DNA of 64,000 nucleotides from a virus (Duplodnaviria; Caudoviricetes): the IMG/VR virus record IMGVR_UViG_2541047295_000015, positions 1 to 64,000 of that record; one strand, written 5' to 3'. Below are positions 1 through 64,000 of this stretch, in pieces. The notes beneath the pieces were generated by a model, which was not told where the DNA came from, searched no databases, and saw nothing but the letters and a program-made list of their open reading frames with translations. Positions within the stretch are counted from its first letter, which is position 1. The number at the start of each line of letters is the position of its first letter. The translations under genes were made by a program, and so were the position numbers.

Positions 1-10676: not shown

Positions 10677-10710
10677 GCCCTACTCTTAATTGAGTAGGGG
10701 TTATTTTTTT
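10677..10710 (+). terminator. Intrinsic terminator
   Basis: gccctactc-ttaatt-gagtagggg followed by ttattttttt. Confidence 0.8.
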
Positions 10711-10768
10711 AAGTTCAAATATAATTTTAATCGGATTTAAACTTAAAAAAATGAAAGAAGGTGATAAG

Positions 10769-11554
10769 TTGGTATTTTTAGATGATAAGTTTTTATTTGA
10801 TAATATCTCAAGTGAATCTATGAACATCAAGTTGGTTACATTGGGTGATGATGATATTTTAAATGAATATGGGTTACCTTATGAAGAAGCAATTAAATCT
10901 GATAATACTTTTAATAAGAATCCTTGTTACTCGGAGGATGAAACTACTATTGAACCCATAACATTACAATTCTGTTTGTGTAGTGAACATGGAGAGGCTT
11001 ATGAGTGGGATGATTATACTTTAGAGAATATATGTAATTGGTTTTGGCAGAGAGAATTTAAACCATTTATATCCTTTGACAATATAGAAGAAATCTATTA
11101 TCTTAAAGCAAGAAAAATAATAAAAAAGTATACAAAAGATAAAAAAGGCGTGTTAGAAATAGAGTTTCAGCCATACACAAATTATGCTTATAAAAACTTT
11201 CAAAAGGTGATAACTGTTAAAGATACAAGAGAAATTAAACTAAATAATGTATCTAATGTAGATGAAGAATATGCCCCAGTAATTGATATTGAGTGTTTGA
11301 AAGATGGAGATATAACTATTAGAAATTCTACTATCAGTGATAATGAAGAAGATAGTTTAGTTATAAGTGGATTAGAATTAAATGAGAAAATAATGATAGA
11401 TAATTTGTACTATACTGTTTTAAATGACAATGGAGAGAATAGATTTAATATTGTTAATAGAAAGTGGATTAGGTTAAGAAGAGGTGTAAATATATTGAAA
11501 TTTACTGGAAACTGTAAAGTTTCTATTAAGTGTAAATATCCAATAATAAAATAA
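10769..11554 (+). CDS. Distal tail (Dit)-like protein
   Basis: Siphophage tail-component pattern (ITLQF...W...FQPY..YAY; WIRLRRGVNILKFTG); likely TTG start after gaaggtga. Confidence 0.6.
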   Translation: MVFLDDKFLFDNISSESMNIKLVTLGDDDILNEYGLPYEEAIKSDNTFNKNPCYSEDETTIEPITLQFCLCSEHGEAYEWDDYTLENICNWFWQREFKPFISFDNIEEIYYLKARKIIKKYTKDKKGVLEIEFQPYTNYAYKNFQKVITVKDTREIKLNNVSNVDEEYAPVIDIECLKDGDITIRNSTISDNEEDSLVISGLELNEKIMIDNLYYTVLNDNGENRFNIVNRKWIRLRRGVNILKFTGNCKVSIKCKYPIIK

Positions 11555-11567
11555 GGGAGAGATAGAT

Positions 11568-12017
11568 ATGAATAAGATACAAGTAGATAAATTAATGCAA
11601 GATGAGGTTAGAGCTATTATACCTATTGTAGATGAGAATGGTAAAGAGGAGTACATAGAGGTTAGAAATCCTGATAAGAAAACTAAGGAAGAGATATTAA
11701 ATAAAATATGGGCTGGTATGGAAAATCCAGATTTAGCATTGTCTCAAGAAGATATTCTTAAAATGTTGGTTGATGAGTTGACTAATATAGAACTAAATAT
11801 TGAAATAGAAAATTTAATAAATGGTAATATATCTAGTGAATTAGAAACTGTGATGTATCACATAGGTCAAATAGAAAATGAATTAACTGCATCTTTATTA
11901 ATGAATACTGAGGTTAAGTTAGGTCAGTTAAAAAATGAAATGTTACAAGATAGAGTACTTAAAGAGACTGAGGAAATTGAAAAGATGAATAATATCAAAG
12001 ATAAGGTAGTGAATTAG
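11568..12017 (+). CDS. Hypothetical protein (possible tail chaperone)
   Basis: 149 aa acidic ORF with RBS. Confidence 0.5.
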   Translation: MNKIQVDKLMQDEVRAIIPIVDENGKEEYIEVRNPDKKTKEEILNKIWAGMENPDLALSQEDILKMLVDELTNIELNIEIENLINGNISSELETVMYHIGQIENELTASLLMNTEVKLGQLKNEMLQDRVLKETEEIEKMNNIKDKVVN

Positions 12018-12452
12018 ATGGTATTTAAATCATTAGACGAAGTAGTTGCTTATACTAAAGTTAAGATTGCTGCATCTATGCCAGAAGTTGGAGAAGAAAT
12101 GAAGGAAATTATGAAAGAAGAGGTAGTTAAACAGGCTTATGGAAGTTTTATTCCAACTATTTATGAAAGAACAGGAGATTTATTAGATGCTTCCGAAATA
12201 GCTGAGATTACTGCAAATTCTGTTACATCTGAGATAAAAGATAATGGAGGATGGAGTTCTCTTAGAGGTGGTCATTTCTTTCCTATGTATGGGTTTGAAG
12301 GTGGTAGTGTTTGGACTCATGGTAGCACTAAAGAAGAACCTAAGTTTAGACCAAAGACAAATATAATGAATGAAAGTGAAGCTAAAGTAAGAACTAAGAT
12401 ACCAAAGTGCTTTAAATCTAAAATGAATGAATTAGGAGTACCTTTAGGATAA
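12018..12452 (+). CDS. HK97 gp10-like neck/tail completion protein (putative)
   Basis: YERTGDL motif and size. Confidence 0.45.
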   Translation: MVFKSLDEVVAYTKVKIAASMPEVGEEMKEIMKEEVVKQAYGSFIPTIYERTGDLLDASEIAEITANSVTSEIKDNGGWSSLRGGHFFPMYGFEGGSVWTHGSTKEEPKFRPKTNIMNESEAKVRTKIPKCFKSKMNELGVPLG

Positions 12453-12715
12453 CTAATGAAGAGTTGTTTTCATAAGCGGAAAAATACAATTGGACTATCA
12501 AAGAATTTAGGATACTTATTAGCAAAGTTTGAATGCTAAAAATTTAGAAAAAATAATTGCAGATATGAGAAAAAAGCTGTTATAAAAGTAGAATAAATTA
12601 CTAAACAACAGCTTTTATATACTTTCAAAACCTAATCTACTTAGGCAATTACTTCAAACAGATTAATCAAATAAAGTCTATTCAATTATTCTATATTTTG
12701 AATCATATTAAAATC

Positions 12716-13666
12716 CTAAATAATTTGCAAAAACCTTATCATCAAATCTTTTACATTTGTAAATGATAATGCAGGAAAGCTTTGCAAATAATGGCCTATA
12801 ATTGGGAAAAATATTACAGCATGAGAAAATTCCACATGTTTATCCTTACCAATATCATCTGGGTTCAACATTCCGCAATTATGATAAAGTTCCACAACAT
12901 GGCATAATTCATGAACAAATACATTGAAGAAATTTGCCTCTATAGGTACTTTTGCTATAGTCTGAAATATATCCTTGGCCATGTCACTTGTGGTTGAATT
13001 GAACTTGTTAGTCCAGTTTTGTTGTTCTTTAACATTTCGAATAACTTTCCTAAATGTAAGTAATTCTCTTACAAAATCAAATTTATTTTGAGTATAAATT
13101 CCTGTATTTTTTATGGCTTCATAAGTTTTTAAATCATGATTCATGTTCTCTAATTTTAGTTCAATAAGGAAATCTTTATCTTTTAAATGTGATGTATAAC
13201 CATAAGAGCTAATGTTACTTAAGCATGAAACTACAAGACTATAATCACCTGAACTTTTATAAAGTTCTTCAGTAAACTTTCTTTCATCATAATTTATTTT
13301 GTTTAAATTTTGTTGATTGTAAAATAAATAGTAAACATCAAATCCAGGATTGCAAAATTTCCAATTTATTTGATTAAACCAAGCACATGAAATCATTGAC
13401 AAAATTGACGAAAATTCACAATTACCATAAGTATCACCATATGATGATATGAACAAAATGTTTCTTTTAAAGCTATTATCTTGTATTTTGTTTAACTTTT
13501 TGTTATAGTCTGTACTAAAATAACCTACTTTTACTTTTAAATCATCTCCGTTAACTCCACGTAATGTTCTTTCTATTAGACTTAAATTATCACAAGTAGA
13601 AACACCTGCTTCTTTATCAATATCAAAAAATATCTTTGACATAAAATATCTACTGATACTAGTCAT
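12716..13666 (-). CDS. Hypothetical protein with a C-terminal HExxH zincin-like motif
   Basis: 316 aa antisense to the operon; FVHELCHVVE. Confidence 0.6.
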   Translation of the reverse strand: MTSISRYFMSKIFFDIDKEAGVSTCDNLSLIERTLRGVNGDDLKVKVGYFSTDYNKKLNKIQDNSFKRNILFISSYGDTYGNCEFSSILSMISCAWFNQINWKFCNPGFDVYYLFYNQQNLNKINYDERKFTEELYKSSGDYSLVVSCLSNISSYGYTSHLKDKDFLIELKLENMNHDLKTYEAIKNTGIYTQNKFDFVRELLTFRKVIRNVKEQQNWTNKFNSTTSDMAKDIFQTIAKVPIEANFFNVFVHELCHVVELYHNCGMLNPDDIGKDKHVEFSHAVIFFPIIGHYLQSFPALSFTNVKDLMIRFLQII

Positions 13667-14085
13667 ATTATGTTTCCCTATATTACTTAATCAACTAAGT
13701 AACAGCTTATTAAGTAATACTTTCCTTTCATTAGAATATATAACTATAATTAGTTATGATGGTTTATTTTGAATATGATTAAATTGAAATGAATAATTAT
13801 TTTTTTAATAGCTATTTAAAAAAAGTTAAAAGTATAAGTAATATCTTAATTTTAAAAAATTTAATATTCCATGAATAGTTATATAATTGAAAAATATTCA
13901 TGGTAATATATATGGAAAATTATACCATATATATTTTGCTATAGATAGTTTTTAATTACAAATTATTTTACTCAATTCTACAATAATTAAATTTGGTTTC
14001 TCAACTATAAAATATATAAATATTACTTTAATAAATAAGTGTTTTTATACACTAAAAAAATAGATGATATATGCATGGAAGAATT

Positions 14086-14392
14086 AGATAACTATGAAGT
14101 TTTGTTCTTTAAGGCTATTTCAGAGACAATACATTACTGTTGCAAACTGGTTAAAAGATTCCAAGAAAGTAAATTTGTTAGTAAAGAATATTGTTGATAT
14201 TTATAGTATAGAACATGCCTTCCTGATGGAAAGATTTGAACATGGTGGAGTATAGGAGCATGGTAGTACTAAAGATAATCTATATATAGACCTTAAGCTT
14301 ATTATATGATGAGAGCAAAGCTAAAGCACAAGAGATAGTACCTAGATGTTTTTAAAACTACAATGAATGGATTAGGTGTACCAGTAGAATAA
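14086..14392 (+). pseudogene. Chimeric relic of fragments of the 17270 gene and the 12018 gene
   Basis: 14086-14126 resembles 17527-17567; 14137-14199 resembles 18258-18320; 14214-14392 is a degenerate copy of 12273-12452. Confidence 0.8.
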
Positions 14393-14480
14393 ACTTTATC
14401 TTTGTCGAATTTAAACGGTTTAAACATAATATATTGACTGATATAATAAAATCATAGAATATTTTAGGGGGAAATATATT

Positions 14481-15518
14481 ATGTTTAAGAAAAAGTTAAT
14501 AACTATAGTAATGAGTGTGACTATGATTAGTATAGGGAGCTTTTCATATGCTCATTCAGGAAGAACTGATTCGTCTGGAGGCCATCGTGACAATAAGAAT
14601 AAATCTGGATTAGGAAGTTATCACTATCATTGTGGTGGTTATCCAGCTCATCTACATAATAATGGTGGTTGTCCTTATACTGGAGGAGGAAGTAGCTATG
14701 GAACAACAACAACTTCGGTTAATAATGAAGAAAAGCAAAAGAAATCTGTTGGAGAAAAAGGATATAATCAAGGCTATGAGGATGGGTATAAAGGAAGTTA
14801 TAGTTCAGCAAGTTATAGTGGAGATTATAGTGATACATATGAATCAAAGTACTCAGAAGGATATGAAAAAGGAAAAGCTAAATTAGTAGAGGAAGAAAAA
14901 TTAGCTGAAGAGTCAGGATATAATTTAGGACTTACAGGTGTTAAATCTAATAACACATATGAAAAAGAAGCTTTAAAAAGTGCTTATGATACTGGATATT
15001 CAAATGGATACAATGAATATAAGACTAAAAAGATAGAAGAATATAAAGCTAAAGGAATAGAGGATAGTAACAAAGATAAAGAGAAAATGACATTTGAAGA
15101 AAATATAGATTCTGAGTTTAAAGATGCTTATAATAGTGCTTATGATGAAATACAAGAACAATTAAAAAATGATTATAACACTAAAGGATTTGAGAGTGCT
15201 ATCAAAGGAGAAAAGTTTGATACATCAACTATAGGTAATGTTAAATATTCTAATTGGTTTAAAGAAGGATATGATAATGGTAAAGTTAAACTACCTAAAG
15301 TAAAAGAAAGTGTATATAATCAAGGTTACAATGAAGAAGATTTTAGTGTACCAAGTGAAATGAAGTCTATTGAGACTAAGTTAAAAGGTGTATATGATGA
15401 AGGGGTAGAAAAAAGAGAAGAAGAGAAAAGTAGAAATATTACATATGGTGTTGGAGCTGGAACTGTAGCAGTAGCTGCTGGAGTAGTATATAAAAAGAAA
15501 AAGCATAAAAAGATATAG
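14481..15518 (+). CDS. Secreted/membrane-anchored YHYH-domain protein
   Basis: Signal peptide, HSGRTD..GGH..YHYHCG, GY..GY repeats, C-terminal hydrophobic segment with a basic tail. Confidence 0.75.
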   Translation: MFKKKLITIVMSVTMISIGSFSYAHSGRTDSSGGHRDNKNKSGLGSYHYHCGGYPAHLHNNGGCPYTGGGSSYGTTTTSVNNEEKQKKSVGEKGYNQGYEDGYKGSYSSASYSGDYSDTYESKYSEGYEKGKAKLVEEEKLAEESGYNLGLTGVKSNNTYEKEALKSAYDTGYSNGYNEYKTKKIEEYKAKGIEDSNKDKEKMTFEENIDSEFKDAYNSAYDEIQEQLKNDYNTKGFESAIKGEKFDTSTIGNVKYSNWFKEGYDNGKVKLPKVKESVYNQGYNEEDFSVPSEMKSIETKLKGVYDEGVEKREEEKSRNITYGVGAGTVAVAAGVVYKKKKHKKI

Positions 15519-15603
15519 ATACTAGATATACCAATGATGACAAGTGTATGACAAATATAATTTTAAGTATATTTATTTGAAATATATAAGGGAGGTTGTA
15601 TCT

Positions 15604-15807
15604 GTGGGATTTAATTTTAGAAAAAGCATAAACCTAGGTGGTGGAGTAAAATTAAATTTAGGTAAGAAAAGTGTAGGTATAAGTGCTGGTGTTAAAGGTG
15701 CTAGAGTCTCTGTTAATTCAAAAGGAAGAAAATCAGCTACATTGAGTATACCTGGAACTGGGATATCATATACAAAGACAAGTACAAAAAAGCGTAAACC
15801 TAAATAA
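15604..15807 (+). CDS. DUF4236-like small basic protein
   Basis: GTG start after ggagg; MGFNFRKSI...SIPGTGISY. Confidence 0.75.
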   Translation: MGFNFRKSINLGGGVKLNLGKKSVGISAGVKGARVSVNSKGRKSATLSIPGTGISYTKTSTKKRKPK

Positions 15808-15972
15808 ATATCACTAAAAATAGACTGTTATAGATGGTCTATTTTTATTTTATGGATTTAAAAAAATAAAAGAATTTTGAAATAGAAACTAATTTTATAA
15901 AGGAAAATCACTATTAATGTAGAATTATAATATTTGAGTAATATTATAAAAAATTTATAGGGGGATTTTATT

Positions 15973-17133
15973 ATGAAATTAAGCAAAAAATTGTTAGCAA
16001 TAGGGATATCTATTTCATTATTGATTGTTAGTTGTCCAACATCAAATGCTCTTAGTTCTATTAGTTCAATAAAAGGTGTAAATAAATATGAAACAGCAGG
16101 TCTTATAGCAGATAAACAAAACTATGATACTGCCATACTTATTAATTCTGAAAATGGATTATCTGATGGATTATCTGCGAGTGGCTTAGCAGGAGCTAAG
16201 AATGCACCAATATTATTGACTAAGAAAGATACAATACCTTCAGAAACATTAAAGAGACTAGAAAAAGTCAAAGAAGTATATCTAATTGGAGGAGAAAAGT
16301 CAATAGGAGTATCAGTTCAGAAAGTATTAATTGATAAAAAAATAAATATAAATAGAATAAGTGGAACTGATAGAATAGATACAAGCCACAAAGTTGCAAA
16401 AGAAATAGGAAGTGTAAGTGCTGTTAAAAAAGTAATACTAGCTAATGCTTTTAAAGGTGAGCCAGATGCTATGAGTGCCGCATCTGTAGCGGTTAGAGAT
16501 AAGGCAGCTATAATATTAACTGATGGAAATACTACAAACTTTGCTACAGATGGATTGGAAACTTATGCAATTGGTGGAAAAGCTAGTATGAATGACAAAT
16601 TAATAAATGAAACTAAGGCAACAAGAATAGGTGGAGTGGATAGATACGATACAAATAAACAAATAATAAATAAATTTTACAATGGTTCAAAAGAATTTTA
16701 TATAGCAAGTGGAACTGATTTAGTTTATTCTTTAGTTGGTTCTACAATTGCACAAAAAGCACCTATTGTGTTAGTTGGAAATGGAAGTAATAAGAGTATA
16801 TTAAAAAATGCAAGTAAAATAACTGCTATTGGAAATATTGATGATAGTGTTACAAAACAGTGCCTAAATATAACTAATAATATTGGAGATTCAAATACAG
16901 GTATTGTAAAAGATACTAACTCAAATAATACAAATAAACCAAGTAATGAGCCTAGTTCTAATAACTCTGGATTAACTGATAAGAGTATAGTATATGTAGT
17001 TCCTAATGGAAAATCATATCATCTAACAAAAAATTGTTCTACATTAAAAAGAAGTAAAACAATAAATAAAGTAACATTAAAACAAGCCAAGTCACAAGGT
17101 AAAACAGATCCTTGTAATGTTTGTGTAAGATAA
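15973..17133 (+). CDS. Cell wall-binding repeat 2 (CWB2) Cwp-family surface protein
   Basis: Signal peptide; three CWB2 repeats (GVNKYETA, PILL; GTDRIDTS, AIIL; GVDRYDTN, PIVL); C-terminal YH...C...PCNVC zinc-like module. Confidence 0.85.
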   Translation: MKLSKKLLAIGISISLLIVSCPTSNALSSISSIKGVNKYETAGLIADKQNYDTAILINSENGLSDGLSASGLAGAKNAPILLTKKDTIPSETLKRLEKVKEVYLIGGEKSIGVSVQKVLIDKKININRISGTDRIDTSHKVAKEIGSVSAVKKVILANAFKGEPDAMSAASVAVRDKAAIILTDGNTTNFATDGLETYAIGGKASMNDKLINETKATRIGGVDRYDTNKQIINKFYNGSKEFYIASGTDLVYSLVGSTIAQKAPIVLVGNGSNKSILKNASKITAIGNIDDSVTKQCLNITNNIGDSNTGIVKDTNSNNTNKPSNEPSSNNSGLTDKSIVYVVPNGKSYHLTKNCSTLKRSKTINKVTLKQAKSQGKTDPCNVCVR

Positions 17134-17269
17134 TATTTAAAGATATTTTGTATAAAAAGGTATCTTAAGAGTATGATTTTATATATGTAAGAGTGATATG
17201 ATACCCACAATATGCCAATATGTGCTATAATTTTATTTAAATATATAATAGTGAATGTGAGGGGATATT

Positions 17270-18349
17270 GTGGGTCAAAAAGAAATTAAATGCCCTAAAT
17301 GTAAAGAAAGCATTATGGTAGATGATTCTAAAGAAGTTTGTTTCTGTGTAAATTGTGGCGAGAAAATAGATTTTAAAAAAATAAGTTTGAAAAAAGCACC
17401 TCTTGATTCTGATATGTATAAAGATGAGCATTCTATAAATCTCTCTAAATTGGCTAAAATAGAATATGATGCATGCAATTGGTATAAGGCATATGAGTAT
17501 TATTGTCAAATTTTTAATTCAAATCCAGATAATTATGAAGCTTTATTCTTTAAGGCTATTTCAGAGATAAGGTCATCTGATTTATATAATTTAAATTCTG
17601 AGATATGTTTAAATTATATAAAACAATCATGGAATTTATTTGGAAAGACAAATCCAAATTCTGAAAAAATATTTAGACAAAAACGTATAATGGCAACTGA
17701 ACTATATAATTCAGGAATAGAAAAGTTTAATTATTCGAAGAATAATTATTCTAAAAATGAAACTTCTCAAGATAAAATAAATTTATATTTAAATGATTGT
17801 GAAAAATGTAGACAGATATTTTCATATAATGTTAAGTTTTTGCAAGATTATAGAATGGAAGAGGATAAAAACTTAAAAAAAGTATATTTAGATTCTATAA
17901 GAAATCTAAATATATGTATTGCAGAACTTTGTAAAGAATATAGCTGTATTGTAGGTTTTGACTATGAAAAAAATAAAAATGTTATGTCAACATGTGGTAT
18001 AGAGGATGAGTTTAGACAAACACTTTTAGAGTCATATGAAGAGAATGTGCTTGTAATGAATAAATATGAACCAGATTATGACCCACCAGAAATACATAGT
18101 CCAACCAAAAATAATGAAGGTTGTTATATAGCTACTGCTGTATATGCTTCTTATGATGCACCAGAAGTATTGGTTTTAAGATATTTTAGAGATAATACAT
18201 TGAAAAAACATTTATTAGGAAGAATTTTTATAAAAGTATACTATACTTTAAGTCCGCCTGTTGCAAATTGGTTAAAGGATGCCAAGAAAGTAAATCTATT
18301 AGTAAAAAATATTCTTGATAAGTTTGTACATAGATTAAGTAACAAATAG
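17270..18349 (+). CDS. Zinc-ribbon/TPR protein with a CFI-box-CTERM-like C-terminus
   Basis: CPKC...CVNCG; one TPR-like repeat; GCYIATAVY...LRYFRD...YY..SP. Confidence 0.7.
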   Translation: MGQKEIKCPKCKESIMVDDSKEVCFCVNCGEKIDFKKISLKKAPLDSDMYKDEHSINLSKLAKIEYDACNWYKAYEYYCQIFNSNPDNYEALFFKAISEIRSSDLYNLNSEICLNYIKQSWNLFGKTNPNSEKIFRQKRIMATELYNSGIEKFNYSKNNYSKNETSQDKINLYLNDCEKCRQIFSYNVKFLQDYRMEEDKNLKKVYLDSIRNLNICIAELCKEYSCIVGFDYEKNKNVMSTCGIEDEFRQTLLESYEENVLVMNKYEPDYDPPEIHSPTKNNEGCYIATAVYASYDAPEVLVLRYFRDNTLKKHLLGRIFIKVYYTLSPPVANWLKDAKKVNLLVKNILDKFVHRLSNK

Positions 18350-18359
18350 TGATTCAATA

Positions 18360-18391
18360 GAGACAGTCAATTAAGATTGTCTTTTTTTATT
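18360..18391 (+). terminator. Intrinsic terminator (possibly bidirectional)
   Basis: agacagtc-aattaa-gattgtct plus T-run, between convergent genes. Confidence 0.65.
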
Positions 18392-18407
18392 GAAAAAATA
18401 TAATATT

Positions 18408-18659
18408 TTACATATTATTAAAAAGTAAATTATGAATTATAAAAATAATAAAGATGATAAGTATTAAAATTCCAATAGACATTTGTATTTTTTTATTATT
18501 TTTATAATTTATCCATGTCATTATACTTAATAGAGTTATGAATAATAATGTTATAATTGTTAATGATATTTTAATGATATTTAATAGTTCCAAAATTACT
18601 AATATCATTGATATCACTGAAATCATCAATGATAAATCAGATAAGAATTTCTTTTTCAT
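18408..18659 (-). CDS. Small three-helix membrane protein
   Basis: RBS ggaggt; 83 aa, highly hydrophobic. Confidence 0.6.
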   Translation of the reverse strand: MKKKFLSDLSLMISVISMILVILELLNIIKISLTIITLLFITLLSIMTWINYKNNKKIQMSIGILILIIFIIFIIHNLLFNNM

Positions 18660-18935
18660 AAGATACCTCCAGTTTATATTATATACTTATTATAAACTAA
18701 TAAGGATTGATTTGAAATTATTTTAACATAAGTTAGCTATTTTAATGATGACAGAGGTATGACAATCATAATTAATTAAAGCATATGATTTGAATACTTG
18801 ATTTTACAAATATATACAATTAATAGAGGTAATTCTACATCTTTCCTGCTATAATTATAGTGTTGGTAGAATAGGCTTTGAGGGACAGTAAAATTACTGT
18901 AAGCTTATAACGGATATTATAGGGGGGGATTTTAT

Positions 18936-19673
18936 ATGAGTGAAGATGAAAACAAAGTATCGCAGGAAAATGATAGTACTAAATTTTGTACATCATGTGG
19001 AGAAAAGTTATTAGAAGGACAACTTTTTTGTTCCAAGTGTGGTAAAGGTGTGGATGAAAAAGAAGTAAAAGGTAAAAAAGCACCTATAAATAAAAAATAT
19101 ATTTATATTTTTGCTGGTATAATATTGGTAGTTATAGTGGGAATTTTTGCTAATAATAGTATTAAAGAAAAAAAACAACAAGAGGCAAGAGAAAAATATA
19201 TGATGACTATTATAGATTTTCAAGAGAAAAGTTATGTAGCAGGAGCTAATTTAGAAGATATTTCTGATACTATTCAGACATATTGGAAAGAAAATATTTA
19301 TGATGATAAACATGGCTCTGATATTGATGCTGCTATTTTTTCAGCAATGGCAGATAAAAGTGGTGAAATAGCACAAGCTAAAACATATGATGATGAGCTT
19401 TTAAAAATATATAGTACATTAAAAAATATTCCTGAAGGTAGCGATGATTTAAAAACTATGTTAGAAACAATAGATAAGTTTTATAATTCATATACAAATT
19501 TTTATAGTTTTGCAACTGAACCAAGTGGAAGTTATGTAGATTATTCTGATAGTAATAATACTAAGACAGATGACTTTCTATCAAATTATAGGGCTTTAGA
19601 AAATATAATAAAATCAAATAGTGAATTTGCAAAGATTAAGGCATTATCAGAGAAACAAAAAGAAAAAAGTTAA
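18936..19673 (+). CDS. Zinc-ribbon membrane protein
   Basis: FCTSCG...FCSKCG, one transmembrane segment, helical external domain. Confidence 0.7.
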   Translation: MSEDENKVSQENDSTKFCTSCGEKLLEGQLFCSKCGKGVDEKEVKGKKAPINKKYIYIFAGIILVVIVGIFANNSIKEKKQQEAREKYMMTIIDFQEKSYVAGANLEDISDTIQTYWKENIYDDKHGSDIDAAIFSAMADKSGEIAQAKTYDDELLKIYSTLKNIPEGSDDLKTMLETIDKFYNSYTNFYSFATEPSGSYVDYSDSNNTKTDDFLSNYRALENIIKSNSEFAKIKALSEKQKEKS

Positions 19674-20139
19674 TATTATACATGGTTTAGATCGATAGGT
19701 GCCTTAAATTTATTAATAATGAAATTTTAAAAGATACTTTCTGTGAGGAGGTATCTTTTTTTATTGGAAAAATGTGACCTCGTATATGCGTTTTTAAGGC
19801 TTTGCGAAAATGATTGCTTGTGTTTATACCTTGATTGCTTATGATCGAACATAAGAAGTTGATTTTTTATACTTAAAGTGTTGGAATTTCAACAAGTGTT
19901 CCTGAGAGGAATATTTTGTTTGGTGTTTAGTAACTTCAATGATGACAGAAGTATAACGTAGATAATTATCTTTGTAGATAGTGTTGTGTTTTTAAAACTC
20001 AGTTTAGAGGTTCAGATGTTGTGCATATTAAAATATATAAAAAATGTGGTCAATAAAATAATGCCACATTTAAAAATGAAAAATATTTTCTTTATCTATT
20101 AATTAATATAATATACTTTTATAATAAATTTAAAGACAC

Positions 20140-21021
20140 TTATTTAGATTTTGTGTCTTTTTTTTCATTAAACATACTCATCATGCTACTAAAAGTTTTT
20201 AATTCTTCAATATCTAGTTTCTGAGCTTCAAAATATATTTTTCTTAACAAACTGGAATGTTTAGACTGCTTTTCAGAATCACACGATGTTTCTAATTCAA
20301 CATCTAATATGTCATATTTGTCCACTAGCTGACTATATTCTAGCACAGAATTGAATATATGATCTTTCTTCATATAAGCTTCTATACATTCGTCATCAAG
20401 TTCGATAGCTTTTGTATAGCATTTAAGGGCTTTTTTATATTTATTAATATTACAAAAAGCATCTCCTAATTGAAGATAAGCTTCTATACATTCTTTGTCT
20501 ATTTTTAAAGCCTTTAAATAGTATTCGATAGCTTTTGTATATTTATGAGTACATAAAAATACATTTCCAAGTCCAATATAAGCTCTTATTTCTTGATTGT
20601 CAATTTCAATAGTTTTTTCATACCATTCAATAGCTTTTTCATATTTTTCCAATGCAAAATATGAAAATCCTAAATAATAATATAAATCTATATCATTTGA
20701 ACCATCAGATAATAATTTTTTTGCATATGGTATGTAGTTTCGCCATAAGTCACTGCCATTTGATGTAGATAGCTTACGTTTCATTTCATCTTCTATTCGA
20801 GTTGTATTACCAGAGTCTATAATATCATCATAGTTAACTTCTAAAGCATTTGCAATATTATTTAAAATATTTATATTTGGAATCCTTTTATCATTTTCAT
20901 AATTATAGATGGCATTTTTTGAAAGTCCAGATTCATTCGCTAATTGCTCTTGAGTCCATCCTTTTAAAAGTCTATAATTTTTAATATTTTTTCCTATGCT
21001 ATTGTTGTTCATTAATATCAC
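20140..21021 (-). CDS. XRE helix-turn-helix regulator with TPR repeats
   Basis: IKNYRLLKGWTQEQLA...YENDKRIP HTH followed by about three TPR repeats. Confidence 0.85.
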   Translation of the reverse strand: MILMNNNSIGKNIKNYRLLKGWTQEQLANESGLSKNAIYNYENDKRIPNINILNNIANALEVNYDDIIDSGNTTRIEDEMKRKLSTSNGSDLWRNYIPYAKKLLSDGSNDIDLYYYLGFSYFALEKYEKAIEWYEKTIEIDNQEIRAYIGLGNVFLCTHKYTKAIEYYLKALKIDKECIEAYLQLGDAFCNINKYKKALKCYTKAIELDDECIEAYMKKDHIFNSVLEYSQLVDKYDILDVELETSCDSEKQSKHSSLLRKIYFEAQKLDIEELKTFSSMMSMFNEKKDTKSK

Positions 21022-21079
21022 TCCTTACATTAATTATACAACAAAATCCTACGTTTGTAAAAAATATTCCTACAAAAGG

Positions 21080-21152
21080 TTGAAAATAGTAAAAAATGGT
21101 ATTATAATATAATCATACATAAATACAACAAATGTATGATTGTGTATGATTA
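21080..21152 (+). promoter_or_regulatory. SigA-type promoter and inverted-repeat operator for the antirepressor
   Basis: TTGAAA-17-TATAAT, then aatcataca...tgtatgatt inverted repeat with a second tgtatgatt copy. Confidence 0.55.
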
Positions 21153-21273
21153 ATATAAAAAGGCTCTACAGACTTTGCGAGCAGTAGAACCTTTTAAAGA
21201 GTTGATATAATCATCAACAAAGTTAATTTGATTATATCAGTCTCTCAGTAAAAAAACAAATAAAAAGGGAGAT

Positions 21274-22110
21274 GTGTGTATGAGTAATGAAAAAAGAAAT
21301 GAAGTGTTCACAAATGAACAATTGGGTACAAGTGTTAGAATGATAAGTTATGAAGATGGAAGCATAGGTATTAATGCTGAAGACACAGCAATAGGTTTTG
21401 GATGGTATCAAACTCAAAATAAGAACGGGAAACAGTATATCTCAATTAGATGGGAAACAATAAATAAATATTGTAAAGAATTTGGTTTCCCCAACAAACT
21501 GGGGAAAGATGATTACATACCAGAATCATTGTTTTACATGTTAGGAATGAAAGCTAAAAATGAAGCAGCATTAAAATTTCAAAAATGGTTAGCTACAGAT
21601 GTAATACCAACTATCCGTAAACATGGAGCATATCTAACTGACACAAAGATAGAAGAAATATTATCTAATACAGACACAATCATAAGACTTGCCACAGATC
21701 TAAAAGAAGAAAGAGAAAAGAGAAAAGCTTTAGAAGTAACAAATAATAAACAACAACAAATCATAGGTGAACTTAAACCAAAAGCAGACTATACAGATTT
21801 GATACTTAGAAATAAAGGATTGGTAACTATAACTCAGATAGCTAAAGATTATGGAATGAGTGGTAAAGCTATGAATAAGAAACTACATGAATTAGGAATT
21901 CAATTCAAACAGAGTGGACAATGGTTATTATATAGTGATTATCAAAGTAAAGGATATACTCATTCTGAAACAATAGATATTGTAAAGGCTGATGGAACTC
22001 CTGACATTAAAATGAATACTAAATGGACTCAAAAAGGAAGATTGATGATATATAAGAAATTAAAATCTATTGGAGTATTACCTATTATAGAACTTGAAGA
22101 AGTTTGTTAG
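21274..22110 (+). CDS. Phage antirepressor (BRO-N-like plus KilA-C/ANT domain)
   Basis: FQKWLATDVIPTIRKHGAY; LKPKADY...ITQIAKDYG...KWTQKGR. Confidence 0.85.
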   Translation: MCMSNEKRNEVFTNEQLGTSVRMISYEDGSIGINAEDTAIGFGWYQTQNKNGKQYISIRWETINKYCKEFGFPNKLGKDDYIPESLFYMLGMKAKNEAALKFQKWLATDVIPTIRKHGAYLTDTKIEEILSNTDTIIRLATDLKEEREKRKALEVTNNKQQQIIGELKPKADYTDLILRNKGLVTITQIAKDYGMSGKAMNKKLHELGIQFKQSGQWLLYSDYQSKGYTHSETIDIVKADGTPDIKMNTKWTQKGRLMIYKKLKSIGVLPIIELEEVC

Positions 22111-22119
22111 GTGAATGAT

Positions 22120-22209
22120 ATGAGAGATGAATTGAAAAGATTAATTGATTTATTGGATGATGGAGTTGTGGGTATAGTGTATTCTTTTGTAGCTGTATTT
22201 TTCAAGTAA
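22120..22209 (+). CDS. 29-aa peptide with a hydrophobic C-terminus
   Basis: aggtga RBS; MRDELKRLIDLLDDGVVGIVYSFVAVFFK; below the ORF-track cutoff. Confidence 0.45.
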   Translation: MRDELKRLIDLLDDGVVGIVYSFVAVFFK

Positions 22210-22413
22210 TTATATGGAAGGTAATTTAGAATAGAACTAGATTTAGTTAAATATATTGTTAAATAGTATGTATTATATATGTTAAAGTACTTTTATCTAT
22301 AAATTAGTACTTTAACATACTTAAAATATACTTAAATATGTATAAGACAACTTAAATATGTTAATATATAAAATAAAGAATAAATTGTTTTTATATATTA
22401 TAATAAATGTTTA

Positions 22414-23619
22414 ATGAATGGAAGTGATAAAATGAATAGATTATTGGCAGAACAAGTTTTTAAGCCAGGTGCTTTTCCAGAATATACATATGTATCAAGA
22501 AAATCAACTGATTTAGGTATAGACTATGAACTTAGACTAAGACAAGCCTTAAAGGTTTCTGGTTATTTGACTTCTATAATTGGCCCATCTAAGATGGGTA
22601 AGACTGTTTTATGTGAAAAAGTTATAGCTTTAGAAAATCTTATAGAAATGTCGGGAGTAGATTTTAAAGATAGCGAAGATTTTTGGAACATTATAGGAGT
22701 GAAAGTGGGTTTATCTGTTAGCGGAGAATTTGGAGAGGTAAACCTAAAGGGAAATATGGAATCAAAAAAAGAAATTAATAAATCTGAAAAATTTGTATTA
22801 AATAAAGACAGAGTAATCGAATATTTTAAAGATAATGGACTAGTATTAGTGCTTGATGATTTTCATTATGCTTCAGAAGATGTTCAAATACATATAGCTC
22901 AGCAATTGAAAGATGCTATAAGAAAAGAGTTTAAAGCAATAGTAATATCACTTCCTCATAGAGCAGATGATGCTATAAGAAAAAATGCAGATTTGACAGG
23001 TAGGATTAACTCAATAAATATAGAACCTTGGAAGGAATCAGAGCTAGAACAAATTGCAATAAAAGGATTTCGAGAACTGGGTATAAATATTAAAAATGAT
23101 ATATCCAGAAAGATATCTATAGAAAGTTTAACTTCTCCTCAATTAATGCAGTATATATGTTTAAGCATATGCACATTAATAGATTCAGATACAGGAAATA
23201 TTAAAGAAGTGCCAGAAGATGTTTTGGAAATAGCATATAAGTTTACAACTATAAATCTAAATTATAATGATGTTGTAAAAATACTAAAGGAAGGCCCTAA
23301 TCCAAGAGGAAATAAGAGAAAGTTGTATAAAACTAATATAGATAAAGAACTAGATATATATGGATTAATAGTAGAATCTATAAGGAAAAATCCTCCTTTA
23401 GTTGGACTAACATTGGACGAACTTAAAAGAAGAATAGATGATTTAATTATATGTGATATAAAAAAACCAGATAAAAAAACCATTAGAGAATCACTTAATA
23501 AAATACAAAACATTATAACTGAAAAGGATGGTATTTATAAAGTACTAGAATGGAAGGATAATGTAGTTCATATTTTAGACCCATTATTTTTATTTTATCT
23601 GAGATGGGGAACATATTAA
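22414..23619 (+). CDS. P-loop (AAA/STAND-like) ATPase
   Basis: Walker A GPSKMGKT, Walker B VLVLDDFH, winged-helix-like end DPLFLFYLRW. Confidence 0.8.
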   Translation: MNGSDKMNRLLAEQVFKPGAFPEYTYVSRKSTDLGIDYELRLRQALKVSGYLTSIIGPSKMGKTVLCEKVIALENLIEMSGVDFKDSEDFWNIIGVKVGLSVSGEFGEVNLKGNMESKKEINKSEKFVLNKDRVIEYFKDNGLVLVLDDFHYASEDVQIHIAQQLKDAIRKEFKAIVISLPHRADDAIRKNADLTGRINSINIEPWKESELEQIAIKGFRELGINIKNDISRKISIESLTSPQLMQYICLSICTLIDSDTGNIKEVPEDVLEIAYKFTTINLNYNDVVKILKEGPNPRGNKRKLYKTNIDKELDIYGLIVESIRKNPPLVGLTLDELKRRIDDLIICDIKKPDKKTIRESLNKIQNIITEKDGIYKVLEWKDNVVHILDPLFLFYLRWGTY

Positions 23620-23639
23620 TTAGAATGGGGTAAATTAAA

Positions 23640-24413
23640 TTGAGTCAAAAAGTAGAATTAATTTCAAACTTACTTAGCGAATTAGAAGCAATGAGTGATA
23701 TAAGACTAATTAAAGAGTATATAGACAATATAGATATTTTAAATATTCCTTTTAGCCAAACTGAAAAATCTGATATTGATAGATTATTGATGTATCAAGA
23801 AAATGATTTTTCTAATATGGCTACTAGAAAAAGTATCTTATCTGCTAAGTCTAGGTTAACAACTTACTTAAGGTCATTGTTAAATAACATTGAAAATAAA
23901 ACTAATTTAAGTAATATGGGTGTATTTACTGAAGATGTCGCCAAAATGATTATAAGAAATGTGCTGAGTAATTTTTATATGCATATATATGAAATGTATG
24001 AAGCTAATACTCATGGGAAGGCACATATAACTAAAGATAAATTAAATGATATAAAAATAGGAAACGAATATGATGTTCAGAGGATTTTATATTCAATTAT
24101 AAAACCTATTTTTCCAGACTCAAGGGTAGAAGTCAGTGATGATACAGGAAATGCATCTATTAGATATGATATATTCATAGAGCAGTATGACTTAGTTATA
24201 GAAGTTAAGTGTTCTAGAGAATCTATGACGGAGAAGAAGTTAACAGAAGAAATAGGCTCAGATGGGTTTCACTATAACTATAGGAACATATTTTTCTTTA
24301 TATATGATAAAAATAGAGTTATAAAAAATAAAGTGGCATTTGTTAATACATATACTAGATGTGATGAAAATAAAAATATAGAAACAATAGTTATTCAACC
24401 TATAAATCTATAA
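23640..24413 (+). CDS. Protein with a C-terminal PD-(D/E)xK restriction-like nuclease domain (DpnII/MboI-like)
   Basis: NEYDVQ...FPD.R.E...RYDI...VIEVK...D..HY...FFIYD. Confidence 0.7.
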   Translation: MSQKVELISNLLSELEAMSDIRLIKEYIDNIDILNIPFSQTEKSDIDRLLMYQENDFSNMATRKSILSAKSRLTTYLRSLLNNIENKTNLSNMGVFTEDVAKMIIRNVLSNFYMHIYEMYEANTHGKAHITKDKLNDIKIGNEYDVQRILYSIIKPIFPDSRVEVSDDTGNASIRYDIFIEQYDLVIEVKCSRESMTEKKLTEEIGSDGFHYNYRNIFFFIYDKNRVIKNKVAFVNTYTRCDENKNIETIVIQPINL

Positions 24414-24521
24414 ATCAATTTAGGGTATTTTCATTTAAATCTACATGATAGACTACATAGAGGTGATTTAGGATAAAAGGAAGGTAATTTAGGTTACCTT
24501 CCTTTTGGAGAAGGTGAGATT

Positions 24522-26219
24522 ATGGTTAAAGATGTTAAGTTGAAGAAGGGTATGTGGAGAGATGAAGTTAATAGATTGTTGAAGGAACATGATATTGATT
24601 TAGAGCTGGTTGATGAAATATATGGTGGAGCATCAGAAGTTAGTAATTGGAAGTGTAAATGTGGAGAAGTATTTACAAGAAGATGGAGTTATGTAAAAAA
24701 AACAGAATTAAATTCTTGCATAAAATGCGTGAAAAATAGTTTGTCAAAAGAGATATCTAATGTTAAAAGTAATAATATAAGAGAAGTTAAAATATTAAAA
24801 GGTATGGATAAAAAATATGTAAATAAAATATTAGAAAAATGGATTGAATTATTAGATGATACATATGAGGGTTCTAAGTATGTTCATAATTGGAAATGTA
24901 AATGTGGTCAAATATTTGAAAGAAAATATGAAGATATAAGAATAGGTAATAGTTATAAGTGTAAAAAATGTACAGCTATAATAAAAAATAGAGTTAATAA
25001 TATAAAAAATATTAAAATATTAAAAGGTATGAATAAAAAAGAGATAAATCTATTAATTAGAGAGTGGTTAATCTTAGAAGATGACATATACTTAGGATAT
25101 AAATATAAACATAATTGGAAGTGTAAATGTGGTCAAATATTTGAAAGGACTTGGGATTCAATAAAGAGAAATAATAGTATACAATGTAAAAAATGTACCT
25201 TTAATATAAAAAATAACCCTAACATTATAACTGAAGTATATTTAGAAAAAAATATGACAAAAGAAAATGTGAATAAACTAATTAGAGAGTGGTTAACTTT
25301 AGAAGATGATGTATTTTTAGAGCATCACTATAATCATAATTGGAAATGTAAATGTGGAAATACATTTAAAAGAACTTGGTCGAAGATAAAAGTCAGAGAA
25401 AATTATATTTGTGATGAATGTAGGTATAAATTACAAGAAGATAGATATAGATATGAAGTAGAAAAAGATGGTGAATACGAATATATAAAAAGTATTAGAA
25501 AAAATGAATACTTATCTAGTGGTGAAATTGTAAGAAGTAGCCCATATATAAAAATCAAACACAAATATTGTGATAGTATATATGAAATTCCAGCTGCTCA
25601 ATTTATTGATGTTGGAATTCGATGTTCAAATTGTTGTCAAAAACGTGAAAATTCTTTTGCCTATTATATTGAAGAAGAATTGAGTGAGCAATTAGAGACT
25701 TATTGGGATTTTAAAAGAAATAAAGTAAATCCACATTATATATATAAAAATTATATTGGTAATAAAAACAATAAAGAAAAAATTTGGATTAAATGCACTG
25801 AAAATAAGAATCATCCTTCATATCAAACTATGTCATATTCATTTATAAAAGGTTCTAGATGTCCAATTTGCTCTGAATCTAAGGGAGAAAAAAGAATTAG
25901 AAATTATTTTAATGGTAAAAACATTGAGTATCATATGCAACAAGAGTTTGATGAATTGTTTGGTTTGGGAGATAGAAATTTATCGTATGATTTTTATTTG
26001 CCTAATTATAAATTGCTGATAGAATATCAAGGTGAATTTCATGATGGAACAATAACTGGAAGTTATAAAGAATATTTTAATCTAGAGAAACAACAAGAAC
26101 ATGATAAAAGAAAAAGAGAGTATGCTAAAAATAATGGATATAAGTTATTAGAAATATGGTATTGGGATTTTGATAATATAGAAGAAATATTAGATAGAGA
26201 AATAAGAAATCTGCTTTAA
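24522..26219 (+). CDS. Free-standing putative homing endonuclease: repeated zinc-ribbon modules plus a Vsr/DUF559-like nuclease
   Basis: Four NWKCKCG..F.R....C..C repeats, further CxxC modules, C-terminal YDFYLP..LLIEYQGEFHD...HDKRK..YA...LLEIWY. Confidence 0.7.
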   Translation: MVKDVKLKKGMWRDEVNRLLKEHDIDLELVDEIYGGASEVSNWKCKCGEVFTRRWSYVKKTELNSCIKCVKNSLSKEISNVKSNNIREVKILKGMDKKYVNKILEKWIELLDDTYEGSKYVHNWKCKCGQIFERKYEDIRIGNSYKCKKCTAIIKNRVNNIKNIKILKGMNKKEINLLIREWLILEDDIYLGYKYKHNWKCKCGQIFERTWDSIKRNNSIQCKKCTFNIKNNPNIITEVYLEKNMTKENVNKLIREWLTLEDDVFLEHHYNHNWKCKCGNTFKRTWSKIKVRENYICDECRYKLQEDRYRYEVEKDGEYEYIKSIRKNEYLSSGEIVRSSPYIKIKHKYCDSIYEIPAAQFIDVGIRCSNCCQKRENSFAYYIEEELSEQLETYWDFKRNKVNPHYIYKNYIGNKNNKEKIWIKCTENKNHPSYQTMSYSFIKGSRCPICSESKGEKRIRNYFNGKNIEYHMQQEFDELFGLGDRNLSYDFYLPNYKLLIEYQGEFHDGTITGSYKEYFNLEKQQEHDKRKREYAKNNGYKLLEIWYWDFDNIEEILDREIRNLL

Positions 26220-26296
26220 GTAGACTTCTTATTTGTAGTATAAATTTTCCTTTAGACTTGATATAATTAAAGTATCAGAGTAGAGGGGGAAATATT

Positions 26297-27010
26297 ATGG
26301 AAGAATATTTAGGTGGTTTAATCTTTATAGGAGTAGTTGTAGGTTCTTTTATTATTTATTGTTTTATATCAAATGTAATAGATAATGCCAAAGAAAAAGA
26401 AGCTAGATTAGAACGAATAGCAGAAAGAAATAGAGAAAAAACAAAAGTAGAACAGGCGATACAAAAAAATATTTCAATGTCTAAATGTCAAGCTTTTGGT
26501 AACTCAAATAGTGACAGTGTGATATTGAGTAATAATGGTAAAATATCTATTATTCATGCTGGATTTAAGACAGCAGTTAAAAAAAATATAGAGGATTTAG
26601 TAAGTATTAAATTTAATATGCAAGTTAGTGAAAAAAATCAGATGAGAATAATATCTATAGTTCCTACATATGATAAATATACTTTTGTAGAAAAAATATA
26701 TTTAACCTTGATATTTGAACTTAACACTTATGAGGTATTTTATATTCCAGAATATAAAAATATAAATAATGTAGACATTCAAGAAAAAATAAAAGAAATG
26801 GAAAGGTTTAAATTAGTTGTAGAGAATGAAGCAACTAAATTTAAAAATGCTAAAATAGAAAGCAATAATAATATAAAAAAAGATGATGATGAGGATATAT
26901 CTAAAATTTCAAATGCATTAAAAGAATTACAGAGTTTGAAAGAGCAAGAAATATTAACAGAAGAAGAATTTAATGAAAAGAAAAAAGTATTATTGGAGAA
27001 AATTAAATAA
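26297..27010 (+). CDS. Membrane protein with a C-terminal SHOCT domain
   Basis: N-terminal transmembrane helix; LKELQSLKEQEILTEEEFNEKKKVLL. Confidence 0.8.
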   Translation: MEEYLGGLIFIGVVVGSFIIYCFISNVIDNAKEKEARLERIAERNREKTKVEQAIQKNISMSKCQAFGNSNSDSVILSNNGKISIIHAGFKTAVKKNIEDLVSIKFNMQVSEKNQMRIISIVPTYDKYTFVEKIYLTLIFELNTYEVFYIPEYKNINNVDIQEKIKEMERFKLVVENEATKFKNAKIESNNNIKKDDDEDISKISNALKELQSLKEQEILTEEEFNEKKKVLLEKIK

Positions 27011-27069
27011 AAATATTAAGACAGTTAATATACTGTCTTTTTTTATGTATTGAAAAAGGAGTTGGTTAA

Positions 27070-28542
27070 ATGGCAGAAGAGTTTAAAATTAAGACCAGTA
27101 TTGAACTTGATGACAAAAAGGCTAGGCAACAATTAGCATCATTGAAGACATCTGCAAAAGAAAATAATATAAAATTAAATGTAGAAATGAACACATCATC
27201 TCTAAATAATTTGAAACAATTAGAGAACACATTAAAACAAATTAATAAACTTAGTAGAGAAACACAAAACGGATTATTTGGTGGAAAGGGTAGCTCGAAT
27301 GGAAATATAAATAAGTTAACTTCTCAATATGATAACTTTAAGAAGAAAATAGAGTCTACTCAAAGACAATTAAAGAAATTTACTCAGACAAACATTTTAG
27401 ATAACAAGCAAATAGGAGAAATTAACAAACTATCAGGAGAATTGAAAAGATTATCCAATATTAAATTAGATGGCTTAAATTCAAAAGCCTTATCGGATTT
27501 ATCAAATGTTCAGTCTAAATTTGCTAATATGAAAATACCAGATATGAATACGAAAATGGCTTCTCAATTTAAAACTCTTCAAAATGAAGCTGGTAAATTA
27601 GCAAATAAAATAGAATCATTAGGTAAATCTGGATACGCAGATACATCTAAACTACAAGGTTTATCAAACTCGTTAAAGTCAATTCAAAATTTAAATCTTA
27701 AAAATCTAACTTCTAACCAAATACAATCAGAAATACAAAAGCTAGAACAATTAAAAAATAAAGTTAAAGAAGTAGAAAATGCTACTAAAAACACTAAATT
27801 AGATGCTAAATTTAATATGAATCTTTCTAAAGTAATTTCAGATTTAAATAGGCTTAGACAAAAATGTGTAGAATTGGGTCAATCAACTGCTGGAATTGAT
27901 AAACTTGAAAAAGAATTAATGCAATTAAATGGTATGCCTCTAGGTCAAAAAGTAAAAGAATTAGATTCGATAAAAAGTAGACTAAGCAATATGAAATCTA
28001 ATTTCACAGGATTAGGAACTAGTGTAAAAACAACAAGTGGTTTCTTTAGTGACTTATATAATTCAATGAGAACTTATACTTTAGGTAATATGATAGGTAT
28101 GTCTATTACAAATGGTGTAAGAAATATAAAAACAACTATTGTTGAATTAGATAGTGCATTAAGAGATATGATGAAAGTAGCCCCTGATAATTTTGAAGGG
28201 ACAAGTGAGCAATTAAAGAATGTAAAAAATGAAGCAATTTCAATAGGGAAAGATACTGCTAGAGCATCAGAAGATATAATTCAAGGTGTATCTAAAGCTT
28301 TGCAGACAGGTGTAAAGTCTGTATCAGACAGTTTAAAGATAGCTAAACAATCAGCAGTTTTTGCAAATGTTGGTGATTTAGACCAAGAAACTGCCGATAA
28401 GTACTTAACTAGTGTCATGTCCGCTTATGGTGGAATGACAAAAGCATTAAAACCAATTAAAGATACTAGAGTTCAAATCAAAGGAATGAGTAAAGATTAT
28501 GATAATCTCACAAAGTTTCTTGATTTATCGAACTATGCAGGT
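27070..28542 (+). CDS. Tape measure protein, exon 1
   Basis: Coiled-coil N-terminus entering a TP901-type tape measure core (ELDSALRDMMKV...SEDIIQG...FANVGD); ends NYAG at a group I 5' splice site. Confidence 0.85.
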
Positions 28543-28800
28543 TAATAAAATAGCCCCTTTATATAGAAATATATAATTGAACTCAGAATATGCTGGAAAC
28601 TCCTTAGAGCCTTAATTAGTAAGTGTATTTGGAAACTTATACATCATCTGAAAATATTAAGGATTGGACAATCAGCAGAGATAGACCTAAGTTCAAAAAA
28701 AAGAATATGGTAAGCTCTCAACGACTACCAATGAGCATCCTAAATGGGTGATGGTATAGTCTATTCCCTTTTAAATATCGAGAAATCGAGGGTATAAAAG
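28543..28800 (+). ncRNA. Group I intron 1 in the tape measure gene (258 nt, no ORF)
   Basis: P1 ggU|ua...uaGcc with U-G wobble; P tgctggaaa, Q aatcagcag, R tcaacgacta, S ggtatagtct; terminal G at 28800. Confidence 0.9.
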
Positions 28801-28827
28801 AATAATTTTGCAATAACAACTGGCGAT
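28801..28827 (+). CDS. Tape measure protein, exon 2 (NNFAITTGD)
   Basis: 27 nt; completes the AGNNFAITT motif. Confidence 0.85.
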
Positions 28828-29132
28828 TAATTTTAGTCGCACTATATAGTAATATGTAGTTAAAAACTCCTTTAATTGCTGGGAACTCCTTAGAGCTAAC
28901 TAAACTACAACATAATTGGAAACGATAAATGTGAATGTTTAAAAATTAGTTGGATTGGACAATCAGCATCCAAGCTCCGTATGGGAGAAGGTTCAACGAC
29001 TATTATGTAGATTCAAGTGAATCGAAATGGGGAGCATCCTTAAAGGATGAAGATATAGTCTCGTCTTTATAGAGATATAAAGAAGTTCATAAGAGAACTG
29101 ATTAGGACTAACGAACCTAATTGAAGGTATCG
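28828..29132 (+). ncRNA. Group I intron 2 in the tape measure gene (305 nt, no ORF)
   Basis: P1 gcgaU|u...aGucgc; P aattgctggga, Q aatcagca, R ttcaacgacta, S gaagatatagtct; terminal G at 29132 (alternative in-frame G at 29126). Confidence 0.88.
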
Positions 29133-29273
29133 GTAGGAGCAGCGTTACAGCGAAGTGCGAGCATGTTATCATCAGCAGGTGTCTCTATGGAGGACTCTGT
29201 TGCATTGATAATTGGAGGAAATGAATCTGTACAAAATGCTGAAAAAGTAGGTACAGCACTCAAAACAATTGGT
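29133..29273 (+). CDS. Tape measure protein, exon 3 (VGAALQRSAS...KVGTALKTIG)
   Basis: 141 nt, 47 codons with no stop; typical tape measure core sequence. Confidence 0.88.
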
Positions 29274-29547
29274 TAATAAAATAGCCCCTTTATATAGTGA
29301 TATATAATTGAACTCAGAATATCAGGGAAAGTCCTTAGAGCTTTAATTACCAAGCATTAGAGAAATCAAAATGTGGCATTGCTAATCACAATGGTATGGT
29401 AATAAGATTAAAGATTGGATAATCCTGAGACACAGTCCTAAGTCAATTAATAAGGAAAGGTCGCAACGACTATCAATGAGCATCCTAAATGGATGATGGT
29501 ATAGTCTATTCCCATTTTTAAATATCTGGAAACAGAGGGTATTAAAG
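29274..29547 (+). ncRNA. Group I intron 3 in the tape measure gene (274 nt, no ORF), paralog of intron 1
   Basis: Same 5' end taataaaatagcccctttatatag as intron 1; P tcagggaaa / Q aatcctgag covary; R gcaacgacta, S ggtatagtct; terminal G at 29547. Confidence 0.9.
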
Positions 29548-32500
29548 ATAAACATGAGTGGTATCAAAGCTTCAGCAGATTCAGGGAAAATCAGTCTTAA
29601 CAAAACTGCTAAAACATTACAAGAAACAGCTAAAATAAATGTATTAGATAAACAAACCGGTCAAGTAAGAGATATGATGTCAATTTTAGATGAGTTGGCA
29701 GAAAAGTGGCATAGTGTTGGAGAAGATGCCTTAACTAAAAATCAAAAAAGTGGTATTGCTGAAAGTATTTCAGGCAAAAACCACATAAATACTTTCATGG
29801 CTATCATGGATAATTGGAATCAGGTAAAAAAATTCCAAAGTTCATGGCTTAGTGGAGAAGTGCTAGGCTCTGCTTCTGCGGAAAATGAAAGATTCATAAA
29901 TTCGGCAGAGGGAAAGATTATAAAGTTAAAAGAAAGTCTAAAACAATTAGTTACAGATACTATATCTACTGATATGTTTAAGACTAGTTTAGATGGATTA
30001 TCTGGAATCACTGGTGTTTTAAATGGGATAACTAAAGCAGCAGATAAAATGCACATTTCCCTTCCTGTAGCATTAGCAAGTTTATCAGCTTTATTTATGA
30101 CGATTAAAGCATTGGGTACTGGTAAACCAATCACGAATTTGTTTAGTGCTGGGAAAAGTGCATTTCAAAATAATAGAAAATCTGTTAAATTTAAAGATTT
30201 CGAAAAAGCAACGAAATTTACTAATCAATATACGAATGCCATAAATAAAAATACTAATGCTTCAAATAATAATGCTAAATCAAATGCTATTGTCAATAGA
30301 ACTATAAAAAGTCAAAAAGGTATTGTAGGGAATTATGTATCAACAACTAACAGTTTAAAAAAGGCTACAGCTAAAGAAATAAAAATAAATGAAGACAGAA
30401 CAAAGTCGTATGAAAAGTACAATCAAAAATTAAAAGTAGTATCTAAAAGTAGAAAAGATACAATCGGTGATGGACTTAGTAATATTGGTAAAGCATTTGC
30501 AGGAAGTAGCATTGTAAATTTTGGTAAGGGCATAGCAACTACAGTCGGAAATTCTTTAGTATTAACTGCTGCATTTGCAGGAGTAACTTTGTTGGCTCAA
30601 GCTATGGAAAATTATGCTAACAGGGAAGAAAATGCATATCAAGCTAGAAAGAAAAATATACAAGCTTCAAAACAACAAATCAATTCATATGAAAGCCAAA
30701 AAACTCAATTACAAGCACTTGCAGAAGAATATGATAATTTATCTAAAAAAGAAAATAAGTCTAAAGAAGATAATAATAGATTAAATGAACTAAAACAACA
30801 GATTGGAAAAATAAAACCAGATTCAGTTATAGGAACAGATGAAAATGGCATACCTATTTTAAAAGGTCAGGTCACTGACTTAATTGCTGAAATAGACAGA
30901 GCTATTAATGCAAAAGAAAGATTGATGTCCTATGATAAACATGACAATGCAGAAACAGCTGCTAAAAAATTAAATTCTCCAAGTAAAAATCCAAATAAAA
31001 CTTTGGAAGAAAGAATGAGAGAAAGTGAAACTGGTAAGCTTGTAAAAATAGAAGAAGATTATACAGCAGAAGTTGAAAAGAATAAAAAAAGACAAGAAAA
31101 AGCAATAGAAAAATATAATAATTCAACTGGCAGAGCAAGAGATAAAGCTAGAAATGAATTAATGTCAGCAAAAGCAGAAGAAGAGAAGATTTATTTCAAG
31201 TATGATGAAATGTATAGAAATCAAGTTAATAAGATTCAAGGCTATTCAAAAGAAATAGGCGATGGAATTTTCTCTAACATTAAGAATAAAACTCTTTACA
31301 GTGGATTAGAAGGAAATGATAAGTCTAATTTTGCTGGACTTGAGAGTTTATTTGATTTTAGTGAGGTTACACCAGATACTTTAGTAGACACAGAACAAGC
31401 AGTTAATAAATTACTTACTGCTGTTAGAAGTGGAAAAGTTGATGTAGGAGATTTATCTAAAACTCTTAAAGATGCCAATGAAGAATTTGCTAGAACACAA
31501 GATATAGAGAAATATAATCAAACAATAGATAAAACAGCTAAGAGCATAGCTAAAGCGACTAATACAGATGTTAATATATGGGAAAATTTATTTGGTCAAG
31601 TTAATCCTAATGGTATTAAGGATATGACATCAATAAATACATTATTAGCGAAGTTTGGTAAGACAAAATTAGATTTGGCCAATGGTGATGAATTTGCAAT
31701 GCAACTTCAAAATCAATTTGATAGCATACAAAACATCTTAGATACAACAACAATAACTGGAGATGTGAAAGTTGATGCAAATATATTAACTGACATTAAA
31801 AATACTAAGGAAGTTCCTAGCCAAGTTAAAGGTATGATAGATTCTTTATTAGGAACAGGGGCAAGTTCCACTGATGTATTGAAGTTCACAATGGATGTTT
31901 TAATGGAGTTACAAACTGGTGACCCAGATATAACTAAACTTCAAAATGACTTAGATAACAAATTTGGAAAAGGTACGTTTACCATAACCCCAGAAATACT
32001 TTTAAGTGATGATTCAGGTCAAGCTAATGTAAATCAAATAATAGATAGTTTAAAACAAAAGTATGAAGAAGTGCCAAAAAAGGTTATTACAATAATTCAA
32101 GCAAATCCTACCACAACATTACAAGAAGCTGATTCATTAAAACAAATGTATGATAGATTTCCAAAAGAAATAAATACTATCATAGAACAAAAGGGTGCAG
32201 ATGAGGGTGGCAAAAAGGTATTAGAGTTAACTTCTAAATATAAGAAGATACCATCTAAGCTTAGAACTAGTTTAGAAACAGATGGTGTTGGACTGGAAAA
32301 AGCTGTACAAATCTCAGAAATATACAATAAAATACCACCAGAACTAAAGACATACCTATTAGCTGATGGGAAAGATGCTTTATATAATGCTACAAGTTTA
32401 AAAGATGCATTAGAACATATCCCGAAAGAGAAAATAACTGAAATATATTTAAATAAAAATGAAAATAACTTTGGGATACAAGATCTAATAACCTCATTAG

Positions 32501-34896
32501 ATAAAATTCCTATGAGTAAAGAAGTAAGAATTGACATCTATAAAGCGTTAACAGAAGGGGATATAGACGCTCTAGGTAAAGCCATTGAAAGCCTACCACC
32601 AGATAAAAGAGTAGAAGTAATTGCCGAAATAGAAAAAGCTAAAGATGATATTAAAACTATTAGTTCTTCTGAAATAGCAAATAAAATTTTTACTATAGAG
32701 GTTAAGGATTTAGCATCAGATACTATTGAGTGGATTCAAAATAAGCTAAAAGAAATAAAGGGTGACAAAGATAAAAAAGACCCTGTCAAAGATGCGAAAA
32801 ATTCTACTGAAGAAGCTATAGGAAAATCTTCAAGCAATAAAAATCCTTTAAAATCAAAAGTAAAAGAAGCTAATGATGTAGTTGACCATATATTAAATAC
32901 TCCTGTTACAAAAGAAATTAAACTACAGGTAGAAAATAGAGACTTTAAAAAACAATTAGATTCAATTACACAACTTGATGGTAGGGATGAAGTAAAATTA
33001 AAACTTGAATCTTCAGGTGTGAATATAGAACAGGTAGGAGTATTTTTAGATACAATAAAGAATCTCCCTACAAGTTCAACATTTACAAATAAATTTATAG
33101 TTGATAATGTAGATAGTTTAAAAGGATTAAAAGATTATCAAGCTGTAGTTGAATGGATTAAAAATAATCCTACAATGGCAATGGACTATGATATCAATAT
33201 AAATAATTTAGAAAACTTTGATGAGCTAAAAGAAGTCTATACTAGTTTAGATACAAAAGAGAAAAAACAAGTATTTGCGGAATTTGTAATTAACAATCCA
33301 AATAAATTAGAAGAATTTCAAGAATTATATAGTAAGACTCCCGAAGATACTAAAACTACTGTTATTAATTTTGCTGTTGAAAATGCAGATAAATTAAGAA
33401 GTGCAATTGATTTATATAATACTACACCAGAAGAGCAAAAAGATAAAGTTTTAAATTTTATATTGAATAATCCAGATAAGTTATATTTAATTCAAAGTCT
33501 TTATGATGACTTTCCTGATAATAAAGATATTATAGCCAACCTTATAGTAAATAATCCAGAAGCATTAGATGAGGTTGAGAAATTAAATGCTTTAGATTTA
33601 AATAAAGATGTAAAAATAAACATAATAAAATCTCTTGCAAATGGAGATATTGATTCATTAGTTGAGGAAATAGATAAATTGCCTCCTGATAAACAAGTTG
33701 AAGTAATTGCAGCGGTAGAAGGAGCTATTGCTGGGATAGATAGTGTTGATAAAAAAACACTAAGTCCTAAATGGGCTAAATTAAAAGCAGATGCAACTGA
33801 CGCAAATAATAAAATCAACCAAACTGAGAATAAAAAGATAAGCGACAAAAGCTTCAATATTATAGGTCATGTTAGTATAATTTCAAAAGTAACAAGTGGA
33901 CTTGTTGACCTTGCTCATAATGCTGGGCTTGGTGGAGGAAAGAGTGATAGGAAAAGTGTACAATCCATAAATTCTATAGAAACTCCACAACCAATTCCAG
34001 CAAATCTATCCCAACCTAGAACATCAGAACCAGTACCAATAAGTGACGAAACTCCTGTAACAAAGCCATCCTTATTCTCAAGAGCAGTATCAAGAGCCAC
34101 GGCACCGATAAAGGCTCTTAAAACATTAACTCAAGACACTCCAATAGATAAAAATTTTGATGCTATTATAAAATATGAAATAGAGTTATTTAAAGAATTA
34201 GAGAACCAACTTTCAAAAGTAACAAATGAACTATCATTGCTAGATAAGCAAATGAAAAATGCTACTAATGAGCAGAAACTCAATTATCTTAAAAAACAAA
34301 ATGAACTATATAAAGAGCAGGAAAGACTTTTAAATAGAAAAGAAGCTCTTACAAAAGATGAAGCAAATAGATTTAAAAAGGTATTGAGTGATAAAGGTTT
34401 CAAGTTTAATTCTGATGGAAACATGACAAATTATGAAGAGTTATCTATAAAAAAAGAAAAAGAATTAGCTAAACTTGAAGCAGAGGCAAATAAAGAGAAA
34501 GCATCTGATAAGACTAAGAAGAAATATGAAGATGCAAAAAAAGCTTGGGATGAAACTAAGAAATATCGTGATGAATATTTAGATATCATGTTTACTGAAC
34601 TACCAAAAGTAGTTGAAGAAAAACAAGAAGTGGTAAATGCTACAAAAGATATAGAAAAAGCAGAGCGAGATTTAAGAAATGAGGCTTGGAAGCTACATAA
34701 AGAATCTGAATGGACATCTATGAATAGAGATGTTGAAGAAGTTAATAATCAACTTGAATTGTTAGATGTACTAATGGGGAATGCCTTTGGTGTTGAAAAA
34801 AATGATTTACTTCAACAGAAACTAGATTTATTAGAAAAACAGAAAAAAGAAATGAGTGAAACTACGTCTTACATGAAACAAGTCAAAATGAAATAA
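29548..34896 (+). CDS. Tape measure protein, exon 4
   Basis: INMSGIK... in frame from 29548; ILDELAEKW...ISGKNHINTF core; long helical repeats. Confidence 0.85.
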   Translation: MNMSGIKASADSGKISLNKTAKTLQETAKINVLDKQTGQVRDMMSILDELAEKWHSVGEDALTKNQKSGIAESISGKNHINTFMAIMDNWNQVKKFQSSWLSGEVLGSASAENERFINSAEGKIIKLKESLKQLVTDTISTDMFKTSLDGLSGITGVLNGITKAADKMHISLPVALASLSALFMTIKALGTGKPITNLFSAGKSAFQNNRKSVKFKDFEKATKFTNQYTNAINKNTNASNNNAKSNAIVNRTIKSQKGIVGNYVSTTNSLKKATAKEIKINEDRTKSYEKYNQKLKVVSKSRKDTIGDGLSNIGKAFAGSSIVNFGKGIATTVGNSLVLTAAFAGVTLLAQAMENYANREENAYQARKKNIQASKQQINSYESQKTQLQALAEEYDNLSKKENKSKEDNNRLNELKQQIGKIKPDSVIGTDENGIPILKGQVTDLIAEIDRAINAKERLMSYDKHDNAETAAKKLNSPSKNPNKTLEERMRESETGKLVKIEEDYTAEVEKNKKRQEKAIEKYNNSTGRARDKARNELMSAKAEEEKIYFKYDEMYRNQVNKIQGYSKEIGDGIFSNIKNKTLYSGLEGNDKSNFAGLESLFDFSEVTPDTLVDTEQAVNKLLTAVRSGKVDVGDLSKTLKDANEEFARTQDIEKYNQTIDKTAKSIAKATNTDVNIWENLFGQVNPNGIKDMTSINTLLAKFGKTKLDLANGDEFAMQLQNQFDSIQNILDTTTITGDVKVDANILTDIKNTKEVPSQVKGMIDSLLGTGASSTDVLKFTMDVLMELQTGDPDITKLQNDLDNKFGKGTFTITPEILLSDDSGQANVNQIIDSLKQKYEEVPKKVITIIQANPTTTLQEADSLKQMYDRFPKEINTIIEQKGADEGGKKVLELTSKYKKIPSKLRTSLETDGVGLEKAVQISEIYNKIPPELKTYLLADGKDALYNATSLKDALEHIPKEKITEIYLNKNENNFGIQDLITSLDKIPMSKEVRIDIYKALTEGDIDALGKAIESLPPDKRVEVIAEIEKAKDDIKTISSSEIANKIFTIEVKDLASDTIEWIQNKLKEIKGDKDKKDPVKDAKNSTEEAIGKSSSNKNPLKSKVKEANDVVDHILNTPVTKEIKLQVENRDFKKQLDSITQLDGRDEVKLKLESSGVNIEQVGVFLDTIKNLPTSSTFTNKFIVDNVDSLKGLKDYQAVVEWIKNNPTMAMDYDININNLENFDELKEVYTSLDTKEKKQVFAEFVINNPNKLEEFQELYSKTPEDTKTTVINFAVENADKLRSAIDLYNTTPEEQKDKVLNFILNNPDKLYLIQSLYDDFPDNKDIIANLIVNNPEALDEVEKLNALDLNKDVKINIIKSLANGDIDSLVEEIDKLPPDKQVEVIAAVEGAIAGIDSVDKKTLSPKWAKLKADATDANNKINQTENKKISDKSFNIIGHVSIISKVTSGLVDLAHNAGLGGGKSDRKSVQSINSIETPQPIPANLSQPRTSEPVPISDETPVTKPSLFSRAVSRATAPIKALKTLTQDTPIDKNFDAIIKYEIELFKELENQLSKVTNELSLLDKQMKNATNEQKLNYLKKQNELYKEQERLLNRKEALTKDEANRFKKVLSDKGFKFNSDGNMTNYEELSIKKEKELAKLEAEANKEKASDKTKKKYEDAKKAWDETKKYRDEYLDIMFTELPKVVEEKQEVVNATKDIEKAERDLRNEAWKLHKESEWTSMNRDVEEVNNQLELLDVLMGNAFGVEKNDLLQQKLDLLEKQKKEMSETTSYMKQVKMK

Positions 34897-35960
34897 AGGG
34901 TAAACTTCAAGGTTTTGGATTTCAATTTAGAGATGATGGTACAATAACTAACTACATTCAACAACTAGACAAGTTATTCCAAAGTAATGATAACTTTGAT
35001 GAAGCAAAAGAATTGGTTGATGCTTATTTAGATTTAATGATGGATAAAATTCCTGATGCCGAAAAAGAAATGGCTAAGTTAGATGCTACAATTAAAGCAG
35101 CATTAAAAGAAAAGTTAGAAACTACTAAAGAAATAGAAGATGAGATAACTAAAGTTTATGAAAAGCAAATTGAAGAACGTAAGAAACAGATAGACGATGA
35201 GCTTAAAAAACGTCTTGATGCACTTAATAAAGAAAAAGAAGCCTACAATAAAGCTAGAGATAAAGCAGATTATCAGCGTGATTATGATGATAAATCAAAA
35301 GAAATAGAGGAACTTCAAAAGAAATTAGATATTGCTGAAAGAGATAGCTCACTATCAGGACAAAAGAAAGTACAGGAATTAAGAAAAGAATTAGAAGAGG
35401 CTAAGAGAGCATTAGAAGATTTAGTTCAAGACCAGATTGATAAAGATGTAAATGATATGTATGATGATGAAAGTGATAGACTACAAGATGAAGCAGATAA
35501 AGCTAAAGAAGATTTGGATAATAAGTATACTAAAGAAGAATTAGCTAGATTAATCAAAGAAGCATTAAATACAGGATTATTTACAGATATAAATGGTGAG
35601 GTTCATGATTTACAACAAACATTGCTTGATTTTGCTGATAAGTATGGTGATGGATTAGGGGCTACAGGGGCTATTATAAAAAGTGAATTAGTTGGTAATC
35701 TTGAAATTGCTAAAAAAGTAATGGAGGATATGTTAGATATTCAAGATAAATTAGGTGTTGGTGAATATAGCAATTATTCAGTACCTAGAGGTCGTAGTTA
35801 TCAACCTCAACAATCTAATCAAAATCAATTTAATTACAATGCTCCATTAGTTAGTGTACAAGGTACTATGAATAGGGATATATTAAAAGAAGTAGAAAAA
35901 ATGATTAAAAAGTCTCAAGATGAACTTGCCAAAGAAATAGTAAGAAAAACTAAATATTAA
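34881..35960 (+). CDS. Tape measure protein C-terminal part in the -1 frame
   Basis: Frame open from 34860; KGKLQGFGFQFRDDGTITNY repeats KVLSDKGFKFNSDGNMTNY of the upstream frame; no clear RBS at 35013. Confidence 0.7.
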   Translation, partial: SQNEIKGKLQGFGFQFRDDGTITNYIQQLDKLFQSNDNFDEAKELVDAYLDLMMDKIPDAEKEMAKLDATIKAALKEKLETTKEIEDEITKVYEKQIEERKKQIDDELKKRLDALNKEKEAYNKARDKADYQRDYDDKSKEIEELQKKLDIAERDSSLSGQKKVQELRKELEEAKRALEDLVQDQIDKDVNDMYDDESDRLQDEADKAKEDLDNKYTKEELARLIKEALNTGLFTDINGEVHDLQQTLLDFADKYGDGLGATGAIIKSELVGNLEIAKKVMEDMLDIQDKLGVGEYSNYSVPRGRSYQPQQSNQNQFNYNAPLVSVQGTMNRDILKEVEKMIKKSQDELAKEIVRKTKY

Positions 35961-36013
35961 AATATTATGGATTTTTATTTTAAAAAAGTTATTTAATTAG
36001 AATAATGACAACA

Positions 36014-36043
36014 TTGACAGTTGTGACAATATTGGAGTATAAT
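36014..36043 (+). promoter_or_regulatory. SigA promoter for the antisense RNA
   Basis: TTGACA-18-TATAAT. Confidence 0.7.
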
Positions 36044-36049
36044 TATGAT

Positions 36050-36205
36050 ATAAATGATATAAAATTTATATCATAAAGACAAAAAGAGACTACAAACTAT
36101 TTGCAGTAGGGTGTAGTTTTTGAAGTTAACAATAAAAAAAATAATAGATTTATGTATTACTTTCAGAATCACTAGACCCTCCAGTCTGGTGATTCTTTAG
36201 TTTTC
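36050..36205 (+). ncRNA. Putative type I antitoxin RNA
   Basis: Follows a consensus promoter, has no ORF, ends in hairpin agaatcactagac/gtctggtgattct plus T-rich run; overlaps the 3' end of the toxin gene. Confidence 0.65.
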
Positions 36206-36311
36206 TAATAGATGCTTTCAAATTTAAGATTGCATCTATCAGCTTTGTCAAATGATTTATTATTCTCGTAATCATAATTATCATTATTAAAAATAAAACT
36301 AAGTACTCCAT
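36150..36311 (-). CDS. Putative type I toxin, 53 aa
   Basis: RBS aagggggtga; MEYLVLFLIMIIMITRIINHLTKLIDAILNLKASIRKLKNHQ...; extended -10 TGGTATAAT near 36387-36395. Confidence 0.7.
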   Translation of the reverse strand: MEYLVLFLIMIIMITRIINHLTKLIDAILNLKASIRKLKNHQTGGSSDSESNT

Positions 36312-36570
36312 AGTCTCACCCCCTTTCCTGGGGATTTTAACTAAAGAGCCATCACCCTAATAGTCTAAACTGTAGTCTCTAAAATCATTATACCATAATT
36401 TACCACGATGTTGAATTTAATATTATATTGACTACGGCAGTAGAATAAAGATATAATATAAAGAACAGAAAATTAAAAATATTTTACATAAAGATTAACT
36501 ACTCACTTTAAGCCACTTTAAACAAGTGGCTATTTTCTTGCACAAAAATTAATAAAGAAGGTGATAAAAT

Positions 36571-38244
36571 ATGGATTTTAATGTGAATCTCAAACAAATC
36601 CAAAGAGAGTATAATATAACCCTCCACAAAGTTAACAAAGAAATTCTAGGTGAAATTCCAATAGAATTTATAGATAGTTTAACTCGTAGCATTGATGGTA
36701 CAGATGAAATTCAATTTACCATACCAAAATTTATAACAAATCGCTTTTCATTCCAAAAAATAATAAATCCATTGTATTATGAAGTAAGTAATGAACGATT
36801 TATATGTGTAGATAATAAAGAGTATTTTGTAATAAAAGAAATAAAAGAAGATGGACATAAAAATAAAGTTATTAGAGCAACATCAGCAGAAGTTAAACTG
36901 GGTAAGATAAATTTAAACATTGAAGATATGGGACTACAGCTATTTACAGAAGATAAGGATGCTGGAATAATAAGTCTCAATGATTATATGAAAGAAGAAA
37001 CTGGATGGACTTTAGGTAATGTAGATGATTCAATAGGTTATGAAACTACTGATACAGGAGAAAAAAGAGAGAAAGTAAGGTGGCAAGAAAGTGTAGATAG
37101 TAATTGGCATGATTTTTTAATTAATGATATTAAAGAGGAATTTGGATGTGTAGTTCAGTTTGACACATATAACAAAAAAGTACACCTATATGATGTAGAT
37201 AGCTTTGGAGACAATATAGAATTAGTATTATCTTATGATAACTATATAAAATCACATGAAAAGACTAGAAATTCAGATGAAATAGTCACTAGAATGACTT
37301 TAGTTGGAAATGAAGAGATGGACATTATTGGAGCTACTGTAACAGGATATAAATATATTGAAAACTATTCATATTTCTTAGAAAATAGCGAAATGAGTAA
37401 AGATTTAATAACTGCAATACTTAAGTATAATGAGATGATTAAATTAAGAGAAGTTGAGTGGTTAAAATTAATAGATGAAAAGAATAAAAAGAAAAAAGAA
37501 TTACGAGACAATAAAAATAAACTCCAAATAATCTATTCTACCATCAATGCACTATATAGTATTAAAAAGACATATGAGACAAATAAGGATACTATTAATG
37601 CTGCCAAGGTAGCAGCAGATATAACTAAGAATAATGATGAAAAAGTAATACTTGAAGTAACTATAAAAAATTTAGAACAACAAGTACTGGAATTAGAAGA
37701 TAGTATAAAACAAATAAACATATTGTGTAAGAGAGAAACCTCAACTGATGAAAATGGACAATTAATCTTTAATGAAATATTACTAGAAGAATTAAAAGAA
37801 TTTATTTATTGTGATACTTATACGAATGATTCATTTTTGAAGGTTGAAGACTTAATTAAAACAGGAAAAAGAGAGCTAGAACTTAAGTGTAGACCAACTA
37901 TTGATTGGACAATAGACTCTGTGAACTTCTTAAGTAGAATTATCAACATGGAATTTAGACAACATTGGAATGGATCATTAAGTGTGGGTGACATAATTAT
38001 ATTCTATGATAGAGCAGAAGGCACTGAGGACATAATATATTTTGTTGGATATACACAAAACTTTAAAGATGGAAGTTTAAATTTGGATTTATCTAATAAG
38101 AAATTAAAGGAAGATAATACAAGAACTATTTCCGATTATTTAACTAAATCAAAACATACTATGGATTCAGTTAATAAGAAAAAGTACTTACTCAATAGAC
38201 AAAAATTCAATAGAATGAATGTCCCAGAAAGTGTGGTGTCCTAA
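36571..38244 (+). CDS. Tail-associated (Tal / prophage tail endopeptidase-like) protein
   Basis: Follows the tape measure gene; FDTYNKKV...LSYDNYIKS...EIVTRM...G pattern. Confidence 0.65.
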   Translation: MDFNVNLKQIQREYNITLHKVNKEILGEIPIEFIDSLTRSIDGTDEIQFTIPKFITNRFSFQKIINPLYYEVSNERFICVDNKEYFVIKEIKEDGHKNKVIRATSAEVKLGKINLNIEDMGLQLFTEDKDAGIISLNDYMKEETGWTLGNVDDSIGYETTDTGEKREKVRWQESVDSNWHDFLINDIKEEFGCVVQFDTYNKKVHLYDVDSFGDNIELVLSYDNYIKSHEKTRNSDEIVTRMTLVGNEEMDIIGATVTGYKYIENYSYFLENSEMSKDLITAILKYNEMIKLREVEWLKLIDEKNKKKKELRDNKNKLQIIYSTINALYSIKKTYETNKDTINAAKVAADITKNNDEKVILEVTIKNLEQQVLELEDSIKQINILCKRETSTDENGQLIFNEILLEELKEFIYCDTYTNDSFLKVEDLIKTGKRELELKCRPTIDWTIDSVNFLSRIINMEFRQHWNGSLSVGDIIIFYDRAEGTEDIIYFVGYTQNFKDGSLNLDLSNKKLKEDNTRTISDYLTKSKHTMDSVNKKKYLLNRQKFNRMNVPESVVS

Positions 38245-40181
38245 TGGCAATATATGATAATAGTTATACACTAAGTTATATAAGAATAACAGGATGTATA
38301 GTGACTTATAATGAAGAGGTTTATACTGTACAAAATGAATCAACAAATAGAAAGTATATATACTGGAACGCAAACAACCCTTATAAACTTGAAACTTCTA
38401 ATTTAATGTTAGATAGAAGTAATACAAGATTTTTAATAGTTATAAATGATAATGGAATTCATACTGAGGTACCTAATGATAGTGATATATTTAGTATAAA
38501 TTATGATGGAGATTCTCAAAAAAACATAGAGAAAGAGATCTATGCTTTATATGAAACAGATAAAGCACTTGGAGATAGATTTATTTCTGTTGAAAAAGAT
38601 TTAGATGGAATACGACAAACAGTTGGAGATGTAAAAGAATATACTAGTTATATTAAAGAGAATATTTCAGTTATAGATCAAAAAGCAGATAACATAAATA
38701 TATTTGTAAAGGAAGCAACTAAAAATTTTAATGACTCTAAGGAGCTTAGTAAATTAAGAGAAGATACAAATAACCTTATAATTAAGCTTAATTCTGATTT
38801 AGGATTATTTAATTCTAATATTAATGAATACTTTAGAGATGATGAAATTACAGATATTGAAAAAGCTCAAATATCTACACAAATAAGTTTATTAGATACA
38901 GACAAATCTAATTTATACACTCAAATACAAAAAATAATTGATAGATGCCAATCAAATAGTGATAGTACAAGTATTGCTGCAATTAACAGTTCTAAAACAG
39001 CTTTAGACAATGCGCATAATAATCTTAAAACAATAATCAATTCAGTTATATCTGATAATATAATCACTCCTTCAGATGTAATTCTAGTTACAAATGGATT
39101 TGCAAAGTATAATTTAAGGGTTAATGAACTAAAAAATACCCTTGATGGAGTATTCCTTAAAGGCATGGGAGGAAGTGTTTCAGAAGAATTTGCACAAATA
39201 AATGTAAAAGCCAATGAAATAGCTTTGAGTGTGAAAAAACTTGATACTAATGTTGGAGAAATGAGTTCTGAAATTAGGTTAATGGCAGGAGAAATTGCTT
39301 CAAAGGTTTCAGAAGGTGAAATTTCTTCAATTATAAGGCAATCACCTACAGATATAAGAATTGGATTTAATAAGATAGCTGATTCTGTTGTTATAAATTC
39401 TAGTGGTTTAACAGTAAATCAAGGAGCTATAGCATGCGATATATTAACTACTCCGTCTGGTCATGAACCAATAATACGATTATTTGGGAGTAGTAGGTCT
39501 GGATTTGCAATAGATGCAAGACAATCAGATGGTGCTAGTCAAGCATCAGCTATAAGACTTAAATATGATAGTAATAATTATTTTTGGGTAGGATATGATA
39601 CGGCTGAAATATATGTTGATGGAGAAGAACATCTTATAGTTGAAAGGGATGATACTTTTGTAAGATGTGGAGGAGCTAAATTTACATTTACAAATGGAGA
39701 TAGATTAGGTATAGGATATTCATTTTATCCAGAACGCTCATCAACTGATTTAGGTTGTGATGGCCACAAATGGAGGTATTTATATGCTCGTTCTACTCTA
39801 AATGAATCTGATAAAAAATTTAAAGAAAATATAGTATACATAAAAGACATTAAAAATAGATCTCGTTCAAGTATCACGCCAACACCATTCTTAGATTTTA
39901 TAAAAGATGAATTTAAACCAGCGACATTTGATTATATAGCAGAAAATGATAGAACACTTGCAGATAGTCAAATAGGCTTTATAGCAAATGATTTTAAGGA
40001 TAATAATATTGGAAAAACATTTTTATATGATTATGGTGAAGAAAAAGGATTATTATTTAGCCCTACAGGATATACAACCGTTGTTGCTACTGCACTTCAA
40101 GAAGAAATACAAAAAAGAGAAGAATTAGAAATGATAGTTAGTGAATTAAATGAGAAAGTAAATATATTAGGAGGGAAATAA
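38244..40181 (+). CDS. Tail spike/central fibre with a C-terminal intramolecular chaperone (peptidase S74-like)
   Basis: Coiled coil, ISSIIRQSP, SDKKFKENI...IGFIA...ALQE. Confidence 0.7.
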   Translation: MAIYDNSYTLSYIRITGCIVTYNEEVYTVQNESTNRKYIYWNANNPYKLETSNLMLDRSNTRFLIVINDNGIHTEVPNDSDIFSINYDGDSQKNIEKEIYALYETDKALGDRFISVEKDLDGIRQTVGDVKEYTSYIKENISVIDQKADNINIFVKEATKNFNDSKELSKLREDTNNLIIKLNSDLGLFNSNINEYFRDDEITDIEKAQISTQISLLDTDKSNLYTQIQKIIDRCQSNSDSTSIAAINSSKTALDNAHNNLKTIINSVISDNIITPSDVILVTNGFAKYNLRVNELKNTLDGVFLKGMGGSVSEEFAQINVKANEIALSVKKLDTNVGEMSSEIRLMAGEIASKVSEGEISSIIRQSPTDIRIGFNKIADSVVINSSGLTVNQGAIACDILTTPSGHEPIIRLFGSSRSGFAIDARQSDGASQASAIRLKYDSNNYFWVGYDTAEIYVDGEEHLIVERDDTFVRCGGAKFTFTNGDRLGIGYSFYPERSSTDLGCDGHKWRYLYARSTLNESDKKFKENIVYIKDIKNRSRSSITPTPFLDFIKDEFKPATFDYIAENDRTLADSQIGFIANDFKDNNIGKTFLYDYGEEKGLLFSPTGYTTVVATALQEEIQKREELEMIVSELNEKVNILGGK

Positions 40182-40182
40182 A

Positions 40183-40356
40183 ATGGAAGTAAACATACAA
40201 AATGCATACACAATAGCACTAGAAGAAATAAAAAACTTAACTAATGAAATTATAATATATAAATCATTAAATATACAACAGCAAGAAGAAATTAATAACT
40301 ACAAATTAGAAATAGATAAATTAAAAAAAAAAAAAATAAAAATCAATAGGATGTGA
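40183..40356 (+). CDS. 57-aa coiled-coil protein
   Basis: RBS aggaggg; MEVNIQNAYTIALEEIKNL...; contains a 14-A run. Confidence 0.55.
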   Translation: MEVNIQNAYTIALEEIKNLTNEIIIYKSLNIQQQEEINNYKLEIDKLKKKKIKINRM

Positions 40357-40360
40357 TACT

Positions 40361-43300
40361 TTGAGAAATTATGAAATAAAAAATTATCCTTTAGTATTAG
40401 ATTTTAGTAACTATAGAATAAATAAAAGTCTCGTAGATTCATTTATTTATGATGAAAATGATACAAACACAGCAGTAATAACAGTAGAACTTAAAAATAA
40501 TGATAAATCAATTGATTTATCAGTTTATGATTACATAACTCTAAACATAAAAAAAAATGATGGAACAACAATTGATCAACAATGTAAGATCATAGATGAA
40601 TCTAAAGGAATAGTAGAAATAATATTTTCAAAACAAGCACTATTATGTTCAGGTCTAAACTCATTTCAAATAGCACTAATAAATGAAGAAAGTCAGATAT
40701 TCTCTCCAAAAGTTTTCTATAGAGTAGAAGAAGGCGTTTTAAATGATAGTGATATAGTAAGTTCAGATGAATACTCAGTTTTGATGATTCTTATATCTCA
40801 ATATAAAGATAGTTTAAAAGAACTGAAAGATTTAAAAATAAAAATAGAAAATCTTGAAATTACTATACTTAAAAATGAAGAATTAAGAGACTCAGCAGAA
40901 CAAGAAAGAATAGCCTCAGAAATTATTAGAAAAGATCAAGAAATTATTCGTCAAAATCAAGAAATAGAGAGACAAAAATCTATACAAGAAATGGAATCAG
41001 AAATTGATGATAAAATTACTGACATTCAATATGAATTTGATGAAAAAGCCCAACAAATAACTGATGATATCAATGAAACTAAAGAAAGTTTAATTGAAGA
41101 TATAACAAATACTAAAGATAATATAAATCAAGACATATTGACAACTAAAACTGATTTAATAAATTCAGTTAATTCTACCAAAGAAACTCTAGTTACAGAA
41201 GTAACAACAGTCAAAACTGACTTAACAAATTCATTTAATGAAACCAGAGATAATGTAATTGCTGATATTTCAACAACTAAAACTGATCTAATAAACTCAA
41301 TTAATTCTACTAAAGAAACTTTAACTACAGAAGTTACAACAGCCAAAACTGACTTAATTAATTCTGTAAATACATCTAAAGATACTATGGAAAATAAAGT
41401 ACAAGAAGCCATAGATGCGATTCCACCAAAAGACGAGTTGAAGGGTAAAGATGGACTTGGATTAGAGATAAAAGGTAGTGTAGATACTGTAGATCAGTTA
41501 CCAATAGACCCAACTATAAGCGATACTTATTTCGTTGGTTATGATCTATATATATATGATGGTGCTGAATGGAAAATAATAAAAGATTTAAGAGTTAAAG
41601 GAGATAAGGGTGATACTGGTTTAACAGGAAAAAGTATAGAGTTTATATGGGATAATACTCAGTTAGGTATTCGTCAAGAAGGATCAACTGAATATGTATA
41701 TGTAAATTTAAAAGGAGATACTGGAGAACAAGGATTATCTCCATATGATTTAGCAAAGTTAAATGGATTTGAAGGTACAGAATTAGAATGGTTAAATTCA
41801 TTAAAAGGATTGGACGGATTTACACCAACAATTGGAGGAAATGGTAATTGGTTTATTAATAATGTTGATACAGGACAATCCTCAATTGGGTTAAAAGGCG
41901 ATCAGGGAGATAAAGGTGATATTGGTATCACAGGAAAATCAGCTTATGATGTTGCTATAGAAAATGGATTTGAGGGAACAAAAGATGAATGGTTATTATC
42001 CTTAAAAGGTGAAGAAGGAGATACTCCATTAATAGGTGAAAATGGAAATTGGTTTATAAATGGAGAAGATACTGGTAAACAATCAAAAGGTGATAAGGGA
42101 GATATAGGAAGTGGTTTAGAAATAAAAGGATCTTTTGACACCATAAATGAATTACCATCAGAAGGAATAATTGGAGATGCTTATCTGGTACAACAGCACT
42201 TATATGTTTGGGACAAGATAAAGAAATGGGTGGATTGTGGTATAATTCAAGGCCCCCCTGGTAAAGATGGAGCTTCTACTTGGGATGACATATTAGACAA
42301 GCCAGAAACATTTAATCCTACAAAGCATACACACTTAATGAGTGATATAACAGGATTAAAATTGGATGCAGATACTGTCACATATAACAATAAAATTAGT
42401 AATTTAGATTCCATAAATGTTCAAAAAGCAATTGATGAATTAAAAGGGATTGTGGATAGTAAATCTGATTCTATTATGTATACCAAAATTATTGAGCAAA
42501 ATGAATGGAAACATACAAATGATTTGTACTCAATAGAAATTCCACATAATTTATCTTCTAAAAACTTATTTATTAGTATATTAAACAATGATACTAATAT
42601 AAATTTGATTTCTTCTTATAAGATAATTGATATAGATACAATTGAGATATACAATGACGAAGCAATTAATGCCACTGTTGTTGTTTTAGGAAATAGCTCT
42701 AATGTATCATATATACCAGTAATTGGAGACAATGGAAATTGGTTTATAAACAATGTTGATACAAAAAAAAGTTCTATTGGAATTACTGGTGAAAAAGGTG
42801 ATAAAGGGGAACAAGGAAATATAGGATTAACAGGTGATAATGGTAAATCAGCCTATGAAATTGCACTTGAAGATGGATTTGTTGGTTCTAAAGATGAATG
42901 GTTACTATCTTTAAAAGGTGATGAAGGTATAACACCGATGATTGGTGATAATGGTAACTGGTTTCTTGGAAATATTGATACAGGAAAAGTATCAAAGGGT
43001 GAAAAAGGTGATGTTGGAACTGGATTAGAAATAAAAGGAGCATTTGATACTGTAGAAGAGCTTCCTCAAGAAGGCAATACTGGTGATGCTTACTTAATTC
43101 AAAGACATCTATATATCTGGGATAACATAAAAAAATGGGTAGATTGTGGCGTAATTCAAGGTGAAAAAGGTGAAAATGGAACATCTAACTGGGAAAATAT
43201 ATTAAATAAACCAGACAAATTTAATCCAAGCAAGCATATTCATGCTATGGATGATATAGAAGGACTAAAGTTAAGTGCAGATACTGTTACATATAATAAT

Positions 43301-44674
43301 GAAACAAGTAATTTAAAAGCTGTAAATTTACAAAAAGCTATAGATGAATTAAAAAGTGAAATAGATACTAAATCTGAGTTAATGATTCATACTCAAAATA
43401 TAACATTAGATAATTGGTTAGAAAAAGATGATTTATATTATATAGAAATAAATCATAATCTCTCTTCTAAGAACTTATTTATTAGTATCTTAAATATTGA
43501 TACCAATATAAATCTAATAACTTCATATAAAATTATCAACGATAATACCATTAATATATATAATGATACGCCTGTTAATGCAAATGTTTTAGTAATATCA
43601 GACAATATAAACATAAATTATTTGCCAACTATAGGTGAGAATGGTAACTGGCATATCAATAATATTGATACAGGAAAAAGCTCAATTGGTAAATCAGGTC
43701 TAAAAGGTGATAAGGGAGACATAGGTTTAACTGGTGCTACTGGCAAATCTGGTATAACTCCAACGATTGGAAATAATGGTAATTGGTTTCTTGGTGATAC
43801 TGATACTGGTAAAAGTTCAATAGGGAAAACTGGTTCTAAGGGTGACACTGGTAAATCAGCCTATGAAATTGCACTTGAAGATGGATTTGTTGGTTCTAAA
43901 GAAGATTGGTTATTATCCTTAAAAGGCAATAAAGGAGACAAGGGTGATGTTGGCAATGAAGGAAAAACAGCGTATGATGTTGCACTTGAGGAGGGATTTG
44001 TTGGAACAAAAGAAGATTGGCTCAACTCATTAAAAGGAAATAAAGGTGATATTGGTATAACTGGTACAAATGGAGATTCAGCATATGAAATTGCATTAAA
44101 AAATGGATTTTCAGGTAATTCTGAAGAATGGTTAATTTCACTAAAAGGTGATAAGGGCGATATTGGTGTAACTGGTAAATCTGCCTATGAGATTGCATCT
44201 GAAAATGGATTTTTAGGTAATATTACAGAATGGCTAAGTTCTTTAAAAGGTAATAAAGGAGACAAAGGTGATTCTGGAGTATCAAATTGGAATGATATTA
44301 GTGGAAAACCTAGTTCTTTTAATCCCTCTTCTCATAATCATGGATGTACTTCTAACAAGTCTCCCACTAGCGGTTATATTTCATTAGGTTCAGATTTAGG
44401 AGGATTAATAATAGAATGGACTCAAATTAAATTATCATTCACAGGTGCTGATACCAAAAGAGGTGGTGGAAATTTACCTATAGCATTTCCTAATGCATGT
44501 ATTGGTTTATACAGTGCTATATCTTCAGCTGGAGATAATGCATGCTTTTCTCATGGAGTTGCAAAAGAAAGTGGCCTAACATCTACAAAGTTTGGTTATC
44601 ATGTTAAAGCAGCAGGTTCAGTCGCTGATATAGAAGGATCACTTACTTTATATATACTTGCAATTGGGTATTAG
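40361..44674 (+). CDS. BppU-like baseplate / tail fibre protein with collagen-like repeats
   Basis: N-terminal BppU-type domain; KGDKGD, GKSAY.IA...GF.G...EWL.SL and IG.NGNWF repeats; C-terminal GLIIEW...PIAFPNAC...AIGY fibre tip. Confidence 0.8.
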   Translation: MRNYEIKNYPLVLDFSNYRINKSLVDSFIYDENDTNTAVITVELKNNDKSIDLSVYDYITLNIKKNDGTTIDQQCKIIDESKGIVEIIFSKQALLCSGLNSFQIALINEESQIFSPKVFYRVEEGVLNDSDIVSSDEYSVLMILISQYKDSLKELKDLKIKIENLEITILKNEELRDSAEQERIASEIIRKDQEIIRQNQEIERQKSIQEMESEIDDKITDIQYEFDEKAQQITDDINETKESLIEDITNTKDNINQDILTTKTDLINSVNSTKETLVTEVTTVKTDLTNSFNETRDNVIADISTTKTDLINSINSTKETLTTEVTTAKTDLINSVNTSKDTMENKVQEAIDAIPPKDELKGKDGLGLEIKGSVDTVDQLPIDPTISDTYFVGYDLYIYDGAEWKIIKDLRVKGDKGDTGLTGKSIEFIWDNTQLGIRQEGSTEYVYVNLKGDTGEQGLSPYDLAKLNGFEGTELEWLNSLKGLDGFTPTIGGNGNWFINNVDTGQSSIGLKGDQGDKGDIGITGKSAYDVAIENGFEGTKDEWLLSLKGEEGDTPLIGENGNWFINGEDTGKQSKGDKGDIGSGLEIKGSFDTINELPSEGIIGDAYLVQQHLYVWDKIKKWVDCGIIQGPPGKDGASTWDDILDKPETFNPTKHTHLMSDITGLKLDADTVTYNNKISNLDSINVQKAIDELKGIVDSKSDSIMYTKIIEQNEWKHTNDLYSIEIPHNLSSKNLFISILNNDTNINLISSYKIIDIDTIEIYNDEAINATVVVLGNSSNVSYIPVIGDNGNWFINNVDTKKSSIGITGEKGDKGEQGNIGLTGDNGKSAYEIALEDGFVGSKDEWLLSLKGDEGITPMIGDNGNWFLGNIDTGKVSKGEKGDVGTGLEIKGAFDTVEELPQEGNTGDAYLIQRHLYIWDNIKKWVDCGVIQGEKGENGTSNWENILNKPDKFNPSKHIHAMDDIEGLKLSADTVTYNNETSNLKAVNLQKAIDELKSEIDTKSELMIHTQNITLDNWLEKDDLYYIEINHNLSSKNLFISILNIDTNINLITSYKIINDNTINIYNDTPVNANVLVISDNININYLPTIGENGNWHINNIDTGKSSIGKSGLKGDKGDIGLTGATGKSGITPTIGNNGNWFLGDTDTGKSSIGKTGSKGDTGKSAYEIALEDGFVGSKEDWLLSLKGNKGDKGDVGNEGKTAYDVALEEGFVGTKEDWLNSLKGNKGDIGITGTNGDSAYEIALKNGFSGNSEEWLISLKGDKGDIGVTGKSAYEIASENGFLGNITEWLSSLKGNKGDKGDSGVSNWNDISGKPSSFNPSSHNHGCTSNKSPTSGYISLGSDLGGLIIEWTQIKLSFTGADTKRGGGNLPIAFPNACIGLYSAISSAGDNACFSHGVAKESGLTSTKFGYHVKAAGSVADIEGSLTLYILAIGY
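41824..43700 (+). repeat. Internal ~900-bp (about 300 aa) tandem duplication in the fibre gene
   Basis: Units start near 41824, 42716 and 43624 (partial): PxIGxNGNWF...GLEIKG.FDT...HNLSSKNLFISILN. Confidence 0.8.
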
Positions 44675-44702
44675 AATCTATAACTTCTAGAAGGAGGTAA
44701 AA

Positions 44703-45014
44703 ATGAGAAAGATATTTAAGATGGGTCTGAAAAAAGATTTAAAATCATTCAATGGATTTTATATAGAAGACATCCATAAAAATAATATACCTAAGTCTTA
44801 TATAAATATTGCAGAAGATCTTTGGAGTTATTTATTAGAACTAGGTGATTTTAAATTTATAGGAGATTATAAAACAAAAAAAGATTTATATACTGTTCAA
44901 GAAAAAGATGAGTTTGAAAAAATTATTCCAGATTCTTATTCTGAAAATAACATAGCCTTAGAAGATAGAATTTCTGCAATTGAACAAGCAATATTAGCCA
45001 TATTATTAAAATAA
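44703..45014 (+). CDS. Tail fibre assembly-like protein
   Basis: 103 aa after the fibre gene; ends LEDRISAIEQAI. Confidence 0.55.
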   Translation: MRKIFKMGLKKDLKSFNGFYIEDIHKNNIPKSYINIAEDLWSYLLELGDFKFIGDYKTKKDLYTVQEKDEFEKIIPDSYSENNIALEDRISAIEQAILAILLK

Positions 45015-45033
45015 TTGACTGGAGGTGAGTTAA

Positions 45034-45198
45034 ATGAACTCATTATATAACTTTCTACTTAATATGTGGAAAATTGGTAATATAGATGAAAAATATATAA
45101 ACACTATGTCATCTAATAAAATTATCACATCAGAGGAAAGAGATATGATAATCTCTACATCTAAAATAAAATGTAAAGGAGTAGATAATATTGGATAG
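45034..45198 (+). CDS. XkdX-like small protein
   Basis: ggaggtga RBS; MNSLYNFLLNMW...IITSEE..MII. Confidence 0.55.
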   Translation: MNSLYNFLLNMWKIGNIDEKYINTMSSNKIITSEERDMIISTSKIKCKGVDNIG

Positions 45199-46327
45199 TA
45201 ATAAAATTTTAAAGTTACAGGCTGAAGATATAAAATATAATAATGTTATTAGTGGATTAAATTCCACTAATACTAAAGAAGCAATAGATGAATTAAGGAA
45301 TTTAATAAGGCAACCTGATTCTATCTATAGTGCAACATTAGACATTGATTTAAATGACTGGAAATTAAAAGATGATTTTTATTATAAATCTATAAAGCAT
45401 AACTTAGATTCTAAATGTTTATTGGTAAGCATAATAGAAAAAAACACACAAAATAGTTTATTGTGTTCATATAAAATAGTTGACAATGACACAATTGAAA
45501 TATTTAATGAAATTGTTATTAATGCAACTATAAATATAGTAGGTATCAACACAGATATAACACCTATTCCAAGTATAGGTGAAAATGGTAACTGGTTTAT
45601 AAATGGAGAAGATACTGGTAAGTCATCTAAAGGAAATAAAGGTGATATTGGCAATGAAGGAAAATCTGCATATGAAACATGGAGAGGTATATCTCAAAAT
45701 AAAGATAAAACTGTCCAAGAATTTATAGAGAGTCTAAAAGGGAGTAAAGGCGATACTGGGGTAACACCTTCAATCGGAAAAAATGGCAATTGGTTTATAG
45801 GTGAAAATGATACTGGTAAACCATCTAGGGGAGAAATTGGAGATTTAAATATTGACACAAACTTTAGCGAACTAGAAACTGAAAGTAAAAAAATTCTTGA
45901 AGCCATAAATGAAATTAATAAAAAAGCTGTAGATTCTAATGGAGATATAACTGGAGATATAGCTGTTGAATTAGCTATATTAAAAAATAACTATGCTATA
46001 CTTCTAAATAAAATGTTAGATTTTTCAATAGAAATGGATTTAGAACAAAATGCTACAATAGATGAAGCTGGATACTGGTATGATACATTAAAAGATAATA
46101 AAAATATAATAGCTATGAATGATTTAAAATTAGATACAATAGGAAAATGTATAAGGGGTATTTATGGAAGTGTAACATTTCGAAATATTGAGATTCCTTT
46201 TATATCCAATAAACTTAGATATATTCATGAATTAAATAATAACTCAATTGATAATATTGTAAGTCAAACTTATCCTAAAGATTCTACCCAAATTAATTTA
46301 GGAAAATATAAATATAAAATAAGATAA
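45191..46327 (+). CDS. Fibre adaptor protein with collagen-like repeats
   Basis: Shares the HNL..K.L..SI domain and NGNWF repeats with the 40361 gene; LETESKKILEAINEI; DEAGYWYDTL. Confidence 0.65.
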   Translation: MDSNKILKLQAEDIKYNNVISGLNSTNTKEAIDELRNLIRQPDSIYSATLDIDLNDWKLKDDFYYKSIKHNLDSKCLLVSIIEKNTQNSLLCSYKIVDNDTIEIFNEIVINATINIVGINTDITPIPSIGENGNWFINGEDTGKSSKGNKGDIGNEGKSAYETWRGISQNKDKTVQEFIESLKGSKGDTGVTPSIGKNGNWFIGENDTGKPSRGEIGDLNIDTNFSELETESKKILEAINEINKKAVDSNGDITGDIAVELAILKNNYAILLNKMLDFSIEMDLEQNATIDEAGYWYDTLKDNKNIIAMNDLKLDTIGKCIRGIYGSVTFRNIEIPFISNKLRYIHELNNNSIDNIVSQTYPKDSTQINLGKYKYKIR

Positions 46328-46340
46328 AGAGGTGTTTTTA

Positions 46341-49300
46341 TTGATAAAAAAAACAAAATTATTTCAAAGAGGAAAATATTTTAATAATGATAGCATAAAT
46401 TTAAATAAGTTTGATAGAACTTATGATTCATTTAATTTTGTAGGTTTTTTTACTGGATATGCAGATGTTAGTTTTGCATTAGACAAAAATAATAATGCTT
46501 ATGCTTGTGGAAACAATACTGAGTACATGTTAGGTTTAGGTAAAGATACTAAAACTGTTAAAACATTTACAAAACTCCCAGTAAGTAATGTCAAAATGAT
46601 AGCTGTTGGTACAAATCATGCCTTATTATTAACTAATGATGGGTTTGTCTATGCAGCAGGTAGAAATGACAAAAACCAATTCGGAATTGGTAAACTTCCA
46701 GATACAATATATTATGAGTTTACTAAATTATCTCTACAAAATGTAAAATATATAGCTTGCGGAGAAGGTTCTTCTTATTATATAGATAATGATAATTTGG
46801 CATATTCATGTGGCAATAATAATTATGGTCAATTAGGTTTAGGAACAAATGCTGATATAAAAGATACACTTAATAGAGATACATTTACAAAAATTAATAT
46901 AGATAATGTTAAATCGATTTATACATCTTTATATAGTGCATATATAATTAAAAATGATAGTACATGCTATTCTTGTGGATTTAATGGATCTGGACAACTT
47001 GGTTTAGGTGATAATAATAATAGAGATATATTTACAAAAATTAATATAGACAATGTAAAAAAAATAAGTGTTGGTTCAAATCATACAGCTTTATTAAAAG
47101 ATAATAATGAACTATATTTTACTGGATATAATTCTAATGGAGAATATGGAGATAATACTATTATAAGTAAAAATATATTTACTCTATCTAACGAAAAAAA
47201 TATACTAGATGTAAATTGTTCATATAATCATACTTTTATTCTAAAAAATGATGGAAGTTTATATAGTGCTGGTTACAATAAATATGGAGAATCTTTAATA
47301 GATAATAAATACGATATTATAAATACAATAACATACACTAAAGTAACAGATAATATAAAAAGTATCTATAGTAGTAAACAACATTCATTTCTAATAGATA
47401 AAGATAATAATATTCTAGTTGGTGGGTTAAATAACTTTAATCAATTAGGATGCTTTTTTAATGAAATGATTATATATTCTCCTACTAAGTTTAATTTTCA
47501 TAATACAGATAATATAAAAAATATATTTAAATATAAAGATAAAATAATGTTAACAAAAGATAGCTGTGAAATACAAAATGTAAAACTATATGATAATTTT
47601 CATGACTATAAACAGATTCTTTTAACAGATTATACTATGTTTATATTATTAAATAACGGAAATTTATACGCATGTGGATATAATATTAATGGACAACTTG
47701 GATTAGGAGATACAAAAAATAGGTCAATATTCTGTAAAGTTCCTGTTGATAATGTAAAAGAAGTTTACTCTGATAGGCTTGGATATACTACATTTATAAT
47801 GAAAAATGATGGTTCTATATGGTCTTGTGGATTAAATACTAGTGGTCAATTAGGGGTAGGAGATAAACTTAATAAAAGCTTATTTCAATTTGTTAATGTT
47901 AGTAATATACAACAAATATGCATCGAATCTAATTATACAATGATTTTAACAACTGAAGGAACTCTTTTAGGCAGTGGTAATAATTCATATGTTTTAAAGA
48001 ATAATAATGTTTCTATTTTTACAAATCAAATGGATAATTTAAGTATAAAAATAAAAAAAATCGCATCTTATGATAATAATTTTTATTTAATTGAAGATTC
48101 TACTCATTATTTATATGTTAAAGGTTTAAATAATTATTATGAACTAGGACTTGATAATACAAGTACTTATTCATCTTTTGTTAAAGTATCTAATTTATAT
48201 TATAGTAATAGTAGCCTGCCTTGTGTAATAAAAGATGTTATTCCAGTATATAAAGGCTGTGTAGTAATTAATATGAATGATAGAATGTTTACAACTGGTT
48301 ATAGTTATATGGATTACACAGCATCAAATTCTGATAATACTTCTTCTGTAAAATGTTACCGTTTTGGAACTAAAAGAGCTTACAATGCTGTTGTTGATTT
48401 TTCAACAAGATTCTTTGAAGACTATAATAGATTAAACCAACAATATGATTCAAAATTTTTATCTAATAATGCAATAGGATTAATAAAAGCAAAAGATTCA
48501 AATAGTTATTGGGGATGTTTTTTTGAAGCGGATTACTATGACCCTCAGTTTAATGCTGACAATATAGCTGTTTTAAACTATTTCATATTGTATTCAGATA
48601 GTAGTGGTCTTAAAATTCGTCCTAATCAATATAATAAACTCAATTATGGTTATATAGAATCATATCCTATAAAAAATGTAAAAGATATTATAAGTACACA
48701 AACTAGTTCTATAATAATAGATAGCAATAACAACATATATTGTATTGGAATAAATTATTATAATAAATTTGGAATAGGAAACACAGGACATCATGCTTAT
48801 ACAAACAGATTAGTTAATATAACAGACCAATATAATTCTTATATTACTATGGATGAGATAAAAAAAATAGAAACATCTGACTATGCAACATTTATATTAA
48901 AAAAAGATGGTTCTCTATTTTCATGTGGCGATAATGAATATGGTCAATTAGGTTTAGGAGATACAATTAATAAAAATGAATTTACACAAGTTCCGATAGA
49001 TGATGTAAAAGATATAATTATTAGTAGTGCTACTTCTTTTGTAATAAAAAATGATAATACTATATATTCATGTGGTAAAAATGATAAAGGTCAGTTAGGG
49101 TTAAATGATACTAACAATAGAAATATATTTACTGAAATTGATACTAGTTTTAATACTTCTCCCATAAAAAAAATATCATGTGCACCTAGTAATAGTTTCT
49201 TATTATTTGAAAATGGATTAGTATACTGCTGTGGAGATAATACTCATGGTCAATTAGGAATTGGTACTTTTGGAAATAACGAAAATAAATTGAAATTTGA

Positions 49301-51521
49301 TTTAATTAATATTAATGATATAAGAGATCTTTATTGTAGTTCTAGTATCTTAGCAGTTATAAACAATAATAATGAATTGTATATGTGTGGTGATAATACA
49401 TATGGACAAATTGGAATGGGTACTCAAACTAGACAACTTACACTTATTAAAAAAGGGCAAAATATAAAAGAAGTGATAATTGCAGGATTAAATACTTTTA
49501 TAATTTCATATCAAAATACTTGTAGTGTTACTGGTAAAAATAGTAATAAATGTTTAGGATTAGATATGAATTCTACTATTACAACTTTTAATGAATTATC
49601 ATTGCAAAATGTAAAAAAAATAGTTTGTAATAGCAACACAACTTTATTTTTAACACTAGATAATAAATTATATTCTGCTGGTCATAAAAATTATGGTTCA
49701 ACTCATGCTAATTCTACTTATACTTTAATAAAAGAAAATGTAAAAGATATTTTTAATGATAGTGAATGCTGTTATTATATAGATATGAATAACAATTTAT
49801 TTGGTAGTGGTACTAATTCATTTGGGCAATTAGGACAATGTAGTACTGGTGTAATAGCTTCATATATTAAAATAAGAAGTAATGTTAAAATGTTATATAC
49901 TAATGCGTATTCTATTTATATTCAAAAAAATACAAATGATTTTGAAGTTTGTGGTTCTAACACCAAAGGACAATTAGGAATAGAAAATACCTATGAAAGC
50001 AGATATAACAATTATAATTATTGTACAGAACCTGTCCCTTTACCTTTTGTAATGGGAGATATAATAGATATTAAAAAAGAATATAATTATCTATTAATTA
50101 ATAATAAAGTAATAGTCCCTACAGATACAGATATAAATTATTCAAATATATTTGGTGATACATATATAGAATATGAATACATATCATTACCATTTGATAA
50201 TATAAAAGAAGTAGCCATATCTAGAACACATGTAATAGTTCTATTAGAAAATGGAGAAGTCTATGGATGTGGTTCTAATGAATATGGAGAATTATTTAAA
50301 GAATTAACAGTAAAAAGGTATGACAACTTTACTAAATTAGATATAACTCACATTAAACATATAGCATGTGGAAATAACTTTACATATTATATAGATTCAA
50401 TAGATAATAGTTTAAAATGTATAGGAAAAAATACTAATTATGAATTAGGATTAGGACATAATGAAACTGTAAACACAGTTCAAACTATATCTTCTGTTAC
50501 TAATTTAAAAGACATAAAGATAACAAATAATTACATTCTTGCTCTAACAGAAAATAATATTTTATTTGCACAAGGATTAAACATTAATTGCTGTTTTGGA
50601 TTAGGATTAGATACAAAAGATGTAGTATACAAATTATTTATAAAAATAGCAGATAATATAAAAGAATTAACACAAATAGATGATAATAATATATTTTATA
50701 TAGATAATAATAACAATTTACAAGTTGCAGGTAAAAACACCCCAGCTTTTCATATAGATGATGCATTATATTACATATCTAGTTTTTCACCAATTCCATT
50801 AGATGAAATAGATAATATAGTTGATATGTTATCAACTGATGATACTTTATATATAATATCAAGAATTTCATCAGAAGATACTAATATAGAATTAGTAGGT
50901 AAAACATTAAATTCTGTTAGGGTAAATATACAAGACGTAAACAATGATATAACAAAAGTAGAAATGATTATAAATGGAGAATCCATAGAAACACTATCTA
51001 AAACAAGTGTTGATTCAATTATATTCAATATACCAAAAGATAAATTAAAAATAGGTAGCAATAGAATAATGTTTAAAGCCTATTCTAAATATGAAAACCT
51101 ATATGATACTATGTTTATATATAAAGAATCAACAGGTAATGAGAATATTATTGGAAGTTCAATTTTAATAAACAATAAAATTTATAAAATATCAGATGTT
51201 ATAGATCAAGATATAGATGACATCATAATCATATTAGATAGAGGTTTAGAAGATGAATTACAATCTGAAGATACCATATCTATATTATTGAATAACATAA
51301 AAGTTCAAGTAAGAACAAATAAAACTGGACTTTTTAAAGATATCTTATTAAAAGAAATCAAAAAAGTTGATTCTGGATACCAAGAAATCTATGAATTCGA
51401 AGAATCAAATATGTCTATGGTACAACCAAGGATAATAGTTGAAAAAGGTGATAAATGGACGTCTATAAAAAGGCCTTCAATATTACTAAGCTATGATCCA
51501 TCACAATTCCAACAAAACTAA
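46341..51521 (+). CDS. Giant RCC1-repeat receptor-binding protein, diffocin RBP-like
   Basis: Many CG.N..GQLGLG RCC1 repeats; likely TTG start after agaggtg. Confidence 0.8.
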   Translation: MIKKTKLFQRGKYFNNDSINLNKFDRTYDSFNFVGFFTGYADVSFALDKNNNAYACGNNTEYMLGLGKDTKTVKTFTKLPVSNVKMIAVGTNHALLLTNDGFVYAAGRNDKNQFGIGKLPDTIYYEFTKLSLQNVKYIACGEGSSYYIDNDNLAYSCGNNNYGQLGLGTNADIKDTLNRDTFTKINIDNVKSIYTSLYSAYIIKNDSTCYSCGFNGSGQLGLGDNNNRDIFTKINIDNVKKISVGSNHTALLKDNNELYFTGYNSNGEYGDNTIISKNIFTLSNEKNILDVNCSYNHTFILKNDGSLYSAGYNKYGESLIDNKYDIINTITYTKVTDNIKSIYSSKQHSFLIDKDNNILVGGLNNFNQLGCFFNEMIIYSPTKFNFHNTDNIKNIFKYKDKIMLTKDSCEIQNVKLYDNFHDYKQILLTDYTMFILLNNGNLYACGYNINGQLGLGDTKNRSIFCKVPVDNVKEVYSDRLGYTTFIMKNDGSIWSCGLNTSGQLGVGDKLNKSLFQFVNVSNIQQICIESNYTMILTTEGTLLGSGNNSYVLKNNNVSIFTNQMDNLSIKIKKIASYDNNFYLIEDSTHYLYVKGLNNYYELGLDNTSTYSSFVKVSNLYYSNSSLPCVIKDVIPVYKGCVVINMNDRMFTTGYSYMDYTASNSDNTSSVKCYRFGTKRAYNAVVDFSTRFFEDYNRLNQQYDSKFLSNNAIGLIKAKDSNSYWGCFFEADYYDPQFNADNIAVLNYFILYSDSSGLKIRPNQYNKLNYGYIESYPIKNVKDIISTQTSSIIIDSNNNIYCIGINYYNKFGIGNTGHHAYTNRLVNITDQYNSYITMDEIKKIETSDYATFILKKDGSLFSCGDNEYGQLGLGDTINKNEFTQVPIDDVKDIIISSATSFVIKNDNTIYSCGKNDKGQLGLNDTNNRNIFTEIDTSFNTSPIKKISCAPSNSFLLFENGLVYCCGDNTHGQLGIGTFGNNENKLKFDLININDIRDLYCSSSILAVINNNNELYMCGDNTYGQIGMGTQTRQLTLIKKGQNIKEVIIAGLNTFIISYQNTCSVTGKNSNKCLGLDMNSTITTFNELSLQNVKKIVCNSNTTLFLTLDNKLYSAGHKNYGSTHANSTYTLIKENVKDIFNDSECCYYIDMNNNLFGSGTNSFGQLGQCSTGVIASYIKIRSNVKMLYTNAYSIYIQKNTNDFEVCGSNTKGQLGIENTYESRYNNYNYCTEPVPLPFVMGDIIDIKKEYNYLLINNKVIVPTDTDINYSNIFGDTYIEYEYISLPFDNIKEVAISRTHVIVLLENGEVYGCGSNEYGELFKELTVKRYDNFTKLDITHIKHIACGNNFTYYIDSIDNSLKCIGKNTNYELGLGHNETVNTVQTISSVTNLKDIKITNNYILALTENNILFAQGLNINCCFGLGLDTKDVVYKLFIKIADNIKELTQIDDNNIFYIDNNNNLQVAGKNTPAFHIDDALYYISSFSPIPLDEIDNIVDMLSTDDTLYIISRISSEDTNIELVGKTLNSVRVNIQDVNNDITKVEMIINGESIETLSKTSVDSIIFNIPKDKLKIGSNRIMFKAYSKYENLYDTMFIYKESTGNENIIGSSILINNKIYKISDVIDQDIDDIIIILDRGLEDELQSEDTISILLNNIKVQVRTNKTGLFKDILLKEIKKVDSGYQEIYEFEESNMSMVQPRIIVEKGDKWTSIKRPSILLSYDPSQFQQN

Positions 51522-51540
51522 ATAATAATAGGAGGTAAGA

Positions 51541-51879
51541 ATGTTAAAAATAGACAAAAGAAAAATACATGATATTAAAAATAGAAAAGAAAATGACATT
51601 AAGTTTAATATTATAGATACAAGTCAAATAACTCAAAACAATGACATTACAGATTTAATGTTGGCAACTGCTGAAATATGTGAAATGGTATTGGATAGCC
51701 AATCAAAACCATCTACCATGTCATTAAAAAATATAAAATTAAATGAAGGAGGAAATAGTATGGCAGCAATTTATGTAGGATTAATAGAAAGAGGTTTAAA
51801 AACAATTGACCAAGTACCTGTAAAATACAGAGAAGAGGTAAGAAAAATGTGTGAGGCACTAGAAATTCCGTTATCATAG
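51541..51879 (+). CDS. CD1375-like small chaperone
   Basis: C-terminal MAAIYVGLIERGLKTIDQVP with its own internal ggagga RBS. Confidence 0.6.
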   Translation: MLKIDKRKIHDIKNRKENDIKFNIIDTSQITQNNDITDLMLATAEICEMVLDSQSKPSTMSLKNIKLNEGGNSMAAIYVGLIERGLKTIDQVPVKYREEVRKMCEALEIPLS

Positions 51880-51958
51880 AACTTTAAGAGTTCTTTTTTT
51901 GTGCTCAAAATAGAGAGTTACATTAGTAACTCTCTAACTTAAAGAAGAAGGTGATAAA

Positions 51959-53701
51959 TTGTTAAATGAAGATGCAGTAAAAAAATTAAAAAATGTACCT
52001 AGTAATACTAGTGATAAAATTGAAAAAGTTAATACAAATATAGGAGATACAACACTACTTGAAACAACAGATAAAACTAGTATTGTAAGTGCAATTAACG
52101 AGGTAAAAACTAGTATAGATAGTATAGAGACAACAGCAGATAAAACAACTATAAAAGATACAGATAATTTATTTGAAAGCGACAATGTAGAGGGAGCATT
52201 AAAAGAACTTTTTCAAAATGTCGATAATGGGAAAAACCTAATTGCTAGTGCCATTACCGACAAGGGTATTAATACTAGCAAAGATGATACTTTTCAAAAA
52301 ATAGCTGAAAATATAAATAAATTAGTAAAACTTAACCATCTACCTATATTAAGTAATATAACTGTATCAAATATTAAAGTAGGAGGCTCTTATACACTGA
52401 ATTATACTTGTACAGATGAAGATAAAGATACATTAATTCATAGACTTAAAATAGGAGATAATGATTTTATTTCTATTAATCCTAGTAATAATGACAATAA
52501 TTTTACTTATATAGGAAATGGACTAAGTCATAATACCAGATATACTTGTTACATAGAAGTAAGTGATGGTGATAAAATAGTATTATCTAATCCATTCACA
52601 ATAACTATACCAAAAGCAGAGGTATATGGAGTTAAAATTGATGAAAGTAACAGTAATCCATTAACTTGTGTGACTTACATTGAAAGTTCTCAAGGAGTAA
52701 TACCTGCCAATTCAACTGGTTATGGAGGATGGTCAAATATATACCCTTTTAAAGATATAAAACCTTGTGGTTTTAAGTCTGGAAAGTTATACAAATATAT
52801 TAATCCACAAAATTTTTCTAAATATTTAGATGGAAGTGATGTCATTGGAGATGTTGACGTAATGATTGAGTTTCCAAAAATATATTGGAAGTTTACCACA
52901 ACAACTAATGGTTATGAAATAAGAATATCAGAAGCTAGAATTGATAATAATTATATATGCATGGCTCATACTGTTGGTTCTACTGAAAAAGAAAAAATAT
53001 ATATTGGTGCATATTTAGGGTATAATATTGATGGCAAATTAAGAAGTGTTTCTGGCTATACACCTACTGTGTCAAAAACTATTGGAGAATTTAGATTACA
53101 TGCCCAAGCTAATGGATCTGGGTATCAACAATATAATTATTATTGTATGTTAATGTTACAAATATTATATTTAATAATGTACAAATCTCTTAATAGTCAG
53201 TTACAACTTGGGTTTGGATATACTGATGAAACAGAGGAGTATATGACTACAGGAGGAACAAATTATAATGGAATGATTTATGGGTCTAATGGCAAGAAAC
53301 AAATTAAATTTTTAGGAATAGAGGATTTGTGGGGGAATTATAATCAATGGGTAGATGGGTTTTATAGTGATAATGATTTAAACATGATGATAAGTGATAA
53401 TTCAATATTTAATGATAAGGGAACTGGATATATAAATCGAGGTCGTGGTGCAAATCAAGAATTTAATGGTTCTATAAGTAGAGTTCAAGCTACTAATCAT
53501 GGTGGATTTATAATAAAATCATCTGATAATGGAGCAAGTGATAAATATTATTGTGATGCTGGTGCCTTATTTTCCAATTCTGTACCAATAACAGGAGGAT
53601 TTAAGGGGATTGGGTCAGTTGCAGGAATTTTTCTTTTCATGGTTAGTTATTCTTCTTCATACTCTGATAATAAATTTACTTCTAGGTTAGTGTATATGTA
53701 A
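51959..53701 (+). CDS. Tail fibre / receptor-binding protein with an Ig-like domain and a probable C-type-lectin-fold C-terminus
   Basis: LETTDKTSIVSAINEV, SDNVEGAL adaptor; YIGAY...GIEDLWGN..QWVDG...GG...AG.F...SRL. Confidence 0.65.
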   Translation: MLNEDAVKKLKNVPSNTSDKIEKVNTNIGDTTLLETTDKTSIVSAINEVKTSIDSIETTADKTTIKDTDNLFESDNVEGALKELFQNVDNGKNLIASAITDKGINTSKDDTFQKIAENINKLVKLNHLPILSNITVSNIKVGGSYTLNYTCTDEDKDTLIHRLKIGDNDFISINPSNNDNNFTYIGNGLSHNTRYTCYIEVSDGDKIVLSNPFTITIPKAEVYGVKIDESNSNPLTCVTYIESSQGVIPANSTGYGGWSNIYPFKDIKPCGFKSGKLYKYINPQNFSKYLDGSDVIGDVDVMIEFPKIYWKFTTTTNGYEIRISEARIDNNYICMAHTVGSTEKEKIYIGAYLGYNIDGKLRSVSGYTPTVSKTIGEFRLHAQANGSGYQQYNYYCMLMLQILYLIMYKSLNSQLQLGFGYTDETEEYMTTGGTNYNGMIYGSNGKKQIKFLGIEDLWGNYNQWVDGFYSDNDLNMMISDNSIFNDKGTGYINRGRGANQEFNGSISRVQATNHGGFIIKSSDNGASDKYYCDAGALFSNSVPITGGFKGIGSVAGIFLFMVSYSSSYSDNKFTSRLVYM

Positions 53702-54168
53702 AAAATTAGTTATTTTAGCATGAATATATAATTCTAAACGATAAATTTATCTAGGTAATAATATAAAACATTTGTTTATAATGAGTATTTAAAAATACTA
53801 TGCAAGATAAAAAGTTATTTTAAGAATGTTATAATCAAAAAAACATTTTACATTATTTATATGTTTGCAAAATATGGATGTGATATAAATGAATTTATTA
53901 ATACTTTTTAAAATGTATAAAAAAACATTAATCATCTGTTAGTAATTCTATAAAGTTAATACAAAAGAAATTTAAGGATTATTTAGATTTGATTGTTGAA
54001 TCTAAATAGCAAAGTTTATAAGAACAGAAATTATATAGAAAGCTAAGATATATTGTCGTGATCAAGAAAGACTTAGTAAGAACTATATTATATAGTTCTT
54101 TTTTTATTGAAAGAAACTAAGGACTATACATAAATATAGTCTTTTAAATAAAAAAAGAAGGTGACAAA

Positions 54169-56355
54169 TTGTTAAATGAAGATGTGGTAAAGAAATTAAA
54201 AAATGTACCTAGTGATACTAATTCAGAAATTAATAAAAAAACAACTATTAATGATGCAGAAGAATCTGAGACTACAACGTATTCATCAAAAAAAATAAAA
54301 AGCTTAGTAAATACCATAGAAAATACAGCTAATAAAGTAACTATAGAAGATATAGCTAATAATTTTACAAGTGACAATGTAGAGGGAGCACTAGATGAGC
54401 TTTTTCAATCTGTCAGTAATGGGAAAGAATTAATCGCTACTGCTATTACTGACAAAAAAGTACCAACTAATAGTAGTGATACATTTCAAACTATGGCAAG
54501 TAATATTAGTAGTATAAAACAAATGCCAGATATGCCTGATGATGTTGAAGAAGTTTGGTGTTTTTACAATGATTCAAGTGTAAATTCAGTATGTGTAGAT
54601 TCTAAAGATAATATTTATAATGCTAGTAGTGATATGTCAGTTAAGAAAATATCTCCATTAGGAAAAGAAATATGGAGATTTACAAAGCATACACATTTTG
54701 TGAATTCAGTAACAGTAGATTCTGATTTTAATGTTTATAGTGGTGGGGTTGACAGAATCTTAAGAAAAATATCTTCTTCTGGAGATGAAATATGGTCTTT
54801 TTCAGGTTTTAAAAACAATATAACATCTATATGTATTGATTTAGATAATCATATAATAGTTGGAATTGCAGATAGTAGTCTGGTTAAAGTATCATATGAA
54901 GCGACAAAAATATGGGAATACACAGGAAACACTAACAGTATATTATCAGTAGATGTAGATTCCGCTAATAATTATTATATTGGAAGTGCTGATGAGAGTA
55001 TAAAAAAATTATCTAAAAATGGATCATTAATATGGAGTTATATGGACAACATGGGTTCAGTTTATTCAGTGTGTATTGATTCTAACAATAATCTAATAAG
55101 TGGTGGAAACGATAAGATTATAAGAAAGTTTAATCCTAATGGCGAGATAATCTGGAAATCTATAAGCCTTTCTACTATATTTTCTTTAACAGTTAATAAT
55201 GAAAATGAAATATATTGTGGATGTGATGATAAAACTATAAAAAAGATATCTCATAATGGATTAAAAATATATGAATTTATGGTACACACTAATCGAGTAG
55301 AAACTGTAACTTTAGATAGTAAAAATAACATACTAAGTGGTAGTAGTGACAATACCTTAAAAAAATTTCAACAAAATTTAGGTATTCTAGTTACAAAAGA
55401 TAACCAAAGCGAAATACATAAGGTAACTAAATTAGGAACTCTTGTAGAAGAAGTATCTCCTTATCCTGATAATATATGGACAACTAATCTTGATGTTGAC
55501 ATAATCATGTCAACATGTATAGATTTCAATGATAATATAATAAATTGTGATGGATTTGATAGATCAGTAATTAAAACATCACCTTCAGGTGATCTTATCT
55601 GGAAATATAATTTTTTATTTAGTTTAGGTATATATTCAGTATGTACTAATAATGACGGTTTAGTGTACTGTGGAGGCATCAGCAATCTAATGTTTTTATC
55701 TGATCCTGATGTTGTTTCTAATGAATTGCCTTTACATTCAGATATCATTATTAGTCTAGCAATTGATAATAGTAATAATTTAATAAGTGGTAGTTATGAT
55801 AATACTATTATAAAAACATCATTAGAAAGAGACGATACATTCATGAAGTCACTCTGGACATTTACAGGACATACTGATCATATTACTGTAGTTACAGTTG
55901 ATTTACATGATAATGTGTATAGTGCTAGCAATGATAAAACAGTAAGAAAAATATCTTCTGATGGCGTTGAAATATGGAGATTTATAGGGCATACTGATTC
56001 TGTAAATTCAGTATGTGTAGATTCTAAATATAATGTATATAGTGCTAGTAATGATAAAACAATAAGAAAAATATCTTCTGATGGCGTTGAAATATGGAAG
56101 TTTTCAGGTCACACTGATTCTGTAAACTCTGTATGTGTAGATTCAGAGTTTAATATTTATAGTGGCGGATCTGATAGTACAATAAGAAAAATAGCCAATA
56201 ATGGTGTTGAGATATGGAAATCAACATCTTTTACTAAGTCAATTAAATCAATATTATTAGATTCATCTAATAATATTGTTATAACTTATAATCTTAATAC
56301 TATAAGTAAATTGAAAAATACACATGTATTACAAAAAGTAGCTTATTATAACTAA
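54169..56355 (+). CDS. Tail fibre / receptor-binding protein with WD40/PQQ-like beta-propeller repeats
   Basis: W.F.GHTDSVNSVCVDS..NVYSAS.D.T.RKIS repeats; same N-terminus as the 51959 gene. Confidence 0.75.
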   Translation: MLNEDVVKKLKNVPSDTNSEINKKTTINDAEESETTTYSSKKIKSLVNTIENTANKVTIEDIANNFTSDNVEGALDELFQSVSNGKELIATAITDKKVPTNSSDTFQTMASNISSIKQMPDMPDDVEEVWCFYNDSSVNSVCVDSKDNIYNASSDMSVKKISPLGKEIWRFTKHTHFVNSVTVDSDFNVYSGGVDRILRKISSSGDEIWSFSGFKNNITSICIDLDNHIIVGIADSSLVKVSYEATKIWEYTGNTNSILSVDVDSANNYYIGSADESIKKLSKNGSLIWSYMDNMGSVYSVCIDSNNNLISGGNDKIIRKFNPNGEIIWKSISLSTIFSLTVNNENEIYCGCDDKTIKKISHNGLKIYEFMVHTNRVETVTLDSKNNILSGSSDNTLKKFQQNLGILVTKDNQSEIHKVTKLGTLVEEVSPYPDNIWTTNLDVDIIMSTCIDFNDNIINCDGFDRSVIKTSPSGDLIWKYNFLFSLGIYSVCTNNDGLVYCGGISNLMFLSDPDVVSNELPLHSDIIISLAIDNSNNLISGSYDNTIIKTSLERDDTFMKSLWTFTGHTDHITVVTVDLHDNVYSASNDKTVRKISSDGVEIWRFIGHTDSVNSVCVDSKYNVYSASNDKTIRKISSDGVEIWKFSGHTDSVNSVCVDSEFNIYSGGSDSTIRKIANNGVEIWKSTSFTKSIKSILLDSSNNIVITYNLNTISKLKNTHVLQKVAYYN

Positions 56356-56372
56356 TTTTAGGAGGAAATAGA

Positions 56373-56705
56373 ATGCAAAAATACTTAACAGGATTGGAAC
56401 ATAAGGAAGGTAACATTTATAAAGTGAATTTAATACATAATATGCCATTTGATAAAGTTAATGGCTTAGGAAAATCAGCTCAAGAATTGGAATTGAATGG
56501 TGTTCTAATTGACACATTAATTGAAGCTGAACATAAGGAAGGGTTTGCATCTATTATGTATGTAGATAAGACAACAAAAGAGATTACATATGAGTATGTA
56601 GAAATACCATTGACACCAGAACAAGAAGCTCTAAAGAAAGTCAAAGAATTAGAATTAGAAAATGCTAATACAAACTACGCACTAATGATGGGAGGATTAA
56701 TATAA
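56373..56705 (+). CDS. Fibre chaperone-like protein
   Basis: 110 aa with RBS aggagg after the fibre gene. Confidence 0.55.
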   Translation: MQKYLTGLEHKEGNIYKVNLIHNMPFDKVNGLGKSAQELELNGVLIDTLIEAEHKEGFASIMYVDKTTKEITYEYVEIPLTPEQEALKKVKELELENANTNYALMMGGLI

Positions 56706-56842
56706 TGTTAGGATTTGAAAAAATAAAATACTATTATAATAATAACATGTGGACTAAAGAAATGGTTAAAAATGCAGTACTTAAAGAAAAGATAACAGCG
56801 AAGGAATATAAAGAAATAATAGGCGAGGACTATATAGCATAG
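56705..56842 (+). CDS. XkdX family protein
   Basis: FEKIKYYY...WTKEMVKNAV...IT..EYKEIIGEDY; coupled via TAATG. Confidence 0.75.
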   Translation: MLGFEKIKYYYNNNMWTKEMVKNAVLKEKITAKEYKEIIGEDYIA

Positions 56843-56914
56843 TTCTTTTTTTATTGAAATAAACTGAGAAGCATATTTATATGTAGTTCTTTAAATAAAA
56901 AAGAAGGTGATAAA

Positions 56915-59242
56915 TTGTTAAATGAAGATGTAGTAAAAAACATTAATAGATTAGATAAAGAGCAGGATGACATTAATTTAGAACTTAGTAAAAAAGCAAG
57001 TAAGGAAGATTTAGAAAAAGTAATACAAAATGGTACTAATGTAGCTGTATCTAAAGATATTTCAACAAGTGATTGGATACTAGAAGAAAGTACATATACA
57101 ACTATAATTGAACATAACCTTGTAACTAGAAAAGTACTTATAAGCTTAATTGATAAAACTACTAATAACAATGTATTTTGTTCATATAAAATTTTAGATG
57201 ATAATAGGATAAAAGTTTTTAATGAAACCAATGATGAGCTTGAATGTATAGTTGTAAATGGAAACTCAGCTATAAATATGACTTCAGCAACTATTGATGA
57301 TAAGAGAAGTACTGAAACAACCACTTATTCTTCTATAAAGATAGAAGCTTTATTAAAATCCTTAGAAAATAAAATTGATGATATAGAAAATCTCAAGGAA
57401 GTTGACAATATAAAATGTAGTACAGATATAGGAGAATATACTATAGAAAATAGTAAGAAAGGTTATCTAACTAATTTTAATATAGAAGGAAAGACTCTAA
57501 TTGATTTATGGGGAAAAACTAGTTCAGATTTTTCTTTATGGAAAACCACTTTTTTAGATGGAAAAATAAACATACTAACAGAAAATGATATAAGATATTC
57601 TAATTTTTTTACTACCAATTATACTTTATATAAACCAGATACTATATATACAATAATAGTTGATGTTGATAAAAATACTTTACCTAGTACAAGTGGAATA
57701 TATATTCATAGTTTAGGAGAAGAAAATTCAGTATTTATTCCTAATCTGACAAATATAGCTATATTAGGAGGAGTGATTGGGAAATTCAGATATACATTTA
57801 CAACAATATCAGACTTAAGTGATTGTAATGTGGCCTTAAGGAGTGTTTTAGATAATGATACACTTGCATCTGGTTATGAAGTAAGTTTGAAAATTACCAT
57901 ATTAGAAGGAAATTATACAGATATTAATATAAATTACTCTAATGAACTATTAAGTGTTGGGCAAAGAGATAAAGTGGAGCTTTTAAGTTATCCATATAGT
58001 GGAATTAATATCTTTAATAAGAATGCCAATTTTAAAGATAATTATATTTTACAATATCTTAATGGAGAGGAACTTATTTCTGAGGCTAGTAATCATAAAT
58101 ATACATTAGACTATATAGAAATAGAACCAAATACAGAGTATACTTTTTATAATTGTAGTAGAAATATTTGTTGGTATGATATAAATAAAAGTTTTATTCC
58201 AACACCATTAAATGAAAGAATAATAGGAGATAAAGATATTTTTTATGTTGCTAGAAGCCCTAAAAATGCAAAGTATCTAAGAGTTACTATAATAAAAGAT
58301 TTGCATGATGATGGTAATAAAACAATTATAACTAAAGGAAATAAATATGATAAAAAGAAAATTCCTTATACATTAAGAAGCTTACCAAATGGAATAAGAG
58401 ATAAAATAGTCTACAAAAATGGTTCATATAAACTAATACAAAGATGTGAAGAAATAGTTTTTAATGGTAATGAAAATTGGATAGAAGTTCATGGAATGTA
58501 TGAGTTTAGATTAAATTTAGATATATCTGTATTAAGATTAGATATGTCTAAGTTTGTAACTAACTTATACAAGCAATCTCATGTAGACTATATATATAAT
58601 GTTCAAACTGAATCAGCATTATCTATATCAACAGAAAATGGAATAGGTGTAATAGATATAGTAGATACTTCAATATCTCCTTTTAACATTGCTAACTTTA
58701 AAGAAAAATTAAAGAAAAATCCTTTGAAAATAATTTATGAATTAGAAACACCAAGAGAAATTAAACTTAGTCTACTAAATTTGGAGCAATATGATAATCA
58801 AACTAGATTTATTTGTAACTCAGGCATTGCGATACCAAATATTAGTTTTGAAAGGACACAAAATTTAGGTAGCCATATAGAAGTTATTAGAGAGAATTTA
58901 AAATCAATAATTAAAACTGAAAGTAATATTGATTTTAAATTTATAAATGGATGGGATAAAGTGTGGCAATCAGCTACTATTACAAAGGTAGGAAAGTATT
59001 TATTTATAAACATGATTGTAACAAAAAATACATCAGCTACTGTTTTAGAAGAAGCAATAATTAAATTACCTTTAGGAATATCAAGACAAAACTATTCTTG
59101 TCCAGTTATGAATTCTTCTTGTGAACAAGTTGACACTGTAGGGATAGCTTGTGTAAATAATACTATACTAATGTTAACTCCAGGTCATGATATTACGAAT
59201 AAAGGAATTTTAATTAGTGTTGTTGTAAATTTGGAGGTCTAA
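56915..59242 (+). CDS. Tail fibre / receptor-binding protein
   Basis: MLNEDVVK start, HNL adaptor domain, TTYSS.KI, IEGKTL, LRSLPNG..D, IYELETP motifs of clostridial phage fibres. Confidence 0.7.
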   Translation: MLNEDVVKNINRLDKEQDDINLELSKKASKEDLEKVIQNGTNVAVSKDISTSDWILEESTYTTIIEHNLVTRKVLISLIDKTTNNNVFCSYKILDDNRIKVFNETNDELECIVVNGNSAINMTSATIDDKRSTETTTYSSIKIEALLKSLENKIDDIENLKEVDNIKCSTDIGEYTIENSKKGYLTNFNIEGKTLIDLWGKTSSDFSLWKTTFLDGKINILTENDIRYSNFFTTNYTLYKPDTIYTIIVDVDKNTLPSTSGIYIHSLGEENSVFIPNLTNIAILGGVIGKFRYTFTTISDLSDCNVALRSVLDNDTLASGYEVSLKITILEGNYTDININYSNELLSVGQRDKVELLSYPYSGINIFNKNANFKDNYILQYLNGEELISEASNHKYTLDYIEIEPNTEYTFYNCSRNICWYDINKSFIPTPLNERIIGDKDIFYVARSPKNAKYLRVTIIKDLHDDGNKTIITKGNKYDKKKIPYTLRSLPNGIRDKIVYKNGSYKLIQRCEEIVFNGNENWIEVHGMYEFRLNLDISVLRLDMSKFVTNLYKQSHVDYIYNVQTESALSISTENGIGVIDIVDTSISPFNIANFKEKLKKNPLKIIYELETPREIKLSLLNLEQYDNQTRFICNSGIAIPNISFERTQNLGSHIEVIRENLKSIIKTESNIDFKFINGWDKVWQSATITKVGKYLFINMIVTKNTSATVLEEAIIKLPLGISRQNYSCPVMNSSCEQVDTVGIACVNNTILMLTPGHDITNKGILISVVVNLEV

Positions 59243-59245
59243 AGT

Positions 59246-59581
59246 ATGGATAAAATGAAATTTAAAATAATAAAAGAGCATAATTTCTCAAAAGAAGAAA
59301 TTGACAACATAGAAATTGACAATTTTTTTATTACAGGTAATGGACAATTATGGACTCCTTTAATAAGCAAAGAAGGAGAGCTAATTAAGACAGGTGAACA
59401 ATCTTATAACGAATGGTTAGAATTACAAAAGAATCCACCTAATCCAGAACCATCAATTGAAGAAATAAATGCAAATAAAATCACAGTTTTAATAGAAAAT
59501 CAAAAGGAGCAAGATAATCTTTTAATAGATAATGCTTATAGAATCGCTATGTTAGAACTTAACACAAACAATGTGTTATAA
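59246..59581 (+). CDS. Fibre chaperone-like protein
   Basis: 111 aa after the fibre gene. Confidence 0.55.
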   Translation: MDKMKFKIIKEHNFSKEEIDNIEIDNFFITGNGQLWTPLISKEGELIKTGEQSYNEWLELQKNPPNPEPSIEEINANKITVLIENQKEQDNLLIDNAYRIAMLELNTNNVL

Positions 59582-59607
59582 AATTATAAAAACTTGGAGG
59601 AAAGAAT

Positions 59608-59778
59608 ATGTATAATATTTTAAAAAGAATGATTGAGCAAAAGAGCTTTGATACTAAAGAGAAATTACAAACTAAGTTGGATGTATTTTATGCTATGAAT
59701 AGGATAAAAGAAAGTGAGTACACAGAGTTAACGACTTTATTAAATAAAGAAGGAACAGTAGTAGAGCCAACAATATAG
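59608..59778 (+). CDS. Small XkdX-like phage protein, 56 aa
   Basis: ggagg RBS; MYNILKRMIE...KLDVFYAMNRI...EY.EL. Confidence 0.65.
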   Translation: MYNILKRMIEQKSFDTKEKLQTKLDVFYAMNRIKESEYTELTTLLNKEGTVVEPTI

Positions 59779-59851
59779 GTTCTTTTTTTATGTTTAAATT
59801 TAGAGGGCTGACTAATCTCAGCCTTTTTATTTATTGAAAGGAGTGGTAATT

Positions 59852-60664
59852 TTGAACATAAAAACATTAACAATCCATGCAGGTCATAATCCAGATTATA
59901 AGGTCGGCTCTGGAGCAGTAGGTAATATAAAAGAATCTACAGAGGCAAGAAATGTACTAAAATATCTAATATCTTTAACTCAAAAAGAGTGTAAAGTATA
60001 TGATTGTACTTGTAATGATGGAACTTCTCAGAGTGATATATTGAATAAAATTATAGCTAAATGTAATTCATATAACTCAGATTTAAATGTAAGTGTTCAT
60101 TTTAACTCAGGTGGAGGTAGAGGTGTAGAAGTCTTAGTATATAATTTAAATGACAAAGAAACCGTTGAAATAGCTTCAAGAATTTGTGAACAAATAACAA
60201 AAACTTACCATGCTAAATGGGATAAAGCTTTTAAAAACAGAGGTGTCAAAGAAAAGAAAACTCTAGCATTTTTAAGAAGAACAAAAGCAAAATCACTTTT
60301 AGTTGAATGTTGCTTTGTAGATACAGATGATACTAAAAATTATAATGCTAAAGATATGGCCATAGATATTGCCGAAGGAATATTTAATAAACCTATAAAT
60401 CAAACACAGGAGGAAAAAATGAAATATACAATAGTTTATGAAGGAGAAGTTGATAAAGCTATAGCTAATGTAATGGCCATAAATTATAAATCTTATGAAG
60501 TCTATGTATGTGAGTTAAAAAATTACATACCTGGCCATTGTCAAAACCTTTATGTAATAGGTTCAGCCAGTGACAAAATTAAGACTAGTGAAAGATTCAC
60601 TAAGTTACAAGGTGATGACAGATGGGCTACACTTTATAAAGTATTAGATTTTATAGGGAAGTAG
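59852..60664 (+). CDS. Endolysin, N-acetylmuramoyl-L-alanine amidase (Amidase_3)
   Basis: IHAGH, E, SVHFN, LVECCFVD; CD27L-type C-terminal domain; TTG start after aaaggag. Confidence 0.9.
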   Translation: MNIKTLTIHAGHNPDYKVGSGAVGNIKESTEARNVLKYLISLTQKECKVYDCTCNDGTSQSDILNKIIAKCNSYNSDLNVSVHFNSGGGRGVEVLVYNLNDKETVEIASRICEQITKTYHAKWDKAFKNRGVKEKKTLAFLRRTKAKSLLVECCFVDTDDTKNYNAKDMAIDIAEGIFNKPINQTQEEKMKYTIVYEGEVDKAIANVMAINYKSYEVYVCELKNYIPGHCQNLYVIGSASDKIKTSERFTKLQGDDRWATLYKVLDFIGK

Positions 60665-60675
60665 GAGGTAATGAA

Positions 60676-61293
60676 TTGAATATATTAGATAAATCAACCG
60701 CAAAATTAGAACAAGTCTTTGCATATTTAGATACATTAAATAATAACTCTAATCCACCACACTATTTATGTAAGGCTATAGTACCAATAATATACAAAGA
60801 AGCAGAGAAAAAAGGTGTAAATCCAGTTATTGCAATTGCTCAAGCATTTGTAGAAACTGGATATTTTAATTTTGGTAGAGTTTTAAATCCTTCATATTGC
60901 AATGTATGTGGACTTAAAGGTAATAAAGGTGGTGGAGATTTAGACCCATCAGCTCATACAAGATTTAGTTGTTGGGAAGATGGAGTGGCAGCATTTATAG
61001 ACCATCTAGCCCTATATGCTGGAGCTAAAGGTTATCCAAAATATAACGAATTAGTTGGTAAAAATGAATACAAAGTTAATGGAGTTACATTAGATCCTAG
61101 ACATTTCCCATATTTACATGGAGAAGCTAAGATAGTTGAGAGTTTATCTGGTAAATGGTGTCCAGATATGGGCTATGGTCAAAACATAATAAATATATGC
61201 AATAAGATAAATTCAATGAAAATAGAAAATAATGATATGAAGTTAGAGCAAGTAAAAATTAAAGTAAAAGAATTAAGTGACATTCTTGGATAG
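60676..61293 (+). CDS. Glucosaminidase-domain peptidoglycan hydrolase
   Basis: IAQAFVETG, N.CGLK, F..W..GV.A...HL..YA, L.GKW. Confidence 0.8.
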   Translation: MNILDKSTAKLEQVFAYLDTLNNNSNPPHYLCKAIVPIIYKEAEKKGVNPVIAIAQAFVETGYFNFGRVLNPSYCNVCGLKGNKGGGDLDPSAHTRFSCWEDGVAAFIDHLALYAGAKGYPKYNELVGKNEYKVNGVTLDPRHFPYLHGEAKIVESLSGKWCPDMGYGQNIINICNKINSMKIENNDMKLEQVKIKVKELSDILG

Positions 61294-61304
61294 GAGGAAG
61301 TTAT

Positions 61305-61556
61305 ATGGATATAATGCAGTTTATACCTCAAAATTTGATAATGCTAATAGGAGGTCTTTACATATTGGGGACTTTTATAAAAGAATCAAATATTAAAAAT
61401 AAATATATACCTTTTACATTATTGATTATATCAATAATAAGTAGTTGTTTATTTATGAAAGAGTTGTCAATAGAGGCTATCTTTGAAGGTATTTTATGCT
61501 GGGGAGCGTCTATAGGTATAAGTCAAATACAAGTACAAAACAAAAAGGAAAAGTAG
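61305..61556 (+). CDS. Holin
   Basis: 83 aa, hydrophobic helices, IKNKYIP motif, inside the lysis cassette. Confidence 0.75.
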   Translation: MDIMQFIPQNLIMLIGGLYILGTFIKESNIKNKYIPFTLLIISIISSCLFMKELSIEAIFEGILCWGASIGISQIQVQNKKEK

Positions 61557-61868
61557 ATGTTATCTAAAGAAATGATTGAATTATTAAGCCAATATGGATA
61601 TACGGCTATACTATTAACGATAGTAATGTTATGGTTTGGCAGATATTTAGAAAAGAATAGACAACTAGAGCAGGATGACAGAAAAAAGGAAAGAGCTTAT
61701 TTTTCAAGAGAAATTAAAGAGCAGAGAACTTTATTTGGTAATACAATAGATAAATTTGATGATAAATTAGATAAATTTGCAGAAGCATTAAACACTAATA
61801 ATAGTAGACTTGAAAGAGTTGAAACAGACATAACAGAAATAAAAGATAGATTAAAGGCTAGAGATTAA
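61557..61868 (+). CDS. BhlA/UviB-like holin-like protein
   Basis: One N-terminal transmembrane helix (LSQYG..A.L) followed by a coiled coil. Confidence 0.55.
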   Translation: MLSKEMIELLSQYGYTAILLTIVMLWFGRYLEKNRQLEQDDRKKERAYFSREIKEQRTLFGNTIDKFDDKLDKFAEALNTNNSRLERVETDITEIKDRLKARD

Positions 61869-61898
61869 TTTTTCTAGTCTTTTTAAGGAAGTGAGATA

Positions 61899-62837
61899 TT
61901 GACAACATTTGAAAAGAGAAGTAAAAGAATTAAAATAGATGGAGATATAAACAAAAATAATGAGAAATTAATAAAAGGATTTCTTCAAGCTAAGAAAATA
62001 GCTGGATTAAGCGAAAAAACTATCTATGTATATAGGTGTGATTTAAATACATGGTCTAGATATCTACATGATGAAATGGGTGATTTACTTATTGAAGATT
62101 GTACTGAAGACGATATAATGGAGTATATTTCATTTAGGATGGAAGATAATCATGTTAATAGAATCAAAGTAATATTCTCAGGCATTTCATCTCTATATGA
62201 CCATCTTAGAAGGAAAAGAATCGTAAAAGAAAATCCAGTATCACTAATAGAAAGACCTAAAAAAGGATTACCTGTTGTAGAAAAACATTTTTTAAATATA
62301 GAACAAGTTAAAGAACTACAAGATAAATTGTCAAAACAAGATGATTTGCAATTAGAAGTTTATATAAATTTTGCTTTGTCAACTGCTGGTAGAGTTACAG
62401 CTACAAGTAATCTGACTTGGGAAAATATAGACTTTGATAATAGAGTATGTGAGAATATCAAGGAAAAAGGTGGAAAGATAGTAGATTTTTACTTTAGTGA
62501 GAAAGTAAAAGATTTATTATTAAAACTAAAAAAACTGAGAGAAGAAGAAAATATAATAAATGATTATGTTTTTTTAGTTAGGTATGGTGGAGAATATCAT
62601 AAAGCTACATCAGATGTATTAAGAAGTTGGGCTAAGAAGGCTGGTAAATTAATATATATAGATAATTTAGCACCTCACTCATTAAGACGAAGTTTTGCAA
62701 CTATAGCTAAAGCTAATAACTTACCACTTGAAGATATCTCAACTATCCTGAATCATGAATCCACTGATACAACTAAGATATATATAAAAGAAGATAAATG
62801 TAAAATTTCTAAATCTAAAGATTTAATAGGACTATAA
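61899..62837 (+). CDS. Tyrosine recombinase (XerC/D-like)
   Basis: STAGRV, EKGGK, HSLRR, LNH...TKIY catalytic residues. Confidence 0.9.
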   Translation: MTTFEKRSKRIKIDGDINKNNEKLIKGFLQAKKIAGLSEKTIYVYRCDLNTWSRYLHDEMGDLLIEDCTEDDIMEYISFRMEDNHVNRIKVIFSGISSLYDHLRRKRIVKENPVSLIERPKKGLPVVEKHFLNIEQVKELQDKLSKQDDLQLEVYINFALSTAGRVTATSNLTWENIDFDNRVCENIKEKGGKIVDFYFSEKVKDLLLKLKKLREEENIINDYVFLVRYGGEYHKATSDVLRSWAKKAGKLIYIDNLAPHSLRRSFATIAKANNLPLEDISTILNHESTDTTKIYIKEDKCKISKSKDLIGL

Positions 62838-62897
62838 AATTAAAAAGAAGTGATATTATGGCATGTAAAGGTAAGAAAAAAGGAAATAGATAATAAT

Positions 62898-62952
62898 AAG
62901 CCCTCTAGGGATTACTCTTAATTGAGTTTTCTTTAGAGGGCTTTATTTTTTT
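62898..62952 (+). terminator. Intrinsic terminator
   Basis: aagccctcta...tagagggctt plus T-run. Confidence 0.75.
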
Positions 62953-63025
62953 GTCCATAATGACTTTTTATGCAAATTTTCTATATTTGTAAAATTCCAT
63001 TCATTAGTATCTTACTTTATTAAAG

Positions 63026-63361
63026 TTACGTTTTTTCATTAATAATTAAACAATATTCTAAAGAACCAATAAAACTTTCTATAGAATTAGAGTGTACTTC
63101 TTCTAGAAATCTTTTGGTTTCAAATGCTTTATATTCTCTTTCTGTTATAAGTATTGTGTAATGAGTATATTTCTCTATTTTTTCTGCATCCAAAAAATTC
63201 TTTTTAACTAGTCGCGATAAAAGTGTTAGAGTTGTCGTTGCCTTCCAGCCCCATGCAAATTCCATAGCATTGATAACTTCTTTAGATATTACTATATCAT
63301 TTATGTGCCAAATAAACTTCATAACTTTCAATTCCGCTTTTGGTATGTTTTGTATTAACAT
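63026..63361 (-). CDS. BlaI/MecI/CopY family repressor
   Basis: AELKVMKFIW...W..TT..TLLSRLVKK.FL. Confidence 0.85.
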   Translation of the reverse strand: MLIQNIPKAELKVMKFIWHINDIVISKEVINAMEFAWGWKATTTLTLLSRLVKKNFLDAEKIEKYTHYTILITEREYKAFETKRFLEEVHSNSIESFIGSLEYCLIINEKT

Positions 63362-63562
63362 ATGAACAACCCTTTCTAATTCAAAATAAGTAACAATTAG
63401 ATTTTTAATTCCCTTACAGACAAATTCTTATGAGATTAGCTATCTTATTTGCAAAAATTATTTTAGACTTAAATGCTCTATATAAATTATTCATGTATAT
63501 AGATTATTATATTATACTGTGCAAATGGTTACAATATAAAAAACAGAAAGGAGAGTATAATT

Positions 63563-63925
63563 ATGGATGTAGATTATAAAGCATTAGGAAAAAGAATCAA
63601 AATTGCAAGAATTAAAAATGGGATAACTCAAGAATCTGTTGCTGAGGAAATAGATATAACCCCATCTCATATGAGCAATATCGAAACTGGAAAAACAAAG
63701 GTAAGTTTGTCTGTGTTAGTTAATATTGCTAATGCTCTTTCTGTTACGATAGATGAATTGTTATGTGATAATGTATTAAATTCTAAAATTATATTTGAGG
63801 GAGAAGCTAAAGAAATTTTTAATGATTGTGATGAGTATGAAGTTAGAATACTTGTTGATGTTTTAAAGTATATGAAAGAAGCTATGCGTAAAGATAGAGA
63901 AATAAGAAATCGATTTGATATGTAA
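63563..63925 (+). CDS. XRE family transcriptional regulator
   Basis: LGKRIKIARIKNGITQESVAE...SNIETGKTKVSL. Confidence 0.85.
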   Translation: MDVDYKALGKRIKIARIKNGITQESVAEEIDITPSHMSNIETGKTKVSLSVLVNIANALSVTIDELLCDNVLNSKIIFEGEAKEIFNDCDEYEVRILVDVLKYMKEAMRKDREIRNRFDM

Positions 63926-64000
63926 AACCCAGATTTTTTAGTTAAGTATATCAAGATTATATATTACAGTTTCAAAAATAGAAAACATATTAAAATTCTA

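Follow-up and report, generated by a model that had tools for sequence, protein, structure and literature searches.

The window, the whole 64,000-nucleotide stretch of DNA analysed here, comes from a large Clostridioides difficile phage of the phiCD211/phiCDIF1296T-like type, whose tape-measure protein (TMP) gene is split by three small ORF-less group I introns, every junction falling in phase 0:

27070..28542, + strand: TMP exon 1, 491 codons, the last of which is the Gly codon GGT
28543..28800, + strand: intron 1, group I, lineage A, site S1, 258 nt, no ORF
28801..28827, + strand: micro-exon 2, 27 nt, encoding NNFAITTGD
28828..29132, + strand: intron 2, group I, lineage B, site S2, 305 nt, P1 GCGAU/GUCGC
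29133..29273, + strand: exon 3, 141 nt, 47 codons, ending in GGT, inside PF10145
29274..29547, + strand: intron 3, group I, lineage A, site S3, 274 nt, paralogue of intron 1
29548..34896, + strand: TMP exon 4, 1782 codons plus stop, its frame running on with ORF 29554-34896

The open reading frame at 27070-28545 halts at the TAA that opens intron 1 and, since an in-frame TAA stands at the start of each intron, unspliced RNA would yield only a 491-residue N-terminal piece; all three introns must be spliced out to restore the 2330-codon reading frame of the joined exons, which contains a single, terminal stop. The intron boundaries are unambiguous and exact to the base, since the flanking exons are the same in relatives whose sites are empty: exons 1 and 2 are contiguous in AR1086-1, phiCD211 and other relatives, micro-exon 2 is a 100% match to the uninterrupted coding sequence of alleles without these introns, and exon 3 is contiguous with its neighbours in alleles whose flanking sites are empty. 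Public C. difficile phage records show the TMP gene as two proteins, and one of them marks a 'terminator' within an intron.

In a local scan with the Rfam RF00028 covariance model (gathering score 50 bits), intron 2 scores 90.2 bits, above the gathering score, while introns 1 and 3 fall just under it at 48.8 bits (E 5e-11) and 46.7 bits (E 2e-10), both with full-length alignments (1-253). Rfam at gathering threshold returned no match across the whole 64-kb window, despite the 90 bits of intron 2, and an Rfam scan of 23 kb from three relatives was likewise empty; both outcomes are filter losses and not absence. The introns contain no endonuclease ORF, the longest ORFs inside them on the same (+) strand being 42 and 40 codons. 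The lineage-A core comprises 57 pairs in 11 helices, with 96.7% of cells paired over nine introns, whereas slid partners pair in just 33-43% of cells; the U-G pair of P1, formed by the final U of the 5' exon, is invariant in 9/9 lineage-A introns, and all introns end in G. Furthermore, the compensatory changes between introns 1 and 3 described by the sequence-only reading, a first look at the window's letters, are real: 12 pairs are changed on both sides, including three of the six pairs of P4 (the old P/Q pairing), and the lineage-A covariation score was reached by none of 500 shuffles, with P3 and P7 contributing nothing because they are invariant. These compensatory base-pair changes demonstrate that selection maintains introns 1 and 3 as apparently working ribozymes, and from structure, covariation and the intact alleles lacking the introns we infer that they splice.

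Introns 1 and 3 had been taken for paralogues with identical splice donors and intron 2 for a separate lineage, and both views hold. Introns 1 and 3 each follow an in-frame GGT (28540-28542 and 29271-29273, respectively), open with the same 24 bases, TAATAAAATAGCCCCTTTATATAG, and are thus identical from -3 to +24; both form a 5-bp P1 in which exon GGU plus UA pairs with UAGCC (GGU/GCC), and both carry a common 38-nt P7-P9 string with one mismatch (28731-28768 and 29476-29513). A blastn search of the whole 4.76-Mb genome with intron 1 recovers intron 3 (E = 7e-47, 75% over 280 columns) and no further copy. Phylogenetically, the introns at S1 and S3 group in a single clade (support 99/100), and intron 2, at 53-57% column identity to intron 1 or 3, is placed apart by the same tree. 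By sequence, then, introns 1 and 3 are evidently true paralogues with a common ancestor in lineage A. Segmental duplication of an exon-plus-intron block was considered and rejected, as no protein repeat is seen between the region's two halves and their site spacings differ (166/27/108 vs 33/221/4 nt).

Occupancy was compared in about 25 related TMP alleles, among which intron content varies strongly, a point on which the sequence-only reading had made itself depend: the number of introns per allele ranges from one to six and probably reaches seven in one case, in at least 10 occupancy patterns. The introns belong to four lineages, each found at two or three of nine insertion sites, which all lie within a 1.45-kb stretch; its coding part, 612 nt, falls within the conserved PhageMin_Tail domain. 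Lineage A occupies S1, S2c and S3, all after GGT; lineage B occupies S2 and S4, both after GCGAT; lineage C occupies S0 and S5, both after GGT; and lineage C' occupies S2b and S4', both after GCT. The sites of one lineage have in common only the 3-5 nt that pair with the intron guide sequence. Six of the nine sites are empty in the window:

28374..28375, + strand: empty S0, after GGT, phase 0; lineage C in relatives (a 299-nt insert in L023-L026 and L028, flanks identical)
29240/29241, + strand: empty S2b, after GCT; a 288-nt intron in phiCD211, L021-L024 and L029
29252/29253, + strand: empty S2c, after GGT; a lineage-A intron in L034
29768/29769, + strand: empty S4, phase 2; lineage B in AR1086-1, L018-L020, L025, L026, L028 and L029, the site reading GCGAT in occupied alleles vs AGTAT in the window
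29772/29773, + strand: empty S4', phase 0; lineage C' in pCD1602_4 and L034
29825..29826, + strand: empty S5, after GGT, phase 2; lineage C in relatives (a 315-nt insert in L023-L026, L028 and L029)

Conversely, S1, which holds intron 1 in the window, is precisely empty with identical flanks in 10 related alleles, S2, which holds intron 2, is empty in 11, and most relatives are without one of the two lineage-A paralogues. The lineage-A signature was confined to phiCD211-like TMP genes in the three collections searched. Lineage C is not recognised by RF00028, and its probable group I character rests on covariation and on 72-73% identity to inserts of the AR9, PBS1 and phiR1-37 phages; between lineages, P1 covaries with the exon, C having GGU/GCC vs GCU/GGC in C'.

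Across the family, copies at the same site are 93-100% identical and paralogues at different sites 73-81%. Within lineage A, identity is 93-99% within a site, as seen for the intron 1 orthologues at S1, vs 75-80% between S1 and S3, and intron 3 is 96% identical to a phiCD211 intron annotated Intron_gpI; the S2/S4 and S0/S5 pairs behave alike, the paralogue of intron 2 at S4 of relatives being 73-77% identical to it. Because identity within sites is far above that between sites, copying predates the present alleles, which were reassorted afterwards through recombination, gain and loss. Traces of such exchange are visible within the introns themselves: in L027 the intron is cleanly chimeric between S0 and S5, with the intervening exons deleted and the frame shifted, pCD1602_4 and L034 carry mosaic S1/S3-type introns, and intron 3 of the window contains a P7-P8 patch of intron-1 type, read as conversion (Fisher p = 3-6e-4). 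Paralogous introns thus appear to exchange sequence at the DNA level. The L027 allele may truly have lost these exons, or its assembly may have collapsed over 50 nt of identical sequence. Recombination between introns 1 and 3 had been predicted to delete 731 bp in frame; the arithmetic is correct (29274 - 28543 = 731) and paralogue recombination does leave traces, but no in-frame deletion allele was found.

The second lineage-A copy sits at another GGT site of the TMP gene, as had been proposed. We favour, with a probability of about 0.72, a reading in which this three-intron TMP gene contains lineage-A paralogues that were copied to guide-matched sites, reverse splicing being the simplest route. 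New sites would have been picked by the guide sequence within the intron: an excised intron would reverse splice into a GGU (or GCGAU, or GCU) close by on the same transcript, to be followed by copying back to DNA and then by recombination, and its phage-to-phage spread at a given site would require just homologous recombination in the flanking exons. Reverse splicing requires no more than a short guide-sequence match, and its classic circumstantial evidence is the finding of related introns at two positions in the same gene (PMC3984707; PMC2504315). In all four lineages the sites are alike in the guide-complementary bases and insertion is exact, a pattern that fits reverse splicing as the most economical reading and stops short of proof: the exon end has to match the guide for splicing however the intron arrived, so the common GGU may reflect survivorship and not a reverse-splicing footprint. 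The occupied GGT sites are clustered, which speaks for the favoured reading: 4/4 fall among the 10 of the gene's 63 GGT triplets that lie in the hot region (p = 3.5e-4). A three-base match cannot, on the other hand, account for the use of GGTs in this region alone. We advance tentatively, and regard as doubtful, the further proposal that ORF-less introns have repeatedly hopped over short distances in the TMP gene by reverse splicing into their own transcript.

The strongest rival, which we nonetheless consider unlikely, is ectopic homing at the DNA level, in which a free-standing endonuclease would cut the TMP gene near the new sites and repair from a paralogous intron would proceed with little exon homology, only P1-forming insertions surviving. 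A possible helper lies 850 bp upstream of the TMP gene:

24522..26219, + strand: free-standing HNH/homing-endonuclease-like gene

Its product matches phrog_559 'HNH endonuclease' (4.9e-62) and phrog_9084 'homing endonuclease' (1e-22) and has a treble-clef zinc finger (PF14311). ORF-less introns are documented to spread by collaborative homing, and illegitimate break repair is a documented route as well (PMC3984707); the paralogues do exchange at the DNA level, and the 99.98%-complete genome has no detected reverse transcriptase (PF00078, E <= 1e-5), all of which speak for this route. The negative reverse transcriptase search and the nearness of the endonuclease-like gene also count against reverse splicing. 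The endonuclease ORF is, however, missing from the 3.1 kb upstream of TMP in relatives with up to six introns, being present among relatives only at the edge of L025, and no link was found between its presence and their intron load. Furthermore, paralogous sites have just 3-5 nt in common, and the insertions are all base-exact, as microhomology break repair would seldom give.

Much less probable is the view that there was no intragenic copying and that introns 1 and 3 came independently from related introns of other phages. Each lineage does have kin elsewhere, in C. botulinum phage c-st for lineage A, in Pseudomonas phages and the host IStron ribozyme for lineage B and in AR9/PBS1/phiR1-37 for lineage C, and an nrdD intron on a metagenome contig has the lineage-A P7-P8 core. 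The paralogues are, however, much closer to each other than to these outside kin, whose identity is at most 78% over 60% of the length; the introns at S1 are the sister group of those at S3 and have the same P1 and guide sequence, and all four lineages show this doubling within one 1.45-kb stretch.

The phase-0 junctions had also been read as allowing exon skipping, and they are as described (exon 2 is 27 nt and exon 3 141 nt), but they do not amount to a design for it: 51 of the 63 GGT triplets in the TMP gene (81%) and 67 of the 83 GCT triplets are in-frame codons, so an intron that targets GGU or GCU will ordinarily fall in phase 0. It is highly improbable that the arrangement is an adaptation for alternative splicing, by which the phage makes TMP isoforms without 9, 47 or 56 residues, even with three phase-0 junctions, a P1 shared by introns 1 and 3 from -3 to +24 and reports of group I exon skipping for Twort orf142 and an SIOphi gene (PMC11878797), given that phase 0 is expected from codon usage and two of the nine family sites are in phase 2, that exons 2 and 3 lie inside PF10145 (PhageMin_Tail) and are retained in every allele, that the sole deletion allele, L027, is frameshifted and that one of the two paralogues is missing in most relatives. 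Skipping as such is plausible in TMP, since the identical P1 of introns 1 and 3 makes some joining of exon 1 to exon 4 chemically conceivable; any such joining would probably be a by-product and not a function.

Bacillus cereus prophages already provide a described case of paralogous TMP introns, and the phiCD211-like phages add a rich new example; our literature text searches returned no paper describing these introns, which the phiCD211 paper (Garneau et al. 2018) might mention. TMP-IVS1, IVS2 and IVS3a/b are group I introns in tape-measure genes of B. cereus-group prophages (Tourasse and Kolsto 2008, PMC2504315), and they resemble the present introns in being ORF-less or HEG-poor, in occupying several sites of a prophage TMP gene and in varying among strains (PMC2504315). 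The IVS1 and IVS2 paralogues are 80% identical, vs 92-99% within a site (PMC2504315), nearly the figures of the window's family, and the phiCD211-like introns show the same IVS1/IVS2-type pattern of being more alike within a site than between sites. The B. cereus introns occupy three sites, and their paralogues differ in P1 and guide, which was interpreted as site adaptation (PMC2504315); unlike them, the phiCD211-like introns, from a Clostridioides host, occupy nine sites in four lineages, have the same P1 and exon end among paralogues and include chimeric and converted forms.

Movement of ORF-less group I introns to new sites is a long-standing question for which there is no direct natural evidence of reverse splicing (PMC3984707). 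Here, many natural before-and-after alleles occur in inducible, partly infectious phages, together with paralogues whose splice-site recognition is identical, which opens both transposition and exon skipping to simple RNA experiments. A cultivable host-phage pair still has filled, empty, chimeric and converted alleles in circulation and, if hopping is true, it would be the first system from bacteria or phages to allow direct measurement of group I transposition and of cross-splicing between paralogues with identical guide sequences. At a practical level, because the introns split TMP gene calls, gene calls, protein clustering and tail-length estimates in this phage group will be wrong unless the introns are removed.

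Similar arrangements are found in other phages. The tail tube gene orf142 of Staphylococcus phage Twort also has three small group I introns and short internal exons in a late tail gene (PMC11878797); gene and host are different, and its exon skipping, the precedent for that proposed by the sequence-only reading, was shown experimentally (Landthaler and Shub 1999, as cited in PMC11878797), whereas skipping in the window is a prediction. In the Bastillevirinae phage SIOphi, genes are likewise interrupted by two or three group I introns, and joining of one intron's 5' splice site to the 3' site of the following intron was seen in vitro; those introns are mostly endonuclease-bearing and lie in replication and packaging genes (PMC11878797), in contrast to the ORF-less introns in a structural gene seen here. 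Related group I introns in rDNA also occupy different sites of one gene with the guide complement alone in common (PMC3984707), although these are rRNA genes of eukaryotes, whereas the TMP gene encodes a phage protein and circulates in both empty and filled forms. Finally, introns 1 and 3 have no further copies in the host genome and lineages C and C' have none, and intron 2 alone among the introns resembles the C. difficile IStron ribozymes: three segments of this lineage-B intron are about 80% identical to the roughly 22 IStron-like copies of the host genome. The IStron is a group I intron fused to an IS605-type element, whereas intron 2 is without the transposase part and sits precisely within the coding frame.

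The window is the opening 64 kb of a contig of 118.9 kb in a 4.76-Mb genome, and it matches, at 92% identity, the large C. difficile phages AR1086-1, phiCDIF1296T and phiCD211. A local Rfam scan (gathering score 50) identifies three full-length group I matches in its tail tape-measure (TMP) gene; at the gathering threshold over the whole 64 kb Rfam returns zero matches, the AT-rich introns being hidden by speed filters. Intron borders were set to the base from relatives lacking each insert:

27070-34896, TMP gene, exons and introns
28533-28782, group I match, intron 1 (48.8 bits)
28543-28800, intron 1
28801-28827, exon 2
28817-29082, group I match, intron 2 (90.2 bits)
28828-29132, intron 2
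29133-29273, exon 3
29265-29528, group I match, intron 3 (46.7 bits)
29274-29547, intron 3

Joining the exons yields a frame of 2330 codons that has a single terminal stop, and the PhageMin_Tail domain (PF10145, E 2e-20), seen in an intron-less relative, covers the interrupted part. In the window every 5' exon ends in T and every intron in G, an in-frame TAA opens each of the three introns, and none contains a same-strand ORF of more than 42 codons. In public records the gene is entered as two CDS, a 'minor tail protein' and a 'tape measure', phiCDIF1296T has a transcription terminator annotated within an intron (site S2b), and just one of the two phiCD211 introns is annotated (these annotations: L002:3109-3396, L004:3225-3245, L001:1501-3384).

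The sequence-only reading took introns 1 and 3 for paralogs with identical splice donors and a shared P7-P9 region, and intron 2 for a different lineage. Alignment bears this out: introns 1 and 3 (lineage A) are 75% identical over 280 columns (E = 7e-47), with the first 24 bases in common and a 38-nt P7-P9 stretch (28731-28768 and 29476-29513) carrying one mismatch, and intron 2 (lineage B) has a column identity of 53-57% to either. No further copies of intron 1 or 3 occur in the 4.76-Mb genome. With the lineage-A structure, P1 to P9 with a P3/P7 pseudoknot, written on nine introns, 96.7% of cells pair, versus 33-43% with slid partners, and the proposed compensatory changes are recovered as 12 pairs altered on both sides (three each in P4 and the P9 hairpin, two each in P2 and P8, one each in P5a and P6a). 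This kept pairing, together with the two-sided changes, argues that introns 1 and 3 have each been maintained as ribozymes.

Comparison of about 25 alleles from phage, IMG/VR, plasmid and metagenome records (four phage records, thirteen IMG/VR contigs, IMG/VR contig L034 from a lineage-A pattern scan, a C. difficile plasmid record and metagenome contigs) reveals nine TMP insertion sites, listed by window exon junction, preceding bases and phase:

S0, 28374/28375, GGT, phase 0
S1, 28542/28801, GGT, phase 0
S2, 28827/29133, GCGAT, phase 0
S2b, 29240/29241, GCT, phase 0
S2c, 29252/29253, GGT, phase 0
S3, 29273/29548, GGT, phase 0
S4, 29768/29769, GCGAT, phase 2
S4', 29772/29773, GCT, phase 0
S5, 29825/29826, GGT, phase 2

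Flanks are identical between filled and empty alleles, and intron content varies widely across relatives, as the sequence-only reading anticipated, with no intron-free allele among those examined:

Window: S1, S2, S3
L017: S1, S2
AR1086-1 and three others: S4 only
phiCD211, phiCDIF1296T: S2b, S3
L023, L024, L044: six introns
L045 (metagenome contig): six introns, contig breaking exactly at S0

Because of that break, L045 probably has seven introns in total. All four occupied GGT sites fall within a 640-nt stretch holding 10 of the 63 GGT triplets (p = 3.5e-4). At S4, the exon end (window 29761-29769) reads GAAGCGAT in every allele with an S4 intron and pairs with the guide GUCGC; it reads GAAGCAAT in L023/L024 and GAAAGTAT in the window, whose empty S4 could therefore not form that P1.

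The introns cluster by site first (93-100% identity) and by pairs of sites next, namely S1 with S3 (75-80%), S2 with S4 (73-77%) and S0 with S5 (75-81%), the S2b introns being more distant from S0/S5 (52-56%); a divergent pCD1602_4 subgroup has an extra lineage-A intron at S2c and an S2b-type intron at S4'. The exon end is constant within a lineage, being GGT in A and C, GCGAT in B and GCT in C', and P1 and exon covary between C and C'. Insertion is exact, an internal endonuclease is absent and, in four lineages, the sites share only the complement of the guide sequence (the internal strand pairing with the 5' exon end in P1); this fits reverse splicing, whereby an excised intron would enter the same transcript and then be copied to DNA. 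To find related introns at two positions in the same gene is considered the best circumstantial evidence for this route, direct proof of which is lacking (PMC3984707), and splicing itself demands a guide match whatever the insertion path. No reverse transcriptase was found in the genome, and one endonuclease candidate lies nearby:

24522-26219, free-standing gene resembling HNH/homing endonucleases and encoding treble-clef zinc fingers; it lies 850 bp upstream of the TMP gene

Such a gene is absent from that place in the six-intron relatives, and is seen among relatives only at the edge of L025; in phiCD211 the position holds an antirepressor gene. Along the gene (window 28374-29826) the lineages run C, A, B, C', A, A, B, C', C, strictly periodic at the seven main-group sites (post hoc chance 2 in 210), with unequal spacings and no protein repeat.

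Group I introns, paralogues included, likewise interrupt TMP genes of Bacillus cereus prophages, at three sites (Tourasse and Kolsto, 2008; PMC2504315); the paralogues there are 80% identical at two sites and differ in P1, whereas P1 is identical in window introns 1 and 3. Literature searches on introns of phiCD211-like phages returned no paper, and a single Intron_gpI is marked in one GenBank record; the kind is already known, and this case is new and unusually informative.

The paralogues also exchange sequence. In L027 (4406-4704) a single intron has an S0-type 5' half and an S5-type 3' half, with one crossover within 50 identical bases; it is preceded by the 5' exon of S0 and followed by the 3' exon of S5, the 612 nt of intervening coding sequence are gone, and splicing would join phase 0 to phase 2 and so shift the frame. 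This chimera reflects either a genuine deletion by recombination or a collapse of the assembly over the 50 bases. The pCD1602_4 S1 intron and the L034 S2c intron are each a mosaic in which S1-type segments are combined with S3-type ones. Compared with its orthologues, window intron 3 has differences at 4/232 positions outside P7-P8 versus 7-8/48 inside, where it agrees with intron 1 (2/47 differ; Fisher p = 3-6e-4), so that the long P7-P9 identity in part reflects a conversion patch peculiar to the window allele.

Phase 0 applies to seven of the nine sites (binomial p = 0.008), an excess explained by the target triplets being mostly codons (51/63 GGT and 67/83 GCT in frame in the TMP gene). 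The sequence-only reading had proposed in-frame skipping of 9, 47 or 56 residues and a 731-bp deletion between copies, and its sums are correct. As the P1 elements are identical, exon 1 could plausibly be joined to exon 4, and such skipping has been reported for Twort orf142 and SIOphi (PMC11878797); exons 2 and 3 encode conserved domain sequence and are retained in all alleles.

Across viral, genome and metagenome collections, the lineage-A P7-P3'-P8-P7' signature is restricted to these TMP genes, bar weak matches in metagenome contigs L041 and L043, of which L041, the sole one examined, matches in a phage nrdD gene. There, a group I intron (L041:3856-4129, 29.7 bits) splits nrdD on a metagenome phage contig, its P7-P8 core sharing 85% identity with lineage A across 61 nt. 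Across about 130 nt, the intron 2 core (28933-29061) shares 81% identity with introns from YH6/LP14-group Pseudomonas phages, one annotated Intron_gpI. TAAT starts all three window introns (fourth base 28546, 28831, 29277) and both L017 introns, and TAAC the S1, S2 and S3 introns of L023-L026, phiCD211 and L029, the same change at a matching loop position in two unrelated lineages. The contig starts with the C-terminal portion of a TnpB-like gene (window 333-539) and ends, beyond the window, in a group I ribozyme (C28:118438-118807), a pattern found at about 22 other contig ends of the genome; apparently the phage genome contains a single IStron copy, at which the assembly broke. Three segments of intron 2 resemble these IStron-like ribozymes at about 80% identity.

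Follow-up and report, generated by a model that had tools for sequence, protein, structure and literature searches.

The question raised by the locus

The DNA considered here is a 64,000-nucleotide stretch of a tailed-phage genome (IMG/VR record IMGVR_UViG_2541047295_000015, positions 1 to 64,000), referred to below as the window. Its ORF listing places two plus-strand open reading frames about 1 kb apart, at 27070-28545 (491 aa) and 29554-34896 (1780 aa). This arrangement raises the question of whether two genes are divided by a spacer or whether a single gene is interrupted by elements that are removed from its RNA. An earlier note, prepared from the letters of the sequence, favored the second answer and placed three tandem group I introns in a tape-measure gene. 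The analysis presented here leads to a similar view, namely that three ORF-less group I introns very probably split one tape-measure gene and represent self-spliced selfish elements residing in a polymorphic hot-spot.

One tape-measure gene in four exons

The window is related to the ~130-kb Clostridioides difficile phages phiCD211/phiCDIF1296T, AR1086-1, and pCD1602_4, and the gene resides in a plasmid-type siphophage of this bacterium that is phiCD211-like and ~130 kb in size. In profile searches with each of the two unspliced frames alone, no match to a tape-measure family was obtained for either of them. When the four exons listed in Table 1 are joined, they give a frame of 2,329 codons with zero internal stops, and all the junction peptides predicted earlier (NYAG/NNFAITTGD/VGAALQR and those that follow) are obtained. 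Over residues 1-621, the spliced frame is 97.7% identical to that of AR1086-1. Exon 1 shows 96-98% identity to the N-terminal region of the phiCD211 and AR1086-1 tape-measure proteins, while exon 2 is 100% identical to uninterrupted coding DNA of both these phages. Exon 3, taken by itself, is a partial match to Pfam PF10145 PhageMin_Tail (positions 97-141 of 201). The protein of AR1086-1 matches PF10145 PhageMin_Tail with 73.9 bits and TIGR01760 tape_meas_TP901 with 59.4 bits, and these matches span the junctions. Since the intron-less allele is recognized across the junctions and the window's separate frames are not recognized at all, the two frames belong to one tape-measure gene, with the introns located in its most conserved core.

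The alternative of two independent genes, in which no splicing occurs and the proteins of 491 and 1,780 aa are separate products encoded on both sides of a structured spacer, has a negligible probability. The two frames are indeed called separately in public annotation, and the ATG at 29554 might serve as the start of the second one; however, the sole Shine–Dalgarno-like sequence, GAGGG, sits 14 nt before this ATG, the Pfam domain spans the junctions, and the spacer itself consists of three ribozyme cores. Moreover, both short exons foreseen in the earlier note, of 27 and 141 nt, were found to be conserved coding sequence, and they are contiguous in relatives, whose homologs retain the NNFAITTGD and VGAALQR segments.

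Table 1. Features of the tape-measure locus, insertion sites, and their occupancy. Positions of exons, introns, and ORFs are those of the window; sites are given as codons of the spliced protein; L numbers are handles for loci.
Feature	Position	Strand	Remarks
Putative free-standing homing endonuclease, 565 aa	24522..26219	+	850 bp upstream of the tape-measure gene
Tape-measure exon 1	27070..28542	+	491 codons, ends ...GGT; boundary set by intron-less alleles
Intron 1	28543..28800	+	258 nt, ORF-less, lineage A1, phase 0; TAA start, G end
Exon 2 (micro-exon)	28801..28827	+	27 nt, 9 codons; in frame in the spliced product
Intron 2	28828..29132	+	305 nt, ORF-less, lineage A2, phase 0; TAA start, G end
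Exon 3	29133..29273	+	141 nt, 47 codons; contiguous with exons 2 and 4 in AR1086-1
Intron 3	29274..29547	+	274 nt, ORF-less, lineage A1, phase 0; TAA start, G end
Exon 4 in the present assembly	29548..34896	+	frame ends at 34896 after 1-nt deletion at 34879/34880
Tape-measure C-terminal piece, -1 frame	34860..35960	+	called ORF 35013-35960, 315 aa; PHROG 10871
Lineage B/C inserts	L001:3179-3466; L004:4907-5192, 5436-5703; L022:5306-5604, 7074-7388; L035 ~4833-5104		268-315 nt
Site S0	435/436		lineage C
Site S1'	~487		lineage B
Site S1	491/492		lineage A1
Site S2	500/501		lineage A2
Site SX	536/537		lineage B
Site S3	547/548		lineage A1
Site S5b	~620		lineage B
Site S5	621		lineage A2
Site S6	640		lineage C
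Occupancy, window	S1, S2, S3		3 inserts
Occupancy, phiCD211	SX, S3		2 inserts
Occupancy, AR1086-1	S5		1 insert
Occupancy, pCD1602_4	S1, SX, S5b		3 inserts
Occupancy, L020	S1, S2		2 inserts
Occupancy, L022	S0, S1, S2, S5, S6		5 inserts
Occupancy, L024	S0, S1, S2, SX, S3, S6		6 inserts

Natural alleles without the introns

The strongest evidence for the introns is provided by natural alleles that lack them. In AR1086-1, the DNA runs from exon 1 through exons 2 and 3 into exon 4 at exactly the predicted bases, and the alignment to intron-less homologs that had been proposed as a check thus gives a base-for-base match. In phiCD211, introns 1 and 2 are absent and the DNA is contiguous over junctions 1 and 2, again at the exact bases. 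Intron 3 is absent from both AR1086-1 and pCD1602_4. A shift of any boundary by one base destroys the match to these alleles, and therefore the boundaries are unique. An automatic global alignment of the window to the spliced reference returned the same three intron intervals that are given in Table 1.

Covariance-model matches and intron boundaries

The 1.5-kb stretch between 28300 and 29800 was searched against Rfam, where the model of the Group I catalytic intron (RF00028) has a gathering score of 50. Three plus-strand RF00028 matches were found, one at each of the three cores that had been proposed, with E-values from 2e-23 to 2e-10. Intron 2 is above the gathering score, with 90.2 bits (28817-29082, E 2e-23, model positions 1-253), while the full-length matches of intron 1 (28533-28782, 48.8 bits, E 5e-11) and intron 3 (29265-29528, 46.7 bits, E 2e-10) are slightly under it. 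The matches of introns 1 and 2 were found again in a search of the whole genome (4.76 Mb). No match was returned by a whole-window search at gathering thresholds or by an E-value search of a 42-kb set of multiple loci. Because short stretches give clear matches, these misses with large inputs are filter losses rather than a sign of absence. The expectation that automatic annotation would overlook the introns is borne out by the empty gathering search of the window and by public records, which list the pieces as separate proteins.

Additional features of the introns are visible in the sequence and agree with the first reading of the locus. The exons upstream of all three introns end in T, an in-frame TAA stands at the start of every intron, and a terminal G (omega-G) is located at 28800, 29132, and 29547. 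Together, the introns account for 837 nt (258 + 305 + 274). No ORF for a homing endonuclease or a transposase was found inside them, as the longest stop-free stretch has at most 54 codons. Likewise, no additional copies of the tape-measure introns were found elsewhere in the window.

Outside this locus, RF00028 matches were observed at approximately 22 further places in the genome, mostly at contig ends, with scores of 51-66 bits and lengths of ~350-375 nt (for example C65:68417-68791 and C28:118438-118807). We take them as probable CdISt1-type IStrons, which interrupt the assembly and have no relation to the introns of the tape-measure gene. In IStrons, which measure ~2 kb, a group I ribozyme is combined with transposase genes of the IS200/605 type. 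In contrast to CdISt1 IStrons, the group I ribozymes of C. difficile that carry transposase genes, the tape-measure introns are 258-305 nt long and ORF-less.

RNA structure of the three introns

Introns 1 and 3 are paralogs that share 75% identity and have the same P1 and guide sequence, with GGU/UA (the slash marks the splice site) paired with UAGCC and a U-G pair at the splice site. RNAalifold was run separately for each lineage, with six sequences in each of the A1 and A2 alignments. For lineage A1, this recovered P1, P2, P4-P6, P7 (GACUA/UAGUC), P8, and P9, supported by 12 compensatory pairs, and compensatory changes between introns 1 and 3 are found in P4, P6, P8, and P9. In intron 2, P1 has 7 bp and is formed by GCGAU/UA with UAGUCGC, also with a U-G pair at the splice site. 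RNAalifold recovered the same set of helices for lineage A2, where the number of compensatory pairs is 13. An extra hairpin lies between P7 and P3' of this intron. The U-G pair in P1 at the splice site is present in six out of six sequences in both lineage alignments, and the U-G wobble P1 helices described earlier are thus confirmed for all three introns. At the level of sequence, the guanosine-binding helix P7 is present and invariant in all copies, and the P10 pairings appear weak when judged by eye.

Intron 2 shows 72-74% identity over 138 nt to T4-type nrdB introns, and its core resembles T4-type nrdB introns as well as introns of Staphylococcus, Bacillus, and Pseudomonas phages. Sequences similar to the 3' part of intron 1 occur in Listeria, Enterococcus, SPbeta-like, and Clostridium c-st phages. 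The introns appear to be subgroup IA-like. Extra hairpins near P7/P3 (P7.1/P7.2) characterize the IA2 introns of phages (T4 nrdB, Twort), and intron 2 might be of this subgroup. A separate observation is that the core of intron 2, at 28933-29061, is 80-81% identical to a stretch in the ~73-kb Pseudomonas aeruginosa phages YH6, VL1, and Pa_WF01. There, the counterpart is annotated as Intron_gpI, and this single lineage has a very wide host span.

An intron hot-spot in the tape-measure core

To map insertion sites, 18 related IMG/VR loci and 5 phage records were aligned to the spliced reference, and the sites were numbered on the spliced protein (Table 1). The relatives carry from 1 to 6 inserts, each of 255-315 nt, at ~9 sites within ~205 codons (codons 435-641). 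Four insert lineages can be distinguished, A1 and A2 as well as B and C, of which the latter two are Rfam-negative. Site occupancy is a polymorphic trait, with differences between phages that share 93-100% identity in their exons.

In L024 (IMGVR_UViG_2541047298_000017, positions 5306-7656), six inserts are packed into ~2.35 kb, and L025 is arranged likewise. The internal exons of L024 measure 168, 27, 108, 33, and 278 nt. The introns that it carries at sites 1, 2, and 3 share 95% identity with those of the window, and its Rfam matches are restricted to the inserts at S1, S2, and S3. Excision of the inserts regains an open frame in L024 (six inserts), L022 (five), L026 (four), and L029 (three). 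As judged from these sequences, the density of up to six inserts at ~9 sites, two Rfam-negative lineages included, appears to be the part of the finding for which no match exists in the literature searched.

The variation in occupancy also bears on the function that the earlier note had ascribed to the introns, namely that of a checkpoint sensitive to Mg2+, GTP, or temperature. According to this proposal, the introns are maintained because splicing couples tail assembly to such conditions, or because exon skipping, in frame from the donor of intron 1 to the acceptor of intron 3, provides protein isoforms. In its favor, all the junctions are in phase 0, and there is an in-frame stop at the start of every intron. 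In addition, introns 1 and 3, paralogous and identical in P1, have the layout of the exon skipping described in Twort orf142 and SIOphi (PMC10136302, PMC11878797). However, the three introns are all missing in AR1086-1 and the first two in phiCD211, and relatives contain up to six inserts, so that there is no conserved configuration of the kind expected for a control device, and skipping would remove exons 2 and 3, which encode 56 residues of the most conserved core. The checkpoint is consequently very improbable, and it finds no support in near-identical phages that carry 1 to 6 inserts in varying combinations. Since occupancy varies freely at near-identical exons, and since an allele without all three introns exists, the introns are interpreted as selfish rather than regulatory elements.

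Two other features of the relatives should be mentioned. L027 (IMGVR_UViG_2558309133_000003) contains, at 4463-4750, a lone hybrid insert of lineage C whose 5' end is of S0 type and whose 3' end is of S6 type. Codons 437-637 are missing from this locus, which looks as if two introns had recombined at the DNA level, with loss of the intervening exons. In other loci, the first ~34 tape-measure codons are repeated upstream of the real gene (L004:694-792 and 1534-1635; L006:336-437; L035:2139-2249). Other ORFs are present between these repeats and the real gene, which suggests cassette insertions at its 5' end.

Inserts that are not recognized by Rfam

Lineages B and C gave no match to Rfam, even at E 10. 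Nevertheless, several features lead us to read them as group I-like. The inserts are located precisely after a U, have a G at the end, and possess a P1 with a U-G pair as well as an R/S-like P7 (GCAUA/UAUGC). Moreover, 25 of the 56 pairs in the lineage B/C alignment are compensatory, including those of the long-range P3.

A lineage B insert is also found within the tape-measure gene of phiCD5763/LIBA2945. phiCD5763 was demonstrated to infect and to form siphovirus particles (PMC5786514), and the insert would therefore have to be removed in vivo. Phages of Bacillus and Streptococcus as well as Lak phages also contain relatives of lineage B, as does the tape-measure gene of Staphylococcus phage 6ec. 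In the record CP011970.1, part of the lineage B insert of phiCD211 (positions 28580-28867 of that phage) is called a terminator; otherwise, this insert is unannotated in phiCD211.

The C-terminus and the integrity of the gene

The reading frame of exon 4 does not reach the end of the gene in the present assembly. Compared with pCD1602_4, a 1-nt deletion at 34879/34880 shifts the last ~359 residues to another frame. The C-terminal piece encoded there matches PHROG 10871, 'tail length tape measure protein', at profile positions 1727-2053 of 2054 (E 1.5e-109). A public protein of 2135 aa, P0021, matches both sides of the break with 100% identity in an unbroken frame, and in pCD1602_4 the frame is continuous as well. 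As an otherwise identical unbroken sequence exists, the break reflects an assembly error or else a mutation of very recent origin. Without the deletion, the spliced protein would have ~2,684 aa. The frame of 2,329 aa reported in the earlier note is therefore open and free of internal stops, as stated, but its end is set by the 1-nt deletion, and the full protein is longer. The frameshifted copy in the present assembly might be non-functional. A programmed frameshift at 34879 was considered and rejected, as no slippery heptamer could be seen by eye and the identical sequence without the deletion exists.

A gene that ends prematurely at 34896 could also be taken as a sign of decay. According to such an explanation, the prophage of this strain is defective, with a tape-measure pseudogene and at least one intron that has lost the ability to splice. 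The scores of introns 1 and 3, just below the Rfam gathering score, would be in line with this, and L027 is a deletion derivative of the same region. We consider decay improbable, however, because the core helices are maintained by compensatory changes between the paralogs, and copies of these introns with 95% identity are present in further complete phage contigs of 125-141 kb. The public protein, otherwise 100% identical, does not have the frameshift, which may be an assembly error.

Proposed splicing and spread of the introns

The introns lie in phase 0 within the conserved PhageMin_Tail/TP901 core of the tape-measure gene, and they are preferably interpreted as self-spliced selfish elements. 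The late transcript would then splice itself three times with exogenous guanosine, giving rise to the full tape-measure mRNA. On RNA that remains unspliced, translation would stop at the TAA which opens each intron.

Paralogous introns at different sites are preceded by a shared motif at their 5' side, which is GGU in lineage A1, GCGAU in A2, GCU in B, and GGU in C, while the wider flanks are unrelated. These 3-5 nt pair with the unchanged guide sequence of the respective lineage. This suggests that new sites may be reached through pairing of the guide sequence, i.e., by reverse splicing, and that the introns could then be shuffled by recombination between co-resident phages. Reverse splicing is proposed from the 3-5-nt target motifs that the paralogs share; however, any working P1 requires such a motif. 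A broader interpretation makes the tape-measure core a landing pad for four or more ribozyme lineages (including two Rfam-invisible ones) that arrive by reverse splicing at 3-5-nt matches, with a load of up to six introns around 27-33-nt exons leading to folding-dependent tail production or to exon-skipped isoforms. We regard this extended scenario as unlikely.

An alternative route of intron spread could be provided by the putative homing endonuclease gene located nearby. The 565-aa protein matches PHROG 559, 'HNH endonuclease' (E 5e-62), and phrog_9084, 'homing endonuclease' (E 1e-22), and it contains the Pfam DUF4379 zinc finger, with four zinc-finger repeats followed by a C-terminal nuclease domain. 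Against PDB sequences, it gave only a weak match, to a V-ATPase chain (E 0.003). Among the relatives, the gene is distributed sporadically: it is present in L023 and L031-L033 but absent from L020, L022, and L024, although these three loci have introns 1 and 2 in common with the window. Collaborative homing by this upstream endonuclease is therefore not supported.

Comparison with known phage introns

The tape-measure introns are familiar in kind, and nothing is changed in principle about phage introns. The earlier note stated that phage introns reside mostly in genes for DNA metabolism, terminase, or lysin; this list is incomplete, since tape-measure and tail-tube hosts have been published (PMC2504315, PMC10448857, PMC10136302).

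The prophages of the Bacillus cereus group contain the group I introns TMP-IVS1, TMP-IVS2, and TMP-IVS3 at three sites of the tape-measure gene (Tourasse and Kolsto 2008, PMC2504315). Similarly to the introns described here, they are small and mostly ORF-less (IA1/IA2 in that case), occupy several sites in the conserved part of the gene, and include related introns at different sites, with occupancy varying between related prophages (PMC2504315). Some of their copies are carried by plasmid-borne prophages (PMC2504315). The two systems differ in density, as at most two introns per gene at the three sites occur in the B. cereus strains described (PMC2504315), whereas three are found in the window and up to six, at ~9 sites, in its relatives. 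They also differ in targeting. In Bacillus, P1 of IVS1 and IVS2 differs to suit the sites (PMC2504315), while the paralogs of the C. difficile phages keep their guide sequence behind the same motif.

Another similar system is orf142 of Staphylococcus phage Twort, which encodes the tail tube. As described in PMC10136302 and PMC11878797, this gene has three group I introns of subgroup IA2 and a 23-nt exon (Landthaler and Shub 1999), and its splicing and exon skipping were shown experimentally. Both cases consist of three tandem small introns in one tail gene, two of them highly similar, together with a micro-exon (23 nt in Twort and 27 nt here). In Twort, the similar introns flank the micro-exon, whereas in the window introns 1 and 3 flank two exons together with intron 2, and the host genes are different. 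Moreover, the evidence for splicing in Twort is experimental, whereas the window introns are known from sequence.

In Vibrio phage ICP1, splicing of a tape-measure intron to a full-length frame was demonstrated by RNA-seq and RT-PCR (Barth et al. 2023, PMC10448857), and the tape-measure gene was called frequently interrupted (PMC10448857). Unlike the three ORF-less introns of the window, ICP1 has a single intron locus with HNH-3 homing endonuclease gene(s) (PMC10448857).

Among the C. difficile phages, the GenBank record of phiCD211 (LN681537.2 / NC_029048.2) contains a misc_RNA feature, 'Intron_gpI', between two tape-measure CDS. This is the ortholog of intron 3 of the window at the same site. 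Only one element is flagged there, and the CDS are not joined. In the literature searched, no discussion of this feature, or of introns or the tape measure in phiCD211-like phages, was found.

Significance

The presence of these introns has consequences for how the gene is represented in databases. In hundreds of public C. difficile assemblies, it is entered as at least two unrelated proteins labelled "hypothetical", "ATPase", or "minor tail", and standard Rfam gathering searches overlook most of the inserts. The dense natural presence/absence alleles, with 1 to 6 introns at ~9 sites behind identical short motifs, could serve to test how ORF-less introns spread, in which reverse splicing can be compared with the action of trans-acting endonucleases. 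Additionally, the same allele series can be used to study the side-by-side folding of several ribozymes around exons of 27-33 nt.

What the first reader, a model, noticed from the sequence alone, without database searches (positions are those of the whole stretch)
45191..51879. Siphophage carrying a diffocin (R-type tailocin)-like receptor-binding module
Seen: adaptor gene, then a ~1,726-aa RCC1-repeat protein, then a CD1375-like chaperone. From memory, the N-terminus (KLFQRGKYFN...FD..Y....FV.FFTG...YACG.NT...LGLGKD) and size match the C. difficile diffocin receptor-binding protein, and the gene order mirrors that locus. The adaptor N-terminus is instead built from this phage's own fibre domains, and no sheath gene is present. 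Inference: a contractile bacteriocin's targeting module has been exchanged with a non-contractile phage tail.
Basis: partly seen in the sequence, partly recalled or inferred. Interest (0 to 1): 0.75.

Follow-up and report, generated by a model that had tools for sequence, protein, structure and literature searches.

The report
Diffocin-type receptor-binding unit in siphophage
A large Clostridioides difficile phage with a non-contractile tail carries the same three-gene host-recognition unit (adaptor end, giant propeller protein, small helper) as the bacterium's contractile bacteriocin diffocin; this sharing was already reported for this phage group in 2018, so only the free-standing adaptor is new.

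Summary
Window 45191-51879 encodes a 378-aa adaptor, a ~1,726-aa RCC1 beta-propeller protein and a 112-aa small protein. All three are homologous to the diffocin genes RtbL (C-terminal half only), RtbM/CD1374 and CD1375. The RCC1 protein is 40-41% identical to RtbM over its full length. The window is a phiCD211-like ~130-kb siphophage/phage-plasmid, and its contig has no sheath gene.

The idea is not new. Ramirez-Vargas et al. 2018 (PMC5786514) reported diffocin-RBP-like proteins in the tail modules of these big phages.

This work adds four points:
- This lineage is sister to the strain-630-type diffocin RBPs rather than to other phage RBPs. Holding all chromosomal RBPs as one clade is disfavoured (p-AU 0.024).
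- The same central segment (aa ~600-750) is hypervariable in both the phage and the diffocin lineages.
- The unit is an accessory cassette. The closest backbone relative lacks it.
- Other big phages fuse the RtbL-like domain to a BppU baseplate anchor. Here it sits on a free-standing 378-aa adaptor, whose length is conserved in three protein clusters. How it attaches to the tail is unknown.

Function as a virion receptor-binding protein is inferred, not shown. Interest is modest.

The parts
40361..44674 (+). 1437-aa long tail fibre. It has a BppU_N baseplate anchor, a repeat-rich shaft and its own Gp53-like C-terminal tip. This is context: it carries the anchor that other big phages fuse to the RtbL-like adaptor domain.
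   Evidence: Pfam BppU_N 31-149 and Gp53-like_C 1347-1437. Nucleotide homology to other big phages stops at ~40902-41045, inside this gene. Its internal segments 666-885 and 963-1158 resemble the adaptor N-terminus.
44703..45014 (+). 103-aa ORF after the long fibre. No family match; possibly a fibre accessory protein.
   Evidence: ORF list. No Pfam or PHROG hit.
45034..45198 (+). 54-aa ORF with its own RBS. Its stop overlaps the adaptor start.
   Evidence: Read from the sequence. No significant family.
45191..45862 (+). Adaptor residues 1-224. These are phage-type fibre modules: a small beta module (~aa 28-122) and Gly-rich repeats. There is no BppU_N anchor.
   Evidence: 42-48% identity to internal segments of the 1437-aa fibre, and 37% to the N-terminus of the 775-aa fibre. 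PHROG tail-fibre families. 86-89% conserved among the free-standing 378-aa homologues. RBS AAAGGAG lies 9 nt before TTG 45191.
45863..46327 (+). Adaptor residues 225-378. This is the RtbL/CD1373 C-terminal-like domain, the presumed RBP-holding end.
   Evidence: 45-48% identity without gaps to the C-terminal half of diffocin RtbL from four genomes, against 38-44% to fused phage adaptors. phrog_10153 and phrog_13479 C-terminal matches. Only 63-64% conserved among the 378-aa homologues, so it diverges together with the RBP.
46341..51521 (+). RCC1-repeat receptor-binding protein, an RtbM/CD1374 homologue. The ORF is open from GTG 46332 (1729 aa). The likely start is TTG 46341 (1726 aa).
   Evidence: (phrog_7220 over 1-1731 of 1734). 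An AF2 model of aa 400-900 shows RCC1-type propeller blades, and Foldseek finds UVR8/RCC1 at E=2e-20.
48132..48581 (+). Hypervariable segment of the RBP (aa ~601-750, numbered from 46332). It is the candidate specificity determinant.
   Evidence: 18-26% mismatches to the 94%-identical relative here, against 0-12% in the other 50-aa bins. In the strain-630-type diffocin clade the same bins differ by 39-55%, against <=6% outside aa 451-800. Identity to diffocin RBPs is lowest here. AF2 pLDDT is 21-29 for aa 657-753.
51541..51879 (+). 112-aa CD1375-like small protein, a putative fibre assembly chaperone.
   Evidence: 40-42% identity over the full length to the 117-aa gene after rtbM in three diffocin loci. 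77-86% identity to the equivalent gene of other big phages and of the C21 prophage. phrog_7546 full length. RBS GGAGG.
41045..51227 (.). Variable cassette of ~10.2 kb, relative to the shared backbone of phiCD211-like phages.
   Evidence: blastn against six related phages or prophages. Homology ends at 40902-41045 and resumes at 51060-51234. The closest backbone relative, pCD1602_4, has no RCC1 gene at all.

Best explanation
Genes 45191-51879 are one of several receptor-binding units of a phiCD211-like big C. difficile siphophage/phage-plasmid.

The 1,726-aa protein is a multi-propeller RCC1-type receptor-binding protein of the same family as the diffocin RBP RtbM (CD630_13740). It is held by the RtbL-like C-terminal domain of the 378-aa adaptor. 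The 112-aa CD1375-like protein probably helps it fold or assemble.

The central hypervariable segment (aa ~600-750) most likely sets which S-layer (SlpA) type is recognised. This is by analogy with diffocins, whose RBP sets the killing spectrum.

The unit is a mobile cassette shared between R-type diffocin loci and siphophage tails, and it has been exchanged between them more than once. This lineage is the sister of the strain-630-type diffocin RBPs.

Shown: homology, colinearity, gene order, cassette boundaries, the variability pattern and the tree. Inferred: incorporation into virions, adaptor-RBP contact, the chaperone role and the SlpA target.
For: - Full-length homology of all three genes to real diffocin loci, and to the cluster that contains the strain-630 protein.
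- RCC1 propeller content.
- Position in a siphophage tail module after the tape measure and minor tail proteins, with no sheath on the contig.
- The same unit sits at the same place in phiCD211, LIBA6276, ES-S phages, a 132-kb plasmid-like contig of a sister species, and a second prophage of the same genome.
- Tree: the window, its 94% relative and a 49% relative, which occur only on contigs <=142 kb, are sister (SH-aLRT 99) to the strain-630-type chromosomal RBPs. A single chromosomal clade is disfavoured at p-AU 0.024.
- The variability hot spot is shared by the phage and diffocin lineages.
- The adaptor C-domain diverges with the RBP (63-64%) while its N part stays at 86-89%.
- Literature: the diffocin RBP sets the killing spectrum and is held by the baseplate attachment protein RtbL (PMC4453579). 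SlpA is the receptor of diffocins, myophages and siphophages (PMC10100898). Diffocin-like RBPs occur in big phages (PMC5786514). AF3 predicts three propellers in RtbM (PMC13324602).
Against: - No experimental evidence shows that the protein is in virions or binds cells.
- The adaptor lacks the BppU_N anchor found in every other phage version examined, so its attachment to the tail is unexplained.
- The phage has at least four other fibre-like genes that could be the main RBP.
- The closest backbone relative does without the unit.
- The small protein has no recognised chaperone family.
- The tree is a quick search with a midpoint root, and the tested group was named after seeing the tree.
Confidence: 0.8

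Rival explanations
1. Orphaned cassette. A recombination put a different tip on the BppU-anchored fibre. It left the RtbL-like adaptor remnant, the RBP and the chaperone without any link to the baseplate, so the unit is expressed but is not a working part of the tail, or is on its way to decay.
For: The adaptor has no BppU_N, whereas phiCD211, LIBA6276, the G002 plasmid and the C21 prophage all have a 622-696-aa fused form. The cassette boundary lies just after the BppU_N domain of the 1437-aa fibre. The closest backbone relative has no RCC1 unit.
Against: All three ORFs are intact and have good RBSs. The free-standing adaptor keeps exactly 378 aa in three clusters at 77-98% identity, with a strongly conserved N part (86-89%). 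That fits, but does not prove, co-location of the two genes. The hot-spot pattern in the RBP looks like ongoing diversifying use. The 775-aa fibre, conserved in phiCD211, also starts with a related module and has no BppU_N.
Confidence: 0.08
2. The RCC1 protein is a virion protein but not the host-range-determining RBP. It would be an accessory adhesin, for example for reversible first contact or a second surface protein, while another fibre (1437, 580, 728 or 775 aa) makes the decisive contact.
For: There are five fibre-like genes in a row, three of them followed by ~110-aa small genes. The review PMC13324602 raises the same two-RBP question for myophages that carry an extra propeller protein. 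pCD1602_4 functions, presumably, with one fibre of another type.
Against: In diffocins the homologous protein alone sets the killing spectrum (PMC4453579). The same segment is hypervariable in phage and diffocin lineages.
Confidence: 0.1
3. The resemblance is only generic RCC1-repeat similarity, with no specific relation to the diffocin RBP.
For: Many unrelated jumbo-phage and bacterial proteins hit through their RCC1 repeats.
Against: Those hits cover 20-80% at 21-29% identity. The diffocin RBPs align end to end (99% coverage, 40-41%), including the non-repeat N-terminus and the C-terminal ~260 aa. The flanking adaptor domain and the small protein are homologous as well.
Confidence: 0.01

Closest known systems
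Diffocin receptor-binding unit RtbL-RtbM-RtbN (CD630_13730-13750; Gebhart 2012/2015, PMC4453579)
   Same: Same gene order. The RBP is colinear over its full length (40-41% identity) with the same N-terminal motif, RCC1 propellers and C-terminal domains. The adaptor C-domain is 45-48% identical to the RtbL C-half. The small downstream protein is 40-42% identical. The hypervariable segment lies at the same place.
   Different: It sits in a siphophage tail module, not a sheath/tube locus. The adaptor's N-terminal half is unrelated to the RtbL N-terminal baseplate-binding half (5-6% identity, mostly gaps). No killing or binding data exist.
RBPs of big plasmid-like C. difficile siphophages: phiCD211/phiCDIF1296T, phiCD5763, phiCD2955, LIBA phages (Ramirez-Vargas 2018, PMC5786514)
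   Same: Same phage backbone, with 70-96% nucleotide identity in the tail genes. The unit has the same position and the same three-part logic. The chaperone is 77-79% identical.
   Different: The RBP is only 31-34% identical, which is more distant than the diffocin RBPs are. In those phages the RtbL-like domain is the C-terminus of a 692-696-aa BppU_N fibre. Here it is a free-standing 378-aa protein, and the BppU_N fibre has grown to 1437 aa with its own tip.
Second RCC1 unit in a smaller sipho-prophage of the same genome (G000 contig C21)
   Same: A fused 622/648-aa adaptor, a 1522-aa RCC1 protein and a 108-aa small protein. The small protein is 86% identical to the window's.
   Different: The RBP is ~30% identical and lacks the first ~260 residues' equivalent. 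The adaptor has BppU_N.
Branched or multi-RBP adsorption devices of other phages, such as BppU/BppA/BppL baseplates of lactococcal P335 phages and adaptor-linked tailspikes of G7C/CBA120-like phages (from general knowledge, not tested here)
   Same: Several RBP genes in a row, with adaptors whose N-terminal modules recur in the other fibres.
   Different: No sequence relation was tested beyond BppU_N. Branching here is only a hypothesis.

Membership tests
Diffocin RBP family (RtbM / CD630_13740) | Full-length colinear sequence homology to CD630_13740-type proteins | tested here: met
   40% identity, 99% coverage, E=0 to cluster P0018, which holds the strain-630 protein. 40.5-40.7% identity over 5-1723 against 1-1718 of RtbM from two diffocin loci. 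Homology holds in every 100-aa bin except the variable 601-800 stretch.
Diffocin RBP family (RtbM / CD630_13740) | Multiple RCC1/WD40-like beta-propellers (three predicted by AF3 for RtbM, PMC13324602) | tested here: met
   Pfam WD40_RLD in 8 stretches and RCC1_2 in 13 stretches. A loose hand-made blade-like pattern matched at 21 sites, many ~50 aa apart. AF2 of aa 400-900 gives propeller blades, and Foldseek finds UVR8/RCC1 at E=2e-20. The whole protein was not modelled, so the exact number of propellers was not counted.
Diffocin RBP family (RtbM / CD630_13740) | Preceded by a baseplate attachment protein whose C-terminal part is RBP-specific (RtbL) | tested here: met
   Adaptor aa 225-378 is 45-48% identical, without gaps, to the RtbL C-half. 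The N-half is not RtbL-like.
Diffocin RBP family (RtbM / CD630_13740) | Followed by the small CD1375-like gene | tested here: met
   40-42% identity over the full length to the 117-aa protein of three diffocin loci.
Diffocin (R-type phage tail-like bacteriocin) locus | Contractile sheath, tube and baseplate genes with no capsid genes | tested here: not met
   No Phage_sheath_1 hit on contig C28. The siphophage tape measure and minor tail proteins lie upstream. The backbone is phiCD211-like. The unit belongs to the RBP family but is not part of a diffocin.
Diffocin RBP family (RtbM / CD630_13740) | Determines target spectrum by binding the S-layer protein SlpA | not testable with these tools
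   There is only indirect support: a shared hypervariable segment and literature on diffocins and phages.
phiCD211-like big-phage RBP cassette (PMC5786514) | RCC1 RBP in the tail module of a ~130-kb plasmid-like siphophage | tested here: met
   Members of the window's own RBP cluster lie on contigs of 112-123 kb.
phiCD211-like big-phage RBP cassette (PMC5786514) | RtbL-like domain fused to the BppU_N fibre directly upstream of the RBP | tested here: not met
   phiCD211 692 aa, LIBA6276 691 aa, G002 plasmid 696 aa and C21 622/648 aa are all fused. In the window a 378-aa protein without BppU_N is separated from the 1437-aa BppU_N fibre by two small ORFs.

The most novel reading that the evidence does not exclude
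The free-standing 378-aa adaptor may be a plug-in connector. Its conserved N-terminal module recurs inside the 1437-aa fibre and at the start of the 775-aa fibre. That module could dock it onto the long fibre or the baseplate, giving a branched, multi-receptor tail tip. In this form the diffocin-type RBP unit would be portable between contractile and non-contractile machines without touching the baseplate anchor.
Probability: 0.3. Interest if true: 0.55.

Novelty: new member of a known kind. Interest (0 to 1): 0.3.

Why it matters
C. difficile phages and diffocins are both being developed as precision antibacterials, and their host range is set by RBPs that read the variable S-layer. Three results here are useful for understanding host range and how tail modules are exchanged across tail types:
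- The same RBP family serves both a contractile bacteriocin and non-contractile phages.
- One ~150-aa segment carries most of the variation in both.
- The RBP-holding domain can sit on very different anchors: the RtbL N-half, a BppU fibre, or a free-standing adaptor.

The basic fact has been in the literature since 2018, so the gain is one of detail, not of kind.

Tried and rejected
- AF2 of the adaptor with a 12-row alignment gave mean pLDDT 45. That is too poor for a fold search, as expected for a fibre that probably needs to oligomerise, so it gave no clue to the docking mode.
- Pfam on the 54-, 103-, 110-, 111-, 112- and 117-aa small proteins gave only sub-threshold noise. The 'chaperone' label therefore rests on position and on homology to CD1375.
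- Rfam at gathering threshold over 27000-37000 found nothing.
- The IMG/VR scan with the RBP found no relative. PLSDB plasmids hold only the 31-34% type.
Co-location is suggested only by matching contig counts and longest-contig lengths, 122961 and 21118.
- Garneau 2018 (PMC5772226) is not held. One literature search was wasted on generic RCC1 hits.
- GC content gives no direction of transfer: 0.238 for the window RBP, 0.283 for diffocin rtbM and 0.266-0.277 for other phage RBPs.
- The terminator scan did not flag the weak A/T-rich hairpin plus T-run that can be read right after the chaperone stop.
- The careful ML search did not finish in the time allowed, so the quick IQ-TREE result was used.
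- Rejected: generic RCC1 similarity only.
- Rejected: origin from the present host's diffocin. That locus has no RBP gene.


Full report
**What is there.** The window is all + strand, about 27% GC. It is a phiCD211/phiCDIF1296T-like large C. difficile siphophage or phage-plasmid. Nucleotide identity in the tail genes is 70-96% to pCD1602_4, ES-S-0173-01, phiCD211, AR1086-1 and LIBA phages.

The tail module reads as follows:
- Tape measure in three ORFs: 27070-28545, 29554-34896 and 35013-35960.
- A 557-aa minor tail protein and a 645-aa tail protein.
- A 1437-aa fibre with BppU_N and a Gp53-like C-terminal tip (40361-44674).
- ORFs of 103 aa and 54 aa.
- The 378-aa adaptor (45191-46327), the RCC1 protein (46332/46341-51521) and a 112-aa protein (51541-51879).
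- Three more fibre genes (580, 728 and 775 aa), then the lysis genes.

No sheath gene lies on this contig. The genome's four sheath hits are on other contigs.

**Check of the observation.** A search of the eight genomes of the genus found full-length matches in several chromosomes. I fetched three of them. They show the diffocin order (sheath 354 aa, tube 142 aa, TMP about 800 aa, LysM 140 aa, hub 509-535 aa, 108, 142, 350, 232, 327/328, 1725/1774, 117 aa) and no capsid genes.

BLASTP gave:
- RCC1 protein against the 1725-aa RtbM: 40.5-40.7% identity over 5-1723 against 1-1718.
- Adaptor residues 228-378 against RtbL residues 175-327: 44-48%.
- The 112-aa protein against the 117-aa protein: 40-42% over the full length.

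The 1743-aa cluster that contains the strain-630 protein (CD630_13740) matches at 40% identity and 99% coverage. Binned identity shows homology along the whole length, not just in the repeats.

The adaptor's first ~220 residues match two internal segments of the phage's own 1437-aa fibre at 42-48%.

**Already known.** Gebhart 2015 stated that no phage then published had a homologue of the natural diffocin RBP (PMC4453579). Ramirez-Vargas et al. 2018 then reported that proteins similar to CD630_13740 and CDR20291_1218 occur in the tail modules of phiCD5763, phiCD2955, phiCD211/phiCDIF1296T and relatives. They proposed these proteins as RBPs (PMC5786514).

A 2026 review gives an AF3 model of RtbM with three propeller domains (PMC13324602). 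PHROGs already has a full-length family, phrog_7220. It is misleadingly filed under nucleotide metabolism. The general finding is therefore not new.

**What this locus adds.**

1. Phylogeny.
- The nearest relatives of the window's RBP are a 94% cluster and a 49% cluster. Both are seen only on contigs of up to 142 kb, consistent with phage-plasmids.
- Next come the strain-630-type chromosomal RBPs (40-42%). Other big-phage RBPs follow at 31-34%.
- In a quick IQ-TREE tree the window clade is sister to the 630-type diffocin clade (SH-aLRT 99). The R20291-type diffocin RBPs and phiCD211-type phage RBPs branch next to them. The LIBA-type, G002-plasmid and C21-prophage RBPs form another group.
- Holding all chromosomal RBPs together costs 20.1 lnL, p-AU 0.024.
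- This is moderate support for more than one exchange between diffocin loci and siphophages. The direction is unresolved, and GC content is uninformative.

2. A shared hot spot.
- Between the window and its 94% relative, mismatches rise to 18-26% in aa 601-750, against 0-12% in the other 50-aa bins.
- Within the 630-type diffocin clade the same bins differ by 39-55%, against 6% or less outside aa 451-800.
- AF2 of aa 400-900 models propeller blades on both sides (pLDDT up to 93) and an unmodelled ~100-aa stretch at aa 657-753. Foldseek confirms the RCC1/UVR8 fold.
- I infer that this segment sets receptor specificity.

3. Cassette nature.
- Backbone homology to six relatives stops at 40902-41045, just after the BppU_N domain, and resumes at 51060-51234, the last ~100 codons of the RBP.
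- The small protein is 77-86% identical to those of other big phages, although the RBPs are only ~30% identical.
- The closest backbone relative, pCD1602_4, has no RCC1 gene. It has a single 1182-aa fibre, a 110-aa protein and a 408-aa protein before the endolysin.

4. A free-standing adaptor.
- In phiCD211 (692 aa), LIBA6276, the G002 132-kb plasmid (696 aa) and the C21 prophage (622/648 aa), the RtbL-like domain is the C-terminus of a BppU_N fibre directly upstream of the RBP.
- Here the BppU_N fibre has its own tip. The RtbL-like domain is on a separate 378-aa protein with its own RBS.
- This is not an obvious remnant. Proteins of exactly 378 aa exist in three clusters at 98, 78 and 77% identity.
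- In those homologues the N part is 86-89% conserved and the C-domain 63-64%. That is the pattern expected if the N part fits a conserved phage partner and the C part co-varies with the RBP.
- The N-terminal module also opens the 775-aa fibre (37% over 79 aa). That fibre likewise lacks BppU_N and is conserved in phiCD211.
- How the adaptor joins the tail is unknown. The AF2 model was too poor to help.

**Mechanism proposed.** The adaptor C-domain holds the RBP N-terminus, as RtbL holds RtbM in diffocin (role taken from PMC4453579). The 112-aa protein assists assembly. This is inferred from position and from homology to the diffocin gene, which is itself only putatively a chaperone. The RBP's central variable segment contacts the S-layer, since SlpA is the receptor of diffocins, myophages and siphophages (PMC10100898). 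The unit works beside the other fibres of the array. All of these functional steps are inferred.

**Rivals.**
- An orphaned cassette. This is unlikely given intact ORFs, RBSs and the conserved adaptor.
- An accessory adhesin rather than the decisive RBP. This is possible.
- Mere repeat similarity. This is refuted.

**Verdict.** The locus is a new, diffocin-proximal member with an unusual split adaptor. Interest is about 0.3.

Earlier notes of this scan on the same genome had already flagged shared docking domains and the fibre cassette array. I tested only the adaptor-related part of those notes.

Noticed in passing
G000 contig C49 (locus L031, 4261-14735): The host's own diffocin-like locus has sheath 354 aa, tube 142 aa, TMP 783 aa, ..., 349, 205 and 270 aa. 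It ends with a myophage-type PtsL/RtbL-like 270-aa protein. No RBP or small downstream gene lies before the conserved flanking gene, which is 98.7% identical to the flank in another species. This looks like an RBP-less or degenerate diffocin.
   Followed up: partly
G000 contig C21 (loci L009/L010): A second, smaller sipho-prophage in the same genome carries its own RCC1 unit. It has a fused BppU_N adaptor (622/648 aa), an 86-aa ORF, a 1522-aa RCC1 protein, and a 108-aa protein 86% identical to the window's 112-aa protein.
   Followed up: partly
CP069348.1 (pCD1602_4; loci L036, L043): The closest backbone relative (86-96% nt identity over the tape measure to BppU_N) has no RCC1 gene. It has only one 1182-aa fibre, a 110-aa protein and a 408-aa protein before the endolysin. 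The window has five fibre genes. The fibre region is therefore a variable cassette array.
   Followed up: partly
window 27070-35960: The tape measure is read in three ORFs (491, 1780 and 315 aa) that all hit tape-measure PHROGs. The 1780-aa and 315-aa ORFs cover positions 1-1683 and 1727-2053 of phrog_10871.
   Followed up: partly
window 44703-45198: Two small ORFs (103 aa and 54 aa, each with an RBS) lie between the long fibre and the adaptor. The 54-aa ORF's stop overlaps the adaptor's TTG start. Neither matches a family.
   Followed up: partly
window 51878-51935: Right after the 112-aa gene there is a weak A/T-rich hairpin (AGAACT..AGTTCT) with a T-run, followed by a 10-bp inverted repeat (AGAGAGTTAC..GTAACTCTCT). 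The consensus terminator scan did not flag either.
   Followed up: no
window 46341-51521: The RBP gene has a lower GC content (0.238) than its neighbours (0.26-0.30), than diffocin rtbM (0.283) and than other phage RCC1 genes (0.266-0.277).
   Followed up: partly
phrog_7220 / public annotations: This RBP family is annotated in PHROGs and GenBank as 'regulator of chromosome condensation', 'beta-lactamase-inhibitor protein II' or 'DNA, RNA and nucleotide metabolism'. These names hide its tail and receptor-binding role.
   Followed up: no
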